A stretch of DNA of 64,000 nucleotides from positions 425,372 to 489,371 of the forward strand of contig CALMBO010000029.1 of assembly GCA_937860055.1 (NCBI GenBank), written 5' to 3'. Within the stretch, counting starts at the first letter, position 1, and each line of letters opens with the position of its first letter. A model generated the notes under the pieces. It was not told the origin of the DNA. It saw only the letters and a program-made list of their open reading frames with translations, and ran no database searches. Positions 1 to 64,000 of the stretch are shown here, piece by piece. The position numbers and the translations under genes are program-made. The stretch comes from an uncultured Verrucomicrobiota bacterium (GTDB lineage Bacteria > Verrucomicrobiota > Kiritimatiellia > CAIQIC01 > Lenti-01).

Positions 1-372
1 GTCGCCGGACTCGTCCTCAATTGGACGGCCGTCCGGCAACTGAAATGGCATGTGGACCCGCTCACCATCCACAGCCGCTTCGTGCTGGATGCCACCGGAC
101 ATCCGGCCCATGTGGCGGAAACGCTGGTGCGGAAAATGAACGTCCGGCTGGACACGGCGACCGGCGGACTGGTGGGCGAAAAACCGATGGCGGCGGAGGA
201 CGGCGAACGCCAGACGGTGGAGAACACCCGGCAGGTCTATCCCGGCCTTTTCGTCAGCGGCATGGCGGCCATCACCGTTTGCGGCGGCCACCGCATGGGT
301 CCGGTCTTCGGCGGCATGCTGCTCTCCGGCCGCAAGGCCGCGCAGTCCATGCTCGCGGAGCTCGGGGCATGA
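1..372 (+). CDS. thi4: Thi4-type thiazole synthase, partial (5' end lies left of the window)
   Basis: Frame-1 translation VAGLVLNW...HRMGPVFGGMLLSGRKAAQSM matches the C-terminal half of the Thi4/THI1 family. Its stop overlaps the thiE start (ATGA). Confidence 0.75.
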   Translation, partial: VAGLVLNWTAVRQLKWHVDPLTIHSRFVLDATGHPAHVAETLVRKMNVRLDTATGGLVGEKPMAAEDGERQTVENTRQVYPGLFVSGMAAITVCGGHRMGPVFGGMLLSGRKAAQSMLAELGA

Positions 373-1010
373 TGGCCGCCCCTTCCCGCTTGCGGCGCGG
401 ACTCTATCTGGTGCTGACCGATCCGCCCGCCGGCTATGAACGGATGGCCGAGTGGGCCGTGGCCGCCGGTTTGCCGGCCATCCAATTCCGGCCCAGGCGC
501 ACTCCATCGACCGATCAGGAAGCGCTTCGCGTGGCACGCTCCCTCCGTGCCATCACCCGGGGAAGCCAGACTCTTTTCCTCGTCAACGACCGCCCCGATC
601 TGGCCATCCTGGGCGAAGCCGATGGCGTTCATGCCGGGCAGGAGGACCTGCCGGCCGGCGAAGTGCGCCGCCTGATCGGAAACCAGCGGCTGCTGGGACT
701 TTCCACGCACAACCTCGGTCAAGTCCGCGCCGCCAATGAGGAACCGGTGGATTACATCGGGTTCGGCCCGCTGTTTGAAACCAACTCCAAGGAACATCCG
801 GATCCCGTGACCGGCCCCGACCTGCTGGCCCGGGCTGCTGCGCTTTCCCGCCATCCCATTGTCGCCATCGGCGGCCTGACGGCGGAACGCATCGCCGCCT
901 TGCCGCGCGCCCACTACCATTGCGCCGCCGTCATCCGCGCCGTGGCCGAAGCCGCCGATCCCGCTCTCGCAATGAAAACCCTCCAACAGCAACTCACAGG
1001 TGTCGGATGA
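369..1010 (+). CDS. thiE: thiamine-phosphate synthase ThiE
   Basis: The internal Met (MMAAPSRL) of the 21..1010 ORF begins a ThiE-like protein (LYLVLTD..., GVHAGQEDL, IGGL) of about 213 aa. Its stop overlaps the thiC start (ATGA). Confidence 0.85.
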   Translation: MMAAPSRLRRGLYLVLTDPPAGYERMAEWAVAAGLPAIQFRPRRTPSTDQEALRVARSLRAITRGSQTLFLVNDRPDLAILGEADGVHAGQEDLPAGEVRRLIGNQRLLGLSTHNLGQVRAANEEPVDYIGFGPLFETNSKEHPDPVTGPDLLARAAALSRHPIVAIGGLTAERIAALPRAHYHCAAVIRAVAEAADPALAMKTLQQQLTGVG

Positions 1011-2314
1011 ATATATCCCTCAAGCAAGCCGCCGAACGCGGACTCATCACCCCCGCCATGCAGGCGGTGGCCGCCGCCGAAGCCCTCCCCCCTGAAACCA
1101 TTCGCGCCGGACTGGCGGACGGGAGCATCGTCATTCCCGGCAACAACCGGCGACGCCTCCAGAACCCGCGCGGCATCGGACGGGGCCTGGCCACCAAAAT
1201 CAACGTGAATCTGGGTGCCTCGCCGCACCACACGGACCTGGCCGAAGAACTCCAAAAGCTGGGGGTGGCCGTGGCCTGCGGCGCGGATGCCGTCATGGAT
1301 CTGTCCCTCGGGCCGCGCCTGAACGAAATCCGCCGCGCCATCCTCGACCGCTCGCCCCTCATGGTCGGCACCGTGCCGATCTACCAGACGGGCTTCGAGC
1401 TGGCCCGCGCGCGGCGCGACATCACGACCCTGACAGCCGCGGATTTCCTGAAAACCGTGGAGCAGCAGGCGGAGGAAGGGGTGGATTTCATGACGATCCA
1501 TGCCGGAGTGACCCGTGCCACCTTGACCGCCATGGAGCGCCAGGGACGCCTGCTGGACATCGTCAGCCGCGGCGGCTCCATGCTGGCGGCCTGGTTGCGC
1601 CAGCATCCCGGATGCGAATCGCCGTTGTACGACGCCTTCGAAGATCTCCTCGACCTTCTGGCCGCCTACGACATCACCCTCAGCCTGGGCGACGGCCTGC
1701 GCCCCGGCGCCACCGCCGACGCCACCGACCGAGCCCAGATCGGCGAACTGCTGGTCCTGGGCGAGTTGACCGAACGGGCCTGGGCCAAGGGGGTGCAGGT
1801 CATCATCGAAGGACCGGGCCATGTGCCGCTGCACATGGTCGCCGACAACATGCGCATGGAAAAACAGCTGTGCCATGGCGCCCCCTTCTACGTGCTCGGA
1901 CCGCTGGTCACCGACGTCGCCGCCGGACACGACCATGTCGCCGCCGCCATCGGCGGCGCCGTGGCGGCCCTCCATGGCGCGGACTTCCTCTGCTACGTGA
2001 CGCCCGCCGAACACCTGCGCCTGCCCACCGTGGCCGATGTGCGCGAAGGAGTCATCGCCTCCAGGATCGCAGCCCATGCCGCCGACGTGGCCAAGGGCCG
2101 CCCCGGTGCGCTCGCCCGGGAGGCCGCCATGGCCCGCGCCCGGAAGTCCCTCGACTGGGATGCCCAGATCCAGCTGGCCCTGGATCCCGAAAAAGCCCGC
2201 CAATCCCGGGCCGGCAGCGAAATCGGCGGGGAATCCGTCTGCACGATGTGCGGCGAATTCTGCGCCATCCGGCGCATGAACGACAGCGCAGCTTTGCCCG
2301 CCCCCCTCCCCTGA
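1007..2314 (+). CDS. thiC: phosphomethylpyrimidine synthase ThiC
   Basis: The protein runs from MNISLKQAAERGLITPAM through a C-terminal CTMCGEFCA cluster. This is the typical ThiC radical-SAM HMP-P synthase core, about 435 aa. Confidence 0.9.
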   Translation: MNISLKQAAERGLITPAMQAVAAAEALPPETIRAGLADGSIVIPGNNRRRLQNPRGIGRGLATKINVNLGASPHHTDLAEELQKLGVAVACGADAVMDLSLGPRLNEIRRAILDRSPLMVGTVPIYQTGFELARARRDITTLTAADFLKTVEQQAEEGVDFMTIHAGVTRATLTAMERQGRLLDIVSRGGSMLAAWLRQHPGCESPLYDAFEDLLDLLAAYDITLSLGDGLRPGATADATDRAQIGELLVLGELTERAWAKGVQVIIEGPGHVPLHMVADNMRMEKQLCHGAPFYVLGPLVTDVAAGHDHVAAAIGGAVAALHGADFLCYVTPAEHLRLPTVADVREGVIASRIAAHAADVAKGRPGALAREAAMARARKSLDWDAQIQLALDPEKARQSRAGSEIGGESVCTMCGEFCAIRRMNDSAALPAPLP

Positions 2315-2322
2315 AAAGCAAA

Positions 2323-2349
2323 CCGCCCTCTCCGGGAGGAGGGGGCGGT
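2323..2349. terminator. GC-rich hairpin between convergent thiC and atpK (bidirectional terminator candidate)
   Basis: CCGCCCTCTCC-ggga-GGAGGGGGCGG inverted repeat located 9 nt after the thiC stop. Confidence 0.45.
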
Positions 2350-2374
2350 TGCACAAGGCCGAAGACCTTCGTCT

Positions 2375-2839
2375 CTACGCCATGAACGACGAGCGGATGA
2401 ACACCAGCACGAACAAGGCCACCGTCTCGATGACGCCCAGCGTCATCAGGTAGTTGCCGAAGCCCTGGCCCGTTTCGGCCAGCGCGTCTGCGCCGGCCGC
2501 GCCGGCATAGCCCTGGAACCAGGCGGAAACGCCGATCCCCAGGCCGCCGCAGATGCCGCCGATCAGCATCGTCGCCCAGTTCTGGGCCGCCGCCGAGCTC
2601 TTCGCCACTTCGACCATCCAGCCCATCAGGATCATGCCGTAGATGGTCTGCGACAGGGGCGCGCCGATGAACGTGATCAGGATGAAAGGCGCCGCCTTGC
2701 TCTGCGCGTAGCACTTCTTCCACGCGCCGATCGCCGACGAACCCGCCAGCCCCGCGCCGATGGACGAACCCACCGCCGCCAAACCCAGCGCCGCCGCGCC
2801 GCCCGCCTTGCCCAATGCCTCGATTGTTCCTGCATCCAT
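2375..2839 (-). CDS. atpK: V-type ATPase proteolipid subunit K (duplicated 4-TM c-subunit)
   Basis: 154-aa hydrophobic Gly/Ala-rich protein (GAAALGLAAVGSSIGAG ... conserved E in the second hairpin). It is the last gene of the V-ATPase operon. Confidence 0.85.
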   Translation of the reverse strand: MDAGTIEALGKAGGAAALGLAAVGSSIGAGLAGSSAIGAWKKCYAQSKAAPFILITFIGAPLSQTIYGMILMGWMVEVAKSSAAAQNWATMLIGGICGGLGIGVSAWFQGYAGAAGADALAETGQGFGNYLMTLGVIETVALFVLVFIRSSFMA

Positions 2840-2900
2840 GTTTGCTCTCCTCGATTCCGGGCGTCTCCGCCCTTCTTTTTTAAACCTGTTCCTCTGTTCC

Positions 2901-4718
2901 TTATGCCGCCTCGGGCTTCGCGAAAGGCCGGTACGGAGACCCGCTCCACGAAATGCCCTTGTGGTTCGAAAATTCCAGCGTGTTCAACCGGATGCCGTGC
3001 ACCAGCACGCCCATCGTGCTCAGCAGGATGTTCAGCGTGTGCGCCAGGAACGCCAGCACCGCCCCCACCAGCAATCCAACAAGCGAGACGTCGCCTCCGG
3101 GGAAGATCATGTTGTTGAACGCGTTCGCCACCGCGAATCCCGCCGTGCCCACCGCGTAGAGACGCACATAGGACACCACGTCGGTGAAGTTGCTCACCAG
3201 GTTCAGCGGCAGCAGCGCCAGGTTGAACCAGCCGTCCTTGATCTCCTTCGGCGGCATCATGAACAGGACGATCAGCGCGATGCCCGCGACCAGCGCATAG
3301 CCCAGGACCGTCCACAACGCGGACGTTGCGGCTTCGGACAGGCCCAGATACGACAGCATGTTTCCCTTGAGCACCATGCTGTCGGCCAGGAAGAACATGA
3401 ACCAGGTCGTCAGCGTCCAGCCCACCTGCTCCAGCGCCTTCAGCTTCTTCGCCTTCGCCAGGTCCACCACGTTCCACAGGTGGCCGATCGTGATCTGGAC
3501 CGTGCCGATCAGGAAGCAAAGCCCCATGATGTTCTTGGCCGAGCGCTCGGGATCGGTCAGGAACGGGATCTGGATCTTGTCGAGCCCCGCCCGGGCCAGG
3601 ATTTCCGGCGAGATGCCGAAGACCGTCCCCGTGACGAGGCCCCAGACCATCGTGCAGACGCTGGTCACCGTCAGGAGGCGGAAGGCGTCCTTCGGCAGTT
3701 TCCTCCGCGCCCACCAGGTCAGGCCCAGGAAAATCGCGCCATAGCCGGCGTCGCCGATGATCATCGCGAAGAACAGCGAGAAGAACAGCATGAAGACCAC
3801 GCTGACATCCGCCTCGGCATAGCCCGGCAGGATGTTGATGCCCTGGAACACCGCCTTGACGGGAGATGCCCAGCGCGGAGGCCTGAGCTTGACCGGCACG
3901 TCGTCCTGCGGACCGGGATCCTCGACCACCAGCCCCCAGCCATGCCGGCCCGCCTCCCGGCGGACCGCCTCGACATCGTCCGCCGGAACAAATCCCTGCA
4001 CGAAAGAGATGGATTCCGCCGAACCCATGCCCGCGCGGACTTCCTGCAACCTCACCTCGGCCTCGGCCTCGGCCAGCAGCCTCTCCAACAGCGGGCGGTC
4101 GCCGGAGGCCGCCTGCAGTCCCTTCGCGCTTTCCGCCAAGGCATGCTGGAGACGGCCGATTTCATTCTGCAGTTCCGCCGTGGAATCTTCCGGCAGGCGC
4201 TGCTCGTCCGCCCCGGTCCATTCGAAGGGTTTGCTCCCGAACAAGGCCCAGTAGGCATCGGCCTTCCGCACGGCCATCTTCTGCGCCGCCACCCCCTCGG
4301 GCAGCGGCAGGACGGTCTTGGCGGACGCACGGTACAGCTTGAGGAAAACGCCCTTATCGGCCAAGGCCTCCACCGCCGCCGGGTCGAACGCGCCGAACGG
4401 TTCCATCCGCGCGAGTTCCGCCTGGAGGAAGTCGAGCCGCTCCTGCCAATCCTTGCGCTCGTCCAGCAGATCGCCGGTCTCCGCCATCACCGCGAAGGCA
4501 TCGCGCCCCGTGGGCTTCGCGCCGTCGGGCGCCGGGGGCAGCGCCTCCAGGAGCCGGCGGAGGCCCGCCGCCTTTTCGCGGGCATCCTCCAGTCCCGCCC
4601 CCGACGGATGCACCACCGGCTTGACGTGCAGCACGCCCAGGCCCCGCAGGGCCTCCAGCGTCGCCGACCGGCCGTGCGCCAGGCAGAGCAGCGTCAATTT
4701 CTTCATCTGGACGATCAT
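2901..4718 (-). CDS. atpI: V-type ATPase subunit I (a-subunit)
   Basis: Start set at the internal MIVQMKKLTLLCL, whose ATG overlaps the atpD stop (ATGA). The N-terminal half is a soluble coiled-coil and the C-terminal half has multiple TM helices, typical of the I/a subunit. The upstream in-frame extension is Arg/Gly-rich and looks non-coding. Confidence 0.8.
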   Translation of the reverse strand: MIVQMKKLTLLCLAHGRSATLEALRGLGVLHVKPVVHPSGAGLEDAREKAAGLRRLLEALPPAPDGAKPTGRDAFAVMAETGDLLDERKDWQERLDFLQAELARMEPFGAFDPAAVEALADKGVFLKLYRASAKTVLPLPEGVAAQKMAVRKADAYWALFGSKPFEWTGADEQRLPEDSTAELQNEIGRLQHALAESAKGLQAASGDRPLLERLLAEAEAEVRLQEVRAGMGSAESISFVQGFVPADDVEAVRREAGRHGWGLVVEDPGPQDDVPVKLRPPRWASPVKAVFQGINILPGYAEADVSVVFMLFFSLFFAMIIGDAGYGAIFLGLTWWARRKLPKDAFRLLTVTSVCTMVWGLVTGTVFGISPEILARAGLDKIQIPFLTDPERSAKNIMGLCFLIGTVQITIGHLWNVVDLAKAKKLKALEQVGWTLTTWFMFFLADSMVLKGNMLSYLGLSEAATSALWTVLGYALVAGIALIVLFMMPPKEIKDGWFNLALLPLNLVSNFTDVVSYVRLYAVGTAGFAVANAFNNMIFPGGDVSLVGLLVGAVLAFLAHTLNILLSTMGVLVHGIRLNTLEFSNHKGISWSGSPYRPFAKPEAA

Positions 4719-5347
4719 GCCGCCGTTCCCTCCGGCGCCGCCGCTTCCGCGGCCGCCTTCTTCACGCTCTTGCCCTTGGCGATCTTCGAACGCACCACGG
4801 CACCCGTGTTTTCGTCGCCCAGGAAGATGCGGATGCGGCGGATGTTCTCCGCGCATTCCGGAATCTTCACCTTCTCGAACAGATTGACGCGCTGGCTGGT
4901 GGTGCGCAGCTCCTCGGCCAGCAGCCGGTGCTGCTCCTCGAGCAGGCGCCGCTCGATCCGCAGGCGGAAGAGCAGTTCCAGCGTCGAAAGCCCCTCGTCC
5001 AGCCACGCCGGGGTCGCCCACAGGTCCGGCGCCGTCCGCTGGAAGCGGATTTCCTTCAGCGTCCGCACCGCCACGCCGGCGATGTTCCCCGGCTCCACGT
5101 CGATCGCCTCGACCGACAGCCACGAGAGGTAGTCCAGCGGATCGGAATACAGCTTGACCCAGTCGGCCAGGGCGCCGCGCGCGGCCTCCTCCTCGGCCTT
5201 CTTTTCGGCGACGCGCTGGTCCACCTGCCGGATTTCCATCTGCAGCTGCTGCTTCTTCAGCTGCAGCGTCGGCAGATAGCGGCGGTAGCGCTTCAGCGCG
5301 TCCCGCTGCGCCTTCAGTTCGGTCTTGGTGTTCTTGACCTTGCCCAT
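4715..5347 (-). CDS. atpD: V-type ATPase subunit D
   Basis: 210-aa coiled-coil protein (MGKVKNTKTELKAQRDALKRYRRYLPTLQLKKQQLQ...) with the typical V-ATPase D rotor-stalk N-terminus. Confidence 0.85.
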   Translation of the reverse strand: MGKVKNTKTELKAQRDALKRYRRYLPTLQLKKQQLQMEIRQVDQRVAEKKAEEEAARGALADWVKLYSDPLDYLSWLSVEAIDVEPGNIAGVAVRTLKEIRFQRTAPDLWATPAWLDEGLSTLELLFRLRIERRLLEEQHRLLAEELRTTSQRVNLFEKVKIPECAENIRRIRIFLGDENTGAVVRSKIAKGKSVKKAAAEAAAPEGTAA

Positions 5348-5360
5348 CGCCGGCCCGTCC

Positions 5361-6662
5361 CTACGCGGTCTTCTTCGGCCAGAATTTCCCGGTCAGCTTC
5401 GACGAAATGCCCGTTTCCGCGGGGTCGAAGCAGTCCGCCATGATCTGCCAGCCCAGGTCCAGCGCGGCTTCCAGCGGGATGTTGACGGACAGGTCCATCA
5501 TCTCCTTCTCGAAACGCTCGCCGTACTTGAGCAGCTTGTTGTCCCATGCGCTCATGCGGAAGCCCATGGACTGCTTCTCCAGCGTCTCCTTGTAGGACGC
5601 GTAGAGCTGGATCATCGTGTTCATCACCGTGCGGTGGTCTTCGCGGGTCTTGCCGTTCACCTGCTGCTTCAGGCGGGACAGCGATCCGAACGGCTCGATG
5701 CGCCCGTTGCGGAGATAGAACTGGCCCTCGGTGATGTAGCCCGTGTTGTCGGGCACCGGGTGAGTCACGTCGTCGCCCGGCATCGTCGTCACCGCCAGGA
5801 TCGTGATCGAGCCGGCGCCCTCGAAGTCCACGGCCTTCTCGTAGCGCGCCGCGAGCTGCGAATACAGATCGCCCGGATAGCCGCGGTTCGAGGGAATCTG
5901 CTCCATCGTGATGGCGATCTCCTTCAGGGCGTCGGCGAAGCTCGTCATGTCCGTCAGCAGCACCAGCACGCGCTTGTTCTGCAGCGCGAACTGCTCGGCC
6001 ACGGCCAGCGAGATGTCCGGCACCATCTGGCATTCCACCGTCGGATCGGCCGCCGTGTGGATGAACAGGATCGAGCGCGAGAGCGCCCCGTTGGCCTCCA
6101 GCGTGTCGCGGAACTGCAGGTAGTCGTCGTGCTTCAGCCCCATGCCGCCCAGGATGATGATGTCCACCTCGGCCTGCAGGGCGATGCGCGCCAGCAGCTC
6201 GTTGTACGGCTCGCCCGCCGCGGCGAAGATCGGCAGCTTCTGAGATTCCACCAGCGAGTTGAACACATCGATCATCGGGATGCCCGTGCGGACCATCTTG
6301 CGCGGGATGATGCGCTTGGCGGGATTCACCGAAGGGCCGCCGATGGGGATGCGGTTCTCGTCCAGTTCCGGCCCGTTGTCGCGCGGCCGGCCCGATCCGT
6401 TGAACACGCGGCCCAGCAGGGCCTCCGTGAACGAAATGTCCATCTTGTGTCCCAGGAAGCGCACCTGGCCGTCCGTCGAGATGCCGCGGCTGCCCGCAAA
6501 CACCTGCAAGAACACTTTTTCGCGGTCCAGCCGGATGACCTGCGCCAGCGAGGTCCCCAGCGTGCCGACCACCTGCGCCAGCTCGCCGTTCGCCACGCCG
6601 TCGGCGCGGACCGTGATCACGTTGCCCGCGATCTGCTCGATGCGATGATAGACCTTATGCAT
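5361..6662 (-). CDS. atpB: V-type ATPase subunit B
   Basis: 433-aa non-catalytic nucleotide-binding subunit ([18 protein letters not shown]..., [19 protein letters not shown]). Confidence 0.9.
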
Positions 6663-8388
6663 GTTCCGAAACCTCCGCCAGCATCGCGTCGATGCGCTGT
6701 TCCAGTTGCTTGAATTCCGCCGCGTCCATCGGGACCAGGTTCCAGTCCTTCGTCACCGAGGTGAGCTGCAGGAACCACTTGCGCGCCGCGTCCTTGTCCG
6801 GGAAGAACACCTTCGCCGTCAGGATCCCGTGGATCTTGGCGAACACGTATTTCTGCCGGTCCGCGCCCGTCGCCGCGTCCACGTCGTGGAAGCTGTTCTG
6901 CTGCAGGTAGGTCGCGTCCAGGAATTCGCTCTTCAGGTAGACCACGAAATCGTCGATGCTCGTGCCTTCCTCGCCGACCACCTTCATCATCTGGCTGACT
7001 TCGTTGCCCTGCCGCAGCGTCTTGCGCGCCTGCGCGACCTGCTTGGCATCCACCACGCCCGGATACTTGCTCCAGCTGTCCAGCGGATGGATCGCCGGAT
7101 AGCGCCGCGCGTCCGACCGCTCGCGGTTCAGGCCGTGGAACGCGCCCACCACCTTCAGCGTCGCCTGCGTCACCGGCTCGTCGAAGTTGCCGCCGGCCGG
7201 CGACACCGTCCCGCCGATCGTCACCGACCCCGTCGTGCCGTCCTTGAGCTTCACCACGCCGCCGCGCTCGTAGAACGCCGCGATCACGGATTCGAGGTAC
7301 GCCGGGAAGGCTTCTTCGCCCGGGATTTCCTCGAGGCGGCCGCTCATTTCGCGCAGCGCCTGCGCCCAGCGGCTCGTCGAGTCCGCCAGCAGCATCACGT
7401 TCAGCCCCATCTGCCGGTAGTATTCGCAGATCGTCACCGCCGTGTAGACCGACGCTTCGCGCGCAGCCACCGGCATGGACGACGTGTTGCAGATGATCAG
7501 CGTCCGCTCCATCAGGCTCTTGCCCGTGCGCGGGTCCGTCAGCTCGGGGAATTCGCGGAGGGTTTCCACCACCTCGCCCGCGCGCTCGCCGCACGCCGCC
7601 ACCAGCACGATGTCCACGTCCGCGTGCTTGCTGGTGATCTGCTGCAGCACGGTCTTGCCCGCGCCGAACGGCCCCGGAATGCAATACACGCCGCCGCGCG
7701 CCACCGGGAAGAACGTGTCGATGATGCGCACCTTCGTCACCAGCGGCTCCACCGGACGCAGGCGCTCGGCGTAGGCCTTGATCGGCACTTTCACCGGCCA
7801 TTCCTGCACCATCGTCACGGAGATGACGTCCCCGCGCTCGCCGCGCAGCTTCGCCACCACCTGGTCCACGTTGTACGAACCCGCCGCGACCGCCTCCTCG
7901 ACCTTGTATTTGCCCGGCAGGCGGAACGGCACCATGATGCGGTGCTGGAAAATGCCTTCGGGAACGGTCCCGAGCGTGTCGCCCGCCGTCACTTCGTCGC
8001 CCTTGCGCGCCTGGGGGGTGTAGGCCCACTTCTTTGCGCGGTCCAGCGCCTTCAGGTAGGTGCCGCGCTGCAGGAAGAAGCCGCACTTCTCCGCCAGCTT
8101 GGGCAGCGGGTTCTGCAAGCCGTCATACACCTGCGCCAGCAGGCCCGGCCCCAGCTCCACCGCCAGCAGGTTGCCGCTGAATTCGACCGGATCGCCCACC
8201 TTCAGGCCCGTCGTGTCCTCGAACACCTGCAGTTCCGCGTTCTCTCCGCGGATGCGGATGACCTCCGCTTTCAGCGCGGTCTCGCCGATGCGCGCATAGC
8301 CCACTTCGCTCTGCGTCACCGGCTTGTCGAACCGCACCGTGATCAGGTTGCCGTTGATCCCCACGATTTTTCCGATGTTTTCGCTCAT
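6655..8388 (-). CDS. atpA: V-type ATPase catalytic subunit A
   Basis: 577 aa with the Walker A motif GPFGAGKTV and a V-type A N-terminal barrel plus non-homologous insert. Confidence 0.9.
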
Positions 8389-8403
8389 CTTCGACCGCCT
8401 TCG

Positions 8404-8964
8404 CTATTTGAAACTCGCCGCTCCGCTCTGGGCCGCGTTCTCTTCCAGTTGGGAAACCAGTTGTTCGAGCCGCTCCCGGCCCGCCTCTTCCTTCATCGCC
8501 GCCCAGCGGTCCGCCAGCATCAGTTTGACCGCGAACGCCAGCACCGCCGGCAGGCCGGACGCGTCGGCGCGACCGAGCTCATCGACGAACTTCCAGCGCG
8601 CCAGATCCAGCCCCGTCTCGCGGGCCAGCGGACTCGCCTTGGCCAGCGCGTCGGATACTTCCTTGTCCAGCCACACCGCATAGCCGGAATGGCCGTGCAG
8701 GAACGGCTTCGCCTCCACCCCCAGCTTCGCCCCGCGCGTCTTCGCCGCCGTGTTGCGGATCTGCGCATCGCCCGCCGCCCACGCCCTCGAGAACGCCGAG
8801 CTTCCCTCCGCCGCCCGGCCCGCCAGCACCCGGTCCAGCTCCGCCAGGTCCGCCTTGCCCAGCACGCCCTGGCACCGGAACCGGAATTCCGCCGGCGTGA
8901 ACGGAGGCGGCGCCTCCAGCGACAGCGCCGGAAGCGACGACACCAGATAGTGGTAGAGGCCCAT
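8404..8964 (-). CDS. V-ATPase-operon hypothetical protein (DUF2764-like; occupies the position of the Chlamydia CT309 gene)
   Basis: 186-aa ORF between atpE and atpA, matching the placement of the uncharacterised gene in Chlamydia/PVC/Bacteroidetes V-ATPase operons. It has no known catalytic motif. Confidence 0.5.
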   Translation of the reverse strand: MGLYHYLVSSLPALSLEAPPPFTPAEFRFRCQGVLGKADLAELDRVLAGRAAEGSSAFSRAWAAGDAQIRNTAAKTRGAKLGVEAKPFLHGHSGYAVWLDKEVSDALAKASPLARETGLDLARWKFVDELGRADASGLPAVLAFAVKLMLADRWAAMKEEAGRERLEQLVSQLEENAAQSGAASFK

Positions 8965-8973
8965 CCGCGAACC

Positions 8974-9585
8974 TTATTCCGCCGCCTTCTTCACGATCTG
9001 CGCCAGCTCCGGCCGCAGGAAGTTCGACAGCGATTCCGCGATCGCCTCCTTGGTGAAGTCATGGAACACCTGGCCACCCTTCGCGCCCACGCGGAAGCCC
9101 TTGAAAATTTCCTTGTCGCTCTCGATCTGGATCCCCGCCGCCAGCTTGTTCTGGTATTCCTTCCCAAACGCCGCCTTCACGGCCGCCGCATCCGCCTCGC
9201 CCAGCATCGCGACAATCCCGCCATCGCCGCCGCCCTTGGCATAGGCCTCCGCCAGCTTCAGCAGCATCTGCGCCATCAGGTCCGGCGTCAGCGCCGCGCC
9301 CACCTTCGCGTCCACGATGCCGCCCACCACGTCGCCCACGGAGCCGCCGATGCTGATCAAGAGGTCGCGCGCCGCCTGCCGGAGGGTCGCCTGTCCGCGC
9401 TCCGCGAACGCCGAGGAATCCTTCTCGGCCTTCTCGACCATGTCCTTCGCCTGCTTCTGGGCTTCGGCCACGATCGCCGCCGCCTTCTTCTTCGCCTCCG
9501 CCACCAGCGAATCCGACGCCTTTTCTCCGGATTCGACCCCTTCCTTGCGGATACGTTCGATCAAATGTTGCAGTTCTTCAGCCAT
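8974..9585 (-). CDS. atpE: V-type ATPase subunit E
   Basis: 203-aa Ala/Lys/Glu-rich helical protein (MAEELQHLIERIRKEGVESGEKA...AEAKKKAAAIVAEAQKQAKDMVEKAEK) and the first gene of the operon. An RBS-like AGGAAAAG precedes it. Confidence 0.75.
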   Translation of the reverse strand: MAEELQHLIERIRKEGVESGEKASDSLVAEAKKKAAAIVAEAQKQAKDMVEKAEKDSSAFAERGQATLRQAARDLLISIGGSVGDVVGGIVDAKVGAALTPDLMAQMLLKLAEAYAKGGGDGGIVAMLGEADAAAVKAAFGKEYQNKLAAGIQIESDKEIFKGFRVGAKGGQVFHDFTKEAIAESLSNFLRPELAQIVKKAAE

Positions 9586-9840
9586 GGCTTTTCCTTTGCT
9601 CCATAGAAATATGAAAACGCCCCGCCACGATACACCCCCCCGCCCCCCCCTTCAACCCCAAAAACCGCCTTCCTCATCCCTCTTCCTCATCCCTCCGCGC
9701 CGCCTTCTAAGAGTTCAATCCCCAATCCGTCGCCCGTTTCGCATCCTCCCAATCTGCCTTGCTCTAGACAGGCCCGTGCAGGCCTGCCGTCTTCTTGCTC
9801 TGTCCCCCATGCCACCACTCGCCGCCCTTGCACTGACCCG

Positions 9841-9869
9841 TTGACCCGCCCTTCCGAAACCTCTATCCT
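9841..9869 (+). promoter_or_regulatory. sigma70-like promoter candidate for the 9953 gene
   Basis: TTGACC, then 17 nt, then TATCCT, located about 85 nt upstream of the ATG at 9953. Confidence 0.25.
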
Positions 9870-9952
9870 GCAGGCAGTGGATGCCTTGACCATCCCCGCA
9901 AGCGGCACAAACTGGTTTCGGGCGAATAGATACTTTCTGACTTCGAAAAAAG

Positions 9953-17589: not shown

Positions 17590-18756
17590 TCAGAGTTTGA
17601 GGATCACGGCGGTCATGTCGTCCTGGCGGGAATTGCCGGGATCGCTGAAGCGATGGGCTTCGTCCAGCAGGATGCGGATGATCTCCGCGGAAGGCTTCGC
17701 GCGCTCGCGCCTCACGACCGCCAGGGCGCGTTCTTCGCCGAATTCTTCGCCCGTCTTCGAACAGGCTTCCAGGATCCCGTCGGTCAGCAGCAGGACCAGG
17801 TCCCCCTTTTCCAGGGCAACCTGCCCCGGCGACAGGCGCTCCTCCTCCCGGTCGATGCCCAGCGCGGCCGTGTTGGGGGCCATCTCGGCCTTGATGCGTC
17901 CATCGGGTGCGAGCACATGGCCGGCGGGATGCCCGGCATTGATGAACCGCCAGGTGCCGGACGCGGGATCGAGCTCGGCAAACAGCAGGGTGATGAAATG
18001 ATCGTAGCCGAGATCCTCGATCAGCAGGTGGCGGGCCTGCGCCAGGATGTCTTCGAAGTTCGCGCTCGACAGCGCCAGCGCGTGCAGGTAGGCGCGGACA
18101 TCGGCCATGAGCATGGCCGGACCGATGCCGTGGCCGGTCACGTCCCCCACCACGATCAGCAAACGGCCCTTGGGCATCGCGATGAAATCGAAGTAGTCGC
18201 CGCCGGTGGCGGTGGCGGGCCTCGAAGCCCCCGCGATATCGTAGCCGTCCAGCGCCGGTGGACCGGCGGGAAACAGCTGCTGCTGGATTTCGCGCGCGAT
18301 GCGAAATTCCTCCTCCTGCGCGAGAAGGGCGCGTTCGGCCTCGCGCCGGGCCCGCCGCTCCTCCGCATCCTTCAGTTCCCGGTCCACGGCGGCGACCAGG
18401 CGGGTCATGTTCCCCTTCATCAGGTAGTCCTGCGCGCCGGCTTTCATGGCGGCCACCGCCGCTTCCTCGCCGATGGCCCCGGAAACAATGAGGAAAGGAA
18501 CGTCGGTGGCGGAGGAACGGACGATCTCCAGCGCCTCCGTGGAGCTGAAGTGCGGCATGTTGTGGTCGGAAAAGATGATGTCCCACTTCTGCTTTTCCAG
18601 CGCATCCGCCAGATCCGCCGCATTGTCCACCCGGCGCGACTCCGGCGCATATCCCCCCTCCTTGAGCTGCTCCAGCAGGAGGAGGGCATCGACTTCGGAA
18701 TCCTCGATGACCAGGGCCTTCAGCGGCCGCCCGCCGGACGGAGCCTCGTTGCTCAT
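17590..18756 (-). CDS. response regulator with PP2C-type serine phosphatase output (REC + SpoIIE/RsbU-like)
   Basis: Start set at the internal MSNEAPSGG, overlapping the upstream stop (ATGA). The REC domain has D-box LVIEDSEVD...IFSDHNMP. The PP2C motifs GGDYFD and GDVTGHG are present. The C-terminus is DDMTAVILKL. Confidence 0.8.
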   Translation of the reverse strand: MSNEAPSGGRPLKALVIEDSEVDALLLLEQLKEGGYAPESRRVDNAADLADALEKQKWDIIFSDHNMPHFSSTEALEIVRSSATDVPFLIVSGAIGEEAAVAAMKAGAQDYLMKGNMTRLVAAVDRELKDAEERRARREAERALLAQEEEFRIAREIQQQLFPAGPPALDGYDIAGASRPATATGGDYFDFIAMPKGRLLIVVGDVTGHGIGPAMLMADVRAYLHALALSSANFEDILAQARHLLIEDLGYDHFITLLFAELDPASGTWRFINAGHPAGHVLAPDGRIKAEMAPNTAALGIDREEERLSPGQVALEKGDLVLLLTDGILEACSKTGEEFGEERALAVVRRERAKPSAEIIRILLDEAHRFSDPGNSRQDDMTAVILKL

Positions 18757-20330
18757 GCTGCCGGCCCTTTCGGCGGTTCCTGCCCCAGGGCGGGCAGATA
18801 GATGGTGAAGGTGGAGCCTCTCCCCTCCTGGGTTTCCACGTCGACCCATCCGCCATGCTGCTGCACGATGCCATATACCGTGGACAGGCCCAGGCCGGTG
18901 CCCTTTCCTTTTTCCTTCGTTGTGAAGAATGGCTCGAACAGGCGCGCCAGGACATCCGGCGGGATGCCGGTGCCCGTGTCTTTCACGGACAGGCAGACGA
19001 AACGGCCGGCGCGCCAGGGCGCCCCGCGCCCGGCGGCCTCCGGTTCCTCCACCTCCCGCTGGCGGGTGGCGATGGCGATCTCCCCTCCCTTCGGCATCGC
19101 ATCCCGCGCATTCACCACCAGGTTCAGGACGACCTGCTCGATCTGGCCCGTATCGCCATGGACCCGCGCCGGGGCGGAATCGAAATCGTATCGGAGCTGG
19201 AAGTTCGCGCCGATGAGCCGTTGCAGCATGCCGCCCATGTTGCCGACCAGTCCGTTCATGTCCAGATCGACGGGGTTCAGCACCTGCTTCCGGCTGAAGG
19301 CGAGAAGCTGGCGGGTCAGCGCGACGGCGCGGTCGGTCGCCTTGCGGATCTCCAGCACATCCGCATGGCGGGGGTCGTCCTCGGGGATTTCGCCTTCCAG
19401 GATCTCGCTGAATCCCATGATGGCCTGCAGGATGTTGTTGAAATCATGGGCCACTCCGCCGGCCAGCTTCCCGATGCTCTCCATCTTCTGCGACTGGAAC
19501 AGCTGCTGCTGGAGCGCGTGCTCGTGGGTGACGTTGCGCACATAGAGGATGACGCCCTTCTGACGGCCCGTGCTCCGTTCCAGCAGCGGGTAGGAATAGA
19601 CGCTGAATTCCCCCTTGCCTTCCGCCGTTTCCATCGTGCAGACCGATTGCGCCGGACAGCCGTCCCGGAGGGTGGTGGCGGCGATGGAACCATCGCCGCC
19701 CGGACAGAACAGGCTCCCCGGCTTTCCCGCCAGCGGCATCCGGTCCGGAAAGAGCTTCTCCATGGTGGGATTGGTCTGGACGATCTTCAGGTCCGCATCC
19801 AGCACGACGATGCCGTCCTGCACGCTGGAAAAGACGTCCGCGAGGAAATTGCGCTCCTCCGCCAGCCGGGTTTCGGCCTCCCGCCGGCGCCGGGCGCTTT
19901 CCGCGGCCTCAACGGCGCGGCGGACGGCCAGGCCGAGGCGGCGCAGGTGCTCCTTCATGACGTAGTCCGTCGCCCCCAGCCTCACGGCTTCCACCGCGCG
20001 CTCCTCGCCGATGGAGCCCGAGACGAAGATGAAGGGCGTTTCCGGCCCCGCTTCCCGCGTCCGCTTCAGCGCATCCGTCCCGCAATACCGCGGAAGGCTG
20101 TAGTCGGAAATGACCACGTCCACGCCGCCCCTGGCCAGTTCGCGCTCGAAATCCGCCGGCTCCGAAACAACGATAATCTCGCAGTCCATGTTCTCGCTGG
20201 CCAGCATCTCCTGGACGAGTAGGGCATCGACCGGACTGTCCTCCAGATGGAGGATCTTCAGGCGGCGGAGTCGCTCTCCCGGGAGCGGGTCAGGAACCGC
20301 GGTTTCGGGACTGGGCGTGGACTCGTTCAT
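18753..20330 (-). CDS. hybrid sensor histidine kinase (REC-PAS-HisKA-HATPase), cytoplasmic
   Basis: The N-terminal REC has ILHLEDSPVD...VISDYSLP. The H-box is VAHDFNNILQAI. The kinase core has NLVVNARDAM and GTGLGLSTVYGIV motifs. Confidence 0.85.
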   Translation of the reverse strand: MNESTPSPETAVPDPLPGERLRRLKILHLEDSPVDALLVQEMLASENMDCEIIVVSEPADFERELARGGVDVVISDYSLPRYCGTDALKRTREAGPETPFIFVSGSIGEERAVEAVRLGATDYVMKEHLRRLGLAVRRAVEAAESARRRREAETRLAEERNFLADVFSSVQDGIVVLDADLKIVQTNPTMEKLFPDRMPLAGKPGSLFCPGGDGSIAATTLRDGCPAQSVCTMETAEGKGEFSVYSYPLLERSTGRQKGVILYVRNVTHEHALQQQLFQSQKMESIGKLAGGVAHDFNNILQAIMGFSEILEGEIPEDDPRHADVLEIRKATDRAVALTRQLLAFSRKQVLNPVDLDMNGLVGNMGGMLQRLIGANFQLRYDFDSAPARVHGDTGQIEQVVLNLVVNARDAMPKGGEIAIATRQREVEEPEAAGRGAPWRAGRFVCLSVKDTGTGIPPDVLARLFEPFFTTKEKGKGTGLGLSTVYGIVQQHGGWVDVETQEGRGSTFTIYLPALGQEPPKGPAA

Positions 20331-20353
20331 GGATCGGCTCGCTTTCGGTGATC

Positions 20354-20815
20354 TTACTTCGTTTCCGCATCCGGTTTGTTCGGCCTTGGCGACGGTTCGT
20401 TGAGAAAGCCCCAGAAGAGGCCGATCTCGCGCACCGCATGCATGAAATCATCGAAATTCAGCGGCTTGACCACGTAGGCGTTCACGCCGTTTTCGTAGCT
20501 GCGGACCAGATCCGCCTCCTCCCGCGACGAGGTCAGCATCACGACCGGGATCAGGCGCAGGACCGGATCCTTCTTGATGGTGCGCAGCACCTCCAGGCCA
20601 TCCACCTTCGGCATCTTGATGTCCAAGAGGATCACGGTGGGATCCCCCTGCTTGCGGGAGGCGTACTTGCCCCGGCGATAGAGGAAATCGAGTGCCTCCG
20701 CGCCGTCGTTCACCACCTCGACCGGATTGATCATGTGGCTGTCCGCCAGGGCGGCGAGGGTTAGCTCGATATCGTTGGGGTTGTCTTCCGCCAGCAGGAT
20801 GTACTTTCCGCTCAT
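20354..20815 (-). CDS. single-domain response regulator (CheY-like)
   Basis: Carved from the 3' end of the 20354..21697 ORF. The protein is MSGKYILLAEDNPNDIEL...ILLDIKMPKVDGLEVL...VVMLTS (153 aa). A GGAGG RBS precedes the ATG. Confidence 0.8.
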   Translation of the reverse strand: MSGKYILLAEDNPNDIELTLAALADSHMINPVEVVNDGAEALDFLYRRGKYASRKQGDPTVILLDIKMPKVDGLEVLRTIKKDPVLRLIPVVMLTSSREEADLVRSYENGVNAYVVKPLNFDDFMHAVREIGLFWGFLNEPSPRPNKPDAETK

Positions 20816-20829
20816 TCGATATCCTCCTT

Positions 20830-23800
20830 TTATCCTTCCTTCGCCGGCCGGACCGGCAGGCTGAAATAGAACGCTGCGCCCTTGTCCACCTCGCCCTCGG
20901 CCCAGGTGCGGCCGCCATGCCGGCTGACAATGCGGCGCACGTTGGCAAGGCCGATGCCCGTGCCTTCGAATTCCGCCTCCGTGTGGAGCCGCTGGAACAC
21001 GCCGAAAAGCTTGTCCGCGTATTTCATGTCGAAACCGGCGCCGTTGTCGCGCACGCACACGATGATCTCGTCCCCTTCGCGGCGGGCCGAGACCTCGATC
21101 CGGGCTTCGGGCTTCTTGCTGGAATATTTCACCGCGTTGCCCAGCAGGTTGGCCACCACCTGCCGCAGAAGCGCCCGGTCCGCCAGCACCTCCGGGAGCT
21201 CGCCGATCTTCCACTCGATGTTCCGGCCGCGCGTTTCCGGCTCCAGTTCGCGCCGGCATTCCTCCACGATCGCGCCCAGCGGCAGCGTTTCCTCCCGCAT
21301 CTGCGCGCGGCCGGTGCGCGAGAACAGCAGCAGATCGTCGATCAGCGCGGCCATCTTGCCGGTCGCCCCGGCGATCACCTCGAGATAGCGGCGGCCCGTC
21401 TCGTCGAGCTTGTCCTTCGACTTGGACTGCAGCAGCTGGACGAACCCGGAGATGTGGCGCAGCGGCGCGCGCAGGTCGTGCGACACCGAATAGGAAAAGG
21501 CCTCCAGCTCCTTGTTCGCGGCAACCAACGCCTCTTCGCTCTTGATCAGGGACGCCTCCACCGCCCGGCGGTGCCGGATTTCGGAAGCCAGCCGCCGGTT
21601 CCAGTAGAGGAACACCGCCAGCAGGACCAGCGCCCCCGCACCAATCTTGTACACCTTCGAATAGTCGATGTGCTCCTCGTAGGTGACCGTCATCCACCTC
21701 CGGGCGATGGCGTTCCGCTCATCCTCGTCGATGCCCTCCATCAGCTTGTCCAGGATCTCCACGAGGATCTTCCAGTCCTTCCGGCAGGCGAAGGCCGGCT
21801 GGTAGACGAAGGGTGTTTCCCCCGCGACCTTGAGCCGGCTGTGCCCTCCCTGCTGGATGTAGTGGCTGGTGATCAGCAGGGTCCCCACGAAGGCATCCAC
21901 CTGTCCGTTCTCCAGCATGACCAGCACTTCGGGGATGTCCTTGGCTTCCTCCATCTGGATGCCGGGGCACTGGGACTCCAGGAACTCCTTCATCGCATAG
22001 CCCGGCACCGTAGCCACCTTCATGCCCTTCAGCAAGGTCAGTTCCCCGATATAGGGCGTGTCCTTGCGCGTGAAGATCGCCGTCTGCAGCGACAGGTACG
22101 GCGGCGTGAACACGAAATCCATCTTCCGGGCGCTCGCCTTGGTCAGAGAGGTCAGCATGTCCACTTCGCCATCCCGGAGCTTGGCCTGCGCCTGCCGCCA
22201 GCTGGGGATCGGCACGTAGCGGAAATCCACGCCCAGCGCCCTTCCGAACCGGTCCAGATAGTCGCGCGTGATGCCCCGGTAGATTCCCTCCTTGTCCACG
22301 AACTCCACCGGCGCCCAGCGGGGATGGCTGCCGACGCGGATCACCGGATGGCGGTCGATCCACTGCCTCTCCTCCGGCGTCAGCTGGATCCACGACAGGA
22401 AGGCCCCCGGCCGCTCCTGCCCGACCCCGCCCCAGCGCTCGTAGATGGCCTGGATGCCGGCCTGCGGCAGCGAAGCCATCGCCGTGCCCAGGATGGAGGC
22501 CAGCTCCGGCGCGTCCTTGCGCACGCCGATGCTGTTCACCGAGGAGGTCTCCCTCACGATGCCTTGCACCTGCAGGTTGGACAGCATCTCGCGGCTGATG
22601 ATCCAGGACGCCCCCGCCCGGTTCCCCACATAGGCGTCCGCCTTCCCTCCGGATACCGCCACGAGGGCGTCGCGGGTGGAGGGATATTCCACCAGCCGGA
22701 TCGAGGGATGGTTGGAACGGATGTGCGCCGCAACAAAGAAGCCGGCCTCGACCGCCACGGTCCGCTTGTGCAGGCTCTCGAACGAATCGAAATAGGCATC
22801 CCCCTTGCGGCCGACAATCGCATGGGGAAGAACCGCATAAGGCTTGGTGAAGTGGAAGAATTCCTCGCGGTCCGGTCGAGGCGTGATGTCCATCAGCGCG
22901 TCCAGCCTCCCCGCTTTGCAGTCCTCCATGAGCCGGGGAAACGGCCCCGGCACCACCTCGATCCGGCCGCCCAGCCGTTCGTTCAGCAGCCCGATGAAAT
23001 CCACGCCGAGGCCATGAACGTGACCCGACTCATCCACGAAATCCATCGGGGGCCAATTGTCCATGACGCCCATCCGGATGACGGGATGCGCCGCCAGCCA
23101 CGCCTCCTCCTCCGGCTTCAGCTGGAAATGACTGCCCACCTGGCTGGCCATCTCGAACCACTTCGCCAGAATGGACCGCCCCTGTTTCTGGAGGACCACC
23201 CCCAGCGCCCGGTCCATCAGGCCCGCCACGACAGGCCAATCCTTGCGAATGCCGATGGAGAGGACCACGGTGGGCTTCTCCAGCCGCCCCTGCAGATGCA
23301 GGTTGGTCAGCATCTCCCGTTCGATGAGATACAGCGCCACCGCCCGGTTCCCCGCATAGGCATCGGCCTGGCTGCGCGCGACGGCGTCGAGCGCATCGCT
23401 GGTGGAATCGTACAGGCGGATCCGCACGGACGGGAAGTTCGTCTTGAACCACTGGATGTTTCCGAACCCCTTCTCCAGCGCCACCGTCCGGCCCGCCAGC
23501 GAAGCCGCCGAAGGATAATACCGCGCGTTCCGCCGCCCCACGATCACATGCGGAATGTCGAGATAGGGCTGCGTAAATTGCAGGTATTCCTCGCGGTCCG
23601 GCTTGGGCGTCACATCCATCAGCCCGTCCAGTTCCCGGTCCTTGGCTTTCCGGAGGTTGTTCTCGAAGGTGTCCGCGTGGATCCGGATCACCCCCCCCAG
23701 CAGCTGGTTGATCTCGTTCAGGAAATCCACGCCGACGCCCGCGGGATTGCCGGCGATGTCCTTGAAGTCGAGCGGGGGCCAAGCATCCTGGATGCCGATG

Positions 23801-23979
23801 TGAATCTCCGGGTTCCCGGCCAGCCAGGCCTGCTCCTCGGCCGTCAGCGGGAACGAACCGCTGGGATTGGCGGCGGAAGGTTCCGCCGCCATGGCCGAAC
23901 CAGCCACGCAGGCCAGGCCGGCGGCAAGCCAACAGAGCCTTTTCATTTTCCTCCGAACCCGGACCGGAAAGAGCATCAT
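20830..23979 (-). CDS. sensor histidine kinase with three tandem periplasmic SBP_bac_3 (amino-acid-binding-protein-like) domains
   Basis: 1049 aa. After the signal/TM, the unit ...W.PLDF.D..G...G...D........LG......P......L..G..D.... is repeated three times. A TM helix follows, then the HisKA H-box VSHDLRAPLRHI and the HATPase motifs NLLGNAVKYS and GTGIGLANV. Confidence 0.85.
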   Translation of the reverse strand: MMLFPVRVRRKMKRLCWLAAGLACVAGSAMAAEPSAANPSGSFPLTAEEQAWLAGNPEIHIGIQDAWPPLDFKDIAGNPAGVGVDFLNEINQLLGGVIRIHADTFENNLRKAKDRELDGLMDVTPKPDREEYLQFTQPYLDIPHVIVGRRNARYYPSAASLAGRTVALEKGFGNIQWFKTNFPSVRIRLYDSTSDALDAVARSQADAYAGNRAVALYLIEREMLTNLHLQGRLEKPTVVLSIGIRKDWPVVAGLMDRALGVVLQKQGRSILAKWFEMASQVGSHFQLKPEEEAWLAAHPVIRMGVMDNWPPMDFVDESGHVHGLGVDFIGLLNERLGGRIEVVPGPFPRLMEDCKAGRLDALMDITPRPDREEFFHFTKPYAVLPHAIVGRKGDAYFDSFESLHKRTVAVEAGFFVAAHIRSNHPSIRLVEYPSTRDALVAVSGGKADAYVGNRAGASWIISREMLSNLQVQGIVRETSSVNSIGVRKDAPELASILGTAMASLPQAGIQAIYERWGGVGQERPGAFLSWIQLTPEERQWIDRHPVIRVGSHPRWAPVEFVDKEGIYRGITRDYLDRFGRALGVDFRYVPIPSWRQAQAKLRDGEVDMLTSLTKASARKMDFVFTPPYLSLQTAIFTRKDTPYIGELTLLKGMKVATVPGYAMKEFLESQCPGIQMEEAKDIPEVLVMLENGQVDAFVGTLLITSHYIQQGGHSRLKVAGETPFVYQPAFACRKDWKILVEILDKLMEGIDEDERNAIARRWMTVTYEEHIDYSKVYKIGAGALVLLAVFLYWNRRLASEIRHRRAVEASLIKSEEALVAANKELEAFSYSVSHDLRAPLRHISGFVQLLQSKSKDKLDETGRRYLEVIAGATGKMAALIDDLLLFSRTGRAQMREETLPLGAIVEECRRELEPETRGRNIEWKIGELPEVLADRALLRQVVANLLGNAVKYSSKKPEARIEVSARREGDEIIVCVRDNGAGFDMKYADKLFGVFQRLHTEAEFEGTGIGLANVRRIVSRHGGRTWAEGEVDKGAAFYFSLPVRPAKEG

Positions 23980-24040
23980 GAAAATCTCCTACGGCTCCAA
24001 CGATAGCGTGGTCCAGCGGGAAAGACCAGTCCTTTCGTAG

Positions 24041-24062
24041 TGAAATTTCCTACATAATTTCA
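24041..24062 (-). promoter_or_regulatory. AT-rich 7-bp inverted repeat (TGAAATT-n8-AATTTCA) upstream of the phosphorelay operon
   Basis: An AT-rich stretch in a GC-rich genome, about 60-80 nt upstream of the kinase start. It is a candidate operator or promoter. Confidence 0.25.
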
Positions 24063-24064
24063 TG

Positions 24065-24079
24065 CCCCCCCGGGGGGGG
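24065..24079 (-). terminator. C7G8 palindrome immediately after the nupC stop
   Basis: CCCCCCCGGGGGGGG abuts the stop codon at 24080. It could act as a transcript-end hairpin. Confidence 0.3.
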
Positions 24080-25333
24080 TCAGGGCCTGAGGAGGATGCC
24101 GATGACGACCCCCGTCAGCAACGTGCCGAGGGTGCCGGCCACCATGGCCTTCAGGCCCAGCCCGGCCACGATCTTCTTGTGCTGGGGGCACAGCGCCGTC
24201 AGAGTCCCAGCCAGGATGCCGATGCTGCTGAAGTTCGCGAATCCGCACAGTGAATAGATCGTGATCAGCCGGCTGTGGACCGACATCGCATCCGGCGGCT
24301 GCTTCGCCAGCGCCAGGTAGGCCACGAACTCGTTGAAGACCGTCTTCAGCGCCATCAGCTCGCCCGCCGCCTGCGCCTCGTTCCACGGCACGCCCACCAG
24401 CCACATCGCCGGAGCCATCACCCACCCGAACATCCGCTCCAGTGAAAGGGGCGTGTCGAGGGGAATCAGTCCCAGCGCCTTGTTCACCAGGGAGACCACG
24501 GCGATGATGGCGACCAGCATCACGGCCACGTTCACCATCACCTTCGCGCCGTCGTTCGCCCCCGTGAGCAGCGCATCCACCACGCCATGCGTTCCAGCCT
24601 CCAGCCGGGGCGTCTCGTGGTCCACCTCCCCCGCCTCCGCCGGCACCATCAGGCGCGCCACCATCACCGCCGCCGGCGCGCTGATGATCGACGCCACCAC
24701 CAGGTGGCCCAGGACGATGCCCGGCAGCACCGGCTCGAGGATCGAGGCGTAGACGATCATCAGCGATCCCGAGATCGTCGTCATCCCCGCCGTCATCACG
24801 CACATCAGCCCCGCGCGGCCGAGGTGGCCGACATAGGGCTTGATCAGCAGGGGCGCATCGCTCTGCCCCATGAAGACATTGGCCGCCACCACCACCCCCT
24901 CCGCGCCGCCGAGGCCCATTGTGCGGCGCAGCAGGTGCGCGAAGACGCCGACGATCTTCTGCAGGATGCCGAAATGGAACAGCAGCGAGCTCAGCGCCCC
25001 CACCACGATCAGCATCATCAGCGGACCGAAGAAGAAGAGCGATGGCGCCGCCGCCCCGTCCACGGTCTGGAAGGGCGATGGACCACCCGTCAGGTACCCG
25101 AACACGAACGCGCCGCCTTCGTGGCTCGCGCGCTCGACCGCGCGGACAACCCGGTTCAGCTGGCCCAGCAGGTCCTGGAATACCGGCACCTTCACCATCA
25201 GCAGCGCGAGGAGGAACTGCAGGGCGAGGCCCCACGCCACCCCCTTCCATTCCACCCGGCGGCGGTTCTCGCTGAGCGCCCACGCCAGCGCCAGCAGCAC
25301 CACGATCCCCAGCAATCCGCGCAGAATCCACAT
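24080..25333 (-). CDS. nupC: NupC/CNT family concentrative nucleoside transporter
   Basis: Start set at the internal MWILRGLLGIVVLLALA, because the upstream extension is Arg/Pro-rich junk. The protein is about 417 aa and polytopic (GYLTGGPSPF, ISGSLMIV, GFANFSSIGI). Confidence 0.8.
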   Translation of the reverse strand: MWILRGLLGIVVLLALAWALSENRRRVEWKGVAWGLALQFLLALLMVKVPVFQDLLGQLNRVVRAVERASHEGGAFVFGYLTGGPSPFQTVDGAAAPSLFFFGPLMMLIVVGALSSLLFHFGILQKIVGVFAHLLRRTMGLGGAEGVVVAANVFMGQSDAPLLIKPYVGHLGRAGLMCVMTAGMTTISGSLMIVYASILEPVLPGIVLGHLVVASIISAPAAVMVARLMVPAEAGEVDHETPRLEAGTHGVVDALLTGANDGAKVMVNVAVMLVAIIAVVSLVNKALGLIPLDTPLSLERMFGWVMAPAMWLVGVPWNEAQAAGELMALKTVFNEFVAYLALAKQPPDAMSVHSRLITIYSLCGFANFSSIGILAGTLTALCPQHKKIVAGLGLKAMVAGTLGTLLTGVVIGILLRP

Positions 25334-25361
25334 GGTCCGATCTCCTTGCTTTCCATCCGGG

Positions 25362-28300
25362 CTACGGGAGGCCCACCCAGACGCGGTAGCTGCGCTGCGT
25401 GGCCACCGGCCAGCCGCTGTTGGTCGCCGCGCCGGTGTCGACGAACAGATGCCGGTTCGTGAAGGGCTCCGTGTTGGTCCACGCGCCGTTCGCCTGGAAC
25501 GCGTTCCAGGCCTGCGGGGCATTGCTCAACGCGCCGTCGAGGAACTCGATCCGGTAGGCGCGGTTGGAGGCCGCCGCAACGGCGATCTGCGCCCCGGAAA
25601 CGCTCCGCACATCCGTCATCCGGAAGACGGCTTCTGCGTCCGTCGGATCAAGCCCGGCCACGTACATCTGCCAGACCGCCAGCGTCCCGTTCGAGGCGCT
25701 CTGCATCGCCAGGTCTTCGTAATCCTGCGCGCTGTGCTCGCCCGGATAGTAGCCGTCCAGCCACGCGTAGGGAACCGCCGCCGGCGAATTCGATGTCGCC
25801 GTCGCGGGCGCCGCGACCTCCTCGATCTTCAGGTACTGCACGATCGCGCCGTCGGCATAGATATTGGTGCCGCCGCCATCGGAGGTGAAGCCGACCCAAA
25901 TGCCGTTGGCGTAGAGGTCGGCCCCCGTCTTCGGCGCGGCCCACAACGCCGCCTCCGCATCGCTGGAAGCCAGGTTGCGCACGTTGTAGTAGTTCGTCGC
26001 GGTGTTCGCGAGCCCCAGCAGGCTCCAGCATCCCGCCAGGTCGTAGGTGTCGGAAGCGCCGGAATGATCGCCGTCGTTCACAAACAGCGCAAACGCCAGC
26101 ACCGCGTCCTTCCCGTCCGCCACCGCGCCGGCCCCCTCGTATTTGGCCACGGCGAAGATCTTGCTGTTGTCCCCCCCGCCCGTCCGGCTCAGGAAATACT
26201 GGTTCGCGCTCTGCAGCGCCGGACTGCTGTGCCGCGCCCCGTTCACCCGGCCGTGCCATTGCGCCATCTCGCGCGACGCCGCGTCGTAGGGCGGCTCGCC
26301 CCAGACTCGCAGCTGGTTCCACTTCTTGAAATGCGGGATGTACTTGCCGAAGTTCAGCTCGAAATTGCTGAAGCCCGTCCACTTGTCCGCCGTCCCCGCG
26401 TACGGTCCGATGCCCTGCTCCTGGCCGTAGAACACCATCGGCACGCCCGCCACCGCCGAGACCATCGCGTAGCGCGACGCCGTCACCCAGGGATCGCTCC
26501 ACGGCAGCACCTCGTCATGCCCCGTCAGGTTCAGCAGGATTGCCCCGCCGCCGTACGCCGTGCGCCGGTTCTCCAGCTGCATGCGCAGCGTCCCCGGATC
26601 GCTCACGTGCGCCTGCGTGAATTGGAACACCATGTTCTCGTTCAGGATGTCGAAATGCCGGTTCGAGCGGTAGCCCGGCACGCCGCCGTCCAGCGTCTCC
26701 GCCATGAACATGAAGTTCCACTTCAGGTTCCGCGTGCGGTTGATGATGTATTCCCACAGCTGCGGCGGCAGCCCCTGCCCGAAGTCGCACCGCAGGCCGT
26801 CGATGCCGTAGTCGTCGTAGGCGATGCCCTTGGCGTCCACCTGCCCCGGCCGGTTGGTCAGGCCGTGGCCCGTCTTCTCCAGCCAGTATTCCGGATACCG
26901 CCCGACGTACGTCCACAGGTCGATCGTGTCCTCGCTCATCCCCGCGAAGTCGTACACGTCCTCCTCGTTCAGGTAGTCGCTGTTGTTGTCGGGGTTGTGC
27001 CGCACCAGGCAGGAATAGGCCCCGTAATAGAGCTCCGCCACGTCCGCCCACTTGCCGAAGTCGCCGCGGTCCGGCGCCGTCGCGATGTCGTTGCTCCACG
27101 CCGTGTGGTAGTACGTCGCCGGCGCGCCGTAGTCCTCCCAGTGGGAGTACCACCCCGGCTTGAACCAGCCGATGCGGTCGTCCTTGTTCGTGCAGAAGCC
27201 CAGCTCCACACCCATCTCCCCGAATTCCGCGTCCCACGACGTGTGGTTGAACACGCCGTCGAGCATCACGTTGATCGTGCCGACGTGGTTCGTGCTCCCC
27301 AGCCGGTTCGTGCCCCGGTCGCAGTACGCCACAAAGTTCGTGAACTCCGCCAGCGCCCCCTCCTCCGTCCCCGCCCGGCCGAAGAAATGGTTCACCGAGA
27401 AGTAGTCCCGCGTCGCGTACGGGCTCCCCGGATTGTACCGCGTGGCGGTGTCCGGATCGTTCTCCGACCGGTCGTAGCCCGCCGGATGGATCGGCTGGAA
27501 CCACAGGCAGTTCGCCCGGATCTTGTCGAGATACTCGATGCTGAACTCGTTGAAGGTGTTGAGGTTCGTCGCGTGCTGCGGATCGATCAGGTCGTCGAAC
27601 GTGCTCCGCCCGCTCTCCGTGTTGTTGCTGGCCTTCACCGTCAGCGTGTTCAGCTCGTACATCGTCTGCTGCAGCACCTTCTTCGGCGAGATCACGATGG
27701 CATGGTCGCGGCGGCCCTCGGACGTGTACCAGGTCCAGTTCGTCGTGCCGGCCTGGTTGGTGGTCTGGTAGCGCGCCGTCAAACGGTAGGCCCCGCACTG
27801 CCCCGCATTCGTGCTCCACTCGTACGTCCCCGTCCCGCCGTTGTACGCCATCGGGAACGCCGCGAAATAGGCGCCCGCGTCGTTCGTCGTGACCAGGTTC
27901 CCGTCCGGCGGCCGGATGCCGTCCGGCACCCCGTCCTCGTCCCAGTCCGCGTCCGCCAGGTGCCGGCGCCCCACGTTGCAGAACACTTCCACGTTCACCG
28001 ACCCCGCCGGCGGCGTATAGCTCACCGTGATCGCCGCGGTCTCGCTCTCCGCTTCGTCGAGGAAGAACTTCGTCGTCGTGTAGTCCGCGTTCTGGCCGTT
28101 GACCGTCAGCGCGCCCGAGCCACCCGTGTACATGCGGTATTCGAAGATCTCGTCCGCCGCCCCGTCGGTCTGGTACTCCGCCTTCCGCACCACCCCGTTG
28201 CCGCCGTTCGTCGCCGAATTCCACGCGGCGACCTGGTACTGCACCAGCGCCTCCAGGTTCGTCAGTTCGTCGTCCTGGATCGTGGCCACCCACCACATCG

Positions 28301-30176
28301 CATTGCCGTTCTCGCTCGGATCGTCCTCCGCATGGCTGAACGCCATCGCGTTGGTCGAGGTCAGCTCCGACGGCAGCACCTTCGGCACCGCCAGCTTGCT
28401 CAGGAGCGACACGCCGCGGACCGTCCGCTTGCTCGCGCCGTTCGTGGTGATGAGGTAGCGCACTTCGGCATGGTCCGCCCAGCGGTACCCGTTCGTCGCC
28501 TCGTAGCCGATCTTCGCCCACACCTGAATCGTGTCGCTCGCCGCCCGCACCACGTTGCCCCCGTGCCAGATGAATCCCGGCTCCAGCCCCGGATCGTCGC
28601 CGTAGGTGAACGTGAACGGCGACGCCTGCGCGTCCGCCATCTCCGCAAACGTCCGGCTGACGGTGCCGCTCGCCCCCACGTACGTCGTGTCGTGGTCCGT
28701 GTACGTGATCGCCAGCACGTACTCCACCGTCTGCGTCTTGCCATACGTCCCCGACGCGATCGCCGCCGCCCAGTACTTGTTGTTCTCCGCCTGGGAGTCG
28801 AACGCCAGCGCGTTGCTGCTCCACGCCCCGCCCCCCTGCAGCCGGTGCAGCAGCCATCCCCCGCTCTGGTTCCCTGCGTTCCCCGAACCCTGGAATTGGT
28901 TCCCGTTGTAGATCGTCACCGTGTTCGACGCGTACGGATGCCGCGGATTGCGCATGTAGGCGCCGGCCGGTTCGGCGTTGGTCGGAATGTGCCAGCCGTT
29001 GCCCAGGTTCGCCGCGCTCACCGCCTCGAACGGATGCGCCGCCGCGTTCGTCGCCTGCGCGTACTTCGCCTGCCCCATCTGGTTCGTCGTGCCGAGGTAC
29101 GTCGTGTCCGCCCCGCCGTTCAGGTAGTCCACCCGGAGGTAGTACTGCAGCGTCTCGCCCAGCGCCACCGCGTTCGACGGAATCGCCGCCTTCCAGTAGT
29201 GGTTGGATCCGACGGCGGTGTCATACGACAGGCTGTTCGACGACCACGCCCCGTCCGTTGATTTCTTGTAGAACACCCAGCCCCCCGTCATGTCCGCGTC
29301 CGGCTGGTAGTTGCCTGCGTAGACGTATGTATCCGCCCCCGGCGTCGGGTTCGCCGGGTTGCGCATGGTCACCGTCCCCGGCTCGATGTTCGTCGGAAAA
29401 TGCCAGCAGTTGCCGAACACCGGATCCGGCGTGCCCACCGCATAGGAGAAGTTCGTCCCGCCCGCCGTGTTGCCCCGCAGCGTGCACAGATCGTAGGCGC
29501 TGGCGAGCAGGTTCGTCGGCATCGCGCTCGTCAGCACGTAGTACTTCACCGTCCGGCCCGGGGGTTGCCCGGGAATCGTGATCGTCGCGTTCGTGCCCGA
29601 AACCGAGGCCACGGCCAGCGCGCTGTTCGTGAAACCGTTCGTCGTCCATCGCGCATAGACGCCCTCGCCGCTCGTCGCCGCGCTCAAGGTCGCCGTCACC
29701 GTTACCGTGTTCGTCCCCGCCAATCCGCTGTTGTCCGCCACCGTCACCACCGCCGCCGGCGCGTTCGTCGTCGCCTGGATCGTGTACGGCCGGTACCACC
29801 ACGTCGCGTCCCCTTGCAGGCGGAAGGTGTATTTCATCCCGCTGGTCTCGGCGAAGGTTAGGTTGCCCGGGCTGCTCGAATCCAGGTCGCCATGCGCCAT
29901 GCCGATCGTGCTGTTCACCGCCGCGTTCGTGGAAGTCGTGCCCGTGCCCCATTGCGGATTCCAGTCCCCGTCTTGGTCGAACTGCAGCCCCGAACTCGCC
30001 CGTGTCGCCGTGCTCGTCAAGGTGACCGAATAGATCAGGTCCCCCGCAAACGCCGCGTTCGTGGCCATCCAGTTCGTGCCCCACGCGTTGATGTCCCCCC
30101 GCACCGACTCGCCCCGCGCCGCCCCAGTCACGAGCATCGCGGCCGCCACCGCCCGTCCAATCGTCGCCGCCTTCAT
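25362..30176 (-). CDS. giant secreted GH13 alpha-amylase-family glycoside hydrolase with N-terminal repeated beta-sandwich (CBM-like) modules
   Basis: 1604 aa with a signal peptide. Three homologous modules begin CWHFPTNIEPGTVTMRNPANP, GWHIPTNAEPAGAYMRNPRHP and FIWHGGNVVRAASD. The GH13 regions are FQPIHP, DGLRCDFGQGLP (region II), FMFMAETLDG (region III) and LLNLTGHDE (region IV). The C-terminal tail ends in RSYRVWVGLP. Confidence 0.8.
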   Translation of the reverse strand: MKAATIGRAVAAAMLVTGAARGESVRGDINAWGTNWMATNAAFAGDLIYSVTLTSTATRASSGLQFDQDGDWNPQWGTGTTSTNAAVNSTIGMAHGDLDSSSPGNLTFAETSGMKYTFRLQGDATWWYRPYTIQATTNAPAAVVTVADNSGLAGTNTVTVTATLSAATSGEGVYARWTTNGFTNSALAVASVSGTNATITIPGQPPGRTVKYYVLTSAMPTNLLASAYDLCTLRGNTAGGTNFSYAVGTPDPVFGNCWHFPTNIEPGTVTMRNPANPTPGADTYVYAGNYQPDADMTGGWVFYKKSTDGAWSSNSLSYDTAVGSNHYWKAAIPSNAVALGETLQYYLRVDYLNGGADTTYLGTTNQMGQAKYAQATNAAAHPFEAVSAANLGNGWHIPTNAEPAGAYMRNPRHPYASNTVTIYNGNQFQGSGNAGNQSGGWLLHRLQGGGAWSSNALAFDSQAENNKYWAAAIASGTYGKTQTVEYVLAITYTDHDTTYVGASGTVSRTFAEMADAQASPFTFTYGDDPGLEPGFIWHGGNVVRAASDTIQVWAKIGYEATNGYRWADHAEVRYLITTNGASKRTVRGVSLLSKLAVPKVLPSELTSTNAMAFSHAEDDPSENGNAMWWVATIQDDELTNLEALVQYQVAAWNSATNGGNGVVRKAEYQTDGAADEIFEYRMYTGGSGALTVNGQNADYTTTKFFLDEAESETAAITVSYTPPAGSVNVEVFCNVGRRHLADADWDEDGVPDGIRPPDGNLVTTNDAGAYFAAFPMAYNGGTGTYEWSTNAGQCGAYRLTARYQTTNQAGTTNWTWYTSEGRRDHAIVISPKKVLQQTMYELNTLTVKASNNTESGRSTFDDLIDPQHATNLNTFNEFSIEYLDKIRANCLWFQPIHPAGYDRSENDPDTATRYNPGSPYATRDYFSVNHFFGRAGTEEGALAEFTNFVAYCDRGTNRLGSTNHVGTINVMLDGVFNHTSWDAEFGEMGVELGFCTNKDDRIGWFKPGWYSHWEDYGAPATYYHTAWSNDIATAPDRGDFGKWADVAELYYGAYSCLVRHNPDNNSDYLNEEDVYDFAGMSEDTIDLWTYVGRYPEYWLEKTGHGLTNRPGQVDAKGIAYDDYGIDGLRCDFGQGLPPQLWEYIINRTRNLKWNFMFMAETLDGGVPGYRSNRHFDILNENMVFQFTQAHVSDPGTLRMQLENRRTAYGGGAILLNLTGHDEVLPWSDPWVTASRYAMVSAVAGVPMVFYGQEQGIGPYAGTADKWTGFSNFELNFGKYIPHFKKWNQLRVWGEPPYDAASREMAQWHGRVNGARHSSPALQSANQYFLSRTGGGDNSKIFAVAKYEGAGAVADGKDAVLAFALFVNDGDHSGASDTYDLAGCWSLLGLANTATNYYNVRNLASSDAEAALWAAPKTGADLYANGIWVGFTSDGGGTNIYADGAIVQYLKIEEVAAPATATSNSPAAVPYAWLDGYYPGEHSAQDYEDLAMQSASNGTLAVWQMYVAGLDPTDAEAVFRMTDVRSVSGAQIAVAAASNRAYRIEFLDGALSNAPQAWNAFQANGAWTNTEPFTNRHLFVDTGAATNSGWPVATQRSYRVWVGLP

Positions 30177-30305
30177 CCGTCCCTCTCGCTTCCCCCCGGC
30201 CGCCGCCGGGATCCGTAGGTTGATGCCGATATCCTACCAGCCCCCCCTCCCCCGCGCAATCCTCCCGCCCCCCGCGTTAAATGTCTTTCTCTCCCGCCCC
30301 CCGCC

Positions 30306-30920
30306 GTGGCATACAAGGACAAAGGACATCCCATGGAAACCAAGCGCGCCCCCGCCATCCAGCACCTTTCCGGCAAATCCACCCTCCCCATCGTCGAGGT
30401 CTTCTATGAGTTCAACCAGCTCAAGGCCCTCTACCGCCAGGGCTGGCTCCGCGTCGGCATCCCCAAAACCCAATGCGAAACCGTCGCCGAGCATACCCTT
30501 GGCGTCACTCTCCTCGCCCTCTTCCTCGCAGATGAATATTTTCCCGCCCTGGACAAGGGAAAACTGCTCCGCATGGGCCTCCTCCACGATTTCGGCGAGA
30601 TCTACGCCGGCGACATCGTCCCCGGCAAAATGTCCCTCGCCGACAAGCACGAGCTGGAGAAACAGTCCGTCGAACGCGTCTTCCTGCGCCTCCCGAAGGG
30701 CCGGGACTACCTCGCCATCTGGCAGGAATTCGAGGAGGGCAAGACCGCCGAGGCGCGTTTCATGAAGGAAATCGACCGCCTCGAAATGGGCCTCCAGGCC
30801 AGCGTCTACGAACACGAAAAACTCGGCGACCTCTCCGTCTTCTTCGAATCCACCGACAAGGCCCTCTCCACCCCCGGGCTGCGCAAGATCCTCGACGCCC
30901 TCCTCGCCCTCCGCAACTGA
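30306..30920 (+). CDS. HD-domain phosphohydrolase (YfbR-like 5'-deoxynucleotidase family)
   Basis: The H...HD....D metal motif is present (VAEHTLGV...LLHDFGEIYAGD). The start is uncertain: 30306 or the Met at 30333. Confidence 0.7.
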   Translation: MAYKDKGHPMETKRAPAIQHLSGKSTLPIVEVFYEFNQLKALYRQGWLRVGIPKTQCETVAEHTLGVTLLALFLADEYFPALDKGKLLRMGLLHDFGEIYAGDIVPGKMSLADKHELEKQSVERVFLRLPKGRDYLAIWQEFEEGKTAEARFMKEIDRLEMGLQASVYEHEKLGDLSVFFESTDKALSTPGLRKILDALLALRN

Positions 30921-31060
30921 TTCCTGCCCCGCCGCCCCAGGGCGCGGGAAAGCAGGCAGCGCCCTCCCTCGCCCGAAGCGGCGGCTCCGGTCCCGCCTCT
31001 TCCACGCCCCTTTCCGGCCTTGCCTTTTTCCTCTTCATTTTGGCATAGTGAACATTCTGC

Positions 31061-32170
31061 ATGATGAACCTTTCGTCCATCCGGTTCCTCCTTGCGGTGG
31101 CCCTTCTGGGCGCCGCAGGATGCGCCAAAACCGTGCCGTTCCAGCAGACCCCCCTGGCCCAGGATGAGGTTGACCGCTTCCTCGCCAGCGGCCGCGATGC
31201 GCGCGAATACGGAATCACCACCTACCAGGATGCCGCCGGCCCCCGCTTCGAATCCGCCAACCGCATCCACCTGGACCGTTCCGTGCAGCTGGATTTCTCC
31301 TCGCCCCCCAAATGGCCGTTCCCCATCGTCCAGGCCAAGACCGCCCTGTCCGACGCCTTCCCCCTCCTGCTGGATTCCTCCGCGCGCCAGAACTGGACCG
31401 TGATGCAATCCATGAAGGCGATGGAATACCGGGCCTTCGCCCCTCCCACCGGCGAATATGCCGACCATGTCGCCTCCGACATCCCCGGCTATGCCGGGGT
31501 CGGCAACAAGCTCATCTTCAAGGATCTCCACGTCGAGTATCCCATCTTCTACCTGCCCCCCGCCCGCGGAGGCCTCGGTTCCCTCGCCCGCATCGCGGAC
31601 CTGCCGGGACAGGATCCCCGGACCGCGGAAACGCGCGAGAAATTCGCCGGCCGCATGCCGGCCGTCATGGGCGCCGCCTTGATGCGTTCCTTTTCCTTCC
31701 TCCGCTTCGACTTTCCCGGCCGCACCGTCCTGCTCTCCACCAGCCGCGCCTATCGGCCGGCCATGCTTTCCGCCGTGGCCGCCAACCTGCCGATGCTCAA
31801 CTGGCGCGGCCGGCCCGCCGTGCAGGGCACCCTCGGCGGCCAGCCCCTCCTGCTGGTGATCGATACCGCCGGCGAATTCGACCTGTCCCTTCCCGGTTCC
31901 GCCCTCGAAGGCGAGGCGCCGGGCCCGCTCGTCCTGGGCAACCACTCCGTCGAGGACCTCCGCCTCCGCTTCCACGGGGAACTGGGCCTGCCGGAAAGCT
32001 TCCCCGCCCGCCTCGGCCTCGGCGTGCTCTCCCGCTTCGCCGTCACCCTCGACTACAAGAACCAGCGCGTCTGGTTCGAAGGAAAACCCTTGCCTGCCGC
32101 GGAGGAATCCGCGACAACCCCCGAAGACGAAACCCCGGCCCCGGTCCAATACAGAGGAGTCCCGCGATGA
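31061..32170 (+). CDS. hypothetical lipoprotein
   Basis: Signal peptide plus lipobox LLGAAGC. It has no firm family match. The stretch LLVIDTAGEFD weakly resembles a retropepsin D-T-G motif but is permuted. Its stop overlaps the MFS start (ATGA). Confidence 0.55.
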   Translation: MMNLSSIRFLLAVALLGAAGCAKTVPFQQTPLAQDEVDRFLASGRDAREYGITTYQDAAGPRFESANRIHLDRSVQLDFSSPPKWPFPIVQAKTALSDAFPLLLDSSARQNWTVMQSMKAMEYRAFAPPTGEYADHVASDIPGYAGVGNKLIFKDLHVEYPIFYLPPARGGLGSLARIADLPGQDPRTAETREKFAGRMPAVMGAALMRSFSFLRFDFPGRTVLLSTSRAYRPAMLSAVAANLPMLNWRGRPAVQGTLGGQPLLLVIDTAGEFDLSLPGSALEGEAPGPLVLGNHSVEDLRLRFHGELGLPESFPARLGLGVLSRFAVTLDYKNQRVWFEGKPLPAAEESATTPEDETPAPVQYRGVPR

Positions 32171-33735
32171 CGATTGCCGCCCAAGCCAAGATGGAATGGA
32201 AAGACGCCCACAAGCACCCCCCGGGATTCCGCGCCCGCCGAGGCCTCAATTGGTTCACCGTCGGCCTGCTCTACGCCACCTTCTACATGTGCCGCTACAA
32301 CTTCCGCTTCGCCGGCCCCGGCATGCGCGAGGAATTCGGCTTCGAGGCCCGGCAGATCGCCGACCTGGCGGCATGGTTCTCCCTCGCCTACGGCACCGGG
32401 CAGCTCATCAACGGCCTGTTCAGCGACCGCATCGGCGGCCGGGCCACGATGCTGGTCGGCGCCATCGGCACCATCGTCCTCAACCTCGTCATCGGCTTCT
32501 CGCCCTTCACCTCCAGCTTCTCCACCTTCGCGCTGCTGTGGATGATCAACGGCTACCTCCAGGCCGCCGGCGCCCCCGGCATGGTCAAGACCAACGCCGC
32601 CTGGTTCAACCGCGACGAGCGCGGCGTGTTCGCCGGCATCTTCGGCTTCATGATCCAGTCCGGCCAGACCATGATCAGCCTCCTGGCGCCCATCATCCTC
32701 AATGGCTTCACGTTCCTCGCCTTCGTCGTCGGCCCCGGCCAGTGGCGCATGCTGTTCACCCTGCCCCCCATCGCCGTGGGCCTGGTCGCCGTCTGGTTCT
32801 ATTTCATCTCGTCGCCCTCGCCCGATGAGGCCGGCTATCCCAAGGCCATCCACGACGACGTGGACAACTCCGCCGGCACCACCGTGCCCATCCTGGAGTC
32901 CTTCAAGTTCGTCTTCTCGAACCCCCTCGTCTGGTTCTATGCCGTGGCCTATGCCTGCACCGGCGCCGTCCGGCACGCCTCCGACCAGCTCGCCCCGCTC
33001 TATTTCGAGGATGTCCTGGGCTTCAACATGAAGACCAACATGCCCGAAATCGCCGTCGGCACGCTGGCGCTGATCCCCATGGTGGCCGTCGCCGGCTCGG
33101 TCTTTTCCGGCTGGGTCTCGGACCGGTTCTTCCACGGCCACCGCTATCCCGTTGCCATGTTCCTCTATTTCATGGAGTCCGTCGTGATCGCCGTCGCCGC
33201 CACCGTCATGGCCCTCCACCTCATCAGCCCTTCCGCGGGCGGCATCCTCCTCGGCTGCCTCTTCCTCGTCCTCATCGCCATCACCGCCAACAGCACCCAC
33301 TCCATCGTCGGCGCCGCCGCCCCCATGGACATCGGCGGCAAGAAAATGGCCGGGTTCGCCGCCGGCGTCATCGACTCCTTCCAGTACTACGGCGCCGCCA
33401 TCGGCCTCTTCATCACCGGCCGCATGCTGTCCGTCTCCGAAGGCAACTACACCTACTGGTTCGGCATCATGACCTGCTTCGCCTTCTTCGGCGGCTGCGC
33501 CATGCTCTCGCTGCTCCTCCGCCAAAAGGGCCGCCAGGCCGCCAGCCGCGCCGTCATCGCCTTGATGGTCCTGCTGCTCGCCGCCGCCGCCGCCATCGGC
33601 GTTCCCAACTACCGCGCCCAGAAAACGGCCCACGAAGCCCGCATCGCGGCCGAGGAAGCCGCCGCCGCCGCCGAGGAGGCCGCCAACCCGACGGCCGCCA
33701 CTGCGGCGCCCGCCCCCCAAGCCCCCGCCAAATAA
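32167..33735 (+). CDS. MFS transporter (organophosphate:phosphate antiporter / sugar-phosphate permease-like)
   Basis: 522 aa with 12 predicted TM helices. The N-terminus GLLYATFYMCRYNFRFAGP and loop DRIGGRATM are MFS signatures. The tail is Ala-rich. Confidence 0.75.
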   Translation: MTIAAQAKMEWKDAHKHPPGFRARRGLNWFTVGLLYATFYMCRYNFRFAGPGMREEFGFEARQIADLAAWFSLAYGTGQLINGLFSDRIGGRATMLVGAIGTIVLNLVIGFSPFTSSFSTFALLWMINGYLQAAGAPGMVKTNAAWFNRDERGVFAGIFGFMIQSGQTMISLLAPIILNGFTFLAFVVGPGQWRMLFTLPPIAVGLVAVWFYFISSPSPDEAGYPKAIHDDVDNSAGTTVPILESFKFVFSNPLVWFYAVAYACTGAVRHASDQLAPLYFEDVLGFNMKTNMPEIAVGTLALIPMVAVAGSVFSGWVSDRFFHGHRYPVAMFLYFMESVVIAVAATVMALHLISPSAGGILLGCLFLVLIAITANSTHSIVGAAAPMDIGGKKMAGFAAGVIDSFQYYGAAIGLFITGRMLSVSEGNYTYWFGIMTCFAFFGGCAMLSLLLRQKGRQAASRAVIALMVLLLAAAAAIGVPNYRAQKTAHEARIAAEEAAAAAEEAANPTAATAAPAPQAPAK

Positions 33736-33747
33736 CGGAGACCGACC

Positions 33748-34263
33748 ATGACCAACGAATCCATCCCCGTTCCCGTCACCCCCTTCCAGCTGAAGCTGAA
33801 GGATTTCTGCGTCTGGATCGAAACCAAGTTCGAGCGCCGCCTCTCGCGTTTCGGATTCGCCCTCCGCATGGCCATCGCCGCCGCCGTCTTCTATGCCATC
33901 TTCCATCTCCAGAAGACTTGGCTGGCCGACGCCCCCGGAGCCCTCCGGTTCGCCTCCTGGCTCCTCTTCGGCTGGGCCGCCTTCTGGACCATCCTCGAAA
34001 TCGTCCGCCGCTTCCACGACCTCGGACGCACCGGCGGCCTCTTCTGGGCCCTCGCCATCCCCTACTGGGGCATCTGGAAGGTCAGCGGCCTCTTCCATCT
34101 CGCCGACAAGTTCCCCGAACTGTGGTGGCCCTGGGTGGCGATGCTCGCGCTGTGCTACTGGCCGATCTGGCTCACCCTCCAGCTCTTCTTCCGCAACGGC
34201 ACCGAGGGACCCAACGGCTACGACGGCCGCGAGTTCTACCAGGACCTCGGCAACTCCCGGTAG
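33748..34263 (+). CDS. DUF805 family inner-membrane protein
   Basis: RRFHDLGRTGGLFW motif plus three TM helices. Confidence 0.7.
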   Translation: MTNESIPVPVTPFQLKLKDFCVWIETKFERRLSRFGFALRMAIAAAVFYAIFHLQKTWLADAPGALRFASWLLFGWAAFWTILEIVRRFHDLGRTGGLFWALAIPYWGIWKVSGLFHLADKFPELWWPWVAMLALCYWPIWLTLQLFFRNGTEGPNGYDGREFYQDLGNSR

Positions 34264-34288
34264 CCGCCCCGCCCAAAGTCAAACAAAA

Positions 34289-34318
34289 GCGCCCCGCGTT
34301 CCCGCGGGGCGCTTTTTT
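34289..34318. terminator. bidirectional rho-independent terminator
   Basis: aaacaaaa-GCGCCCCGCG-ttcc-CGCGGGGCGC-TTTTTT between the convergent DUF805 and FabK-like genes. Confidence 0.8.
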
Positions 34319-34339
34319 CCGGCCGAAGGGCAACCGGCG

Positions 34340-35371
34340 CTAGCGGCCGGCCGCCGCCAGGCGGGCCTTCACGGCCTCCAGCTCCGCCTCCGCGTCGCCG
34401 ATCAGCTCGGAGAAGATCTCCTCCATCGGCTGAATCCGATCCACCAGCCCCACGCTTTGCCCCGCCATGCAGGAACCGCGGTCCACGTCGCCCTCGACCG
34501 CCGCCTTGCGCAGCCCCCCCATCCAGAAGCTCTCGACCTTGTACTGAGCCTCCGCATGGCCGATTTGGCCCGCATCCATCAGTTTCAGCAGCTCCAGCTG
34601 CAGCCGGCCGAATTCCTCCGTCGACTTGTTCTTCAGCGCCCGCACTGCCACGATCGGCAGCCGCTTGTCGTATTCCGGCGTGCTCATCGCCTCCCGCGCC
34701 CGGGCCTTCACGAAACGCTCCTTCAGCTTCGGATGGGCGCTGCACTCGTTGCTCATCACGAACCGCGTGCCCATCTGCACCCCCGCCGCGCCCATCAGCA
34801 GCATGTGCGCGATCATCCGCCCCGTCGCGATGCCGCCGGCCACGAACACCGGCACCCCCGGCTTCTTGAACAGCACCTGCTGCAGCAAAATCATCAGCGA
34901 CACGTGGCCGATATGCCCCCCCGCCTCGCTGCCTTCCAGGATCAGCCCGTCCACCCCGAAGCGCACCATCTGCTCCGCGATCGAATCCGTCGAGGCGAAG
35001 GACAGCACCTTCTTGCCCGCCGCCTTCATCTGCGCCACGTCGTTCTTCTTCGGGAAATTGCCCGCGAAGATCACGGTGGACGCCTTCGATTTCAAGACCG
35101 CCTCCTTGTGCGCGGGGAAATTCGGCGCGATGGTCACGAGATTGACCGCGAAGGGCTTGCGGGTCTGCGCCATGCACTTCTCGATCTCCGCCGCCAGCGC
35201 CTCCCCGGGCATGTTCCCCGCCGCCAGGCAGCCGAAGCCCCCCTGGTCGCCCACCGCCTTCACCAGCGCCGCGTCGCTGATCCACGTCATCGCCCCGCAC
35301 ATCACCGGATAGCGCACCCCCAGGAAGTCGCGCCCCTCCTGCCACAAGCCGTCTAAACAGGTCGTTTTCAT
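34340..35371 (-). CDS. NMO-family FMN oxidoreductase (enoyl-ACP reductase FabK / nitronate monooxygenase-like)
   Basis: 343 aa (YPVMCGAMTWIS...LVKAVGDQGGFGCLAAG, ILEGSEAGGHIG). Confidence 0.8.
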   Translation of the reverse strand: MKTTCLDGLWQEGRDFLGVRYPVMCGAMTWISDAALVKAVGDQGGFGCLAAGNMPGEALAAEIEKCMAQTRKPFAVNLVTIAPNFPAHKEAVLKSKASTVIFAGNFPKKNDVAQMKAAGKKVLSFASTDSIAEQMVRFGVDGLILEGSEAGGHIGHVSLMILLQQVLFKKPGVPVFVAGGIATGRMIAHMLLMGAAGVQMGTRFVMSNECSAHPKLKERFVKARAREAMSTPEYDKRLPIVAVRALKNKSTEEFGRLQLELLKLMDAGQIGHAEAQYKVESFWMGGLRKAAVEGDVDRGSCMAGQSVGLVDRIQPMEEIFSELIGDAEAELEAVKARLAAAGR

Positions 35372-35477
35372 CGGTTTCGCTCCTTGATTTGGAGAATCAC
35401 TTTATCCCACCCCGCACAAAAGTGCATCCCGAAAACAAAAGTTTTTCCGCCCGCCCCGCCCCCGTCCCGCTCCCCCC

Positions 35478-35996
35478 TCACAGCACGTCCCGCACGCGCT
35501 CCAAGGCCAGCTTGAACCACGGCGTGAACGTCTCGGGATGCGCCTTCAATTCCTTCTCCAGCCCCGCCGGCTCCACCCACCGCACCTTTCCCACCTCGTC
35601 CGGGTTCGGATGGATTTCTCCGCCATACACCCCGGTGAACACGTGGTCCAGCTCGTGCTCGGTCAGCCCTTCCGCCTCCGACGTGGCCTGGTATTCGAAC
35701 TGGAAGCGCTCCGTCAGCGGACAGTCGAACCCCAGCTCCTCCCGCAGGCGCCGGTGCGCCGCCCCGATCGTGTCCTCCCCCGGCCGCGGATGGCTGCAGC
35801 AGGCGTTCGTCCACAGCCCGGGAAAGTGGTACTTGCCTTCCGCGCGGCGCTGCAGCAGCCAGCGGCCGCGCGGATCCACGATGAACACCGAAAACGCCCG
35901 GTGCCGCGTCCCCCCCCGCTCGTGGGCCGCCAGCTTCCCCATCGTGCCGACCTCGCGGTCGTGCGCATCCACCAGGATGACCTGTTCCTCGGCCAC
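35478..35996 (-). CDS. idi: isopentenyl-diphosphate delta-isomerase, type 1 (Nudix)
   Basis: The C-terminal 172 aa of the 35478..36965 ORF read VAEEQVILVDAHDREVGTMGKLAAHERGGTRHRAFSVFIV...WTNACCSHP...EHELDHVF. The likely start is GTG at approx 35996, 5 nt after the HMGR stop. An alternative ATG lies at approx 35942. The upstream part of the ORF is a high-GC artifact overlapping HMGR. Confidence 0.8.
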   Translation of the reverse strand: MAEEQVILVDAHDREVGTMGKLAAHERGGTRHRAFSVFIVDPRGRWLLQRRAEGKYHFPGLWTNACCSHPRPGEDTIGAAHRRLREELGFDCPLTERFQFEYQATSEAEGLTEHELDHVFTGVYGGEIHPNPDEVGKVRWVEPAGLEKELKAHPETFTPWFKLALERVRDVL

Positions 35997-36001
35997 GCGC
36001 C

Positions 36002-37048
36002 CTACTTGCCGCGCTCCAGCCGCAGGTGGGCCGCCATCAGCTCGCCGGGATTCGTCTGCGCCGCCAGCAGCGACAGCTCGCCGCACAGCACCGTCGCCGC
36101 GCAGATCAGGGCCAGGCGCCGCGCGTTCTGCCCCGGCTCGCGCTTCTCCAGGCAGCCCAGCCCGCGCAGGTTGTCCTCCACGAACGGCAGCCCCTTCCCG
36201 TTGCCCACCGTCCCCACGATCAGGTTCGGCAGCGTCACCGAAAAATAGAGGCCCTCGTCCCCCCGCGCCTCCGCCAGCGTGAACCCCTGCGATCCTTCCA
36301 CGATGTTCGCCGCGTCCTGCCCCGTCGCCAGGTAGAAGGCCAGCAGCATGTTCGCGAAGTGCGCGTTCGCGCTCCGCAGCCCGCCGGCCAGCGTCGTCCC
36401 CACCCAGTTCTTGCGCCAGTTCAGCTCGGCGATCTTCTCCGGGGTCGTGTGCAGGTAGCGCTCCACCAGCCGCCGCGGTATCGTCGCCTCCGCCACCGTG
36501 TACTTGCCCCGCCCCAGGATCCCGTTCACCGCCGAGGCCTTCTTGTCGCAGCAGTAGTTGCCCGAAATGGAGCCATACGCGCATTCGGGCCGCTTCTCCA
36601 GGATCCACGCCAGCATCGCATCCGCCGCCCGCGTGGCCATGTTGTGCCCCGCCGCGTCGCCCGTCGTGAATTCGAAGCGGATGTAGACCAGGTGCCCCGC
36701 CACCTCGAAATGGATGTCCGCCAGCCGCGCGAACCGGCTCGTGCCCGCCGCCACCTGCGCCAGGGCCTCCCGCTCGGCGTCCACGAACCGCACCAGCGCC
36801 AGCGCCCCCTGCGCGCCGGGCGCGTCCACCAGCACCGACCGCGTCATGCGTTCGTCGAAGATCGTGGCGCGGATGCCGCCGGCCTGCGCCGTCACCCGCG
36901 CCCCGCGCTCGACCGATGGCCACAGCGGCGTCTCGAAGGTCGCCAGCGGCACCTCCGTTTCGCACTCCGCCTCGGGCCCCGCCAGCCGCACCGGGCCGAC
37001 CTTCCGCATCGGGACCGCGGCCACCAGGTTCTCGTCGTTGGGCTTCAT
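36002..37048 (-). CDS. HMG-CoA reductase, class I catalytic domain (short form)
   Basis: ENLVAAVPMRKVGPVRLAGP...EVPLATFETPLWPS..RGARV...GGIRATIFDERMTRSVLV matches class-I ENVIGYMP...VPMATTEGCLVAS...DGMTRAPVV. Further matches are TGDAAGHNM (DAMGMNM), NAHFANMLLAFYLATGQDAANIVE and LIVGTVGNGKG. Confidence 0.85.
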   Translation of the reverse strand: MKPNDENLVAAVPMRKVGPVRLAGPEAECETEVPLATFETPLWPSVERGARVTAQAGGIRATIFDERMTRSVLVDAPGAQGALALVRFVDAEREALAQVAAGTSRFARLADIHFEVAGHLVYIRFEFTTGDAAGHNMATRAADAMLAWILEKRPECAYGSISGNYCCDKKASAVNGILGRGKYTVAEATIPRRLVERYLHTTPEKIAELNWRKNWVGTTLAGGLRSANAHFANMLLAFYLATGQDAANIVEGSQGFTLAEARGDEGLYFSVTLPNLIVGTVGNGKGLPFVEDNLRGLGCLEKREPGQNARRLALICAATVLCGELSLLAAQTNPGELMAAHLRLERGK

Positions 37049-37082
37049 GTCCGCTCCTCCTTGCCGGCCGCGCCGGCGCCCC

Positions 37083-38453
37083 CTACGGGGCCGGCGGCGG
37101 CAGCGCCGCCGCGGCTTCCTCCAGCACCTTCACCCGCGCCGCAACCTCCGCCGAACGGGGATCGGACGGGAACCGGCGCTCGAAATCGCGATAGGTCGCC
37201 GTCCCCTTGCCGGTCATCCCCAGCTTCTCCCCGTACGTCCCCGCCAGCTCCCACAGCGCATCGGCGTTCCCCGCCTCGAGCTGCACCAGCTTGCGCAGCG
37301 AAACAACCGTGGTGTCGTACTCCTCCAGCGCGGAGGACGCCCGCGCCAGGTTCAGCAGCACCATCGGGTTCTCCGGATCGAGCGCCTGCGCCTTCATCAG
37401 CGCGGCCTGCGCCTCGCGCGGCTGGTTCTGCCGCATCCAATGCTCGCCCGCCTCCAGCTGCACCGCCGCGCGGTCGCCGAACACCTCCAGCGCGCGCCGC
37501 AGGATCTCGCCGGCCTGCGCCGGGTCGCCGCCCTCGCGCGACAGCTCCAGCGCCCGCAGCGCCTGCGTGTACGCCGCCTCCCGGTCGCCCGCCTCCAGCG
37601 CCTCCTGCGCCTGCGTCCACCATACGCCCGCCGTCATCTTCGGCTGCGCCGGCGCCTGAGCCTGGAACGAGGTCTGTTCGATCGCCTGCCCCCCGATGCG
37701 CCGGGAAGCCGCCTCCGCCCGCCCCCCCTGCGGCGCCGCCGCCAGATACTGGCGGAAATACTCGCGCGCCTGCTCCTCGTGCCCCTGCGTCTGCGCGTGC
37801 ACCACGCCCAGGTTGTAGAGCGCCGCCGGATAGTCCTTGCTCATCTCCAGCGCCTGCATGAAGAACGTCTCCGCCTGCGCCAGGTTCCCCTCCAGCAGCG
37901 CGATGCGCCCCAGCCCCGCCGCCGCCTCCGCCGACTGCGGCGCCCGCTTCTGCGCCTCGAAATACATCCGCTTCGCCAGGTCCCAGCGCCCGTTCCGCGT
38001 CGTCCAGTCGCCGATCCGCAGCAGCGCCCGCGTGTCCTCCAGGTCGAGATCCGCCGCCCGCCGCAGCAGCGAGATGCCGCGCGACATGTCGCCGAGATCC
38101 AGCGAGAGGCACCCGAGGTTGTACACCGGCTCGAACGCCGCCGGATCCAGCCTCGACGCGCCCTCGAAGTTCGCCGCCGCCTCCGCCGTTTGCCCCAGCT
38201 CCCAGTTCGCCAGCCCCAGCCAATTCTGCGCCTCGGCCGCAAAGGCCCCCTCCGGAGCGCGCTCCAGCGCCGATTCCAGCCGCGCCCGGCCTTTCGCCAG
38301 CTCGCCCTTCTTCAGCAGCGACAGCCCCGCCTCGTAGTCCTTCTCCGGCGTCGCCTTCCCGCAGCCCGCCAGCAGCAGCGCCGCCAGGGCCAGCGCCATC
38401 CCGGCCGCCGCCGGCCCCTGAACCCGGAACCCTGACCCCTGAACTCTCATCAT
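37083..38453 (-). CDS. TPR-repeat lipoprotein
   Basis: Start set at MMRVQGSG..., whose ATG overlaps the yjbQ stop (ATGA). The lipobox is LLLAGCGK. At least eight TPR-like repeats follow (AEAQNWLGLANWELGQTAEA..., YNLGVVHAQTQGHEEQAREYF...). Confidence 0.7.
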   Translation of the reverse strand: MMRVQGSGFRVQGPAAAGMALALAALLLAGCGKATPEKDYEAGLSLLKKGELAKGRARLESALERAPEGAFAAEAQNWLGLANWELGQTAEAAANFEGASRLDPAAFEPVYNLGCLSLDLGDMSRGISLLRRAADLDLEDTRALLRIGDWTTRNGRWDLAKRMYFEAQKRAPQSAEAAAGLGRIALLEGNLAQAETFFMQALEMSKDYPAALYNLGVVHAQTQGHEEQAREYFRQYLAAAPQGGRAEAASRRIGGQAIEQTSFQAQAPAQPKMTAGVWWTQAQEALEAGDREAAYTQALRALELSREGGDPAQAGEILRRALEVFGDRAAVQLEAGEHWMRQNQPREAQAALMKAQALDPENPMVLLNLARASSALEEYDTTVVSLRKLVQLEAGNADALWELAGTYGEKLGMTGKGTATYRDFERRFPSDPRSAEVAARVKVLEEAAAALPPPAP

Positions 38454-38848
38454 GCCTCCTTGACCGGCGTCAGCCACAGCTCCCGCGCGCGCGGCCCGTC
38501 GAATTCGCACAGGAAAATCCCCTGCCAGGTCCCCATCGCCAGCCGTCCTCCCCGCACCGGCACCCAGGCCGAAACGCCCACCAGCGCCGTCTGGATGTGC
38601 GCCGCCGAATTGCCCTCCGCGTGCGCATAGCCCGCGCTCCACGGCACCAGCTTCGACAGCGCCTGCTCCATGTCCGCCGCCACGTCCGGATCCGCCTGCT
38701 CGTTCACGGTCACCCCCGCCGTCGTGTGCGGTGAATGCACGTGCAACAGGCCGTCCCATGCCGGCAGCTTCGCCAGGGCGGCCTGGATCGCCCGTGTCAC
38801 GGGCACGAGTTCCGTCCGCCGGGAAGTTGTGATGGATATTTTGACCAT
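38450..38848 (-). CDS. YjbQ/UPF0047 family protein (secondary thiamine-phosphate synthase-like)
   Basis: 132 aa (MVKISITTSRRTELVPVT...LHVHSPHTTAGVTVNE...HAEGNSAAHIQ). Confidence 0.8.
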   Translation of the reverse strand: MVKISITTSRRTELVPVTRAIQAALAKLPAWDGLLHVHSPHTTAGVTVNEQADPDVAADMEQALSKLVPWSAGYAHAEGNSAAHIQTALVGVSAWVPVRGGRLAMGTWQGIFLCEFDGPRARELWLTPVKEA

Positions 38849-38932
38849 GTCCCGATACTATACGCATTGTTTCGGATTGCGGAAAGTGAAACCTGCGCCT
38901 CCATCCTGTTTCCCCCTGCGCCGGGAGAGCCC

Positions 38933-40177
38933 ATGACGTCGCTCCTCCTGGTGGTCTTGTTCCTGCTGCTGCTGGCCGGCTCCGCCTTCTGCTCCAGCGC
39001 GGAAACGGCTTATTTTTCCATCGACCCCATCCAGCTCCGCCGCATCGCCGAGAAACGCCCCGCCACCGGCGAACGCCTCCGCGCCCTCCTCGCCAACCCC
39101 ACCCGCCTGCTCTCCACCATCCTCATCGGCAACACCCTCGTCAACCTCGCCCTCGCCAACGTCGGCTATCTCCTCGCCGAACGCTGGATCCCCGCCTACG
39201 CGGAGGCCGTCGCCATCCCCGCCGTGACCCTCCTGCTGATCTTCTTCGGCGAGGTCGGCCCCAAGAACATCGGCCTGCTCTACACCTCCGTCCTCGTCCG
39301 CCTCTATGGCCCCCCCCTTCGCTTCGCCGAGCGTCTCCTCTTCCCTCTCCGTTTCGTGCTCGACCTCGTCAGCCGCCGCCTTGTCCACCTCTTCCGCCCC
39401 ATGGGCAAAACCCTCTCCGAGGAGGAATTCGAGACCGTCCTCGACATCTCCCGCGAGGAGGGCATCCTCAACGCCGACGAACTCGCCATGATCAAGGCCA
39501 TCGTCGACCTCGAGGACCTCCACGCCTCCGACGTCATGACCCCCCGCGTCGATTTCATCGGCATCGACCTCGGCGATCCCTCCGTGAACGCTGTCGAGAC
39601 CGCCCGCAAGGCGCGGCGCAACTTCCTCATCCTCTACCGCGGCCAGTTCGACGAAATCGCCGGCTTCCTCGACGTCCGCAAGTTCCTCCTCGATCCCGCC
39701 CACTCCCTCCCCGCCGCCACCCTCCCCCCTGTCTTCGTCCCCGAAAGCATCCACCTCAACCGCCTCCTCGTCCGCTTCCAGAAGGACAAGATCCGCATCG
39801 CCGTCGTCGTCGATGAATACGGCGGCGCCGCCGGCGTCGTCACCCGCGGCGACATCCTCGAGGAAATCACCGGCGACATCTACAACGAGCTCTCCAAGCC
39901 CCGCCCCATCTTCCAGTCCGCCGGCCCCTACGCCTGGCTCGTCGACGCCAACATCTCCCTCGAGGAAATCAACCGCAAGCTCCGCCTCGACCTCCAGGCC
40001 CAGACCTCCGACCGCCTCGCCGGCTGGATCACCGAGCACCTCGGCAGCGTCCCCAAGCAGGACGACGTCGTCCAGACCCAGGGCGTCCGCGTCCGCGTCA
40101 TGCAGACTATCCGCCTCCGCGTCACCCTCGCCCACATCGAGAAGCTCGACGCCCTCCGGACCGGAGGCCCCGCATGA
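38933..40177 (+). CDS. CNNM/CorC-HlyC family membrane protein (DUF21 + CBS pair + CorC_HlyC transporter-associated domain)
   Basis: Start at MTSLLLVVLFLLLLAG. There are four TM helices, a CBS pair (DVMTPRVDF...IAVVVDEYGG) and a C-terminal CorC domain (VDANISLEEIN). Confidence 0.8.
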   Translation: MTSLLLVVLFLLLLAGSAFCSSAETAYFSIDPIQLRRIAEKRPATGERLRALLANPTRLLSTILIGNTLVNLALANVGYLLAERWIPAYAEAVAIPAVTLLLIFFGEVGPKNIGLLYTSVLVRLYGPPLRFAERLLFPLRFVLDLVSRRLVHLFRPMGKTLSEEEFETVLDISREEGILNADELAMIKAIVDLEDLHASDVMTPRVDFIGIDLGDPSVNAVETARKARRNFLILYRGQFDEIAGFLDVRKFLLDPAHSLPAATLPPVFVPESIHLNRLLVRFQKDKIRIAVVVDEYGGAAGVVTRGDILEEITGDIYNELSKPRPIFQSAGPYAWLVDANISLEEINRKLRLDLQAQTSDRLAGWITEHLGSVPKQDDVVQTQGVRVRVMQTIRLRVTLAHIEKLDALRTGGPA

Positions 40178-41142
40178 TGACGCTCGAACTCGTCCTGCTG
40201 CTCCTCTGCCTCGTCGGCGCCGCCTTCTTCGCCGGCATCGAGACCGGCATCATCTCCATCAACCGCCTCCGCCTCCAGCACCTCGTCCGCCGCCAGGTCC
40301 CCGGCGCCAAGACCATCCGCCACTTCCTCACCCACTCCGACCTCCTCCTCGGCACCACCCTCATCGGCACCAACCTCCTCCACGTCGTCAGCGCCGTGCT
40401 CGCCGCCTCCATCGGCCAGCGCCTGGCCGGCGCCGCCGGCGCGACCGCCGCCGGCGTCGTCATGCTCTTCGTCACCCTCGTGCTCTGCGAATACATCCCC
40501 AAGGCCTGGTTCCAGGCCGCCCCCGCCCGCCGCACCATCCCCCTCGCCGCCATCCTGCGCACCGCCTCCTGGATCCTCCTGCCCTTCACCTTCCTCGTCA
40601 ACCTCGTCGTCCGCTGGACCCTCCCCCGCCGCGACGCCAAGGAGGTCGAGGACAAAATGCTCGTCTCCCGCGAAGAACTCCTCCACCTCGCCCGCGAAGG
40701 CGAACAGTCCGGCGTCCTCACCAAGCACGAGTCCGAAATGATCCACGGTGTCTTCGAACTCACCCACAAAACCTGCGACGCCCTCATGACCCCCCGCGAC
40801 AAGATGGCTTTCGTCCCCGTCACCGCCACCCCCGACGAGATCCTTGCCCTCGCCCGCACCCGCGAATTCAACCGCCTTCCCGTCTACGACCCCTCCCAGA
40901 AATCCTTCGCCGGCGTCGTCCATATCTTCGACATCCTTGCCGACGACGCCCCCGCCGGAAAGACCGCCGCCGACTACATGCGCCCCCCCCAGCTCGTCGC
41001 CTCCTACCTTCCCGTCGACCACCTCCTCCCCCGCATGCGCGTCACCCGCCTCCCCCTCTTCCTCGTCACCGACGACCGCTACGAGGTCATCGGCCTCATC
41101 ACCCTCGAAGACGTCCTCCGCGAAGTCACTGGCGAGGATTGA
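40174..41142 (+). CDS. CNNM-family paralog (DUF21 + CBS pair, no CorC_HlyC tail)
   Basis: 322 aa with an ATGA overlap with the upstream paralog (GIETGIISINRLRLQHL..., ALMTPRDKMAFV). Confidence 0.8.
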   Translation: MMTLELVLLLLCLVGAAFFAGIETGIISINRLRLQHLVRRQVPGAKTIRHFLTHSDLLLGTTLIGTNLLHVVSAVLAASIGQRLAGAAGATAAGVVMLFVTLVLCEYIPKAWFQAAPARRTIPLAAILRTASWILLPFTFLVNLVVRWTLPRRDAKEVEDKMLVSREELLHLAREGEQSGVLTKHESEMIHGVFELTHKTCDALMTPRDKMAFVPVTATPDEILALARTREFNRLPVYDPSQKSFAGVVHIFDILADDAPAGKTAADYMRPPQLVASYLPVDHLLPRMRVTRLPLFLVTDDRYEVIGLITLEDVLREVTGED

Positions 41143-41147
41143 AAATA

Positions 41148-41253
41148 GGGGGAAGGGTTCGGGATTCTGGGGGCAGGGCACGATCCATCTGTCGATCCCG
41201 CCTGTCCGATCGAACCCGTTTTCCCTGCCCCCCTGAACTCTGAACCCTTCCCC
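41148..41253. repeat. approx 106-nt imperfect inverted repeat (31-nt arms) directly 3' of the CNNM pair
   Basis: The left arm is GGGGGAAGGGTTCGGGATTCTGGGGGCAGGG. The reverse complement of the right arm is GGGGAAGGGTTCAGAGTTCAGGGGGGCAGGG, matching at about 24 of 31 positions. The arms flank a 44-nt loop. Confidence 0.55.
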
Positions 41254-41312
41254 TCCCTTCCCCCTCTTCTCCCTCCTTGCCCTCCCCGCCCCTTTCCGCT
41301 AGGTTTCCATCC

Positions 41313-42296
41313 ATGAGCGAATCCTCCCATTTGGAAAAGGCCCAGGCCGTCTTCGACGTCGAGATCGCCGCCCTGCAGCGCACCCGCGGGCGCCTCGACG
41401 GCGCCTTCGACGCCGCCGTCGACCTCCTCCAGGCCACCCTCGCCAACGGCGGCAAGATCATCGTCACCGGCGTCGGCAAGTCCTTCCACATCGGCCAGAA
41501 GATCGCCGCCACCCTCACCAGCACCGGCGCCCCCGCCAACGTCCTCCACCCCTCCGAGGCCATGCACGGAGACCTCGGGCTGCTCCAGGGCGAGGATGCC
41601 GTCCTCGCCCTCTCCTACTCCGGCGAATCCGACGAACTCGTCAACCTCCTCCCCGTCCTCAAGCGCACCGGCGTCCGCATCGTCGCCCTCACCGGCGACC
41701 TCGCCTCCACCCTCGCCCGGCATTCGGACATCGTCCTCGACGCCTCCGTCGAGCGCGAAGCCTGCCCCTTCAACCTCGTCCCCACCGCCTCCACCACCGT
41801 CGCCCTCGCCATCGGCGACGCCCTCGCCATCGCCCTCCTCGACGCCCGCGGCCTCACCCGCGAGGAATACGCCACCTTCCACCCCGGCGGCGCCATCGGC
41901 CGCGCCCTCCTCCTCAAGGTCGACGACATCATGCGCACCGGCGACCGCCTCGCCTCCGTCCCCCTCTCCGCCAGCGTCCGCGACGCCGTCATCGCCATGA
42001 CCAAGGTCCAGGCCGGCGCCGTCGCCGTCGTCGATGCCGCCCGCCGCGTCGTCGGCCTTTTCACCGATGGCGACCTCCGCCGCTATCTCGCCGGCGGCGC
42101 CACCGACGTCCAGACCCGCCCCGTCGCCGACCTCATGACGAAGAACCCCTCCTCCGTCCGCTCCGGCCGCCTCGCCGCCGACGCCCTCGCCATCTTCCAG
42201 AAACACCGCTTCGACGACCTCGTCGTCCTGAACGCCGACGGCACCCTTGCCGGCATGATCGACATCCAGGACCTGCCCAAGTTCAAGATCCTGTAA
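41313..42296 (+). CDS. kpsF: arabinose-5-phosphate isomerase KpsF/GutQ (SIS + CBS)
   Basis: SIS motif GKIIVTGVGKSFHIGQKIAATLTSTG and a C-terminal CBS pair. The ORF could start at a TTG at 41277, but the ATG at 41313 is preferred. Confidence 0.8.
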   Translation: MSESSHLEKAQAVFDVEIAALQRTRGRLDGAFDAAVDLLQATLANGGKIIVTGVGKSFHIGQKIAATLTSTGAPANVLHPSEAMHGDLGLLQGEDAVLALSYSGESDELVNLLPVLKRTGVRIVALTGDLASTLARHSDIVLDASVEREACPFNLVPTASTTVALAIGDALAIALLDARGLTREEYATFHPGGAIGRALLLKVDDIMRTGDRLASVPLSASVRDAVIAMTKVQAGAVAVVDAARRVVGLFTDGDLRRYLAGGATDVQTRPVADLMTKNPSSVRSGRLAADALAIFQKHRFDDLVVLNADGTLAGMIDIQDLPKFKIL

Positions 42297-42321
42297 CCCC
42301 CCCTTCCGAAAGGAGGCCCCC

Positions 42322-42738
42322 ATGAGCAACCGCCGCATCTTCATCACCCGCCAGGACCGCGAACGCCTCACCCTCATGCTGGACGAGGCCCTCGCCGGCA
42401 AGCACCGCGACGCCGCCTCCCTCAAGGAACTCTCCCGCGAACTCTCCATTGCCGAAACCGTCGACCCCAAGGCCGTCCCCCCCGATGTCGTCACCATGAA
42501 TTCCCGCGTCGTCGTCAAGGACATGGAAACCGGCGAATCCTCGGAATACACCCTCGTCTTCCCCGAACAGGCCGATGTCGAACAAGGCCGCCTCTCGGTC
42601 GTTTCCCCCATCGGCACCGCCATCCTCGGCTACGCCAAGGGCGACACCCTCGTCTGGCAGACCCCCGGCGGCTCCCGCCAGATCCGGATCGAAGATGTCC
42701 TCTACCAGCCCGAAGCCGCCGGCGATTACCATCTCTAG
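42322..42738 (+). CDS. rnk: GreA/GreB-family regulator of nucleoside diphosphate kinase (Rnk-like)
   Basis: 138 aa with a GreA C-terminal-domain-like fold (VSPIGTAILGYAKGDTLVWQTPGG). Confidence 0.7.
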   Translation: MSNRRIFITRQDRERLTLMLDEALAGKHRDAASLKELSRELSIAETVDPKAVPPDVVTMNSRVVVKDMETGESSEYTLVFPEQADVEQGRLSVVSPIGTAILGYAKGDTLVWQTPGGSRQIRIEDVLYQPEAAGDYHL

Positions 42739-42739
42739 C

Positions 42740-43747
42740 ATGCCCTCCCTCGTCATCAATTCCTCCCCCCCCGTCGAGGTCCCCGCCGGCATTTCCCTCC
42801 TCGAAGCCTGCGCCTCCCATGGCATCCTCCTCCCCTCGGCCTGCGGCGGACGCGGCTTCTGCGGCCGCTGCGCCGTCGAGGTCGTCTCCGGCGACCTCGC
42901 GCCTCCCACCCTGGCGGAGGAAAACAAGATCCTCGGCGAAGACCGCGCCAAGGGTCTGCGCCTCGCTTGCCAGGCCCGCATCCGGGGCGACGTCGAGATC
43001 CGCCTCGCCCCCGAAATCCTCGCCGTCCGCCGGCACACCGGCAAGCTCGTCGCCAAGACCCTCGTCACCGCCGATATCGCCCACCTCCGCATCGCCGTGG
43101 ACGAGAAGCCCCCCTTCTCCTTCCGCGCGGGCCAGTACATCCAGTTCGAAGCCCCCGTCGCCCCTCCCCCCGCCAAGCCCCTCCTGCGCGCCTACTCCAT
43201 GGCCGTCGCCCCTTCCGATCCCCTCCATATCGAGCTGATGGTCCGCCAGGTCCCCAATGGCACCTGCTCCACCTGGATCCACCAGAATCTCCAGCCCGGC
43301 CAGCCCGTCGCCTTCCGCGGCCCCTTCGGCGATTTCCATCTCTCCGGCACGCGGGCCCCCCTGGTCGGCATCGCCGGCAGCTCCGGCATGGCCCCCCTCC
43401 GCTCCATCTTCCAGGACATGCTGTTCCGCGGCATCCAGCGGCCCGCGCGGTTTTTCTTCGGCGCCCGCACCCGGCAGGACCTGTTCCTGCTCGACGAATG
43501 GGCCGGATTCGAAAAGAAGGCCCCGTGGTTCGAGTTCATCCCCGTCCTCTCCCATGAACCCGCGAATTCCCCCTGGAAGGGCGAGCGCGGCCTCGTCACC
43601 GACGCCGTCGCCCGGCGCCTCCCCGATCTGACCGGCCAGGAAGCCTATCTCTGCGGTTCCCCCGGCATGATCGATGCCGCCATGGCGGTCCTCACCGCCC
43701 GCGGCATGCCCCACGAACACATCTTCTTCGACCGCTTCAGCGTCTAG
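42740..43747 (+). CDS. 2Fe-2S ferredoxin-NAD(P)+ reductase-family oxidoreductase (plant-type Fdx domain + FAD/NAD-binding domain)
   Basis: Start at MPSLVINSS, 1 nt after the rnk stop. The Fdx cysteine cluster is CGGRGFCGRCAV. The FNR-like motifs are RAYSMAV, GPFGDF and GIAGSSGMAPL. Confidence 0.75.
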   Translation: MPSLVINSSPPVEVPAGISLLEACASHGILLPSACGGRGFCGRCAVEVVSGDLAPPTLAEENKILGEDRAKGLRLACQARIRGDVEIRLAPEILAVRRHTGKLVAKTLVTADIAHLRIAVDEKPPFSFRAGQYIQFEAPVAPPPAKPLLRAYSMAVAPSDPLHIELMVRQVPNGTCSTWIHQNLQPGQPVAFRGPFGDFHLSGTRAPLVGIAGSSGMAPLRSIFQDMLFRGIQRPARFFFGARTRQDLFLLDEWAGFEKKAPWFEFIPVLSHEPANSPWKGERGLVTDAVARRLPDLTGQEAYLCGSPGMIDAAMAVLTARGMPHEHIFFDRFSV

Positions 43748-43810
43748 GGCGGGTTCCGGTTTTCTCCCGTCGGCCCTCCGTCGCCGGCCGGACGCCCTCT
43801 CAAAAGCAAA

Positions 43811-43839
43811 TCGCCGGCCCCGCGAACGGGACCGGCGAT
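43811..43839. terminator. hairpin between convergent genes
   Basis: TCGCCGGcCCC-gcgaac-GGGaCCGGCGA. Confidence 0.4.
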
Positions 43840-43860
43840 CTGGCGCGGCGGTTCCGCCGC

Positions 43861-46833
43861 CTACGGGGAGGTCAATCCGATGCGGATGATCTTGCGCGAG
43901 CCGGAAACCGTCGTGATTGTGACGTTCGAGCCGCTCACCGTGTAGTGCACGCCCGCCGTCAGGTTCGAGAAGACCAGGGCCGCCCCCGTCACCACCGTGT
44001 CCGCCCCGTACACCGTTCCGAGCGAGTAGCCGCCCGGCACGGTGAAGAGGAAGTTGCCGGTGCCGTTCAGCGCCAGCGTCACGGGCGGAATGTCCACGTC
44101 CGCCGGCGCCGACACCGAAGGCGTCACGCTGTTGCTCGCGATGGGCAGCGCGCCGGCATCCAGCGCCGTCGCCGACAGGAAATAGGTGCCCGCCGTCGCC
44201 GGCGTGAAAGAGAACGCGCCGGTTCCCGAATCCCAGTTGTAGATCACGTCGGCGTCCGCCGGATCCTTCAGGACAAAGGCCCAGCTCGACGCCGTGCCGT
44301 TCTGCAGCGTGATCGTGTAGTTCATCTGCACGCCCACCGTGCCCGTCGTGTCGCCCACGATGGACACCGACGGGACAACCGCCCCTTCGGGATGGACGCC
44401 CGGCGTCATGTCTTCCGTGTTGGCCACGGCCGGAATCGTCCATTCCGAAGCCGTCCACGTCGGGTTGCCCTGGAAAACGCCGTTGTTCCGGAACGCACGG
44501 CGATCGGTATACTCCCAGGCCATTCCCGTGCCGTCCTGGCCGATCACGCCGTGCGCATCCTCCAGGATGCCGCTCACGCTGTTGCCGCCGCTGAAGAGGA
44601 AGTAGCCGTCATCGCCGTTCCCGTCCACCGTGCCGCTGGTATGGTTCGGCGCGGGGGACGTCGGATACGCCGTCGCGAAGTTCGTGCTGCCGGCGATCAC
44701 GTAGGTCGAACCGGCCGCCACCGTGCCCGTCAGCGCGATGTTGCCCCACGTGGTGCCGTTGATCTGGCGCGCCAGATACCAGCTTCCCGCCGTCAGGTCG
44801 ATGCTGGAAACTCCCGCGTTGTAAAGCTCGACAAAGCGCCCGCCCGTCGCGTTGTTGCTCGGGTCGGCCACCTCGGAAATGATCAGGACGCTGGGCTCGT
44901 GGTACACGAACTCCACCGTCACCGTCACCGGCGAGGCCGGCATGACGAACGTGTTCCCGACCACCGGCGCCGGCGTCATCGTCTCGTCCAGCACTGTGAT
45001 CGTGCTGACCAGGTAGCTGGCATCCGGAGTGGCGGTGATGGCAACCGTCGTCCCTTCGATGGCCTGTCCCGCCGGCGTTGTCGACACCGTGCCGTTTGTC
45101 GGCGTCGTGATCGTGATCGCATAGGGCGTTTTCACGCTGAAGTTGATCGAATTCGTCACGCTCGCCGCGGTGCCGTCCGTCGCCACCACCGTCGCCGAAT
45201 AATCGCCCGCCGGCGCCGTCGCCAGGATCGTGAATACGTTGTCCACCGCCGTGTAGTACGACCCGCCCAGCGTGCTGCTCCAGGAATAGCCGTAGGGCTC
45301 CGTCCCGTTCGCCGCCGTCGCCGTGATGGCCTCGCTCACCCCCTGCGTCACGGCGAACCCGCCCGTCCTGTCGAAGGTCACGTTGAACGTCGCCGCGCCG
45401 AACCAGATCCCGATGTCGTCGATGTTCACCCGGTCGCCGTCGCCGGTGAGCGTCAGGAACTGGACATAGGTCATGTTCGCCGGAATGGTGTCGATGACGC
45501 CCTCCATCAACGTCGCGCCGCTAGGATCGTAGGCGGCTTCGCCCACGTCGGTCCACGACACGCCATCCTGGCTGACCTGCACCTTGAAAGTTGTCGTGTT
45601 GTCCGTGCCGTAGTCGGCATACAGGAAGCTGATCTTGCTGATGGGCTGGGCAAACGCCTCGGCCGTGGCGATATAACCGGCGTTGGTGCTCAGGTAGCGG
45701 ATGCGGACCGAGGCCGCCCCGTTCTTCGGATCGCTGGTGGTCGTCCCCCGCAGCGCACCGTCGTGCCGCATCAGGACGCCGCTGACCGTCGAAGTGCCGG
45801 GAGCATAGCTGCTCAGGCCCGTCACGGTTTCGAAATCGATCAGGGTGTCGGGCGCCACGTAGACTTCGAACAAAACCGTCACCGTGACGGCCGAGGCCGG
45901 CATGGTGAAAGTGTTGCCCGTCAGCGCCACCGGATTCAATCCCTCGTCCAGCACCGTGATGCTGGCCACGCGGTACCCCGAGTCCGGCGTCGCCGTGATC
46001 GTCACGGTTTGGCCTTCGATGGCCTGGGTTGGCGGATCGGTCGTCACCGTGCCGTTCGTCGGCGCCGTGACCGTGATCGCATAGACAGGCACCACGTTGA
46101 ACGTGATGGCGTTGGTCACGCTCCGGGCGGCGCCATCCGTGGCCACCACCGTCGTCGTGTAGGCGCCCACCGGCGCGGCCGAGCTGATGTTGAACATGTT
46201 GTCGTTGGTCGCGTAGTAGCTGGAATCCAGCGTGCTGCTCCACGCAAAGCTGTAGGGTTCCGTCCCGTTCAATGCCGTCGCCGTGATCGCCGTGGCGGAG
46301 CCTTCAGGCACCAGGAATCCATCGGTCCGGTCAAACGTCACAAGGAAATCGGTCGCGCCGGCGGTGATTTGCACGCCATCCACGCCGACATTGCCGGCAA
46401 CCTTGGTCACGTAGTTGAACCGTACATAGCGCGACGCGTTCTTCAGGACATTCGTCACCGGTGCGGCCGTGGTGGGGATGCCGCTGCCGTTGTAGGCCGC
46501 CACGTCGGTCCAGCTCGCGCCATCCGTGGATTCCTCCACCTTGAAGACATAGGCGCCGCTGAGTGTGTTTGCCCGGAGCCAATACGAAACCTCGCCGGGC
46601 GCGCTGTCGAAGTTGATGGTCAGGATGTCCCCCGTCGTGTCGAATTTGGCCGCGCCGCCGCCAACGCCGTCATAACTGGTCGCATAGTCCGTTCCCAAAC
46701 CCGACTGCGTCCATCCCGTCGGCAGGAAGCTGTTCGTCCAAGGCCCCGACCAGCTGGTGGGAAGCGTCGCCTGCCCCATCGCCGTCGCCGCCAACATCCC
46801 GACACACGCCAACCCAACCAACCACTTTTTCAT
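43861..46833 (-). CDS. large exported protein: N-terminal jelly-roll-like domain shared with the downstream paralog, two approx 165-aa InlB-B-repeat-like modules, lamin-tail domain (LTD), C-terminal beta-rich region
   Basis: 990 aa with signal peptide MKKWLVGLACVGMLAATAMGQA. The duplicated module begins ATDFLVTFDRTDGF...ITATPDSGYRVASITV...MPASAVTVTVLF and recurs as AATFNVTFDRTGGF.... The LTD is SVLIISEVADPSNNATGGRFVELYNAGVSSIDLTAGSWYL...STYVIAGS. Confidence 0.8.
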   Translation of the reverse strand: MKKWLVGLACVGMLAATAMGQATLPTSWSGPWTNSFLPTGWTQSGLGTDYATSYDGVGGGAAKFDTTGDILTINFDSAPGEVSYWLRANTLSGAYVFKVEESTDGASWTDVAAYNGSGIPTTAAPVTNVLKNASRYVRFNYVTKVAGNVGVDGVQITAGATDFLVTFDRTDGFLVPEGSATAITATALNGTEPYSFAWSSTLDSSYYATNDNMFNISSAAPVGAYTTTVVATDGAARSVTNAITFNVVPVYAITVTAPTNGTVTTDPPTQAIEGQTVTITATPDSGYRVASITVLDEGLNPVALTGNTFTMPASAVTVTVLFEVYVAPDTLIDFETVTGLSSYAPGTSTVSGVLMRHDGALRGTTTSDPKNGAASVRIRYLSTNAGYIATAEAFAQPISKISFLYADYGTDNTTTFKVQVSQDGVSWTDVGEAAYDPSGATLMEGVIDTIPANMTYVQFLTLTGDGDRVNIDDIGIWFGAATFNVTFDRTGGFAVTQGVSEAITATAANGTEPYGYSWSSTLGGSYYTAVDNVFTILATAPAGDYSATVVATDGTAASVTNSINFSVKTPYAITITTPTNGTVSTTPAGQAIEGTTVAITATPDASYLVSTITVLDETMTPAPVVGNTFVMPASPVTVTVEFVYHEPSVLIISEVADPSNNATGGRFVELYNAGVSSIDLTAGSWYLARQINGTTWGNIALTGTVAAGSTYVIAGSTNFATAYPTSPAPNHTSGTVDGNGDDGYFLFSGGNSVSGILEDAHGVIGQDGTGMAWEYTDRRAFRNNGVFQGNPTWTASEWTIPAVANTEDMTPGVHPEGAVVPSVSIVGDTTGTVGVQMNYTITLQNGTASSWAFVLKDPADADVIYNWDSGTGAFSFTPATAGTYFLSATALDAGALPIASNSVTPSVSAPADVDIPPVTLALNGTGNFLFTVPGGYSLGTVYGADTVVTGAALVFSNLTAGVHYTVSGSNVTITTVSGSRKIIRIGLTSP
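44899..46356. repeat. two approx 500-bp homologous coding repeats separated by about 460 bp inside the 43861..46833 CDS
   Basis: Protein residues approx 160-325 and 480-645 are about 60 % identical. Confidence 0.65.
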
Positions 46834-46969
46834 ACCCGTTTCCTCCTGAATACACGGACTCTGACAGTTATTGTTTAAAATACATTATGCGCCGCAACCG
46901 CGCCAAGGGATTTCCACCCTTTCAGGTAAATCGTTTTCTTTTCCGGAAACGCGCGCGGCCCAAGGCCCG

Positions 46970-47683
46970 TCAGGGCGTGGCGTCGAGCACCCGGTAGTAG
47001 CGCAACACGGTGTTGCTGGGCGCCAGATCATGGAACACCAGCGCATTGGTGCTCCCCATCTCCACATCGTCCGGCGTCCACGCCACCGGATTGGTGGCCA
47101 GCGCGTCCGCATGCTCCAGCCGGTACGTCCGGCCCACGACGGTTTCGGGAACCGTGATGGCGGCGTCGCGCCCCGCCACGGCAACCGACCCGATCTCGGG
47201 CAGGACGAACGCGGCGACGGTGATGTCGTCCACCCCCACGTTGCCGGTGACTTTCTCCGCGTAGTGGAAACGGAGATGCCGCGCCTCCGGCGAAGTGGCA
47301 TTCGTCCGGAACGTGGCAACGGCCGCCAGCTGCGTGTAGGTCTGCAGCGCCGTCCAGTTCGTGCCGTCGACCGACTGGTCCACGCGGAATGTCCCGCCCG
47401 AAAATGTGTTGCCCGCCACCCAGTAGGTCACCGCCCCCGGCGCCGATGAGAAATGGATGGCGATGAAATCGCCCGTGCCGTCCAGCTTGGCCGCCCCGTC
47501 GCCCAGGCCGTCGTAGCCCGGCAGGTAGTCGATCCCCAGCCCCGTGAACGTCCACCCCGCCGGCGGCGTGCTGTATTCCCACGGCCCGGTGTAGCGGGCT
47601 GGCAGCGTCGCCTGCGCAAACACCCAGTGGGCCGCCAAAGCCGCCAGGACCCCCGTCCATCCGGCTTTGCTTGCGGCCTTCAT
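46970..47683 (-). CDS. small exported protein: signal peptide + the N-terminal domain of the 43861 paralog + the conserved C-terminal tail
   Basis: 237 aa. QATLPARYTGPWEYSTPPAGWTFTGLGIDY...GNVGVDDITVAA is homologous to residues 21-160 of the neighbouring giant protein. The C-terminal RTYRLEHADALATNPVAWTP...LRYYRVLDATP matches the tails of the GEVED and GH13 proteins. Confidence 0.75.
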   Translation of the reverse strand: MKAASKAGWTGVLAALAAHWVFAQATLPARYTGPWEYSTPPAGWTFTGLGIDYLPGYDGLGDGAAKLDGTGDFIAIHFSSAPGAVTYWVAGNTFSGGTFRVDQSVDGTNWTALQTYTQLAAVATFRTNATSPEARHLRFHYAEKVTGNVGVDDITVAAFVLPEIGSVAVAGRDAAITVPETVVGRTYRLEHADALATNPVAWTPDDVEMGSTNALVFHDLAPSNTVLRYYRVLDATP

Positions 47684-47708
47684 GCTCCGCGCTCCGTCTC
47701 CCGCCGCC

Positions 47709-48752
47709 TCAGCCGCCCGCCGGGACCAGCGGCGTCAACATCGCTTCCTGGTAGAGGCGCTGCACCATTTCCACGTCCAGGCCGTGGCCCGACTTGTAGG
47801 AGATGATCTCGCCGACGAACAGCCCCTCGTCGATCAGCGCGATGGCCGCCAGCAGGTCCAGCGTCGACCGGTGCCAGACCGCCTCCAGCGACTTTCCGTT
47901 GTGCGGCAGCAGCGCCTCGTTCCAATAGCGCAGGCGCCCCGCGACCAGCAGGTTGTCGAACGAATAGCCCAGGTTGCGGATGTCCGCGAACAGCAGGCCG
48001 ATCGTCTTGCAATACAGCATCTTCATCGCCGACGTGTTCGTCCGCGCCGTCGCCCCGTAGGCGAACTTCTCCGGATCCACCGCGAAGCGGATGCGCTGCT
48101 TGCCGATCGCCGTCTTGAAATCCACCGCCGCGTCGATGGCCAGCATCGGCCGCGCCGGATCCGCCGGCGCCAGCGTCAGGAAGCCCCCGCGGCCGTTGCA
48201 GACCGTCACGCGCTCGCGGACGGTCACGTAGGGCTGCGGACGGTTCACCGGCCGCACCCCGGCGCTCCGGATCGCCTCGACCAGCTCCGTGCTTCCCCGG
48301 TCGAACAGCGGCGGATCGCCCGAATCCAGCCGGATCAGCAGGTTGTCGATCCCCAGCCCCATGCGCAGGCTGATCATGTGCTCGGCCATGCGGATGTAGT
48401 TGTGCGGGGACCCGCTGCGCAGCACGATGTTGCTGACGACGTTGCCCGTCGTCCATACGTTGCGGATCGAGCACCGCACCGGCAGGCTGTCGGGCAGGTC
48501 CGTTCGCTCGAACCACCAGCCCTCCATGTCCGTCGGGCACAGCGTCAGCGTGCGGAGGCTCTTGCCGAAGAACGTGCCGCGCCCCCGCACCGTCACCGGA
48601 CGCTCGATGGTCGTCTGCCCGCGGGTGGCCGGCGCCGGCTTCGCCTCCCCCATCATGTCCCAATCCACCGGGTGGGTCTTCCATGCCCGGACGCCGTGCT
48701 CCAGCGCGGCCACGGGACCGCTCAACAATCTGCCTGCGGGAATTTCAAACAT
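47709..48752 (-). CDS. lpxC: UDP-3-O-acyl-N-acetylglucosamine deacetylase LpxC
   Basis: TTIERPVTVRGRGTFFGKSLRTLTLCP...MAEHMISL..., with zinc-ligand region HAEH-like and AFSHAEDD. The true start is probably the internal MMGEAKP at approx 48656. Confidence 0.8.
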   Translation of the reverse strand: MFEIPAGRLLSGPVAALEHGVRAWKTHPVDWDMMGEAKPAPATRGQTTIERPVTVRGRGTFFGKSLRTLTLCPTDMEGWWFERTDLPDSLPVRCSIRNVWTTGNVVSNIVLRSGSPHNYIRMAEHMISLRMGLGIDNLLIRLDSGDPPLFDRGSTELVEAIRSAGVRPVNRPQPYVTVRERVTVCNGRGGFLTLAPADPARPMLAIDAAVDFKTAIGKQRIRFAVDPEKFAYGATARTNTSAMKMLYCKTIGLLFADIRNLGYSFDNLLVAGRLRYWNEALLPHNGKSLEAVWHRSTLDLLAAIALIDEGLFVGEIISYKSGHGLDVEMVQRLYQEAMLTPLVPAGG

Positions 48753-48773
48753 GGATGGATTATCTTCGAATGC

Positions 48774-50492
48774 TCAGGGCCTGACAAACCCTAAATTCTC
48801 CGCCAGCTCCTCGGCCTCCGCGCCGGGATTCCGCCCCGTCCACAGCACCGGGCGCGGCCCCGCCAGCGCGCGCTGGCGGCGCATCTCGGCGGGATTGGAA
48901 CTCCCGCACACCAGCGCGTCCGCATAATACGTCGTGAACGGCGCCATCGGCCCGCCATCCTCCACCAGCAGGCAGACGCCCTCCGTCCTCAGCATGCACG
49001 AAAGCGACGAAATCAGCTCCGCCTCCGCATGGCCCAGATCCACGCCAATCCCCCCCGGACTTTCCTCCCAGACTGCCGGATAATCGCACAAATACAGCGC
49101 CCGCGCGCCGTGATCCACCCGCCCAGGCAGGGAGCCGGCCCGAATCCAGACCGTCTTCGCGCCGCTCCGTCGGATGCGGTCCAGCAGCGCCAGTCCGCGG
49201 TTCTGCCCCATCTCCAGCATCGATTCCAGATCGGGATCGGGGTTCACCGCCAGGATGGCGTCATCGCCGCTCAACACGATCCGCGGTTCGCCCTGCGCAT
49301 CCTTCGCCGCGCACTGGAACGCGCTGGCCGCCCAGTCCCGGTCGCGGAAAAGGCCGGATGTCTTCAGCAGCAGATATTGCATCGCGTCGGCCCCGTCCCG
49401 GAAACCTCCCGGATGCGACAGCCTCATCGCGCAGGGCTCGAACACCGGCACCGCGTCGAATCCTCCCTGTGCCACGGATTCCGGCAGCGCCACCGCCCCG
49501 CCGGCGCGCGACAGCCGGGCCACCGCTTCCTGCTTCGCCGCCTCCGGATCCGCCGCCTCCCACGCATCGACCTCCAGCGAGAAGGTCGCGCTGCGGGGAA
49601 AGTTGCCCGTGGCTTTCGTCGCCGCCAAATCGAATTCCACCCCCGCCCGGTCCGGAGATCCGGACACCGCGCGGAACCGGCGCGGCTCCGCCAGGTCGGG
49701 GAACAATCCGACGGCCCCGCCACCGGCCACGGCCACGATTGCGGGCGGCATTTCCTCCTGCAGCACCGGCAAACCGGGCGCCCCCGCCTGCAGGAAAATG
49801 CGCAGGCGGAACCGCCGGGAATCGCTTTTGAGCAGCAGCAGCCGCCCCTGCAGGATCCGCCGGCCGTTCTGCCGCGGAACCACCGCCAGGCTCCAATCGA
49901 TGTCTCCCTCGTCCAGGGCTCCCGCATAGAACCGCGGATCGTCCCGGCCGGGGAACTTCCCCCCCTCGCGGGCCTGGCGCGTCGGATGCAGTTCCCAGCG
50001 CTGCCCCGACGATACATCTTCCAGCTCCATTGAAAGCCCTGCCTGGCGGCCTCCCGGCAGGAACAGCGGATCGATCTCCTGCACCGCATCGTCCTTCGCA
50101 AAAACCAGCGACCAGCGGTGGGAGCTGACCACCGATTCAAATCGGACCGAGAGCGAACGGACGGCGCAGGGACCGAACGCGTTGCGGGTCAGGGGCAGCT
50201 CGACGACCGCCGCCGGCGGGGCCTGCGCCTCCGCGACCGGGAGGATCCGTTCGCCCCACTTCAACTCCGAAACCCCCTCCGGGATCCGGCCGATCCAGAC
50301 CCCGTCCTCGAAGGTCCAGCTCTTGTCCGGCGGCGGCGCGGATTCCGGCATATCCGTCACGATGGCCCAGCCGCCGGCTCCCTCGTACAAGGTCGGCGCC
50401 CCGCCCGCCGCCGCCGCCAGCGCGCCCCATGCCAGCAAACCGGCGGCCGCGCCCCGGCCTCGTCCAGGGAGGATGCCGGGACGGAATCTCAA
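48774..50492 (-). CDS. hypothetical exported protein
   Basis: Likely TTG start with a GGAGAG RBS 6 nt upstream. A signal-like segment AAAGLLAWGALAAAAGG follows. The protein is about 572 aa and has no recognisable family. The upstream in-frame ORF extension is Arg/Gly-rich and looks like an artifact. Confidence 0.5.
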   Translation of the reverse strand: MRFRPGILPGRGRGAAAGLLAWGALAAAAGGAPTLYEGAGGWAIVTDMPESAPPPDKSWTFEDGVWIGRIPEGVSELKWGERILPVAEAQAPPAAVVELPLTRNAFGPCAVRSLSVRFESVVSSHRWSLVFAKDDAVQEIDPLFLPGGRQAGLSMELEDVSSGQRWELHPTRQAREGGKFPGRDDPRFYAGALDEGDIDWSLAVVPRQNGRRILQGRLLLLKSDSRRFRLRIFLQAGAPGLPVLQEEMPPAIVAVAGGGAVGLFPDLAEPRRFRAVSGSPDRAGVEFDLAATKATGNFPRSATFSLEVDAWEAADPEAAKQEAVARLSRAGGAVALPESVAQGGFDAVPVFEPCAMRLSHPGGFRDGADAMQYLLLKTSGLFRDRDWAASAFQCAAKDAQGEPRIVLSGDDAILAVNPDPDLESMLEMGQNRGLALLDRIRRSGAKTVWIRAGSLPGRVDHGARALYLCDYPAVWEESPGGIGVDLGHAEAELISSLSCMLRTEGVCLLVEDGGPMAPFTTYYADALVCGSSNPAEMRRQRALAGPRPVLWTGRNPGAEAEELAENLGFVRP

Positions 50493-51307
50493 TTGGAACT
50501 CTCCCGGCCGCCCGGACGATTGCGCTTCTTGCCGGTCCCGCGGGGGTCCAGGCCCTTCAGCGACTTCAGCTGGTCGCGGAGAAACGCCGCCTTCTCGTAG
50601 TTTTCCAGTTCGACGGCGCGGGCCAGCTCCTCCCGCAGCGTCTCCGCCTCGCTCCGCGGACGACGCCGCTCCACCTGCACCAGCAGTTCGCGCAGCGTTT
50701 CCAGCTCCGGCGGCGGCGGCACCGGCGAACCATCCTCGTTCGCCGGCTCGTAGTTCTCCGCGAAGAACCCCTCCAGGTCCTTCACCCCTTCGCGCACCGT
50801 CTTCCCGGCCTCGTCGAACCGTCCCGACTGCATGCACACCTCGGCGTAGGCGCGGGCCGACATCATGCGCATGTAGGGATAAAGCTGCATGAACTGCCAC
50901 GCCACCTCGTCGTCCAGCGCATATTCCGACACGATGTCGATCAGGTCCAGGTTGTGGTCGCAATCGCGCACCACGCCCTTGAAATCGCCCAGCGCATAGA
51001 ACGCCATGATCCGGTAGTAGTACTGCATGACCTCCTGCTGCAGCTCGGAACAGGCGTCGAAATCCAGCTTGTACGGCAGCACGTTCCCCGGCGCCCGCCG
51101 CTCCTCGTCGATGTAATGGTCGCACAGCGAAAGCGCGCCGCGGGGACGCGTCCCGTCCGGCCGCCCCTCGGTCTCCATCTGGAAAAGCCCCAAGTCCAGC
51201 CGGAGCTGCAGCTTCCGCGTGCCGTCGTCCGCCTCGATCCAGCGGGCGCTCACTTCGTTGGGATCGTAGGGCCATCCCCCCACGAGGCTTGAAATGTCCT
51301 TGCTCAT
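50489..51307 (-). CDS. hypothetical protein with C-terminal UVR (UvrB/UvrC-like) motif
   Basis: 272 aa. ELARAVELENYEKAAFLRDQLKSLK resembles the UVR domain. The remainder is unknown. Confidence 0.55.
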   Translation of the reverse strand: MSKDISSLVGGWPYDPNEVSARWIEADDGTRKLQLRLDLGLFQMETEGRPDGTRPRGALSLCDHYIDEERRAPGNVLPYKLDFDACSELQQEVMQYYYRIMAFYALGDFKGVVRDCDHNLDLIDIVSEYALDDEVAWQFMQLYPYMRMMSARAYAEVCMQSGRFDEAGKTVREGVKDLEGFFAENYEPANEDGSPVPPPPELETLRELLVQVERRRPRSEAETLREELARAVELENYEKAAFLRDQLKSLKGLDPRGTGKKRNRPGGRESSN

Positions 51308-51335
51308 CTTGAAATAGCCTCTGTCATGGAAAACA

Positions 51336-51359
51336 CCCCGGCCGGAAACCCGGCCGGGG
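51336..51359 (-). terminator. rho-independent terminator of the small K/C-rich protein gene
   Basis: CCCCGGCCGG-aaac-CCGGCCGGGG, followed on the minus strand by UGUUUUCC. Confidence 0.75.
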
Positions 51360-51385
51360 ATTCCGCCATCGGCGGCGAACCGCCC

Positions 51386-51841
51386 TTATTCGGCCGGTGC
51401 AGCCGGAACTTCCGCAGGGGCGGCTTCAACGGCCGGAGCCGCTTCGGCCGGCGCGGCCTCGGCGGCCGCTTCCGCCTCCTGGGCCTTGCACTTGGCCTTC
51501 TTTGCCTCGCACTTGGCTTTCTTGTCCGCTTTCTTCGCCTCGCACTTGGCTTTCTTTTCGGCCTTCCGGGCTTCGCACTTCGCCTTCTTCTCGGCCTTCT
51601 TGGCCTTGCACTTTTCCTTGCAGGCGGCCTTGTCTTCCTCGCTCATGCTCGCGCAGCACTTGGACTTCTTGGCCTTGCAGGCCTTCTGGTCGGCCGCCGG
51701 GGCTTCCTCCTTCTGCACCTCGACCGCCGCCTCGTCCTTCGCCGGCTCCTCCGCCGCCTTCTTCCCGAAAATCCACCAGGCCGGCGCGCTCGACGCCGAC
51801 ACGAACAGGGCCGCCAACACCATCATCGCCAGTTTCTTCAT
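51386..51841 (-). CDS. small secreted Lys/Ala/Cys-rich protein with 10-residue periodic repeats; hypothetical
   Basis: ATG preceded by a GGAGGAAG RBS. The signal peptide is MKKLAMMVLAALFVSASSAPA. The body reads CKAKKAEKKAKCEARKAEKKAKCEAKKADKKAKCEAKKAKCKA, with Cys every 10 residues. The tail is Ala/Pro/Glu-rich. The gene is monocistronic, with its own terminator. Confidence 0.75.
   Translation of the reverse strand: MKKLAMMVLAALFVSASSAPAWWIFGKKAAEEPAKDEAAVEVQKEEAPAADQKACKAKKSKCCASMSEEDKAACKEKCKAKKAEKKAKCEARKAEKKAKCEAKKADKKAKCEAKKAKCKAQEAEAAAEAAPAEAAPAVEAAPAEVPAAPAE
51482..51619. repeat. approx 30-bp coding tandem repeat (KAEKKAKCEA units)
   Basis: Direct DNA repeats of gcctcgcacttggctttctt...-like units inside the 51386..51841 CDS. 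Confidence 0.65.
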
Positions 51842-51906
51842 TGTCTTCCTCCGGTTTGTGAATGAACCATTTGCATGAGTATACCGCCATCCGGCGGGGC
51901 CGCAAC

Positions 51907-53025
51907 CTAGCAACCGTAGAATTCGGCGATCGAACCGACCACCCACCGGGCCATCTCCTCGGTCAGGTCTGGATAGATCGGCAGCGCCAGGGTCTCCTTC
52001 GCCGCCCGCTCGCTTTCGGGGAAGGCTCCCTCGCGGTGCCCCAGGGCCCGGAAGCAGTCCTGCAGATGCAGCGGAACCGGATAGTAGATCTCCGTCCCGA
52101 TCTCGCGGCTGCGCAGATGCGCCAGCAGCCCGTCGCGGTTCTCCGCGCGGATCACGAACTGGTTGTAGATGTGCCGGCTCGTCTTCGCCGCCGGCAGCTT
52201 CACCTTGCCCCCCTCCACGAGGCGGGTCTCCGCGAACAGCTTCCCGTAGCGCGCCGCATTCGACTGCCGCGCCTGCGTCCACCCGTCCAGATGTTTCAGC
52301 TTGATCGTCACCACCGCCGCCTGCAGCGCATCCAACCGGAAATTCCCGCCGATTTCGTGGTGGTAGTACTTCGGATCCATCCCGTGGTTCCGCAGGATCG
52401 TCACCTTCCGGGCCTTCGCCGCGTCCTGCATCGTCACCATCCCGCCGTCTCCGAAGCATCCCAGGTTCTTCGACGGGAAGAACGAGAAGCAGCCGTAGTC
52501 CCCGATGCTCCCCGCCCGCCGGCCCTTCCATTCCGCGCCGATCGCCTGGCAGGCGTCTTCGATCACCGCCAGCCCGTGCTTCTTCGCCACCGCCATCACC
52601 GCGTCCATGTCCGCCATCTGCCCGTACAGGTGCACCGGGATGATCGCCTTCGTCCGCGGCGTCACCGCCGCCTCCAGCTTCGCCCCGTCGATGTTGAACG
52701 TCTCCGGGTCGATGTCCACGAACACCGTCTTCGCCCCCACCCGCGCGATCGCCCCCACCGTCGCGAAAAACGTGTACGGCGTCGTGATCACCTCGTCCCC
52801 CGCCCCGATCCCTTCCGCCATCAGCGCCACGATCAGCGCATCGGAGCCCGACGACATCCCCACGCCGTGCGCCGCCCCGCAATACTTCGCCACCGCCGCC
52901 TCGCATTCCTGCACCTTCGGCCCCAGGATGAAGGCCTGCGACTTGCAGATTTCCAGCATCACCGGCTCCACCTCGGCCCGGATCTGTTCATACTGAGGCT
53001 TCAAATCCAACAGCGGGACTTTCAT
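51907..53025 (-). CDS. DegT/DnrJ/EryC1/StrS family PLP-dependent sugar aminotransferase
   Basis: 372 aa (MKVPLLDLKPQYEQI..., FSFFPSKNLGCFGDGG). Confidence 0.85.
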   Translation of the reverse strand: MKVPLLDLKPQYEQIRAEVEPVMLEICKSQAFILGPKVQECEAAVAKYCGAAHGVGMSSGSDALIVALMAEGIGAGDEVITTPYTFFATVGAIARVGAKTVFVDIDPETFNIDGAKLEAAVTPRTKAIIPVHLYGQMADMDAVMAVAKKHGLAVIEDACQAIGAEWKGRRAGSIGDYGCFSFFPSKNLGCFGDGGMVTMQDAAKARKVTILRNHGMDPKYYHHEIGGNFRLDALQAAVVTIKLKHLDGWTQARQSNAARYGKLFAETRLVEGGKVKLPAAKTSRHIYNQFVIRAENRDGLLAHLRSREIGTEIYYPVPLHLQDCFRALGHREGAFPESERAAKETLALPIYPDLTEEMARWVVGSIAEFYGC

Positions 53026-53643
53026 CGTATCTCCTTGCTATTTAACATAGTTGGATGAATATCGCATATCCGCCCCGAAAAATCACGCACAAAATGCCGC
53101 CTCCGCCCCCCTTCGCCTCGAAAACCAGCCCACGGATTCGTTTCTTCCCTTTTCAAGGACCGGGAGGCGCCTCCCATCTCAAAATTGGACAAAAATATCC
53201 GTATTTCTCGAGTTTTGGGCTCATTTTCCGCCCCAAACCCCATTTTTGTTCCAAAATGAGACATTTTGTCGCTCTTTTGTTGAATAAAAACGTTTTTTAT
53301 TGGAATTTTTCAAATGTTTTCTCCGTTTCTCCCCCGAAATCTCTGGACACCCCTCGGGGATGGCGTATGATGCCTCCCGTTTCAATGAACCGAATCGTTC
53401 AGCGTTCCGCTGCCGACCAGGCCCGGCCTTCCGCCGGGCTTTCGCTCTGTGTACGCCCCAACGCACCCCTTTCCTTGGAATACGCCGCCCTCAACCCGAT
53501 CCTTCGGGCCGATGCCGCATTTGCGGCTGCGACACCGGCCCGCGCCATCGACTTGGCGGTCTGAGTCAACCCTTCGCACTCGAGACCGCACCCCACCCGA
53601 ACAAGCCCGCTGGCACCTTGCGGGGACCTTGCGCCCCCACCCG
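53026..53643. promoter_or_regulatory. 618-bp divergent intergenic region: an AT-rich segment with several palindromes, then GC-rich hairpins
   Basis: There is no credible ORF; the predicted ORFs have odd composition. The palindromes are CAAAATG-aga-CATTTTG (approx 53252-53268) and AATAAAAA-cg-TTTTTTATT (approx 53283-53301). GC hairpins lie near 53420-53445 and 53505-53518, upstream of the GNAT gene. Confidence 0.5.
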
Positions 53644-54249
53644 ATGAACATCCAAATCCAGGAACTCTCCGCCAAACGCCTGCCCGAATCCGCTGAACTC
53701 CTCACCGATGTCTTCCTCAATCTGGAGCCGATGACCGCCGCGCTCCAGCTTTCCAGGGACTTCTATTCCTCCTATGTCCGCGCCGTGTGCGACCACTGCT
53801 TCGAAGACGGCCTCGCCGTCGCCGCCATCGATGCCGATGTCGACAGGCTCGTCGGCGTCGCCATCGGCCTCGACGACGGCAAGTACCGCCAGACCCTCCA
53901 TGTCATCCCCCCCGAATACCGCGCCGCGATGGAACAGATGAACGACTTCTTCGAGGAACTCGACAAGCCCCTCTCCCGCATCCCCGGCAAGTGGACCTAT
54001 GTCTTCTATCTCGCCGTCGCCCCCTCCTACTGGCGCGCCGGCATCTCGATGTCCATGCTCCAGCGGATGGAATCCCTCCTGCGCGGCAAGCGCTACGAGT
54101 ACCTCGTCTCGGAAGCCACCAACCCGAAATCCGAGGGGGCCTTCCGCAAGCAGGGCTACGTCGAGATCAACCGGCTCGCATACGCCGCCGCCCCCTCCTT
54201 CGCCGGCCTCCCCGGCGACTGCACGCTCTTCCTCAAGAAGCTCGTCTAG
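53644..54249 (+). CDS. GNAT family N-acetyltransferase
   Basis: Start at MNIQIQELSAK. The acetyl-CoA motif region is YLAVAPSYWRAGISMSMLQRME. Confidence 0.7.
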   Translation: MNIQIQELSAKRLPESAELLTDVFLNLEPMTAALQLSRDFYSSYVRAVCDHCFEDGLAVAAIDADVDRLVGVAIGLDDGKYRQTLHVIPPEYRAAMEQMNDFFEELDKPLSRIPGKWTYVFYLAVAPSYWRAGISMSMLQRMESLLRGKRYEYLVSEATNPKSEGAFRKQGYVEINRLAYAAAPSFAGLPGDCTLFLKKLV

Positions 54250-54339
54250 GACGCCTCCGGAAAGACCATGAAAAGGGCCGCGGGAAACACCCGCGGCCTT
54301 TTCCGGCATGCCTCGTTCCCCGCCCGGCGGCGGACGCCG

Positions 54340-54759
54340 TCAGATGATGCCCTGTTGTGCGAGGATGAAATAGATCAGCAACGCGCCCGCCGACAGGATG
54401 ACCAGGATCAGCTGCGTCTGGAAGTTGTAGTCCGAACGGCGACGGGCCCGGATGCGCCCCAAGACGAGCCCGGCGATGCCGATGGCCAGGCCCGCGGCCA
54501 GGATCGGCAGGAGCGAATGCATCCCCGCGCCACCGGCGGCTTCCGCCGTCGCGGCGGACTGGTCGATCTGCATCAGTTGATGCTTCCGCTGCTGGGCGTC
54601 CGCCAGCGACAGGAAGGCGAAGAGGCAGATGACAAGGACGGGATAGACCAGCAGCGTGACGTAGCGGAAAATCTTCGCCCAGATGTCCGGCTTGTTCTGG
54701 CGGCGATCCGGCATTCCCTTCTTGTAGGGCGCCCCTTGTCCAACAGATGGCTGTTCCAT
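54340..54759 (-). CDS. small hypothetical membrane protein (2 TM)
   Basis: Start at the internal MEQPSVGQ, which has an AAGGAAG RBS. Two hydrophobic helices are present. The upstream extension looks non-coding. Confidence 0.5.
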   Translation of the reverse strand: MEQPSVGQGAPYKKGMPDRRQNKPDIWAKIFRYVTLLVYPVLVICLFAFLSLADAQQRKHQLMQIDQSAATAEAAGGAGMHSLLPILAAGLAIGIAGLVLGRIRARRRSDYNFQTQLILVILSAGALLIYFILAQQGII

Positions 54760-54987
54760 GCGCGCTTCCTTTGTCGTGCGGTCCGGTTCCAAAACCACGC
54801 TGCGATTATGGGAGATGGCCCTGCGCATTGCAACAGGTTTGGAACGGAATCCGCATGGGATCCGAATCCCGGGCCGAAACCCGGGAAGGCTCCCCAGGGA
54901 TTCCCAGCGCCGGGTTGACTCCCCCCGGGCCACGGGGTAGCTTGGAACTCCAGTGGAAATCCGGCGGAAAGAGAGAAACGGTCGCAT

Positions 54988-57318
54988 ATGGGCTTGAAGG
55001 AATCGTTCGAGGCGCGCTTCTTCCCTCTCACCTACGGGCGCGTGGCGCTACTGGCCTTCCTCTGGCTGCTGGTGGGGTTCGCCCTCGGCACCGAAACGCT
55101 GATGGGACCCGTGCGCTGGACCACCGACTGGGCGCGCAGCCACGGCTGGACCTGGCAGCGGGAGGAAGCCAATGTCCGCGCCATCATCGCGCTTTTCGTC
55201 GCGGGTTCGTTCCTGGTCTCCCTGTGCCTGGCCCGGATCCTCGATCGCTCGCGCCGCCGGGACGTCCGCCTCGGCATCCCCCTGCTGGCGATGGCCGCGG
55301 CCGGAGCCTCGCTGTTCTTCTGGCTCAACCCGCAGCGCTTCGCCTCGGATGGAGCCGACTGGCTGGAAAACGATTCGGGGGCGGAATTCACCGTCGGCCC
55401 CTATCCCGCCGGGGACCGCATGGCCGAATTGAAGCACCGCGGCTTCACCGCCGTCATCTCGCTGCTCCATCCCGCCGTGGTCCCGTTCGAACCCGCCCTG
55501 CTGGCCGAAGAACGGGCCGCGGCGGAAAAGGCCGGCATCGAGCTCATCCACCTGCCCATGCTGCCGTGGGTGAGCGAAAACCGCGAAATGCTCGACCGGG
55601 CGCGCGGCCTGGTCGGCACCGGCGGCCGCTACTACATCCATTGCTATCTCGGCAAGGACCGCGTCACCCTGGTGCGCCAGGTGATCGAAAAAGCGGGCGG
55701 CACGGTCGCCGGGACCGGGACGGAAGGCGAAGGCGCGCCGCCGCGCGTCCGCGACCTGCGCGACCTTCCCCGCTTCGAGCGCGGCCCCTTCACCGAGCTG
55801 GAACCGGACGTGTGGCTGATTCCCCTCCCGACCGACGAGGAATACCTCGGGTTCGTGCTATCGGCGCGCCCCCGGAACATCGTGTCGCTCCTGAATCCGG
55901 ACAACGGGGATGACCGGAGCTGGATCGAAAAAGAACGCCGGATGCTGGAAGCCGCCGGCGTGGCGTTCACCGTCGAAGGAATCGGCGCCAGACCGTTCTC
56001 GCCCGAAACCGTCCTCTCCCTCGCACGGAAGGTGCGGCAGATGGAACGGCCTGTCATGGTCCACGGCTTCCAGACGCCCTCGGTGGAGAGCGACGCGTTT
56101 TTGCAGGCCTACCGCTCCGACCGCCCTCCCCTCCCCCCGTCGCTGTTCGCAGAGCCGCTCGCCGTCGGCACCGTCGAGGTGATTGCTCCGAACATCGCGA
56201 AGGGCGGAATCCCGCTGGAACCCGGCGCGTTGGCCCAGCTGGCGGAGCGCGGCGTGCGCCATTTCATCTATTGCGACCGGATCGAGGCGGTCTCGGCCGG
56301 GATCCAGTCCGACATGGCGAAGGCGGCCGGCGTGGAGTGGTCGGTGTGGCCGCCGGACGCGGCGGCGCCGGCGGATCTCGCGGCCGGCGGGCCGTGGTAT
56401 GTCTACGGCCCCTTCGCCGACAGGCGGACCCACGAGCTCGCGGCGGCCCATGGCCCTGCGATCCCGGAAGTGCTGGCGCCGGGGCTTGCCCGCGCCGCCG
56501 CGGAAGAGGCGCCGGATGCGGAAGCCGCCTGCGCCCCGGCGGCGCCTTCCCTGCGCGATGGGTGGAAGCCCTGGGCGCTGGCCCAGCGGGACCGCCTCCT
56601 GCCGCCGCTGAAGATGTGGCTCCTGCTGTCGCCCTTCCTCCTGCTGTATGCGGGATCCTGCGCCGCGTGGGCGGGGTGGCTCAGGCAATCCAAAGGCGTC
56701 CGCACCCCCTATACGCGAAAGATCTTCCACTTCGCCATCTTCACCATGGCGGGCCTTCTCCAACTGGTGGCCGGCGTCCAGGCCGTGATGCTGTTCGGCG
56801 GCATCACCAGCCTCTGCGTGCTCTATGCCGTGTTCCGCGGCGCCGGCTTTCCCTTCTACGAGGCCATGGCCCGCCCCACGGACGAACCGCACCGGACCTT
56901 CTTCATCCTGGTTCCGCTCGCCACGACCGCGCTGGGCGGGTTGCTCTCCAACCTGTTCTTCGGCTCCTGGGCGGCGGTCGGGTATCTGGTGGGCGGCTGG
57001 GGCGATGCCGTCGGCGAACCTTTCGGGACGGCCTTCGGCAAGCATCGCTATCGCGTTCCGTCGCTGCTGGGCGTGCGCGTCACGCGGAGCCTCGAAGGTT
57101 CGGCGGCCGTCTTCGGGGCCGGCTTCCTCGGAGCGATGCTGATCCTCGTCCTGGGCGGCACCCCTCCGGCCACCGCCATCGTCGCGGCGCTGGCGTGCGC
57201 GGCCGCCGGCATGGCCGTGGAGGCGGTATCCAGCCATGGCCTCGACAACCTCACGACGCAACTGGCTTCTTCCGCAACGGCTTGGGTCATTCTTGAAATC
57301 TGGCGGTTTTCTATTTGA
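54988..57318 (+). CDS. multidomain membrane protein: N-terminal 3 TM + protein-tyrosine/dual-specificity-phosphatase-like domains (one with an intact HCxxGxxR P-loop) + C-terminal CTP-dependent polyprenol kinase-like (dolichol/phytol kinase family) TM domain
   Basis: 776 aa. HCYLGKDRV is a C-X5-R PTP motif. A second DSP-like unit, VMVHGFQTPSVES, lacks the Cys. The C-terminus GGWGDAVGEPFGTAFGKHRY...TRSLEGSAAVFGAGF matches the GDGLAExVGRRFG...KSWEGS signature of VTE5/Sec59 polyprenol kinases. Confidence 0.65.
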   Translation: MGLKESFEARFFPLTYGRVALLAFLWLLVGFALGTETLMGPVRWTTDWARSHGWTWQREEANVRAIIALFVAGSFLVSLCLARILDRSRRRDVRLGIPLLAMAAAGASLFFWLNPQRFASDGADWLENDSGAEFTVGPYPAGDRMAELKHRGFTAVISLLHPAVVPFEPALLAEERAAAEKAGIELIHLPMLPWVSENREMLDRARGLVGTGGRYYIHCYLGKDRVTLVRQVIEKAGGTVAGTGTEGEGAPPRVRDLRDLPRFERGPFTELEPDVWLIPLPTDEEYLGFVLSARPRNIVSLLNPDNGDDRSWIEKERRMLEAAGVAFTVEGIGARPFSPETVLSLARKVRQMERPVMVHGFQTPSVESDAFLQAYRSDRPPLPPSLFAEPLAVGTVEVIAPNIAKGGIPLEPGALAQLAERGVRHFIYCDRIEAVSAGIQSDMAKAAGVEWSVWPPDAAAPADLAAGGPWYVYGPFADRRTHELAAAHGPAIPEVLAPGLARAAAEEAPDAEAACAPAAPSLRDGWKPWALAQRDRLLPPLKMWLLLSPFLLLYAGSCAAWAGWLRQSKGVRTPYTRKIFHFAIFTMAGLLQLVAGVQAVMLFGGITSLCVLYAVFRGAGFPFYEAMARPTDEPHRTFFILVPLATTALGGLLSNLFFGSWAAVGYLVGGWGDAVGEPFGTAFGKHRYRVPSLLGVRVTRSLEGSAAVFGAGFLGAMLILVLGGTPPATAIVAALACAAAGMAVEAVSSHGLDNLTTQLASSATAWVILEIWRFSI

Positions 57319-57368
57319 TTACTAGACATTTGGCGGTAGATTCTTCTCTCCGATAGGAATTACATCAA

Positions 57369-58496
57369 ATGAGAGCGTGGTCCTCGCCAGTTCAAACCGG
57401 AAGCTACGTCACCGATGTCGTCCTGTGCGCCTTCTTCATCCTGTTTGTCTTCATGGTCCTTGTGACGGCCTACGCCTTTCTCCGCCGCCTGCGCAACAAT
57501 GCCCTCCGCGACCGGATGTTCGCCCATACTCCCGCCTATTACCACCTGATCCAGTCCATCCAGGCGGGACAGATCGTTTCCGACGGGGAAATCCAGGCGG
57601 AAATCCCCCGGTCGGATTTCGGCGTTTTCGAGCTCTATCTCCGTGAACGGCTGGTCACGACGGGCACAGATCCCTTCGCCGAGCGCCACATGGCCAACGC
57701 CTGCGGATTCCTGCCCGCGGTCCGGAAGAAGGTCCGCCGGCACCGGAACTGGGCAAAGGCCGCCCACCTCCACATGCTGGCTCTCCTGCGGGATCCGGCC
57801 GATCTGGATCTGTTCCTCGATGTCCTCGAACACGACAACCATCCTTCCTGCATCTTCGCCGCCGCCATCGGACTTGCGCTCGGAGGGCACATCGCCTCGC
57901 TTCCCCGCATCGTGGCCCGGCTCTACAACCCGGCCACCCCCAACCGCGACCAGCTGCTCCTGGTCCTGGCCGCCTACGGCCCCGGCCGGGCGCCGGATTT
58001 CGTCGGATTCCTCCCCTCGCCCGACCTGCCCGATGCGGCGGCGGGCGTGCTGGCGGACATCCTCGGCTCGTGGAACCACGCCCCGGCGAAAAACGCCCTG
58101 GAACTCCGCCTGGCCTCGGCCAGCGATGGCGACCTGAAGAGCCACCTGATCGCAGCGCTGGAAATCGTGGGCGACCGCTCCACCTGCGGCGCGCTGCGGC
58201 CCTATCTCCAGGATCCCGATTTCCGCGTGCGCCTCAAGACGATCAATGCCCTGGAACATCTGGGCGGCCGGGAATTCCTGCCGGAAGCCAGGGCCCTGAT
58301 GGACGACCCCACCCCCTGGGTGCGGCGCAATGCCGCCGAAGTCCTCCTGCGCATGGGGGACGAAGGGCGCCGGATCCTGGAAGCCATGGCGGTTTCTTCA
58401 AACGATGAACAGCGCCCGGTCGCGAAACTGGCGCTGGCGGAAGACCGGTTCGGCCGGATCCGCGGGAGGTTCAGGCATGCGCAGCTTCCTGCTTGA
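57369..58496 (+). CDS. membrane-anchored HEAT-repeat protein (exopolysaccharide-locus accessory)
   Basis: N-terminal TM VVLCAFFILFVFMVLV followed by PBS-lyase HEAT-like repeats (PWVRRNAAEVLLRMG). It overlaps the GT2 start by 20 nt. Confidence 0.65.
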   Translation: MRAWSSPVQTGSYVTDVVLCAFFILFVFMVLVTAYAFLRRLRNNALRDRMFAHTPAYYHLIQSIQAGQIVSDGEIQAEIPRSDFGVFELYLRERLVTTGTDPFAERHMANACGFLPAVRKKVRRHRNWAKAAHLHMLALLRDPADLDLFLDVLEHDNHPSCIFAAAIGLALGGHIASLPRIVARLYNPATPNRDQLLLVLAAYGPGRAPDFVGFLPSPDLPDAAAGVLADILGSWNHAPAKNALELRLASASDGDLKSHLIAALEIVGDRSTCGALRPYLQDPDFRVRLKTINALEHLGGREFLPEARALMDDPTPWVRRNAAEVLLRMGDEGRRILEAMAVSSNDEQRPVAKLALAEDRFGRIRGRFRHAQLPA

Positions 58497-59889
58497 TTTC
58501 CTCTACGGATTCCAGTGGTTCATCTTCTGGTTCTTCGTCGCCCTGCACATGTTCTACATGCTGTTGCTCGCGGTTTCGGCGCGCACCTCCTGGCAGCATG
58601 TGCTCCGGCAGAAGATCGACCGCAGCCTGCGGTTCCCCAAGGGCTTCGACCGCCCCTTCTCGGTGCTGGTGCCGTGCTACAACGAGGAGGTCTCCATCGT
58701 CGAGTCCATCCGCGCGATGCTCTCGCTGGACTACCCCGAGTTCGAGGTGATCGTCTGCAACGACGGCTCCGCCGACCGGACGCTGGAACGCCTGGTCGAC
58801 GCGTTTCAGCTCCAGCCGGTCGACGTCGAGGTCGAACGCCGCTTCCCGGGAAAGCCGATCCGCGCGGTGTACTTCTCCCAAGTGGATCCCCGCCTCATCG
58901 TCGTCGACAAGGAAAACGGCGGCAAGGCCGATGCGCAGAACACCTCCGCCTGCTTCGCCCGCTATCCCTATGTCTGCGCGACGGATGCCGACTCCCTCCT
59001 GGCCAGCGACAGCATGAAGCGCCTGATGCGCCGGTTCGTGGCCGTCCCGGACATGGTGGCGGCCGGCGGCGTCGTCCGGCTCGCCAACGGATGCGTGGTC
59101 CGCCACGGCCAGATCCTCCAGGCCCGCATGCCCCGCGGCACCCTGGAAGCCATCCAGGTCGTCGAATATTTCCGGGCCTTCCTCTTCGGCCGCCTCGGCT
59201 GGTCCGAAATGGACATCATGATGATCATCTCCGGCGCCTTCGGGGTGTTCCGGCGCGACTTCCTGGAACGCGTCGGCGGCTGGAACACCAAGGCCATCGG
59301 GGAGGACATGGACCTGGTCCTGCGAATGCAGCGGCAGATCAGCCACGACCGGAAGCCGTACAAGATTGGCTTCGTCCCCGATCCCCTCTGCTGGACCCAG
59401 GCCCCGACCACCCTTTCCGACCTCTCCGCGCAGCGCGACCGCTGGCAGCGCGGGCTCATGCAATGCCTGTTCGGCAACATGGACATGCTGTTCAACCCCC
59501 GCTACGGATCGGTCGGCTTCGTGGGCTTCCCCTACTTCCTCGTCTTCGAGATGTTCGGCGCCTTGATCGAACTCGTCGGCATTCCCATCACCATTCTCTG
59601 CTACCTCCTGGGCATCGTGAACATGCACTTCCTCCTGCTCTTCCTCGCCGTGGCGCTGATGTGGGGCGTGGGAATCTCCTTCACCTCCATCGCGCTCGCG
59701 GAGATTTCCCACCGGCGCTACGAGGGATGGCGCGATTTCCTGGCGCTGTTCCGCGCCGCCGTCCTCGAGAATTTCGGCTACCGCCAGCTCCATGCCTTCT
59801 GGCGGCTGAAAGGCATGTTCCGGTACGTGTTCGGAGACCACAAGGATTGGGGCTCGATCCGGCGGACGGGCTTCAATCCGGCATCATAG
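58477..59889 (+). CDS. family-2 glycosyltransferase, processive synthase type (PgaC/IcaA/BcsA-like)
   Basis: Start at MRSFLLDF. Motifs are VPCYNEE, DAD (CATDADS), GED and QRDRWQRG (QxxRW). TM helices lie at both ends. Confidence 0.85.
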   Translation: MRSFLLDFLYGFQWFIFWFFVALHMFYMLLLAVSARTSWQHVLRQKIDRSLRFPKGFDRPFSVLVPCYNEEVSIVESIRAMLSLDYPEFEVIVCNDGSADRTLERLVDAFQLQPVDVEVERRFPGKPIRAVYFSQVDPRLIVVDKENGGKADAQNTSACFARYPYVCATDADSLLASDSMKRLMRRFVAVPDMVAAGGVVRLANGCVVRHGQILQARMPRGTLEAIQVVEYFRAFLFGRLGWSEMDIMMIISGAFGVFRRDFLERVGGWNTKAIGEDMDLVLRMQRQISHDRKPYKIGFVPDPLCWTQAPTTLSDLSAQRDRWQRGLMQCLFGNMDMLFNPRYGSVGFVGFPYFLVFEMFGALIELVGIPITILCYLLGIVNMHFLLLFLAVALMWGVGISFTSIALAEISHRRYEGWRDFLALFRAAVLENFGYRQLHAFWRLKGMFRYVFGDHKDWGSIRRTGFNPAS

Positions 59890-59898
59890 GAAACCACC

Positions 59899-61140
59899 AT
59901 GAAAACCGCATTCCAGGCGATGGGACAGGCGGCAGCGGTCGCCGCCGCGGTGCTGGCGATGGCGATTCCCGCCGCCGCCCGGGAACCCGCCGAAAGCTAC
60001 GAAAGCCGCCTCCAACAGGCGACCGAATACCGCCTCGCGGGCAAAACCCGGGAAGCCGTGGAAATCTTCAACCAGATGCTCGAGATCAAGCCCGAGGATG
60101 CCGATGCGCTGGTCGGCCGGGGCTTCTGCCGCCTGCGGGACGGCAACCCGGACCTGGCCCTCGAGGATTTCCGGAAAACCATCGCCGTTTCCTCCAACTA
60201 TGTCGATGCCTATGTCGGCGCCTCCGCCGCCTATCGCCGCATGGGCCAGCCCCGGCGCTCCCGGGAGATCCTGGACGATTGCGCCAAAGCCTGCGCCGGC
60301 CGAACCAACAGCCTGAAGTATCTCGCCGAATCCGCCTGGCGCGAAGGCCACTTCCAGCTGGCCCGCTCCCTCGATGCCCGCCATCCCCGGAACCCGGACC
60401 GCACCCTCGTCCCCCGCCCCAACACCGTCTACCTGACCTATTCACACGACTGGCCCAAATACGGCGATGAATGGGATTCCATCGGCTTCACCTTCGCCCG
60501 GCGGGAACGCCCGGACCTTTCGTGGTCGCTCGGCGCCAAGGAATACAGCCGCTACGGCACCACCGACTTCGATCTCTCCGCCGGCCTGACCTACCGGCAC
60601 CGCGATTGGCTGGGTGCCTCCTACAACGGCGTCTTTTCCGACGACCCCGGCTTCCTCGCCCGGCAAAAACACCGCCTCGAACTGACTTCCGGGCTTTGGC
60701 GGGGGGCCAGCCTCGGCGTCGGCACGGATCTGTCCTACTATGACGGCCCCCGCTGGTCCCGCCGCGGCCTGCTCGACCTGCGGCAGGGCATCGGCAACTG
60801 GTTCGCCAAGGCGGGCCTCAGCGCCGGACAAGACTCCAACGACAAGGACGTGTTCAGCTACTCCGTCGGCGCCGGTTATGAAAAAGAATCCCGCTACGCC
60901 ATCGCCCTTTCCTATGGAAACGGCAACGAAACCGTCGAAATCGAAACCGCCGATGGTTTCGATTTCCGGGACGACGACGTGGAATCCCTCTCCCTTTCCT
61001 GCCGCTATTATTTCAAGCCCGAGATCGGCGTGATGTTCGGCGGCTCCCACGAATGGCGCAACGGCGAGGATTTCCGCGACGGCGTGTTCCTCTCCCTCTT
61101 CACCAGCTTCCCGGGCCATTTCTGGCCGTTCTTCCGCTGA
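59899..61140 (+). CDS. TPR-containing outer-membrane beta-barrel protein (YaiO/PgaA-like exporter candidate)
   Basis: Signal peptide, N-terminal TPR repeats (AVEIFNQMLEIKPEDADALVGRGFC...) and a C-terminal region of alternating-hydrophobic strands ending in an aromatic residue (FWPFFR). Confidence 0.55.
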   Translation: MKTAFQAMGQAAAVAAAVLAMAIPAAAREPAESYESRLQQATEYRLAGKTREAVEIFNQMLEIKPEDADALVGRGFCRLRDGNPDLALEDFRKTIAVSSNYVDAYVGASAAYRRMGQPRRSREILDDCAKACAGRTNSLKYLAESAWREGHFQLARSLDARHPRNPDRTLVPRPNTVYLTYSHDWPKYGDEWDSIGFTFARRERPDLSWSLGAKEYSRYGTTDFDLSAGLTYRHRDWLGASYNGVFSDDPGFLARQKHRLELTSGLWRGASLGVGTDLSYYDGPRWSRRGLLDLRQGIGNWFAKAGLSAGQDSNDKDVFSYSVGAGYEKESRYAIALSYGNGNETVEIETADGFDFRDDDVESLSLSCRYYFKPEIGVMFGGSHEWRNGEDFRDGVFLSLFTSFPGHFWPFFR

Positions 61141-61235
61141 TCCCGACGCTCCGGCCGGAAAACAGGAACAGCTCCGCACGACGGACTTGACCTCCCCCCG
61201 GCGGGGTCCGATATTGTCCATGGAGGGCCACAGCC

Positions 61236-62351
61236 ATGGACAAGCCGGAGGAAATGGCGGAAACAGAAGGGGCGAGCCTGGGCGAACGGCTGGAATCCCT
61301 GCACCGGCAGCTCCTCCGGGAAGTCCCGCAGGTGGACCGGATCGGATGCGCCCTCTATGACCGCGGGGAGGATCTGCTCAAGACCTTCGTCAACAGCACC
61401 CTCTCCGGCGAGGCGCTCAAGGGCTATGAATTCCGGATGTCCGACAGCCATGCCTTGAACGACATGGCCCAAAGCGGACGCCGGCGCCTGCTGGCCGACA
61501 TCCCCGCCTCGCTCTCGCCCTCCACCGCCCATTCCCGCTGGGTGCTGAAGGAAGGCTACCGCTCCTCCCTGACCGTCCCGATGTACGGCCAGGGCGCCTT
61601 CATCGGATTCCTTTTCTTCGATTCCCGGCGGCCCGACGCCTTTTCCCCCGCCGACCAGCGACAGCTCCTGATCTATGCCAACCTCATCTCCCTGCTGGTT
61701 TCCTTCGAACTCCTCTCCATCCGGGCGCTCGCCGGCTCCGTGGACATGGCGCGCGCGTTCTGCGACCTGCGCGATTTCGAAACCGGCGCCCACCTCGAAC
61801 GCATGTCCCGCTATTCCCGCCTCATGGCAAAGGAAATCGCCCCGGACCTGAGCCTCTCCGACGAATTCGTCGAGCATGTCTTCCTCTTCTCCCCCCTCCA
61901 CGACGTCGGTAAGATCGGCATCCCCGACCACATCCTCCTGAAACCCGGCAAGCTGGAGGGCGAAGAGTGGGAAACCATGAAGTCGCACGTGGCACGCGGC
62001 TGCGCGGTCATCGACAAAATGGTCGAGGACCTCTCCCTTCACCGCCTGCCGAACATCTCCATCCTGCGGAACATCGTTGAATTCCACCACGAATATCTGG
62101 ATGGCAGCGGTTACCCGAAAGGAGCGTGCGGCGAGGATATCCCCCTCGAGGCCCGCCTCACCACCGTCGCCGACATCTTCGACGCCTTGACCTCCCGGCG
62201 CCCCTACAAGGACGCCTGGCCCGTCGAAAAAGCCCTGGCTGAACTCGACCGGCTTGCCACCGGGGGAAAGCTCGATCCCCTCGCCGTCGGGGCGCTCCGG
62301 CGCCGCGAAGCGGACGTCCGCCCCATCCTCGAAAAATACGCCGAATCCTAA
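61236..62351 (+). CDS. GAF-HD-GYP domain protein (c-di-GMP phosphodiesterase candidate)
   Basis: N-terminal GAF-like domain. The HD motif is LFSPLHDVGKIGIP and the GYP motif is HHEYLDGSGYP. Confidence 0.8.
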   Translation: MDKPEEMAETEGASLGERLESLHRQLLREVPQVDRIGCALYDRGEDLLKTFVNSTLSGEALKGYEFRMSDSHALNDMAQSGRRRLLADIPASLSPSTAHSRWVLKEGYRSSLTVPMYGQGAFIGFLFFDSRRPDAFSPADQRQLLIYANLISLLVSFELLSIRALAGSVDMARAFCDLRDFETGAHLERMSRYSRLMAKEIAPDLSLSDEFVEHVFLFSPLHDVGKIGIPDHILLKPGKLEGEEWETMKSHVARGCAVIDKMVEDLSLHRLPNISILRNIVEFHHEYLDGSGYPKGACGEDIPLEARLTTVADIFDALTSRRPYKDAWPVEKALAELDRLATGGKLDPLAVGALRRREADVRPILEKYAES

Positions 62352-62417
62352 CCCCCGCCCGCGGATCCGCCCCGTTCCGCCACCGGGCAACCCGCGTCCA
62401 TGGCGGATCCCGTGGAA

Positions 62418-63002
62418 TCACCGCACCAGGTCGCAGGCCTCCGGCGGCATCCAGTGCTTGTCCTTCCCCTCCCATTTCACGTTGCAACCGATCGGATTCG
62501 TCACCGGCACGCGGACCGGCCGGCCCGACGCAATGTCCTCCAGCGCGCGCTCGAGATCGTTCACGGTCGCCTTCCCCGGCTCGCGCGGGTTGTCCAGGGC
62601 CCGTCCCGTGTAGACCAGCCGGCGCCCGCGGTCGAACACGAAGAAATGCGGCGTGCGAAGCGCCCCGTACGCCCGCGCCACGTCCTGCGGCTCGTCGTGC
62701 AGATAGACCCACGGAAAGTGGAATTCCTCCATCCGCCCCACCATGTGCGCGAAATCGTCCTCCGCGTAGGTGTGCCGGCTGTTGGAGTTGATCCCCACGA
62801 ACCGCACGCCCCGCCCCTGGAATTTCTCCGCGGTCGCCCGCGTGGCTTCGTCCGATCCGAGCACATAGGGGCAATGGTTGCAGGTGAAAAACACCACCAG
62901 CGTCTCCGCCTCCGCGAAGTCCGCCAGCGAATACCTTTTCCCGTCCGTCGCCGGCAGATTGAAATCCGGCGCCTTCGCTCCGATCTCCAATGTGAATGCC
63001 AT
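62418..63002 (-). CDS. thioredoxin-fold redoxin (AhpC/TSA / thiol-disulfide oxidoreductase family)
   Basis: Start at the internal [17 protein letters not shown]. The active-site region is [12 protein letters not shown]. Confidence 0.75.
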
Positions 63003-63085
63003 GGCCGGCCTCCTTTCGCCTTCTATCCGCAAGATACCCCCGCTTTTCCGGCGCCGCAGAAAATTTTCCCCGTTTTTCCTTCAAG

Positions 63086-63112
63086 AAAAAAAAAGGGGGG
63101 GGCGCCCCGGGG
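63086..63112 (-). terminator. rho-independent terminator after waaA
   Basis: Minus strand CCCCGGGGCGCCCCCCCC followed by T9. Confidence 0.6.
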
Positions 63113-63129
63113 CAGAGGGACGAGGCCCC

Positions 63130-64000
63130 TTATCCCGCCACGCGCGCCGCGAGGACGCGCTGCGCCATCAGACGGGTGGCGCCGGCCTTGCGGACGACCA
63201 GGTCGGAGGCGGCTCGGCCCAGGCGCTCGCGTTCCGCCGTGTCGCTCAAAAGGCGCGCCACGAGGACCCTCAGTTCGTTGACGTCCTTCGCCTGCGCCCA
63301 GGCCCGCGCCTCGATGAAATCCTGCGCAATGGCGGGGAAATTCTCCATGTGCGGACCGACGACGATGGGCTTGCCGTCCCGCGCGGGCTCGATGGGGTTC
63401 TGCCCCCCCGTTTGCGTCAGGCTCTTGCCCACGAACACCACGTCCGCCGCCGCATAGAAGCCGCGCAATTCGCCGGTGGTATCCACCAGCAGCACGTCGG
63501 GACGCCGCGCGGGCGCCGCGGCGCTGTCGGGGAACTGGCTGCGCTGGATGACGCCCAGTTCCCGCTTCCGGATTTCCTCCAGCACGTCCTCCCGCCGCTC
63601 CGCATGGCGCGGCACCAGGACGAGCAGCAGGCCCGGATAGGCTTTTTTCGCGTCGCGGTAGAGATCGAGCAGCGCTTCTTCCTCCCCCTCCCATGTCGAG
63701 CCGCCCACCAGCACCGGCTGGCCGGGCTTCACGCCGATCTTCGCCAGCACCGCCCGCGCGCGCGCCTCCGCCGTCGGCGCCGTCGGCCCGATGTCGTATT
63801 TCGCGCTGCCGGTGATTTCCACGCGGTCCGCCGGCGCGCCCAGCGCCAGCAGGCGGTCGCGGTCGGCCGGACTCTGCACGCAGAACCAGTGGATCTCCGG
63901 CAGCAGGCGCCGGGTGATGAACCGGATCTTGCGGTAGCCGCCGAACGAGTGCTCCGAGATGCGGCCGTTGATCATCACCGTCGGAATGCCCTGCTTCCGC
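63130..64000 (-). CDS. waaA: 3-deoxy-D-manno-octulosonic acid transferase WaaA/KdtA, 3' part (5' end lies right of the window)
   Basis: The C-terminal glycosyltransferase domain carries LLLVLVPRHAERREDV and VVFVGKSLTQTGGQNPIEPARDGKPIVVGPH. Confidence 0.8.
   Translation of the reverse strand, partial: RKQGIPTVMINGRISEHSFGGYRKIRFITRRLLPEIHWFCVQSPADRDRLLALGAPADRVEITGSAKYDIGPTAPTAEARARAVLAKIGVKPGQPVLVGGSTWEGEEEALLDLYRDAKKAYPGLLLVLVPRHAERREDVLEEIRKRELGVIQRSQFPDSAAAPARRPDVLLVDTTGELRGFYAAADVVFVGKSLTQTGGQNPIEPARDGKPIVVGPHMENFPAIAQDFIEARAWAQAKDVNELRVLVARLLSDTAERERLGRAASDLVVRKAGATRLMAQRVLAARVAG

What the first reader, a model, noticed from the sequence alone, without database searches (positions are those of the whole stretch)
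51386..51841. Monocistronic, strongly signalled small secreted protein made of Lys/Ala/Cys decapeptide repeats
**What the sequence shows.**
- The protein is 151 aa: a signal peptide, a short acidic linker, approx 45 residues of KAEKKAKCEA-type repeats with a Cys exactly every 10 residues (CKAKKAEKKAKCEARKAEKKAKCEAKKADKKAKCEAKKAKCKA), and an Ala/Pro/Glu tail.
- It has a near-consensus RBS (GGAGGAAG) and its own textbook terminator (CCCCGGCCGG-aaac-CCGGCCGGGG plus a U-tract).
- This implies high, independent expression.

**Interpretation.**
- The i, i+10 cysteine spacing on a Lys-rich predicted helix suggests a disulfide-laddered coiled coil or a metal/polyanion-binding periplasmic protein.
- I know of no characterised family with this repeat.
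Basis: seen in the sequence. Interest (0 to 1): 0.55.

Follow-up and report, generated by a model that had tools for sequence, protein, structure and literature searches.

The report
Secreted lysine-rich helix with cysteine stripe
A real, lineage-restricted gene of anaerobic Kiritimatiellia bacteria encodes a small exported protein whose long, highly positive helix carries a row of lysine-ringed cysteines; it belongs to no described family and its function is unknown, most likely a cell-envelope component.

Summary
The ORF (window 51841..51386, minus strand, 151 aa) is real. It has GC3 of 85% against 66% for the window, and about 40 orthologues in Kiritimatiellia/PVC metagenome genomes. All of them share five features:
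- a Sec signal peptide ending A-x-A;
- a Trp-rich, basic mature N-terminus (WWIFGKK);
- an acidic linker;
- a 46-132-residue Lys/Ala/Glu/Cys core;
- an acidic Ala/Pro/Glu tail.

Two details of the finding are wrong.
- **Cysteine period.** It is 11 residues (a 33-nt repeat), not 10. Family-wide, spacings of 4, 7 and 11 dominate, so the cysteines form one stripe on a helix. Each is ringed by Lys at i±3/4 and lies opposite an Ala stripe.
- **"Monocistronic".** This is only half right. A promoter (TTGCCn-16/17-TATAnT), a Shine-Dalgarno site and a GC hairpin with a U-tract are conserved in 27/27 loci. However, the next gene starts 25-35 nt after the hairpin. In addition, one genome has deleted the ORF while keeping promoter and hairpin. 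The gene therefore looks like the promoter-proximal cistron of an attenuated operon.

Pfam, NCBIfam, PDB sequence search and Foldseek gave no match. AlphaFold predicts one confident 60-residue helix.

The best guess is a membrane-interface-anchored polycationic envelope rod with auxiliary reactive thiols. A disulfide-laddered coiled coil is not favoured. Interest is moderate.

The parts
51900..51905 (-). -35 element TTGCGG. It starts 1 nt after the DegT stop codon.
   Evidence: TTGCCn / TTGTCA / TTGACT is aligned in 27/27 orthologous loci, with T-T-G nearly invariant.
51878..51883 (-). -10 element TATACT, preceded by a conserved G-G/T. The spacer to the -35 element is 16 nt.
   Evidence: A-T-A is invariant and (G)GTATAnT is conserved in 27/27 loci. 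The generic scan missed it because the -35 element matches only 3 of 6 positions.
51842..51871 (-). Predicted short C/A-rich 5'UTR with the Shine-Dalgarno site GGAGGA at 51852..51847.
   Evidence: A CAACCCC / AACC motif and GGAGGA or AAAGGA are conserved across loci. The transcription start site is inferred, not shown.
51386..51841 (-). ORF of 151 aa plus the stop codon.
   Evidence: A gene of identical length was called in an independent assembly, L036.
51779..51841 (-). Sec signal peptide, aa 1-21: n-region MKK, h-region LAMMVLAALFV, c-region SASSAPA. Cleavage is predicted after A-P-A.
   Evidence: Across 38 sequences, position -1 is always Ala and position -3 is Ala or Ser in 35 of 38. Cleavage itself is inferred.
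51758..51778 (-). Mature N-terminus WWIFGKK (aa 22-28), a Trp-rich basic cluster proposed to anchor at a membrane interface.
   Evidence: This is the most conserved part of the mature protein: W22/W23 are invariant and K28 nearly so. Variants such as WSWPWSKK, WWWTRK, WWWPFGKK and WPWSRK keep 2-3 Trp plus 2 basic residues.
51683..51757 (-). Acidic Ala/Glu/Pro linker, aa 29-53. The net charge of residues 22-53 is -3.
   Evidence: pLDDT is below 50 for residues 34-48.
51482..51682 (-). Polycationic Lys/Ala/Glu/Cys helical core, aa 54-120, net charge +17, with 9 Cys.
   Evidence: AlphaFold gives helix 49-64, a break at S-M-S, then helix 68-128 with pLDDT 87-96. The Cys resultant is 0.96 on an 11/3 helix, and Ala lies 174 degrees away.
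51494..51613 (-). 33-nt (11-aa) tandem repeat, 3.6 copies at 80% match. The unit is KAKCEAKKAEK.
   Evidence: TRF score 156. The register is printed.
51389..51481 (-). Acidic Ala/Pro/Glu tail, aa 121-151, net charge -7, predicted disordered after residue 128.
   Evidence: An AAEAAPAxE-type tail occurs in most orthologues, and the C-terminal residue is Glu in 29 of 38.
51326..51359 (-). GC hairpin of 10 bp with loop GUUU, followed by UGUUUUCC. It is an intrinsic terminator or attenuator.
   Evidence: Found. It is conserved in 27/27 loci, and 3 pairs show double changes, for example in L021 and L028. It occurs once in the window and once per locus. The fold z-score is -3.0.
50489..51307 (-). Downstream gene: a 272-aa cytoplasmic protein with a UvrB/UvrC motif. 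Its ATG is 28 nt after the hairpin stem.
   Evidence: Pfam UVR, E = 4.9e-09. It lies adjacent to the small gene in every locus and contig that carries the small gene, even where the upstream gene differs.
48774..50492 (-). 572-aa protein of unknown family. Its TTG start overlaps the UVR gene's stop codon by 4 nt.
   Evidence: No Pfam or NCBIfam hit. Syntenic in 28 loci.

Best explanation
**What the sequence shows or predicts**

The gene encodes a Sec-exported protein of about 13.7 kDa that is restricted to one clade of anaerobic Kiritimatiellia (PVC superphylum). After predicted cleavage behind A-x-A, the mature protein has four parts:
1. A Trp-rich, basic N-terminus (WWIFGKK).
2. A flexible acidic linker of about 25 residues.
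3. A rigid helix of 60-75 residues (about 9-11 nm) with net charge around +14 to +17. Each cysteine lies on one face, ringed by Lys at i±3/4/7, opposite an Ala stripe flanked by Glu.
4. An acidic Ala/Pro/Glu tail.

The gene has its own conserved sigma-70-like promoter, a C/A-rich leader, a strong SD site and a conserved hairpin.

**What is inferred**
- The Trp/Lys cluster parks the protein at a membrane interface in the periplasm.
- The polycationic rod binds anionic envelope material (phospholipid or LPS head groups, peptidoglycan or acidic polysaccharide) as an abundant structural or charge-buffering component.
- The Lys-caged cysteines, whose pKa should be lowered, add a tunable and non-essential chemistry: reversible capture or cross-linking through thiolates.
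- The hairpin acts as an attenuator. The small protein is therefore made in excess, and read-through feeds the UVR-motif gene and the 572-aa gene. The LpxC-like gene that follows them has a promoter-like site of its own.
For: - **The gene is real and conserved.**
- **The signal peptide and W-rich N-terminus are the best-conserved parts.** In the variants, composition (2-3 Trp plus 2 basic residues) is conserved rather than exact sequence.
- **Helix prediction.** One confident long helix with disordered flanks.
- **Charge pattern.** It is -3 / +17 / -7 in the window protein. Family medians are -3 / +14 / -3.
- **Cys geometry.**
  - Spacings of 4, 7 or 11 account for 111 of 204 intervals, against 36.8 ± 5.4 in shuffles (0 of 2000 shuffles reach the observed count).
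  - The Fourier peak is at 3.70 residues.
  - The context logo is KKAxCxAKK.
- **The core function appears to be Cys-independent.** Orthologues with only 1-3 Cys keep all other features (L020, L021, L022, L028, P0011).
- **Cysteines are nevertheless retained.** Cys is conserved at 0.57 in pairwise alignments, against 0.08-0.28 for other minority residues.
- **Expression signals are conserved.** Promoter, SD site and hairpin are present in 27/27 loci.
- **Operon reading.** The downstream ATG lies 25-35 nt after the hairpin. L029 has deleted the ORF but kept the promoter and hairpin. The downstream genes are tightly packed or overlapping.
- **Envelope-related neighbours.** A DegT sugar aminotransferase lies upstream and an LpxC-like gene downstream.
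Against: - No experiment or expression data could be brought to bear. The short metagenome contigs examined are DNA-like, not transcripts.
- The whole five-gene block is syntenic, so the neighbours say little about function.
- The Ala face is too weakly apolar for classical membrane binding (<H> = -0.55, muH about 0.3).
- The anionic partner is unidentified.
- The gene is dispensable in one lineage, L029. This argues against an essential structural role, unless it is an assembly artefact.
- The AlphaFold alignment was shallow (13 sequences, mean pLDDT 68.5). High helix confidence is expected for any Ala/Lys/Glu-rich sequence.
Confidence: 0.35

Rival explanations
1. **Thiol-centred function.** The protein would be a periplasmic sponge or carrier. 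The row of Lys-caged thiolates would capture one of three things:
- soft metals (Cu(I), Zn, Ni, Co, Cd), bridged between helices;
- anionic sulfur species (polysulfide or thiosulfate), held as persulfides;
- oxidants or electrophiles.

This would work like SilE/PcoE, the Csp copper-storage proteins or the Sud polysulfide carrier.
For: - Cys makes up 6% of a protein that is otherwise Lys/Ala/Glu.
- Cys is kept far better than other minority residues.
- Cys always lies on one helix face in three different repeat units: the 7-mer KKADCKA in L017/L018, the 11-mer in the window and L012, and an 8-mer in P0016.
- Four to six Lys surround each Cys. This should stabilise a thiolate and attract anions.
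- A conserved N-terminal cluster, CCxxM(S/T)xE(E/D)KAxCxxxC, is found in 13 sequences.
- The lineage is anaerobic and quinone-less, so thiols probably stay reduced.
Against: - Spacings of 11 and 7 residues (16.5 and 10.5 Å) are too long for one helix to chelate a metal. Chelation would need oligomerisation across a Lys-lined, mutually repelling face.
- Some orthologues have only 1-3 Cys.
- There are no CxC, CxxC or His/Met motifs.
- There is no Pfam match to DUF326/Csp, metallothioneins or SilE.
- No metal- or sulfur-metabolism neighbours are present.
Confidence: 0.25
2. **The first reader's model.** Under this model the protein forms a coiled coil zipped by a ladder of interchain disulfides. 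It would then form dimers or a cross-linked envelope lattice, analogous in role to the chlamydial cysteine-rich envelope proteins or to Braun lipoprotein.
For: - Strict helical periodicity of the cysteines.
- A long, confident helix.
- Two usable faces, Ala and Cys, could in principle build sheets.
- PVC relatives (Chlamydiae, Planctomycetes) are known for disulfide-cross-linked envelope proteins (own knowledge).
Against: - Cys sits in the middle of the Lys face, not on the apolar stripe.
- The core has virtually no L/I/V/F, so a canonical coiled-coil core is absent.
- Cys number and positions turn over quickly, even between proteins that are 79% identical.
- Near-Cys-free orthologues exist.
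- The lineage is obligately anaerobic, and the cultured class member lacks quinones. Dsb genes could not be checked here.
Confidence: 0.12
3. **Extracellular role.** The protein would be released from the cell and act outside it, in one of two ways:
- as a polycationic glue for acidic or sulfated exopolysaccharide or eDNA in granules and biofilms;
- as a cationic antimicrobial whose charge is masked by the acidic flanks.
For: - The acid-base-acid charge architecture resembles antimicrobial-peptide precursors.
- The Trp-rich N-terminus resembles tritrpticin- and indolicidin-type motifs (own knowledge).
- Kiritimatiella produces extracellular polymeric substances.
- The genomes come largely from digesters and sludge, judging from the record titles.
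Against: - No secretion system, immunity gene or processing protease lies nearby.
- The gene is single-copy and sits at a fixed housekeeping-type locus in all 27 genomes that carry it. That is unlike bacteriocin loci.
- A Sec signal alone delivers a protein only to the periplasm of a diderm cell.
Confidence: 0.08
4. **Mainly regulatory role.** The ORF would matter chiefly as an expression platform. Translating a repetitive leader cistron upstream of an attenuator hairpin would tune the downstream operon, and the protein product would have little function of its own.
For: - L029 lost the ORF but kept the promoter and hairpin.
- The hairpin is more sequence-conserved than the protein.
- The repeat region evolves fast.
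Against: - The signal peptide, A-x-A site, W-rich N-terminus, charge architecture and Cys phase are all conserved at the protein level across 38 sequences. A purely regulatory ORF would not keep these.
- The stop codon lies 27 nt or more before the hairpin, so ribosome-hairpin coupling is not obvious.
Confidence: 0.05

Closest known systems
TolA domain II, and ER/K-type single alpha-helix (SAH) rods
   Same: - A long Lys/Ala/Glu(Asp)-rich low-complexity helix with almost no large hydrophobic residues.
- Located in the periplasm and tethered at its N-terminal end.
- Predicted as one extended helix.
   Different: - The N-terminus is predicted to be a cleaved signal peptide followed by a Trp cluster, not a transmembrane anchor.
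- There is no C-terminal globular domain.
- The helix has a strong net positive charge rather than balanced E/K.
- It carries a periodic Cys stripe.
- There is no sequence match to any PDB chain.
Braun lipoprotein (Lpp)
   Same: - A small, helical envelope protein.
- Its own strong promoter and SD site, plus a stable 3' hairpin.
- Presumably abundant.
   Different: - No lipobox Cys.
- The C-terminal residue is Glu rather than Lys in 29 of 38 family members.
- No hydrophobic heptad core.
- No Pfam LPP hit.
SilE/PcoE periplasmic metal sponges and Csp1/Csp3 copper-storage proteins
   Same: - Small periplasmic proteins.
- Ligand residues recur with helical periodicity on one face.
   Different: - The ligands here would be lone cysteines 7-11 residues apart. 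SilE uses His/Met pairs at i,i+3/4, and Csp proteins have a Cys-lined four-helix-bundle core.
- No DUF326 hit and no bundle prediction.
11-mer (11/3) amphipathic repeat proteins: group-3 LEA proteins, apolipoproteins and alpha-synuclein
   Same: - An 11-residue repeat rich in Lys, Ala and Glu gives a straight stripe on an 11/3 helix.
- Lys flanks the stripe.
   Different: - The apolar face is Ala only (<H> = -0.55).
- Other family members use 7- or 8-residue units.
- The protein is exported to the periplasm.
- It contains cysteines.
Chlamydial small cysteine-rich envelope protein OmcA
   Same: - A small, Cys-rich, exported envelope protein in the PVC superphylum.
   Different: - OmcA is a lipoprotein with dense, non-helical Cys clusters that form disulfides (own knowledge).
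- Here Cys is only 6%, is helically phased, and there is no lipobox.

Membership tests
Sec/SPase I-exported proteins | A basic n-region, a 10-15-residue hydrophobic h-region, and a c-region with small residues at positions -3 and -1. | tested here: met
   The sequence is MKK / LAMMVLAALFV / SASSAPA. Across 38 sequences, position -1 is always Ala and position -3 is Ala or Ser in 35 of 38. Cleavage itself was not shown.
Bacterial lipoproteins (including Lpp and OmcA) | A lipobox [LVI][ASTVI][GAS]C at the end of the signal peptide. | tested here: not met
   No Cys occurs before residue 55 in the window protein. None occurs at the cleavage site in any of the 38 sequences.
Braun lipoprotein Lpp | A C-terminal Lys for peptidoglycan linkage and a hydrophobic heptad core forming a trimeric coiled coil. 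| tested here: not met
   The C-terminal residue is Glu in 29 of 38 and Lys in 5 of 38. L/I/V/F/W/Y make up 2.9% of the core. There is no Pfam hit.
Csp copper-storage proteins (Pfam DUF326) | A profile match, and a four-helix bundle whose core is lined with Cys. | tested here: not met
   No Pfam family matched at E ≤ 0.1. AlphaFold gives a single 60-residue helix, not a bundle. Foldseek against the PDB returned 0 hits.
Metallothioneins | About 20-30% Cys arranged in CxC, CC and CxxC clusters. | tested here: not met
   Cys accounts for 9 of 151 residues (6%). There is one CC and no CxC or CxxC. The spacings are 4, 7 and 11.
Canonical coiled coils | A heptad or hendecad pattern with large hydrophobic residues at the core positions. 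| tested here: not met
   The periodicity is present, but the only apolar residues are Ala and Cys. Oligomerisation is not testable with these tools.
Intrinsic (Rho-independent) terminators | A GC-rich stem-loop followed directly by a U-tract, with the structure conserved through compensatory changes. | tested here: met
   The stem has 10 GC pairs, a 4-nt loop and the tail UGUUUU. It is conserved in 27/27 loci, and 3 pairs show double changes. The U-tract is weak or absent in L020, L023 and L025. Termination efficiency was not tested.
Sigma-70-type promoters | -35 and -10 hexamers with a 16-18-nt spacer, conserved among orthologous loci. | tested here: met
   The pattern TTGCCn - 16/17 nt - TATA(G/C/T)T aligns in 27/27 loci, including six loci with a different upstream gene. 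Activity was not tested.
Any curated protein family or solved structure | A significant profile, sequence or fold match. | tested here: not met
   Pfam gave 0 hits, NCBIfam 0, PDB phmmer 0 at E ≤ 1, and Foldseek against the PDB 0.

The most novel reading that the evidence does not exclude
The family could be a new kind of periplasmic "thiolate ruler". In this reading it is a rigid, membrane-tethered polycationic single helix. It displays hyper-reactive, Lys-caged cysteines at fixed intervals of 1.05 or 1.65 nm. These would act in one of two ways:
- as a covalent carrier or sponge for anionic sulfur species or soft metals;
- as a redox-switchable zipper that cross-links the envelope when an anaerobe meets oxidants.

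Lineages would tune capacity by expanding or contracting 7- or 11-residue repeat units.
Probability: 0.15. Interest if true: 0.7.

Novelty: new variant of a known kind. Interest (0 to 1): 0.42.

Why it matters
**Likely abundance.** If the protein is as abundant as its signals suggest, it is a major, completely unannotated envelope component of a clade of Kiritimatiellia. This clade recurs in anaerobic digesters, sludge and similar anoxic systems.

**Unusual design.** The protein combines a Trp-cluster anchor, an acidic linker, a +14 to +17 helix with Lys-ringed cysteines, and an acidic tail. This layout is unusual and easy to test biochemically. It could reveal either a new way of organising the periplasm in PVC bacteria or a new thiol-based capture chemistry.

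**A caution for annotation.**
- The repeat region breaks assemblies.
- The protein evades all profile libraries.
- High-GC overlapping ORFs (for example a 506-aa ORF in the same frame) can mask the true 151-aa gene.

**Limits.** The finding does not overturn anything known, and the function remains inferred.

Tried and rejected
- **Protein family libraries.** Pfam and NCBIfam scans of the protein gave no hit.
- **Solved structures.** PDB sequence search and Foldseek of the AlphaFold model against the PDB gave no hit.
- **Exhaustive homologue search.** phmmer against 1.84 billion representatives found only 13 relatives, all the same small protein. No distant family emerged.
- **N-terminal module profile (A5).** This was meant to find other cargo on the same signal-peptide-plus-WW motif. 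It found only truncated or chimeric fragments.
- **WW motif as a general sorting tag.** A regex scan of all ORFs in about 350 kb of loci and the window found the motif only in this family, plus one unrelated false positive. The idea was rejected on this limited sample.
- **Hairpin as a genome-wide REP element.** Rejected. The pattern occurs once in the window and once per locus.
- **Rfam.** A scan of the region gave only sub-threshold terminator-like hits.
- **Transcript evidence from short contigs.** Contigs L033-L035 extend beyond the predicted transcript ends and have low coverage, so they are DNA. No expression evidence was obtained.
- **Synteny as functional evidence.** It was discounted because DegT, the small gene, the UVR gene, the 572-aa gene and the LpxC-like gene are collinear in nearly all loci.
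- **Literature.** Full-text searches for a characterised Lys/Cys-rich periplasmic helix protein or a Kiritimatiellia envelope proteome found nothing relevant.
- **An alignment query that failed.** The search for related loci with the family alignment failed for lack of a conserved 7-10-column stretch. The conserved UVR neighbour was used as the handle instead.
- **Not possible here.** A genome-wide check for Dsb genes, multimer structure prediction and SRA metadata look-up could not be done.
Full report
**1. The observation**

*The ORF.*
- Third-position GC is 85% against 66% for the window, so the frame is coding.
- An independent assembly of the same organism (L036, 100% identical over 600 nt) has the same 151-aa gene called.
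- A 506-aa ORF in the same frame and several antisense ORFs overlap it. These are the usual high-GC artefacts.

*Flanking signals.*
- GGAGGA lies 5 nt before the ATG.
- The hairpin CCCCGGCCGG-GUUU-CCGGCCGGGG followed by UGUUUUCC lies at 51359..51336.

*One error.*
- The cysteines are not 10 residues apart. They sit at positions 55, 62, 63, 74, 78, 89, 100, 111 and 118, giving spacings of 7, 1, 11, 4, 11, 11, 11, 7.
- Tandem Repeats Finder reports a 33-nt unit with 3.6 copies.
- The repeat is therefore the hendecad KAKCEAKKAEK.

**2. A real but narrow family**

*Homologue searches.*
- A word-indexed search of 5.8 billion proteins found 13 homologues.
- An exhaustive phmmer search of 1.84 billion representatives also listed 13 hits, four of them new. 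All are small metagenome proteins with the same layout.

*Genomic loci.*
- I used the conserved downstream neighbour as a handle and retrieved 29 genomic loci from MAGs. Their records are labelled Kiritimatiellia, Verrucomicrobiota or Lentisphaerae, and several carry digester or bioreactor isolate names.
- In 27 of the 28 loci that contain the region upstream of the neighbour, an orthologous small gene sits directly upstream.

*Features shared by all 38 curated sequences.*
- A signal peptide ending in small-x-Ala.
- A mature N-terminus with 2-3 Trp followed by two basic residues: WWIFGKK in 17, and otherwise WSWPWSKK, WWWTRK, WWWPFGKK, WPWSRK and similar.
- An acidic Ala/Glu/Pro linker.
- A Lys/Ala/Glu(/Cys) core of 46-132 residues with net charge +6 to +22 (median +14).
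- A short acidic Ala/Pro/Glu tail, usually ending in Glu.

*Database and structure matches.*
- Pfam, NCBIfam, PDB sequence search and Foldseek against the PDB all returned nothing.
- A profile of the N-terminal module alone found only truncated or chimeric fragments and no other architecture.

**3. Anatomy of the helix**

*Structure prediction.*
- AlphaFold2 was run on a 13-sequence alignment. It predicts helix 49-64, a break at S-M-S, and then one uninterrupted helix 68-128 with pLDDT 87-96.
- Residues 22-48 and 129-151 have low confidence.
- The S-x-x-E/D pattern after the break looks like a helix N-cap (inference).

*Geometry in the window protein.*
- On an 11/3 helix the cysteines cluster tightly (resultant 0.96).
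- Ala forms a stripe 174 degrees away (resultant 0.89).
- Lys lies on the Cys side, and Glu flanks the Ala stripe.

*Family-wide pattern.*
- Of 204 nearest Cys-Cys intervals, 111 are 4, 7 or 11 residues. Shuffles give 36.8 ± 5.4, and 0 of 2000 reach the observed count.
- The Fourier peak of the Cys indicator is at 3.70 residues.
- The context logo is K(-4) K(-3) A(-2) x C x A(+2) K(+3) K(+4) A(+5). Each thiol is therefore ringed by Lys from the neighbouring turns.
- Different lineages reach the same geometry with different units: an 11-mer in the window and L012, the 7-mer KKADCKA in L017/L018, and an 8-mer in P0016.
- These statistics are inflated by relatedness and by tandem duplication. The agreement among different repeat units is the stronger argument.

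*Coiled-coil potential.*
- The core has almost no large hydrophobic residues: 2.9% L/I/V/F/W/Y family-wide and none in the window protein.
- Mean hydrophobicity is -0.55.
- A canonical coiled-coil core or a classical membrane-binding face is therefore absent.

**4. Are the cysteines essential?**
- Cys number ranges from 1 to 14.
- L020, L021, L022, L028 and P0011 have 1-3 Cys but keep every other feature.
- In individual repeats, Cys is replaced by Ser, His, Tyr, Trp or Gly. All of these are single-nucleotide neighbours of TGC.
- In pairwise alignments, however, Cys is conserved at 0.57, whereas other minority residues score 0.08-0.28. BLOSUM scoring favours C-C matches, so this is indicative only.
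- My reading is that the cysteines are selected for but are auxiliary. The Cys-independent features (anchor, charge architecture) carry the core function.

**5. Expression signals and operon structure**

*Promoter and leader.*
- Aligning the upstream regions of 27 loci shows a conserved TTGCCn, a 16/17-nt spacer and (G)GTATA(G/C/T)T. In the window these are TTGCGG at 51905..51900 and TATACT at 51883..51878.
- A C/A-rich leader and GGAGGA or AAAGGA follow.
- The promoter persists in six loci where the upstream gene is not DegT.

*Hairpin.*
- It is present in all 27 loci and is nearly sequence-invariant, with compensatory changes in L021 and L028.
- It occurs once per locus and once in the window, so it is not a dispersed repeat.
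- Rfam has nothing above threshold.

*Downstream genes.*
- The next gene encodes a 272-aa cytoplasmic protein with a UvrB/UvrC motif. It starts only 25-35 nt after the hairpin in every locus.
- A 572-aa gene follows, overlapping its stop codon by 4 nt.
- An LpxC-like gene starts 21 nt further on. It does have a promoter-like site of its own.

*The L029 deletion.*
- Relative to its close relative L019, L029 has lost about 490 nt that comprise the RBS and the entire ORF.
- It retains the promoter, the first 18 nt or so of the leader and the hairpin, all directly upstream of the UVR gene.

*Conclusion.*
- The simplest reading is that this promoter also feeds the downstream genes, and that the hairpin attenuates rather than ends transcription.
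- "Strongly signalled" is therefore supported. "Monocistronic" is not established.
- I found no expression data. The short contigs carrying homologues are low-coverage DNA.

**6. Context**
- DegT, the small gene, the UVR gene, the 572-aa gene and the LpxC-like gene are collinear in nearly all loci. Adjacency alone is therefore weak evidence for function.
- Only the pairing of the small gene with the UVR gene survives replacement of the upstream gene.
- The envelope flavour of DegT and LpxC is noted but not weighted.
- The only cultured reference I read, Kiritimatiella glycovorans, has a Gram-negative envelope with peptidoglycan. It is obligately anaerobic and forms no respiratory quinones or cytochromes (PMC5148204).
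- If that holds for this clade, which is an extrapolation, DsbB-type oxidation is unlikely and periplasmic thiols would be mostly reduced.

**7. Most likely mechanism**

*Shown or predicted.*
- Export signal.
- Conserved Trp/basic N-terminus.
- Acid-base-acid charge blocks.
- A long helix.
- A Lys-caged Cys stripe opposite an Ala/Glu face.
- Conserved promoter, SD site and hairpin.

*Inferred.*
- The Trp/Lys cluster anchors the processed protein at a membrane interface. What is conserved there is composition, not exact sequence, which fits lipid-interface binding better than a specific protein contact.
- The cationic rod binds anionic envelope material as an abundant structural or charge-buffering element.
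- The thiolates add tunable capture or cross-linking chemistry.
- I give this reading 0.35.

*Rivals.*

| Rival | Confidence | Main point |
|---|---|---|
| Thiol-centred sponge or carrier for soft metals, sulfane sulfur or oxidants | 0.25 | Needs oligomerisation, because 7-11-residue spacing cannot chelate within one helix |
| Extracellular glue or antimicrobial | 0.08 | The fixed single-copy locus argues against it |
| Mainly regulatory leader ORF | 0.05 | Protein-level conservation argues against it |

**8. Comparison with known systems**
- The protein resembles TolA domain II and SAH rods in composition and predicted shape.
- It resembles Lpp in size and expression signals.
- It resembles SilE and the Csp proteins in having helically phased ligand residues.
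- It resembles LEA and apolipoprotein repeats in its 11-mer periodicity.
- It fails the defining features of each (see the membership table). It is a member of none of them.

**9. Verdict**
- This is a genuine, previously undescribed, clade-restricted family of small exported low-complexity helical proteins with an unusual Lys-caged cysteine stripe.
- The specific structural interpretation is not favoured.
- Function remains inferred.
- Interest is moderate at 0.42. The design is curious and easily testable, but nothing yet contradicts existing knowledge or opens a long-standing question.

Noticed in passing
window 51326-51359 (-); the equivalent sites in L001-L028: The hairpin after the small gene (CCCCGGCCGG..CCGGCCGGGG) is nearly sequence-invariant across 27 loci, although the flanking proteins have diverged to 60-70% identity. 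It occurs only once per locus. That is more conservation than a plain terminator needs, so it may be an attenuator, an RNA-stability element or a protein-binding element.
   Followed up: partly
L029 3600-3950, compared with L019 1880-2520: A clean deletion of about 490 nt removes the RBS and the whole small ORF. The promoter, the start of the leader and the hairpin are left directly upstream of the UVR-motif gene. I did not check whether this is an assembly collapse.
   Followed up: partly
window 48774-50492 (-): This is a 572-aa protein with no Pfam or NCBIfam match. Its TTG start overlaps the UVR gene's stop codon by 4 nt, and it is syntenic in 28 loci. It is a conserved unknown that appears translationally coupled to the UVR-motif protein.
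   Followed up: no
window 47709-48787 (-): A divergent LpxC-like gene scores 125.7 bits against Pfam LpxC. Against TIGR00325 it scores only 94 bits, below the cut-off of 187. A promoter-like site, TTGTCA-17-GATAAT, ends 6 nt before its ATG, so the mRNA may be leaderless.
   Followed up: no
window 51842-51877 (-) and the orthologous leaders: A C/A-rich motif (GTTCAACCCC..AACC) is conserved between the -10 element and the Shine-Dalgarno site. It may be an unstructured translation-enhancing leader.
   Followed up: no
L010 5203-5922; proteins P0005, P0018, P0020, P0021: The Lys/Ala/Cys repeat region disrupts assemblies. There are runs of N inside the L010 ORF. Several database proteins are chimeric or truncated immediately after the conserved N-terminus.
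   Followed up: partly
window 50489-51307 (-): This is a 272-aa protein with a C-terminal UvrB/UvrC motif and a weak TPR hit. It is 60-87% identical across the clade and always lies next to the small gene. Its function is unknown. The only weak NCBIfam similarity is to the UVR motif region of McsA.
   Followed up: partly
window 43864-46833 (-): This is a 990-aa protein combining InlB B-repeat (Flg_new_2), lamin-tail and F5/8 type C (discoidin) domains. It is probably a large secreted glycan-binding protein.
   Followed up: no

Follow-up and report, generated by a model that had tools for sequence, protein, structure and literature searches.

Why a single membrane protein should join phosphatase-like domains to a lipid-kinase-like module, beside genes for exopolysaccharide synthesis, is the question raised by one gene of an uncultured Verrucomicrobiota bacterium. 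The gene occupies positions 54988..57318 of the window, the whole 64,000-nucleotide stretch analysed here, and lies on the forward strand (+), as do all other features of the gene and its downstream neighbours located below. It is one open reading frame of 776 amino acids with exactly the boundaries previously assigned to it, and its third-codon-position GC content (GC3, 0.86) resembles that of neighbouring genes. Reading of the frame, its copies on other contigs and its homologs together define a three-helix membrane anchor, three DSP-like units and an eight-helix kinase-like module, the last two regions being separated by an Ala/Pro-rich linker (residues 493-540; 56464..56607) in which the alignment shows no conservation. 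An earlier note on this DNA had considered that a frameshift or assembly artefact might have joined two genes. Sixteen contigs carry a protein identical to this one and its architecture recurs in assemblies made independently from several phyla, and the fusion is therefore genuine. Across 64 aligned full-length homologs, the motifs HCYLGKDRV and GGWGDAVGEPFGTAFGKHRY...TRSLEGS are nearly invariant. The domain composition that the note proposed was borne out: a Cys-phosphatase fold whose CX5R loop is intact, degenerate copies of it and, at the C-terminus, a module belonging to the CTP-dependent lipid kinase/CdsA superfamily. The note did not recognise the fusion as a known architecture, and no description of it was found in Pfam, NCBIfam or the literature searched.

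Unit 1 (residues ~129-245; 55372..55722) lies nearest the membrane and alone among the three keeps a catalytic loop. Its AF2 model (pLDDT 86) was matched by Foldseek at probability 1.00 to 3gxh (DUF442), 6e3b/6byf (Siw14), 1xri (AtPFA-DSP1), 4kyq (LSF2) and DUSP26, and likewise to PRL-3, Tk-PTP and KAP. This predicted alpha/beta fold secures the assignment of unit 1 to the Cys-based PTP/DSP superfamily. The P-loop HCYLGKDR (55639..55662), within residues 218-226 (HCYLGKDRV), is of the CxxGKxR type, with Cys219 and Arg225 as the presumed catalytic pair; the alignment shows no variation at its H, C, L, G, D and R, and 105 of 131 P-loops in the family read HCYLG[KR]DR. The same CxxGKxR pattern is formed by Cys150 and Arg156 of AtPFA-DSP1, and the PFA-DSPs are altogether without a general acid (PMC9038691). 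Unit 1 likewise lacks an obvious WPD aspartate. A conserved loop, LPMLPWVSEN (residues 189-198; 55552..55581; M, L, P, W and N invariant), lies 21-30 residues before the cysteine, and by this position it is a candidate WPD/D-loop equivalent in which E/D197 would possibly serve as general acid. The DSP/PTP domain recognised in the earlier note thus stands by its fold and its HCX5R motif but not by profile matches: no curated family HMM passed on unit 1 (BLH_phosphatase, 19.4 bits against a cutoff of 26.1), and the DSP-type Pfam matches in other family members (Tc-R-P, PTP-NADK and PTP-SAK) were weak and all sub-threshold. Unit 1 shares about 110-130 aligned columns of fold with the PFA-DSP, Siw14 and DUF442 (3gxh) proteins, and it differs from the PFA-DSP/Siw14 enzymes in that it is membrane-anchored, predicted to be periplasmic, followed by two degenerate copies and similar to them only below every Pfam threshold.

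These copies are two in number, where a single degenerate unit that had lost its cysteine was noted before. Unit 2 (residues 262-381; 55771..56130) aligns with unit 1 by hhalign (96.5%, E 8e-10), HG standing where unit 1 has HC, and unit 3 (residues 382-492; 56131..56463), which the model shows as an alpha/beta unit, aligns with unit 2 (84%, E 7e-6). The catalytic Cys and Arg are absent at the P-loop position of both, which read VHGFQTPS in unit 2 and WYVYGP, within GGPWYVYGP, in unit 3; by their motifs, both are pseudo-phosphatase units. Longer forms of the family multiply such degenerate units.

The C-terminal module (residues 541-776; 56608..57315) comprises eight transmembrane (TM) helices and was assigned to the CdsA/dolichol-kinase/Dgk1 superfamily. 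The note had named failure of profile matches as evidence against a polyprenol or CDP-diacylglycerol kinase, and no Pfam or NCBIfam model, PF01148 included, matched the C-terminal 250 residues or 27 members of the module family; one distant relative reached PF01148 at E = 0.19. The representative library contains 1709 relatives of the module. The superfamily assignment, drawn from a predicted structure, rests on fold and motifs only, which rescue it. In the AF2 model (pLDDT 93.9), the best three PDB matches were CdsA structures 4q2e/4q2g at probability 0.96-0.99, the next reaching only 0.20. The resemblance to CdsA is remote, with poor global superposition (TM-score 0.34, E about 1e-2). An hhalign comparison with E. 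coli CdsA gave a local match (20% probability, 35 columns) over the segment of the catalytic Asp, which aligns with D673. An Asp that is conserved in the alignment of cytidylyltransferases is essential in yeast Dgk1, a CTP-dependent diacylglycerol kinase of the same superfamily (D177A; PMC2459266).

Two motifs give the module a kinase-like character. The first, RKIFH (residues 577-581; 56716..56730), lies on the cytoplasmic loop a-b, which bears a net charge of +3.9; its R, K and H are invariant, and RKxxH was found in 177 of 180 module family members. Its counterpart in the characterized prenol kinase PfPolK, likewise a protein of eight TM helices, is the Arg29-Lys30-His33 clamp (PMC10849223). 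The second, DAVGEPFGTAFG-x14-TRSLEG (residues 673-704; 57004..57099; the longer segment quoted above spans residues 670-706), is a relaxed form of the dolichol-kinase-type motif DxxAxxxGxxxGx8KKTxEG (PMC5853391). The strict motif occurred in none of the 180 members, whereas the relaxed form D..[AG]...G...G-x14-(T/K)(R/K)(S/T)xEG occurred in 122, the 14-residue spacer being present in 108. The polyprenol-kinase hallmark read from the sequence before is present in relaxed form, with RKxxH and eight TM helices, but not in its strict form or as a family HMM match. The module shares with Sec59/DOLK, VTE5, PfPolK and Dgk1 about eight TM helices, the R-K-x-x-H clamp and a D...G...G...(K/R)(S/T)xEG motif with an invariant Asp on a cytoplasmic loop. 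It departs from this group in its 14-residue spacer, in TRS in place of KKT, in lacking a PF01148 match, in being bacterial and in its fusion to, or position next to, a phosphatase-like protein of the periplasm. By inspection against E. coli CdsA, the CdsA signature SxxKRxxxxKD...HGGxxDRxD is absent and the family reads VEAxSxHGxDNxTxQ instead; E. coli CdsA, in turn, has no counterpart of RKxxH. Because of the RKxxH clamp, the presence of Dgk1 in the superfamily and the absence of the CdsA KR...KD signature, the module is more likely a CTP-type lipid kinase than a cytidylyltransferase.

The two halves are predicted to act on opposite faces of the membrane. The N-terminal anchor (residues 1-113; 54988..55326) contains three TM helices by hydropathy, and its N-terminus is cytoplasmic according to the positive-inside rule: over 64 homologs, the N-tail carries a charge of +1.25 and loop 2-3 of +2.47, compared with -0.30 for loop 1-2. 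Following TM1 is a conserved motif, GFxxGTxTLxGPVRW (residues 30-44; 55075..55119), predicted to lie at the periplasmic interface and also present in P0002, P0077 and P0081, three distant members of the family. This rule places the phosphatase-like region of about 400 residues in the periplasm and the kinase-type motifs toward the cytoplasm; RKxxH, DxxGxxxGxxxG...RSxEG and ExxSxHGxDN all fall on predicted cytoplasmic loops of the eight-helix module. A soluble region with a single Cys, seen in 38 of the 64 homologs, was counted toward the same topology. In P0077, a GGDEF domain and then three TM helices precede the PTP region, which agrees with this orientation if the GGDEF domain is, as we assume, cytoplasmic. 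The earlier note had worried that a phosphatase in the opposite compartment would be cut off from its lipid. The two sites do appear to face opposite sides, but unit 1 is tethered ~15-20 residues from TM3 and outer-leaflet lipids could therefore still be within its reach. A cytosolic inositol pyrophosphate, by contrast with Siw14 and the PFA-DSPs, cannot be its substrate.

The association of the halves varies among genomes. The module was found in 80 genomes, in which it is fused to the PTP-like protein (22), encoded by an adjacent gene (21) or encoded nearby (3); the other 34 modules stand alone in unrelated contexts. One locus (L006) has the module as a separate adjacent gene with 61% identity (E 3e-79), and another (L007) has an adjacent gene of module size with a tblastn match. 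At two further loci (L092 and L130), the slot of the module is filled by an unrelated, translationally coupled lipid kinase of the YegS/DgkB family (DAGK_cat). The PTP proteins of these loci share 62% identity, and the replacement probably reflects a single evolutionary event. This pattern of fusion, fission and replacement by a YegS/DgkB-type lipid kinase, as read from gene order and homology, strongly supports a functional link between the phosphatase and module halves. The known substrates of the YegS/DgkB family are diacylglycerol-type lipids, not polyprenols. Of the 76 PTP-like loci that could be evaluated, the module is fused or adjacent in 32, and 42 (~55%), including that of Longimicrobium, lack a kinase partner in the vicinity. 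In many genomes the phosphatase-like protein therefore functions on its own.

The fusion gene adjoins an exopolysaccharide synthase locus, as had been noted before. Fifty nucleotides downstream begins a gene for a HEAT-repeat protein with one N-terminal TM helix (57369..58496; PF13646, E 1.5e-21), followed directly by a processive GT2 synthase (58477..59889) matching the Pfam families Glyco_tranf_2_3, Glyco_trans_2_3 and Chitin_synth_2. Its translation contains CATDAD (DxD), GED and QRDRW, such that D, DxD, ED and QxxRW are all present, and it is distantly PgaC/IcaA-like (NCBIfam PgaC_IcaA, E 6e-42, 144 bits against a cutoff of 422). Next is a protein with TPR repeats and a YaiO outer-membrane beta-barrel, a putative export porin (59899..61140; TPR families and TIGR04390 OMP_YaiO_dom, 46.6 bits, cutoff 32). 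A GAF and HD (HD_5) protein (61236..62351; PF13487, E 1.5e-26) is probably an HD-GYP-type c-di-GMP phosphodiesterase, its match to the NosR-family c-di-GMP phosphodiesterase lying below cutoff. Genes for GGDEF, HD-GYP-type, REC and PilZ proteins occur near the operons; a c-di-GMP receptor domain was not recognised in the GT2 or HEAT proteins, and neither a PgaB-type deacetylase nor BcsB was present in the gene tables examined. The HEAT gene next to GT2 is kept at six other loci (L004, L005, L007, L008, L009 and L092) and the TPR/YaiO gene at five of them (L004, L005, L007, L008 and L092). At least one of the HEAT, GT2 and YaiO genes lies near the PTP-like gene at 43 of the 56 loci whose flanks were long enough to judge. 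A GT2 gene is found near 22 of 46 PTP-associated modules, compared with 1 of the 34 modules that have no such partner (Fisher p = 4e-6). The PTP-like protein thus belongs to a conserved HEAT-GT2-TPR/YaiO cluster. A proximity to mevalonate-pathway genes, also remarked upon before, did not hold up: the HMG-CoA reductase gene (36002..37048) is about 18 kb from the fusion gene, and the gene tables examined for related loci showed none of the mevalonate pathway.

The explanation that we favour, tentatively and at somewhat less than an even chance, is that the fusion serves a synthase-dependent exopolysaccharide system as an accessory subunit that handles lipid, in which an outer phosphatase frees a lipid alcohol and an inner CTP-dependent kinase re-phosphorylates it. 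Unit 1, via Cys219, would strip an outer-leaflet lipid of its phosphate or phospho-head group, converting a phospholipid or lipid anchor to diacylglycerol, or a polyprenyl (di)phosphate to polyprenol. The neutral lipid alcohol would then flip across the membrane and be re-phosphorylated with CTP by the C-terminal module at the inner leaflet. With the two active sites on opposite membrane faces, the pair would therefore be vectorial and not a futile cycle. The non-catalytic units 2 and 3 may hold nascent polymer or contact the TPR protein. By analogy, the family of the replacing kinase and yeast Dgk1 point to diacylglycerol at least as much as to polyprenol. The architecture points to a built-in lipid-recycling step absent from described polysaccharide systems. 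Against this explanation, PgaC-like synthases are not known to require a lipid carrier or primer, the module has only a remote CdsA match, no profile match and no strict dolichol-kinase motif, and many PTP-like loci and modules occur without the other partner; the replacement by a YegS/DgkB-type kinase, too, probably happened once. A bolder proposal, which we regard as doubtful, is that unit 1 is the first Cys-based PTP-fold enzyme to act on a membrane lipid in the periplasm within a polysaccharide machine, where it would cleave the lipid anchor or primer of a PgaC-like polymer or transfer a phospholipid head group onto the polymer via a phospho-cysteine, with the fused kinase recycling the released diacylglycerol or polyprenol. 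If this were true, a "synthase-dependent" exopolysaccharide pathway would have an obligatory lipid-linked step, and bacteria would return lipid to the inner leaflet by a route of dephosphorylation, flipping and re-phosphorylation.

A different reading, unlikely yet the strongest competitor, is that the DSP-like region acts on the polysaccharide itself, either as a glucan-phosphatase-like enzyme or as a mostly non-catalytic scaffold or conduit from the synthase to the TPR/YaiO porin (compare BcsB and the C-terminal domain of PgaB), the module being a membrane anchor or an independent housekeeping lipid kinase. The degeneracy of two of the three units, their multiplication in longer forms as for a binding or spacer array, the glucan phosphatase LSF2 among the fold matches, the lack of a kinase partner for more than half of the PTP-like proteins and the occurrence of the module alone would all fit. 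The near-invariant CX5R of unit 1 across the family nonetheless argues for catalysis, and recurrent fusion or tight adjacency together with lipid-kinase replacement would be difficult to account for unless the halves shared a lipid substrate. Furthermore, GT2 polymers are not known to contain phosphate other than by later addition.

The lipid of the preferred cycle may instead be fixed as polyprenol. The earlier note envisaged that the periplasmic Cys-phosphatase acts on undecaprenyl-PP/-P and that the module is a CTP-dependent undecaprenol kinase, giving a self-contained carrier cycle. We consider this version improbable, and its likelihood is part of that given to the lipid-handling subunit, not additional to it. 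The resemblance to PfPolK in clamp and helix number is in its favour, as is the JGI label "phytol kinase" on full-length proteins, an automatic annotation. The P-loop of the PFA-DSP/Siw14 type, which cleaves pyrophosphates, would suit C55-PP, and the predicted periplasmic site is like that of the known C55-PP phosphatases BacA and PAP2. The 776-residue protein has no Pfam or NCBIfam match to BacA or PAP2, and any such role would be analogous, not homologous, to those of BacA/UppP and PAP2. Against it are the diacylglycerol-type substrates known for the family of the replacing kinases, the distance of the mevalonate gene and the lack of such a gene in the tables of the related loci examined. 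Synthase-dependent GT2 systems, moreover, are not known to use undecaprenyl carriers.

That the module is instead a cytidylyltransferase like CdsA, CarS or YnbB, supplying a CDP-lipid that primes or anchors the GT2 polymer until the periplasmic phosphatase cleaves the anchor, we judge quite improbable. CdsA provides the only matching solved structures, the aligned segment is its catalytic Asp region, and CdsA paralogs have a precedent in glycolipid (MPIase) synthesis. The module, however, differs from CdsA (4q2e) in its low TM-score, in having ExxSxHGxDNxT where CdsA has KRxxxxKD...HGGxxDRxD and in its additional RKxxH, a clamp reported for a kinase, and a true kinase fills its slot in L092 and L130. 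That unit 1 handles sulfur instead, as a transferase of the DUF442 type or a persulfide carrier, or regulates the synthase as a redox or sensor domain in the periplasm, is scarcely credible. Its best HMM matches (BLH_phosphatase/DUF442 and TIGR01244 "sulfur transferase", all sub-threshold) and best fold match (the DUF442 protein 3gxh) speak for such a role, but its P-loop is of the phosphate-binding HCxxGKxR type, the kinase partnership points to phosphate chemistry and the operons examined contain no sulfur-metabolism genes.

The operon has features in common with PgaABCD, Bcs, Pel and NfrAB, namely a QxxRW GT2, a TPR/beta-barrel outer-membrane protein and nearby genes for c-di-GMP turnover. 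Its GT2 falls far below the PgaC equivalog cutoff, and its partners are instead a HEAT-repeat protein and a protein with three DSP-like units, with or without a lipid kinase, a combination that we know from none of these systems. The logic of the lipid-handling subunit that we favour is that of BacA/PgpB-DgkA, LtaS-DgkB and OpgB/BcsG/EptA-MCR-DgkA, in which an outer reaction frees a diacylglycerol or polyprenol derivative and an inner-face kinase recycles it. The outer enzymes of these pairs are of the PAP2, BacA and alkaline-phosphatase types, unlike the Cys-based DSP of the fusion. The mcr determinants are reported to be genetically linked to dgkA or pap2 (PMC7559476). The DgkA and DgkB kinases of the known pairs are ATP-dependent and are not fused to their partners, in contrast to the predicted CTP-type module, which is fused to its partner in one polypeptide.

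The 776-residue, ATG-initiated ORF at 54988..57318 (+) was confirmed in the window by translation, and its third-position GC content of 0.86 resembles that of the neighbouring genes. An identical protein is read on 16 contigs, and a database search recovered 186 relatives, of which the 64 that are 730-790 residues long were aligned; among the aligned matches listed, identity to the query is 42-52% over most of its length. Nearly invariant in these 64 homologs are the motif YYxHCYLG(K/R)DR in the N-terminal half and, in the C-terminal 250 residues, TRKIFHF, GGWGDAxGEPxG, RSLEGS and EAxSxHGxDNxTxQ. The recurrence of the protein on 16 contigs and the retention of its motifs in full-length relatives rule out an assembly or frameshift artefact. 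Thus, the fusion described in an earlier note, of protein-tyrosine-phosphatase (PTP)-like domains with a CTP-dependent polyprenol kinase, is real as an architecture and is common to its full-length relatives. Pfam and NCBIfam gave no supra-threshold match to the whole protein, five pieces of it, 27 members of the C-terminal module family, 24 members of the soluble region or 10 distant stand-alone relatives. Searches of the PDB by sequence and by profile, made with the whole protein, A1 and A2, returned nothing meaningful, and cluster look-ups gave only "hypothetical protein" or a DUF442 label. Promoter and terminator scans gave counts at or below shuffle expectation. Abutting the start of the fusion gene is a divergent ORF (54340-54987, -; 139 residues as called at the related locus L001, up to 215 in the window) that has hydrophobic segments and no Pfam match.

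The C-terminal module (residues 541-776) was modelled by AlphaFold with a pLDDT of 93.9. The three best PDB matches of this model are all CdsA (4q2e/4q2g; probability 0.96-0.99, E about 1e-2, TM-score 0.34), the probability dropping to 0.20 for the next match. The profile segment GWGDAxGEPxGxxxGKHxY...RSLEGS aligns on VWGADSGAYMFGKLFGKHKL...GKTWQGF of E. coli CdsA, and an Asp conserved across the cytidylyltransferase alignment falls within it. This Asp is essential in yeast Dgk1 (D177A; PMC2459266), which is a diacylglycerol kinase that uses CTP and has a Cds1-like domain. Dolichol kinases and other CTP-using enzymes carry the motif DxxAxxxGxxxGx8KKTxEG in a cytoplasmic loop (PMC5853391). The strict form of this motif occurs in 0 of 180 module members, and a relaxed form with a 14-residue spacer and (T/K)(R/K)(S/T)xEG in 122 of them; R-K-x-x-H is present in 177 of the 180. 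A companion paper on Dgk1 reportedly describes R76/K77 mutants. The R-K-x-x-H motif corresponds to the "charged clamp" (Arg29-Lys30-His33) of the characterized prenol kinase PfPolK, which, like the module, has eight transmembrane (TM) helices (PMC10849223). The C-terminal CdsA signature, KRxxxxKD...HGGxxDRxD in E. coli, is not kept, and the module has ExxSxHGxDNxT instead. We assign the module to the CdsA/DolK/Dgk1 superfamily, within which it resembles the kinase members more than CdsA; the assignment is made at the superfamily level and not to any one named family. The module family is large, with 1709 relatives at E <= 1e-3 and 157 at E <= 1e-30 in a representative-library search, and many relatives are stand-alone proteins of about 245 residues. 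No Pfam or NCBIfam model matched the module in the query, 27 family members and 10 distant relatives, the one exception being the most divergent relative, P0257, with a collinear and insignificant PF01148 alignment (E = 0.19). A homolog search from P0257 toward annotated families gave 3 matches only, and neither the module profile against PDB sequences nor tblastn of the module against plasmids produced a match.

The match of the PTP-like region to BLH_phosphatase/DUF442 is sub-threshold (19 bits, cutoff 26), that to TIGR01244 has E = 9e-4, and the weak HMM matches in other members are all to families of the DSP type (Tc-R-P, PTP-NADK, PTP-SAK and DSPc). With 24 homologs as input, AlphaFold modelled residues 118-500 as three alpha/beta units (pLDDT 86). 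Foldseek matched this model, over about 110-130 columns each and with a probability of 1.00, to DUF442 (3gxh), Siw14 (6e3b/6byf) and AtPFA-DSP1 (1xri) in the PDB, and also to PRL-3, Tk-PTP, LSF2 (4kyq), DUSP26 and KAP. Comparison of unit 1 with unit 2 (96.5%, E 8e-10) and of unit 2 with unit 3 (84%, E 7e-6) shows, at the level of profile-profile alignment, that the three units are homologous to one another. VHCYLGKD of unit 1 aligns to VHGFLSPS of unit 2, from which the Cys and Arg are gone, so that the region consists of one catalytic-looking unit and two pseudo-phosphatase units. The intact P-loop reported in the earlier note therefore stands, and its count of two units is replaced by three, units 2 and 3 both being degenerate. 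The P-loop reads HCYLG[KR]DR in 105 of 131 cases. Unit 1 has the CxxGKxR pattern in common with AtPFA-DSP1 (P-loop residues Cys150, Lys151, Arg152, Lys154, His155 and Arg156), which cleaves the pyrophosphate of inositol pyrophosphates without a general acid (PMC9038691). Additional degenerate DSP-like units lie between unit 1 and the module in forms of ~980-994 residues (P0002, P0005, P0006 and P0039; L008:8001-10955), and two-unit forms of ~385 residues are common in HEAT-GT2 operons lacking the kinase (e.g. L125, L131, L137 and L140).

Over 64 homologs, the net charge (K+R minus D+E) is +1.25 in the N-terminal tail, -0.30 in the loop between TM1 and TM2, +2.47 between TM2 and TM3, -0.73 in the 20 residues after TM3, +3.89 in the loop after TMa that contains RKxxH, and +3.02 in the loop with GKHxY...RSLEGS. 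This charge pattern argues for an N-terminus in the cytoplasm and three TM helices leading to a soluble region in the periplasm, after which the chain re-enters the membrane. The conserved motifs of the module are all predicted to lie on the cytoplasmic side, the orientation that CTP use requires, and the predicted topology would thus place the two active sites on opposite faces of the membrane. The presence of a single Cys in the soluble region of 38 of 64 proteins agrees with this arrangement, as does the homolog P0077, in which a GGDEF domain, assumed to be cytoplasmic, precedes the three TM helices and the PTP region. Unit 1 is the unit closest to the membrane, beginning about 15-20 residues after TM3, and beside it lies the periplasmic motif GFxxGTxTLxGPVRW, which comes after TM1 and is strongly conserved. 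In P0077 (L093:1454-4285) a TM block accompanies the GGDEF domain N-terminal to the three-helix anchor; the signature looks degenerate (FDDIT for GGDEF), and this domain order hints at direct c-di-GMP input to the PTP-like subunit.

The two halves also occur as separate genes. At the related loci L006 and L007, a PTP-like protein of 496-499 residues is followed directly by a 249-residue gene product that matches the module (61% identity, E 3e-79 at L006; tblastn E 2e-58 at L007). Module loci were found in 205 genomes from at least seven phyla, as judged by record titles. In the best 80 of these 205 loci, 22 modules are fused to a PTP-like partner, 21 lie adjacent to one (within 300 nt), 3 have one nearby and 34 have none. 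The partner-less modules lie in unrelated gene contexts; no phosphatase-like genes were found upstream of them, and a divergent partner hidden there was therefore rejected. The cultured genomes that carry the module (including Adhaeribacter, Cesiribacter and Pedobacter glucosidilyticus) have it alone, and the fused or adjacent cases in the survey are all from metagenome-assembled genomes (MAGs). PTP-like regions were found at 253 metagenome loci; a census of 80 of these and 8 earlier loci left 76 that could be evaluated, comprising 22 with a fused module, 10 with an adjacent module, 2 with an adjacent DAGK_cat gene and 42 with no kinase partner. In the two DAGK_cat loci, L092 and L130, whose PTP-like proteins are 62% identical, a translationally coupled lipid kinase of the YegS/Rv2252/BmrU/DgkB family occupies the usual slot of the module. 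This non-orthologous replacement was probably a single event that has since been maintained.

Four genes on the same strand follow the fusion gene in the window. The first (57369..58496, +) encodes a single-TM HEAT-repeat protein, and the second (58477..59889, +) a processive GT2 synthase that has the motifs DxD, GED and QRDRW and whose best NCBIfam match, PgaC_IcaA, reaches 144 bits where the cutoff is 422. The third product is a TPR protein with a YaiO outer-membrane barrel (59899..61140, +; TIGR04390 above cutoff), and the fourth a GAF and HD-GYP-type protein (61236..62351, +). The same gene set surrounds homologs in Acidobacteriota, Gemmatimonadota and other lineages, where the operons often start after a response regulator and have GGDEF or REC-HD genes at their flanks. 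At least one of HEAT, GT2 and YaiO is present at 43 of the 56 PTP-like loci with adequate flanks, and a GT2 gene lies near 22 of 46 PTP-associated modules versus 1 of 34 partner-less modules (Fisher p = 4e-6). On these observations, the PTP-like protein is a core component of the operon, and the kinase joins through it. The pair can also exist outside such an exopolysaccharide operon, since in a Planctomycetes MAG (L091:6204-9219) a PTP-like gene and an adjacent 244-residue module come after a gene for ThiD (HMP-P kinase), the overlap being 4 nt, and there is no HEAT, GT2 or YaiO gene within 7 kb. The searched literature yielded no description of the operon or of the fusion architecture, in line with the earlier note, which did not recognise the latter as a described one. 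The note also placed the fusion gene near mevalonate-pathway genes. Genes of this type, encoding an HMG-CoA reductase (36002-37048, -; PF00368, E 5e-85) and, near it, an NMO/IMPDH-like FMN enzyme (34340-35371, -), do occur in this bacterium; they lie about 18 kb from the fusion gene and none was seen in the related loci examined, so that a functional link was rejected.

We classify the fusion protein as a previously undescribed accessory subunit of a widespread synthase-dependent exopolysaccharide system. In the proposed mechanism, unit 1 would act at the outer leaflet as a Cys-phosphatase or phosphotransferase and yield a lipid alcohol, which the module would re-phosphorylate with CTP on the inner face. 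The DgkB/YegS replacement and the Dgk1 precedent favour diacylglycerol as the lipid; in favour of a polyprenol are the PolK-like clamp and a P-loop of the pyrophosphatase type, which would be suited to C55-PP. The domains of the original interpretation are retained, but its polyprenol cycle stays a hypothesis. In a PgaC-like system, the lipid could arise when the polymer is released from a lipid primer or anchor, when a phospholipid donates a phospho-head group to the polymer, or through plain lipid-phosphate hydrolysis. The second of these would share the head-group-transfer logic of BcsG, OpgB and LtaS with DgkA/DgkB, although the fold of the PTP-like protein differs. The chief rival to a lipid cycle has the DSP array acting on the polysaccharide, or holding it, with the kinase as an incidental partner. 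Two findings count against the lipid-cycle reading: over half of the PTP-like proteins lack a nearby kinase, and the module also occurs alone. The replacement of the module by a YegS/DgkB-type kinase points most strongly to lipid phosphorylation as the partner activity, and it also suggests that the phosphatase-like protein yields a lipid alcohol.

Synthase-dependent exopolysaccharide systems (cellulose, PNAG, alginate and Pel) are not known to depend on lipid carriers. Envelope lipid recycling is credited to PAP2/BacA phosphatases and the ATP-dependent kinases DgkA and DgkB. In the family described here, a Cys-phosphatase fold predicted to be periplasmic is coupled, within a synthase-dependent exopolysaccharide operon, to a putative lipid kinase of the CTP type that faces the cytoplasm. 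If this coupling is functional, it would represent a new accessory activity in biofilm-matrix synthesis, possibly the first bacterial CTP-dependent lipid kinase with a defined role, and a new use of the PTP fold.

Elsewhere in the window are three very large ORFs, of 1604 (25362-30176, -), 1049 (20830-23979, -) and 990 residues (43861-46833, -), the last with F5/8 type C, Flg_new_2 and LTD domains. Among the related loci, a single 887-residue gene call (L005:5331-7994) comprises the GT2 synthase, TPR and YaiO barrel; the joining of an inner-membrane synthase to an outer-membrane barrel is topologically odd and may reflect a missed stop or frameshift. At L006 (339-6600), phage-type genes (capsid PF03864 and Minor_tail_Z) lie directly upstream of the TPR/YaiO gene; the locus lacks HEAT and GT2, and the operon may therefore have been split by a prophage. 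Finally, a 656-residue Sulfatase-family protein (PF00884; L008:2663-4633), presumably of the LtaS/OpgB/pEtN-transferase type, is encoded beside one operon and a small PilZ protein (L092:11580-11948) near another; both may be additional participants, in head-group transfer and in the reception of c-di-GMP.
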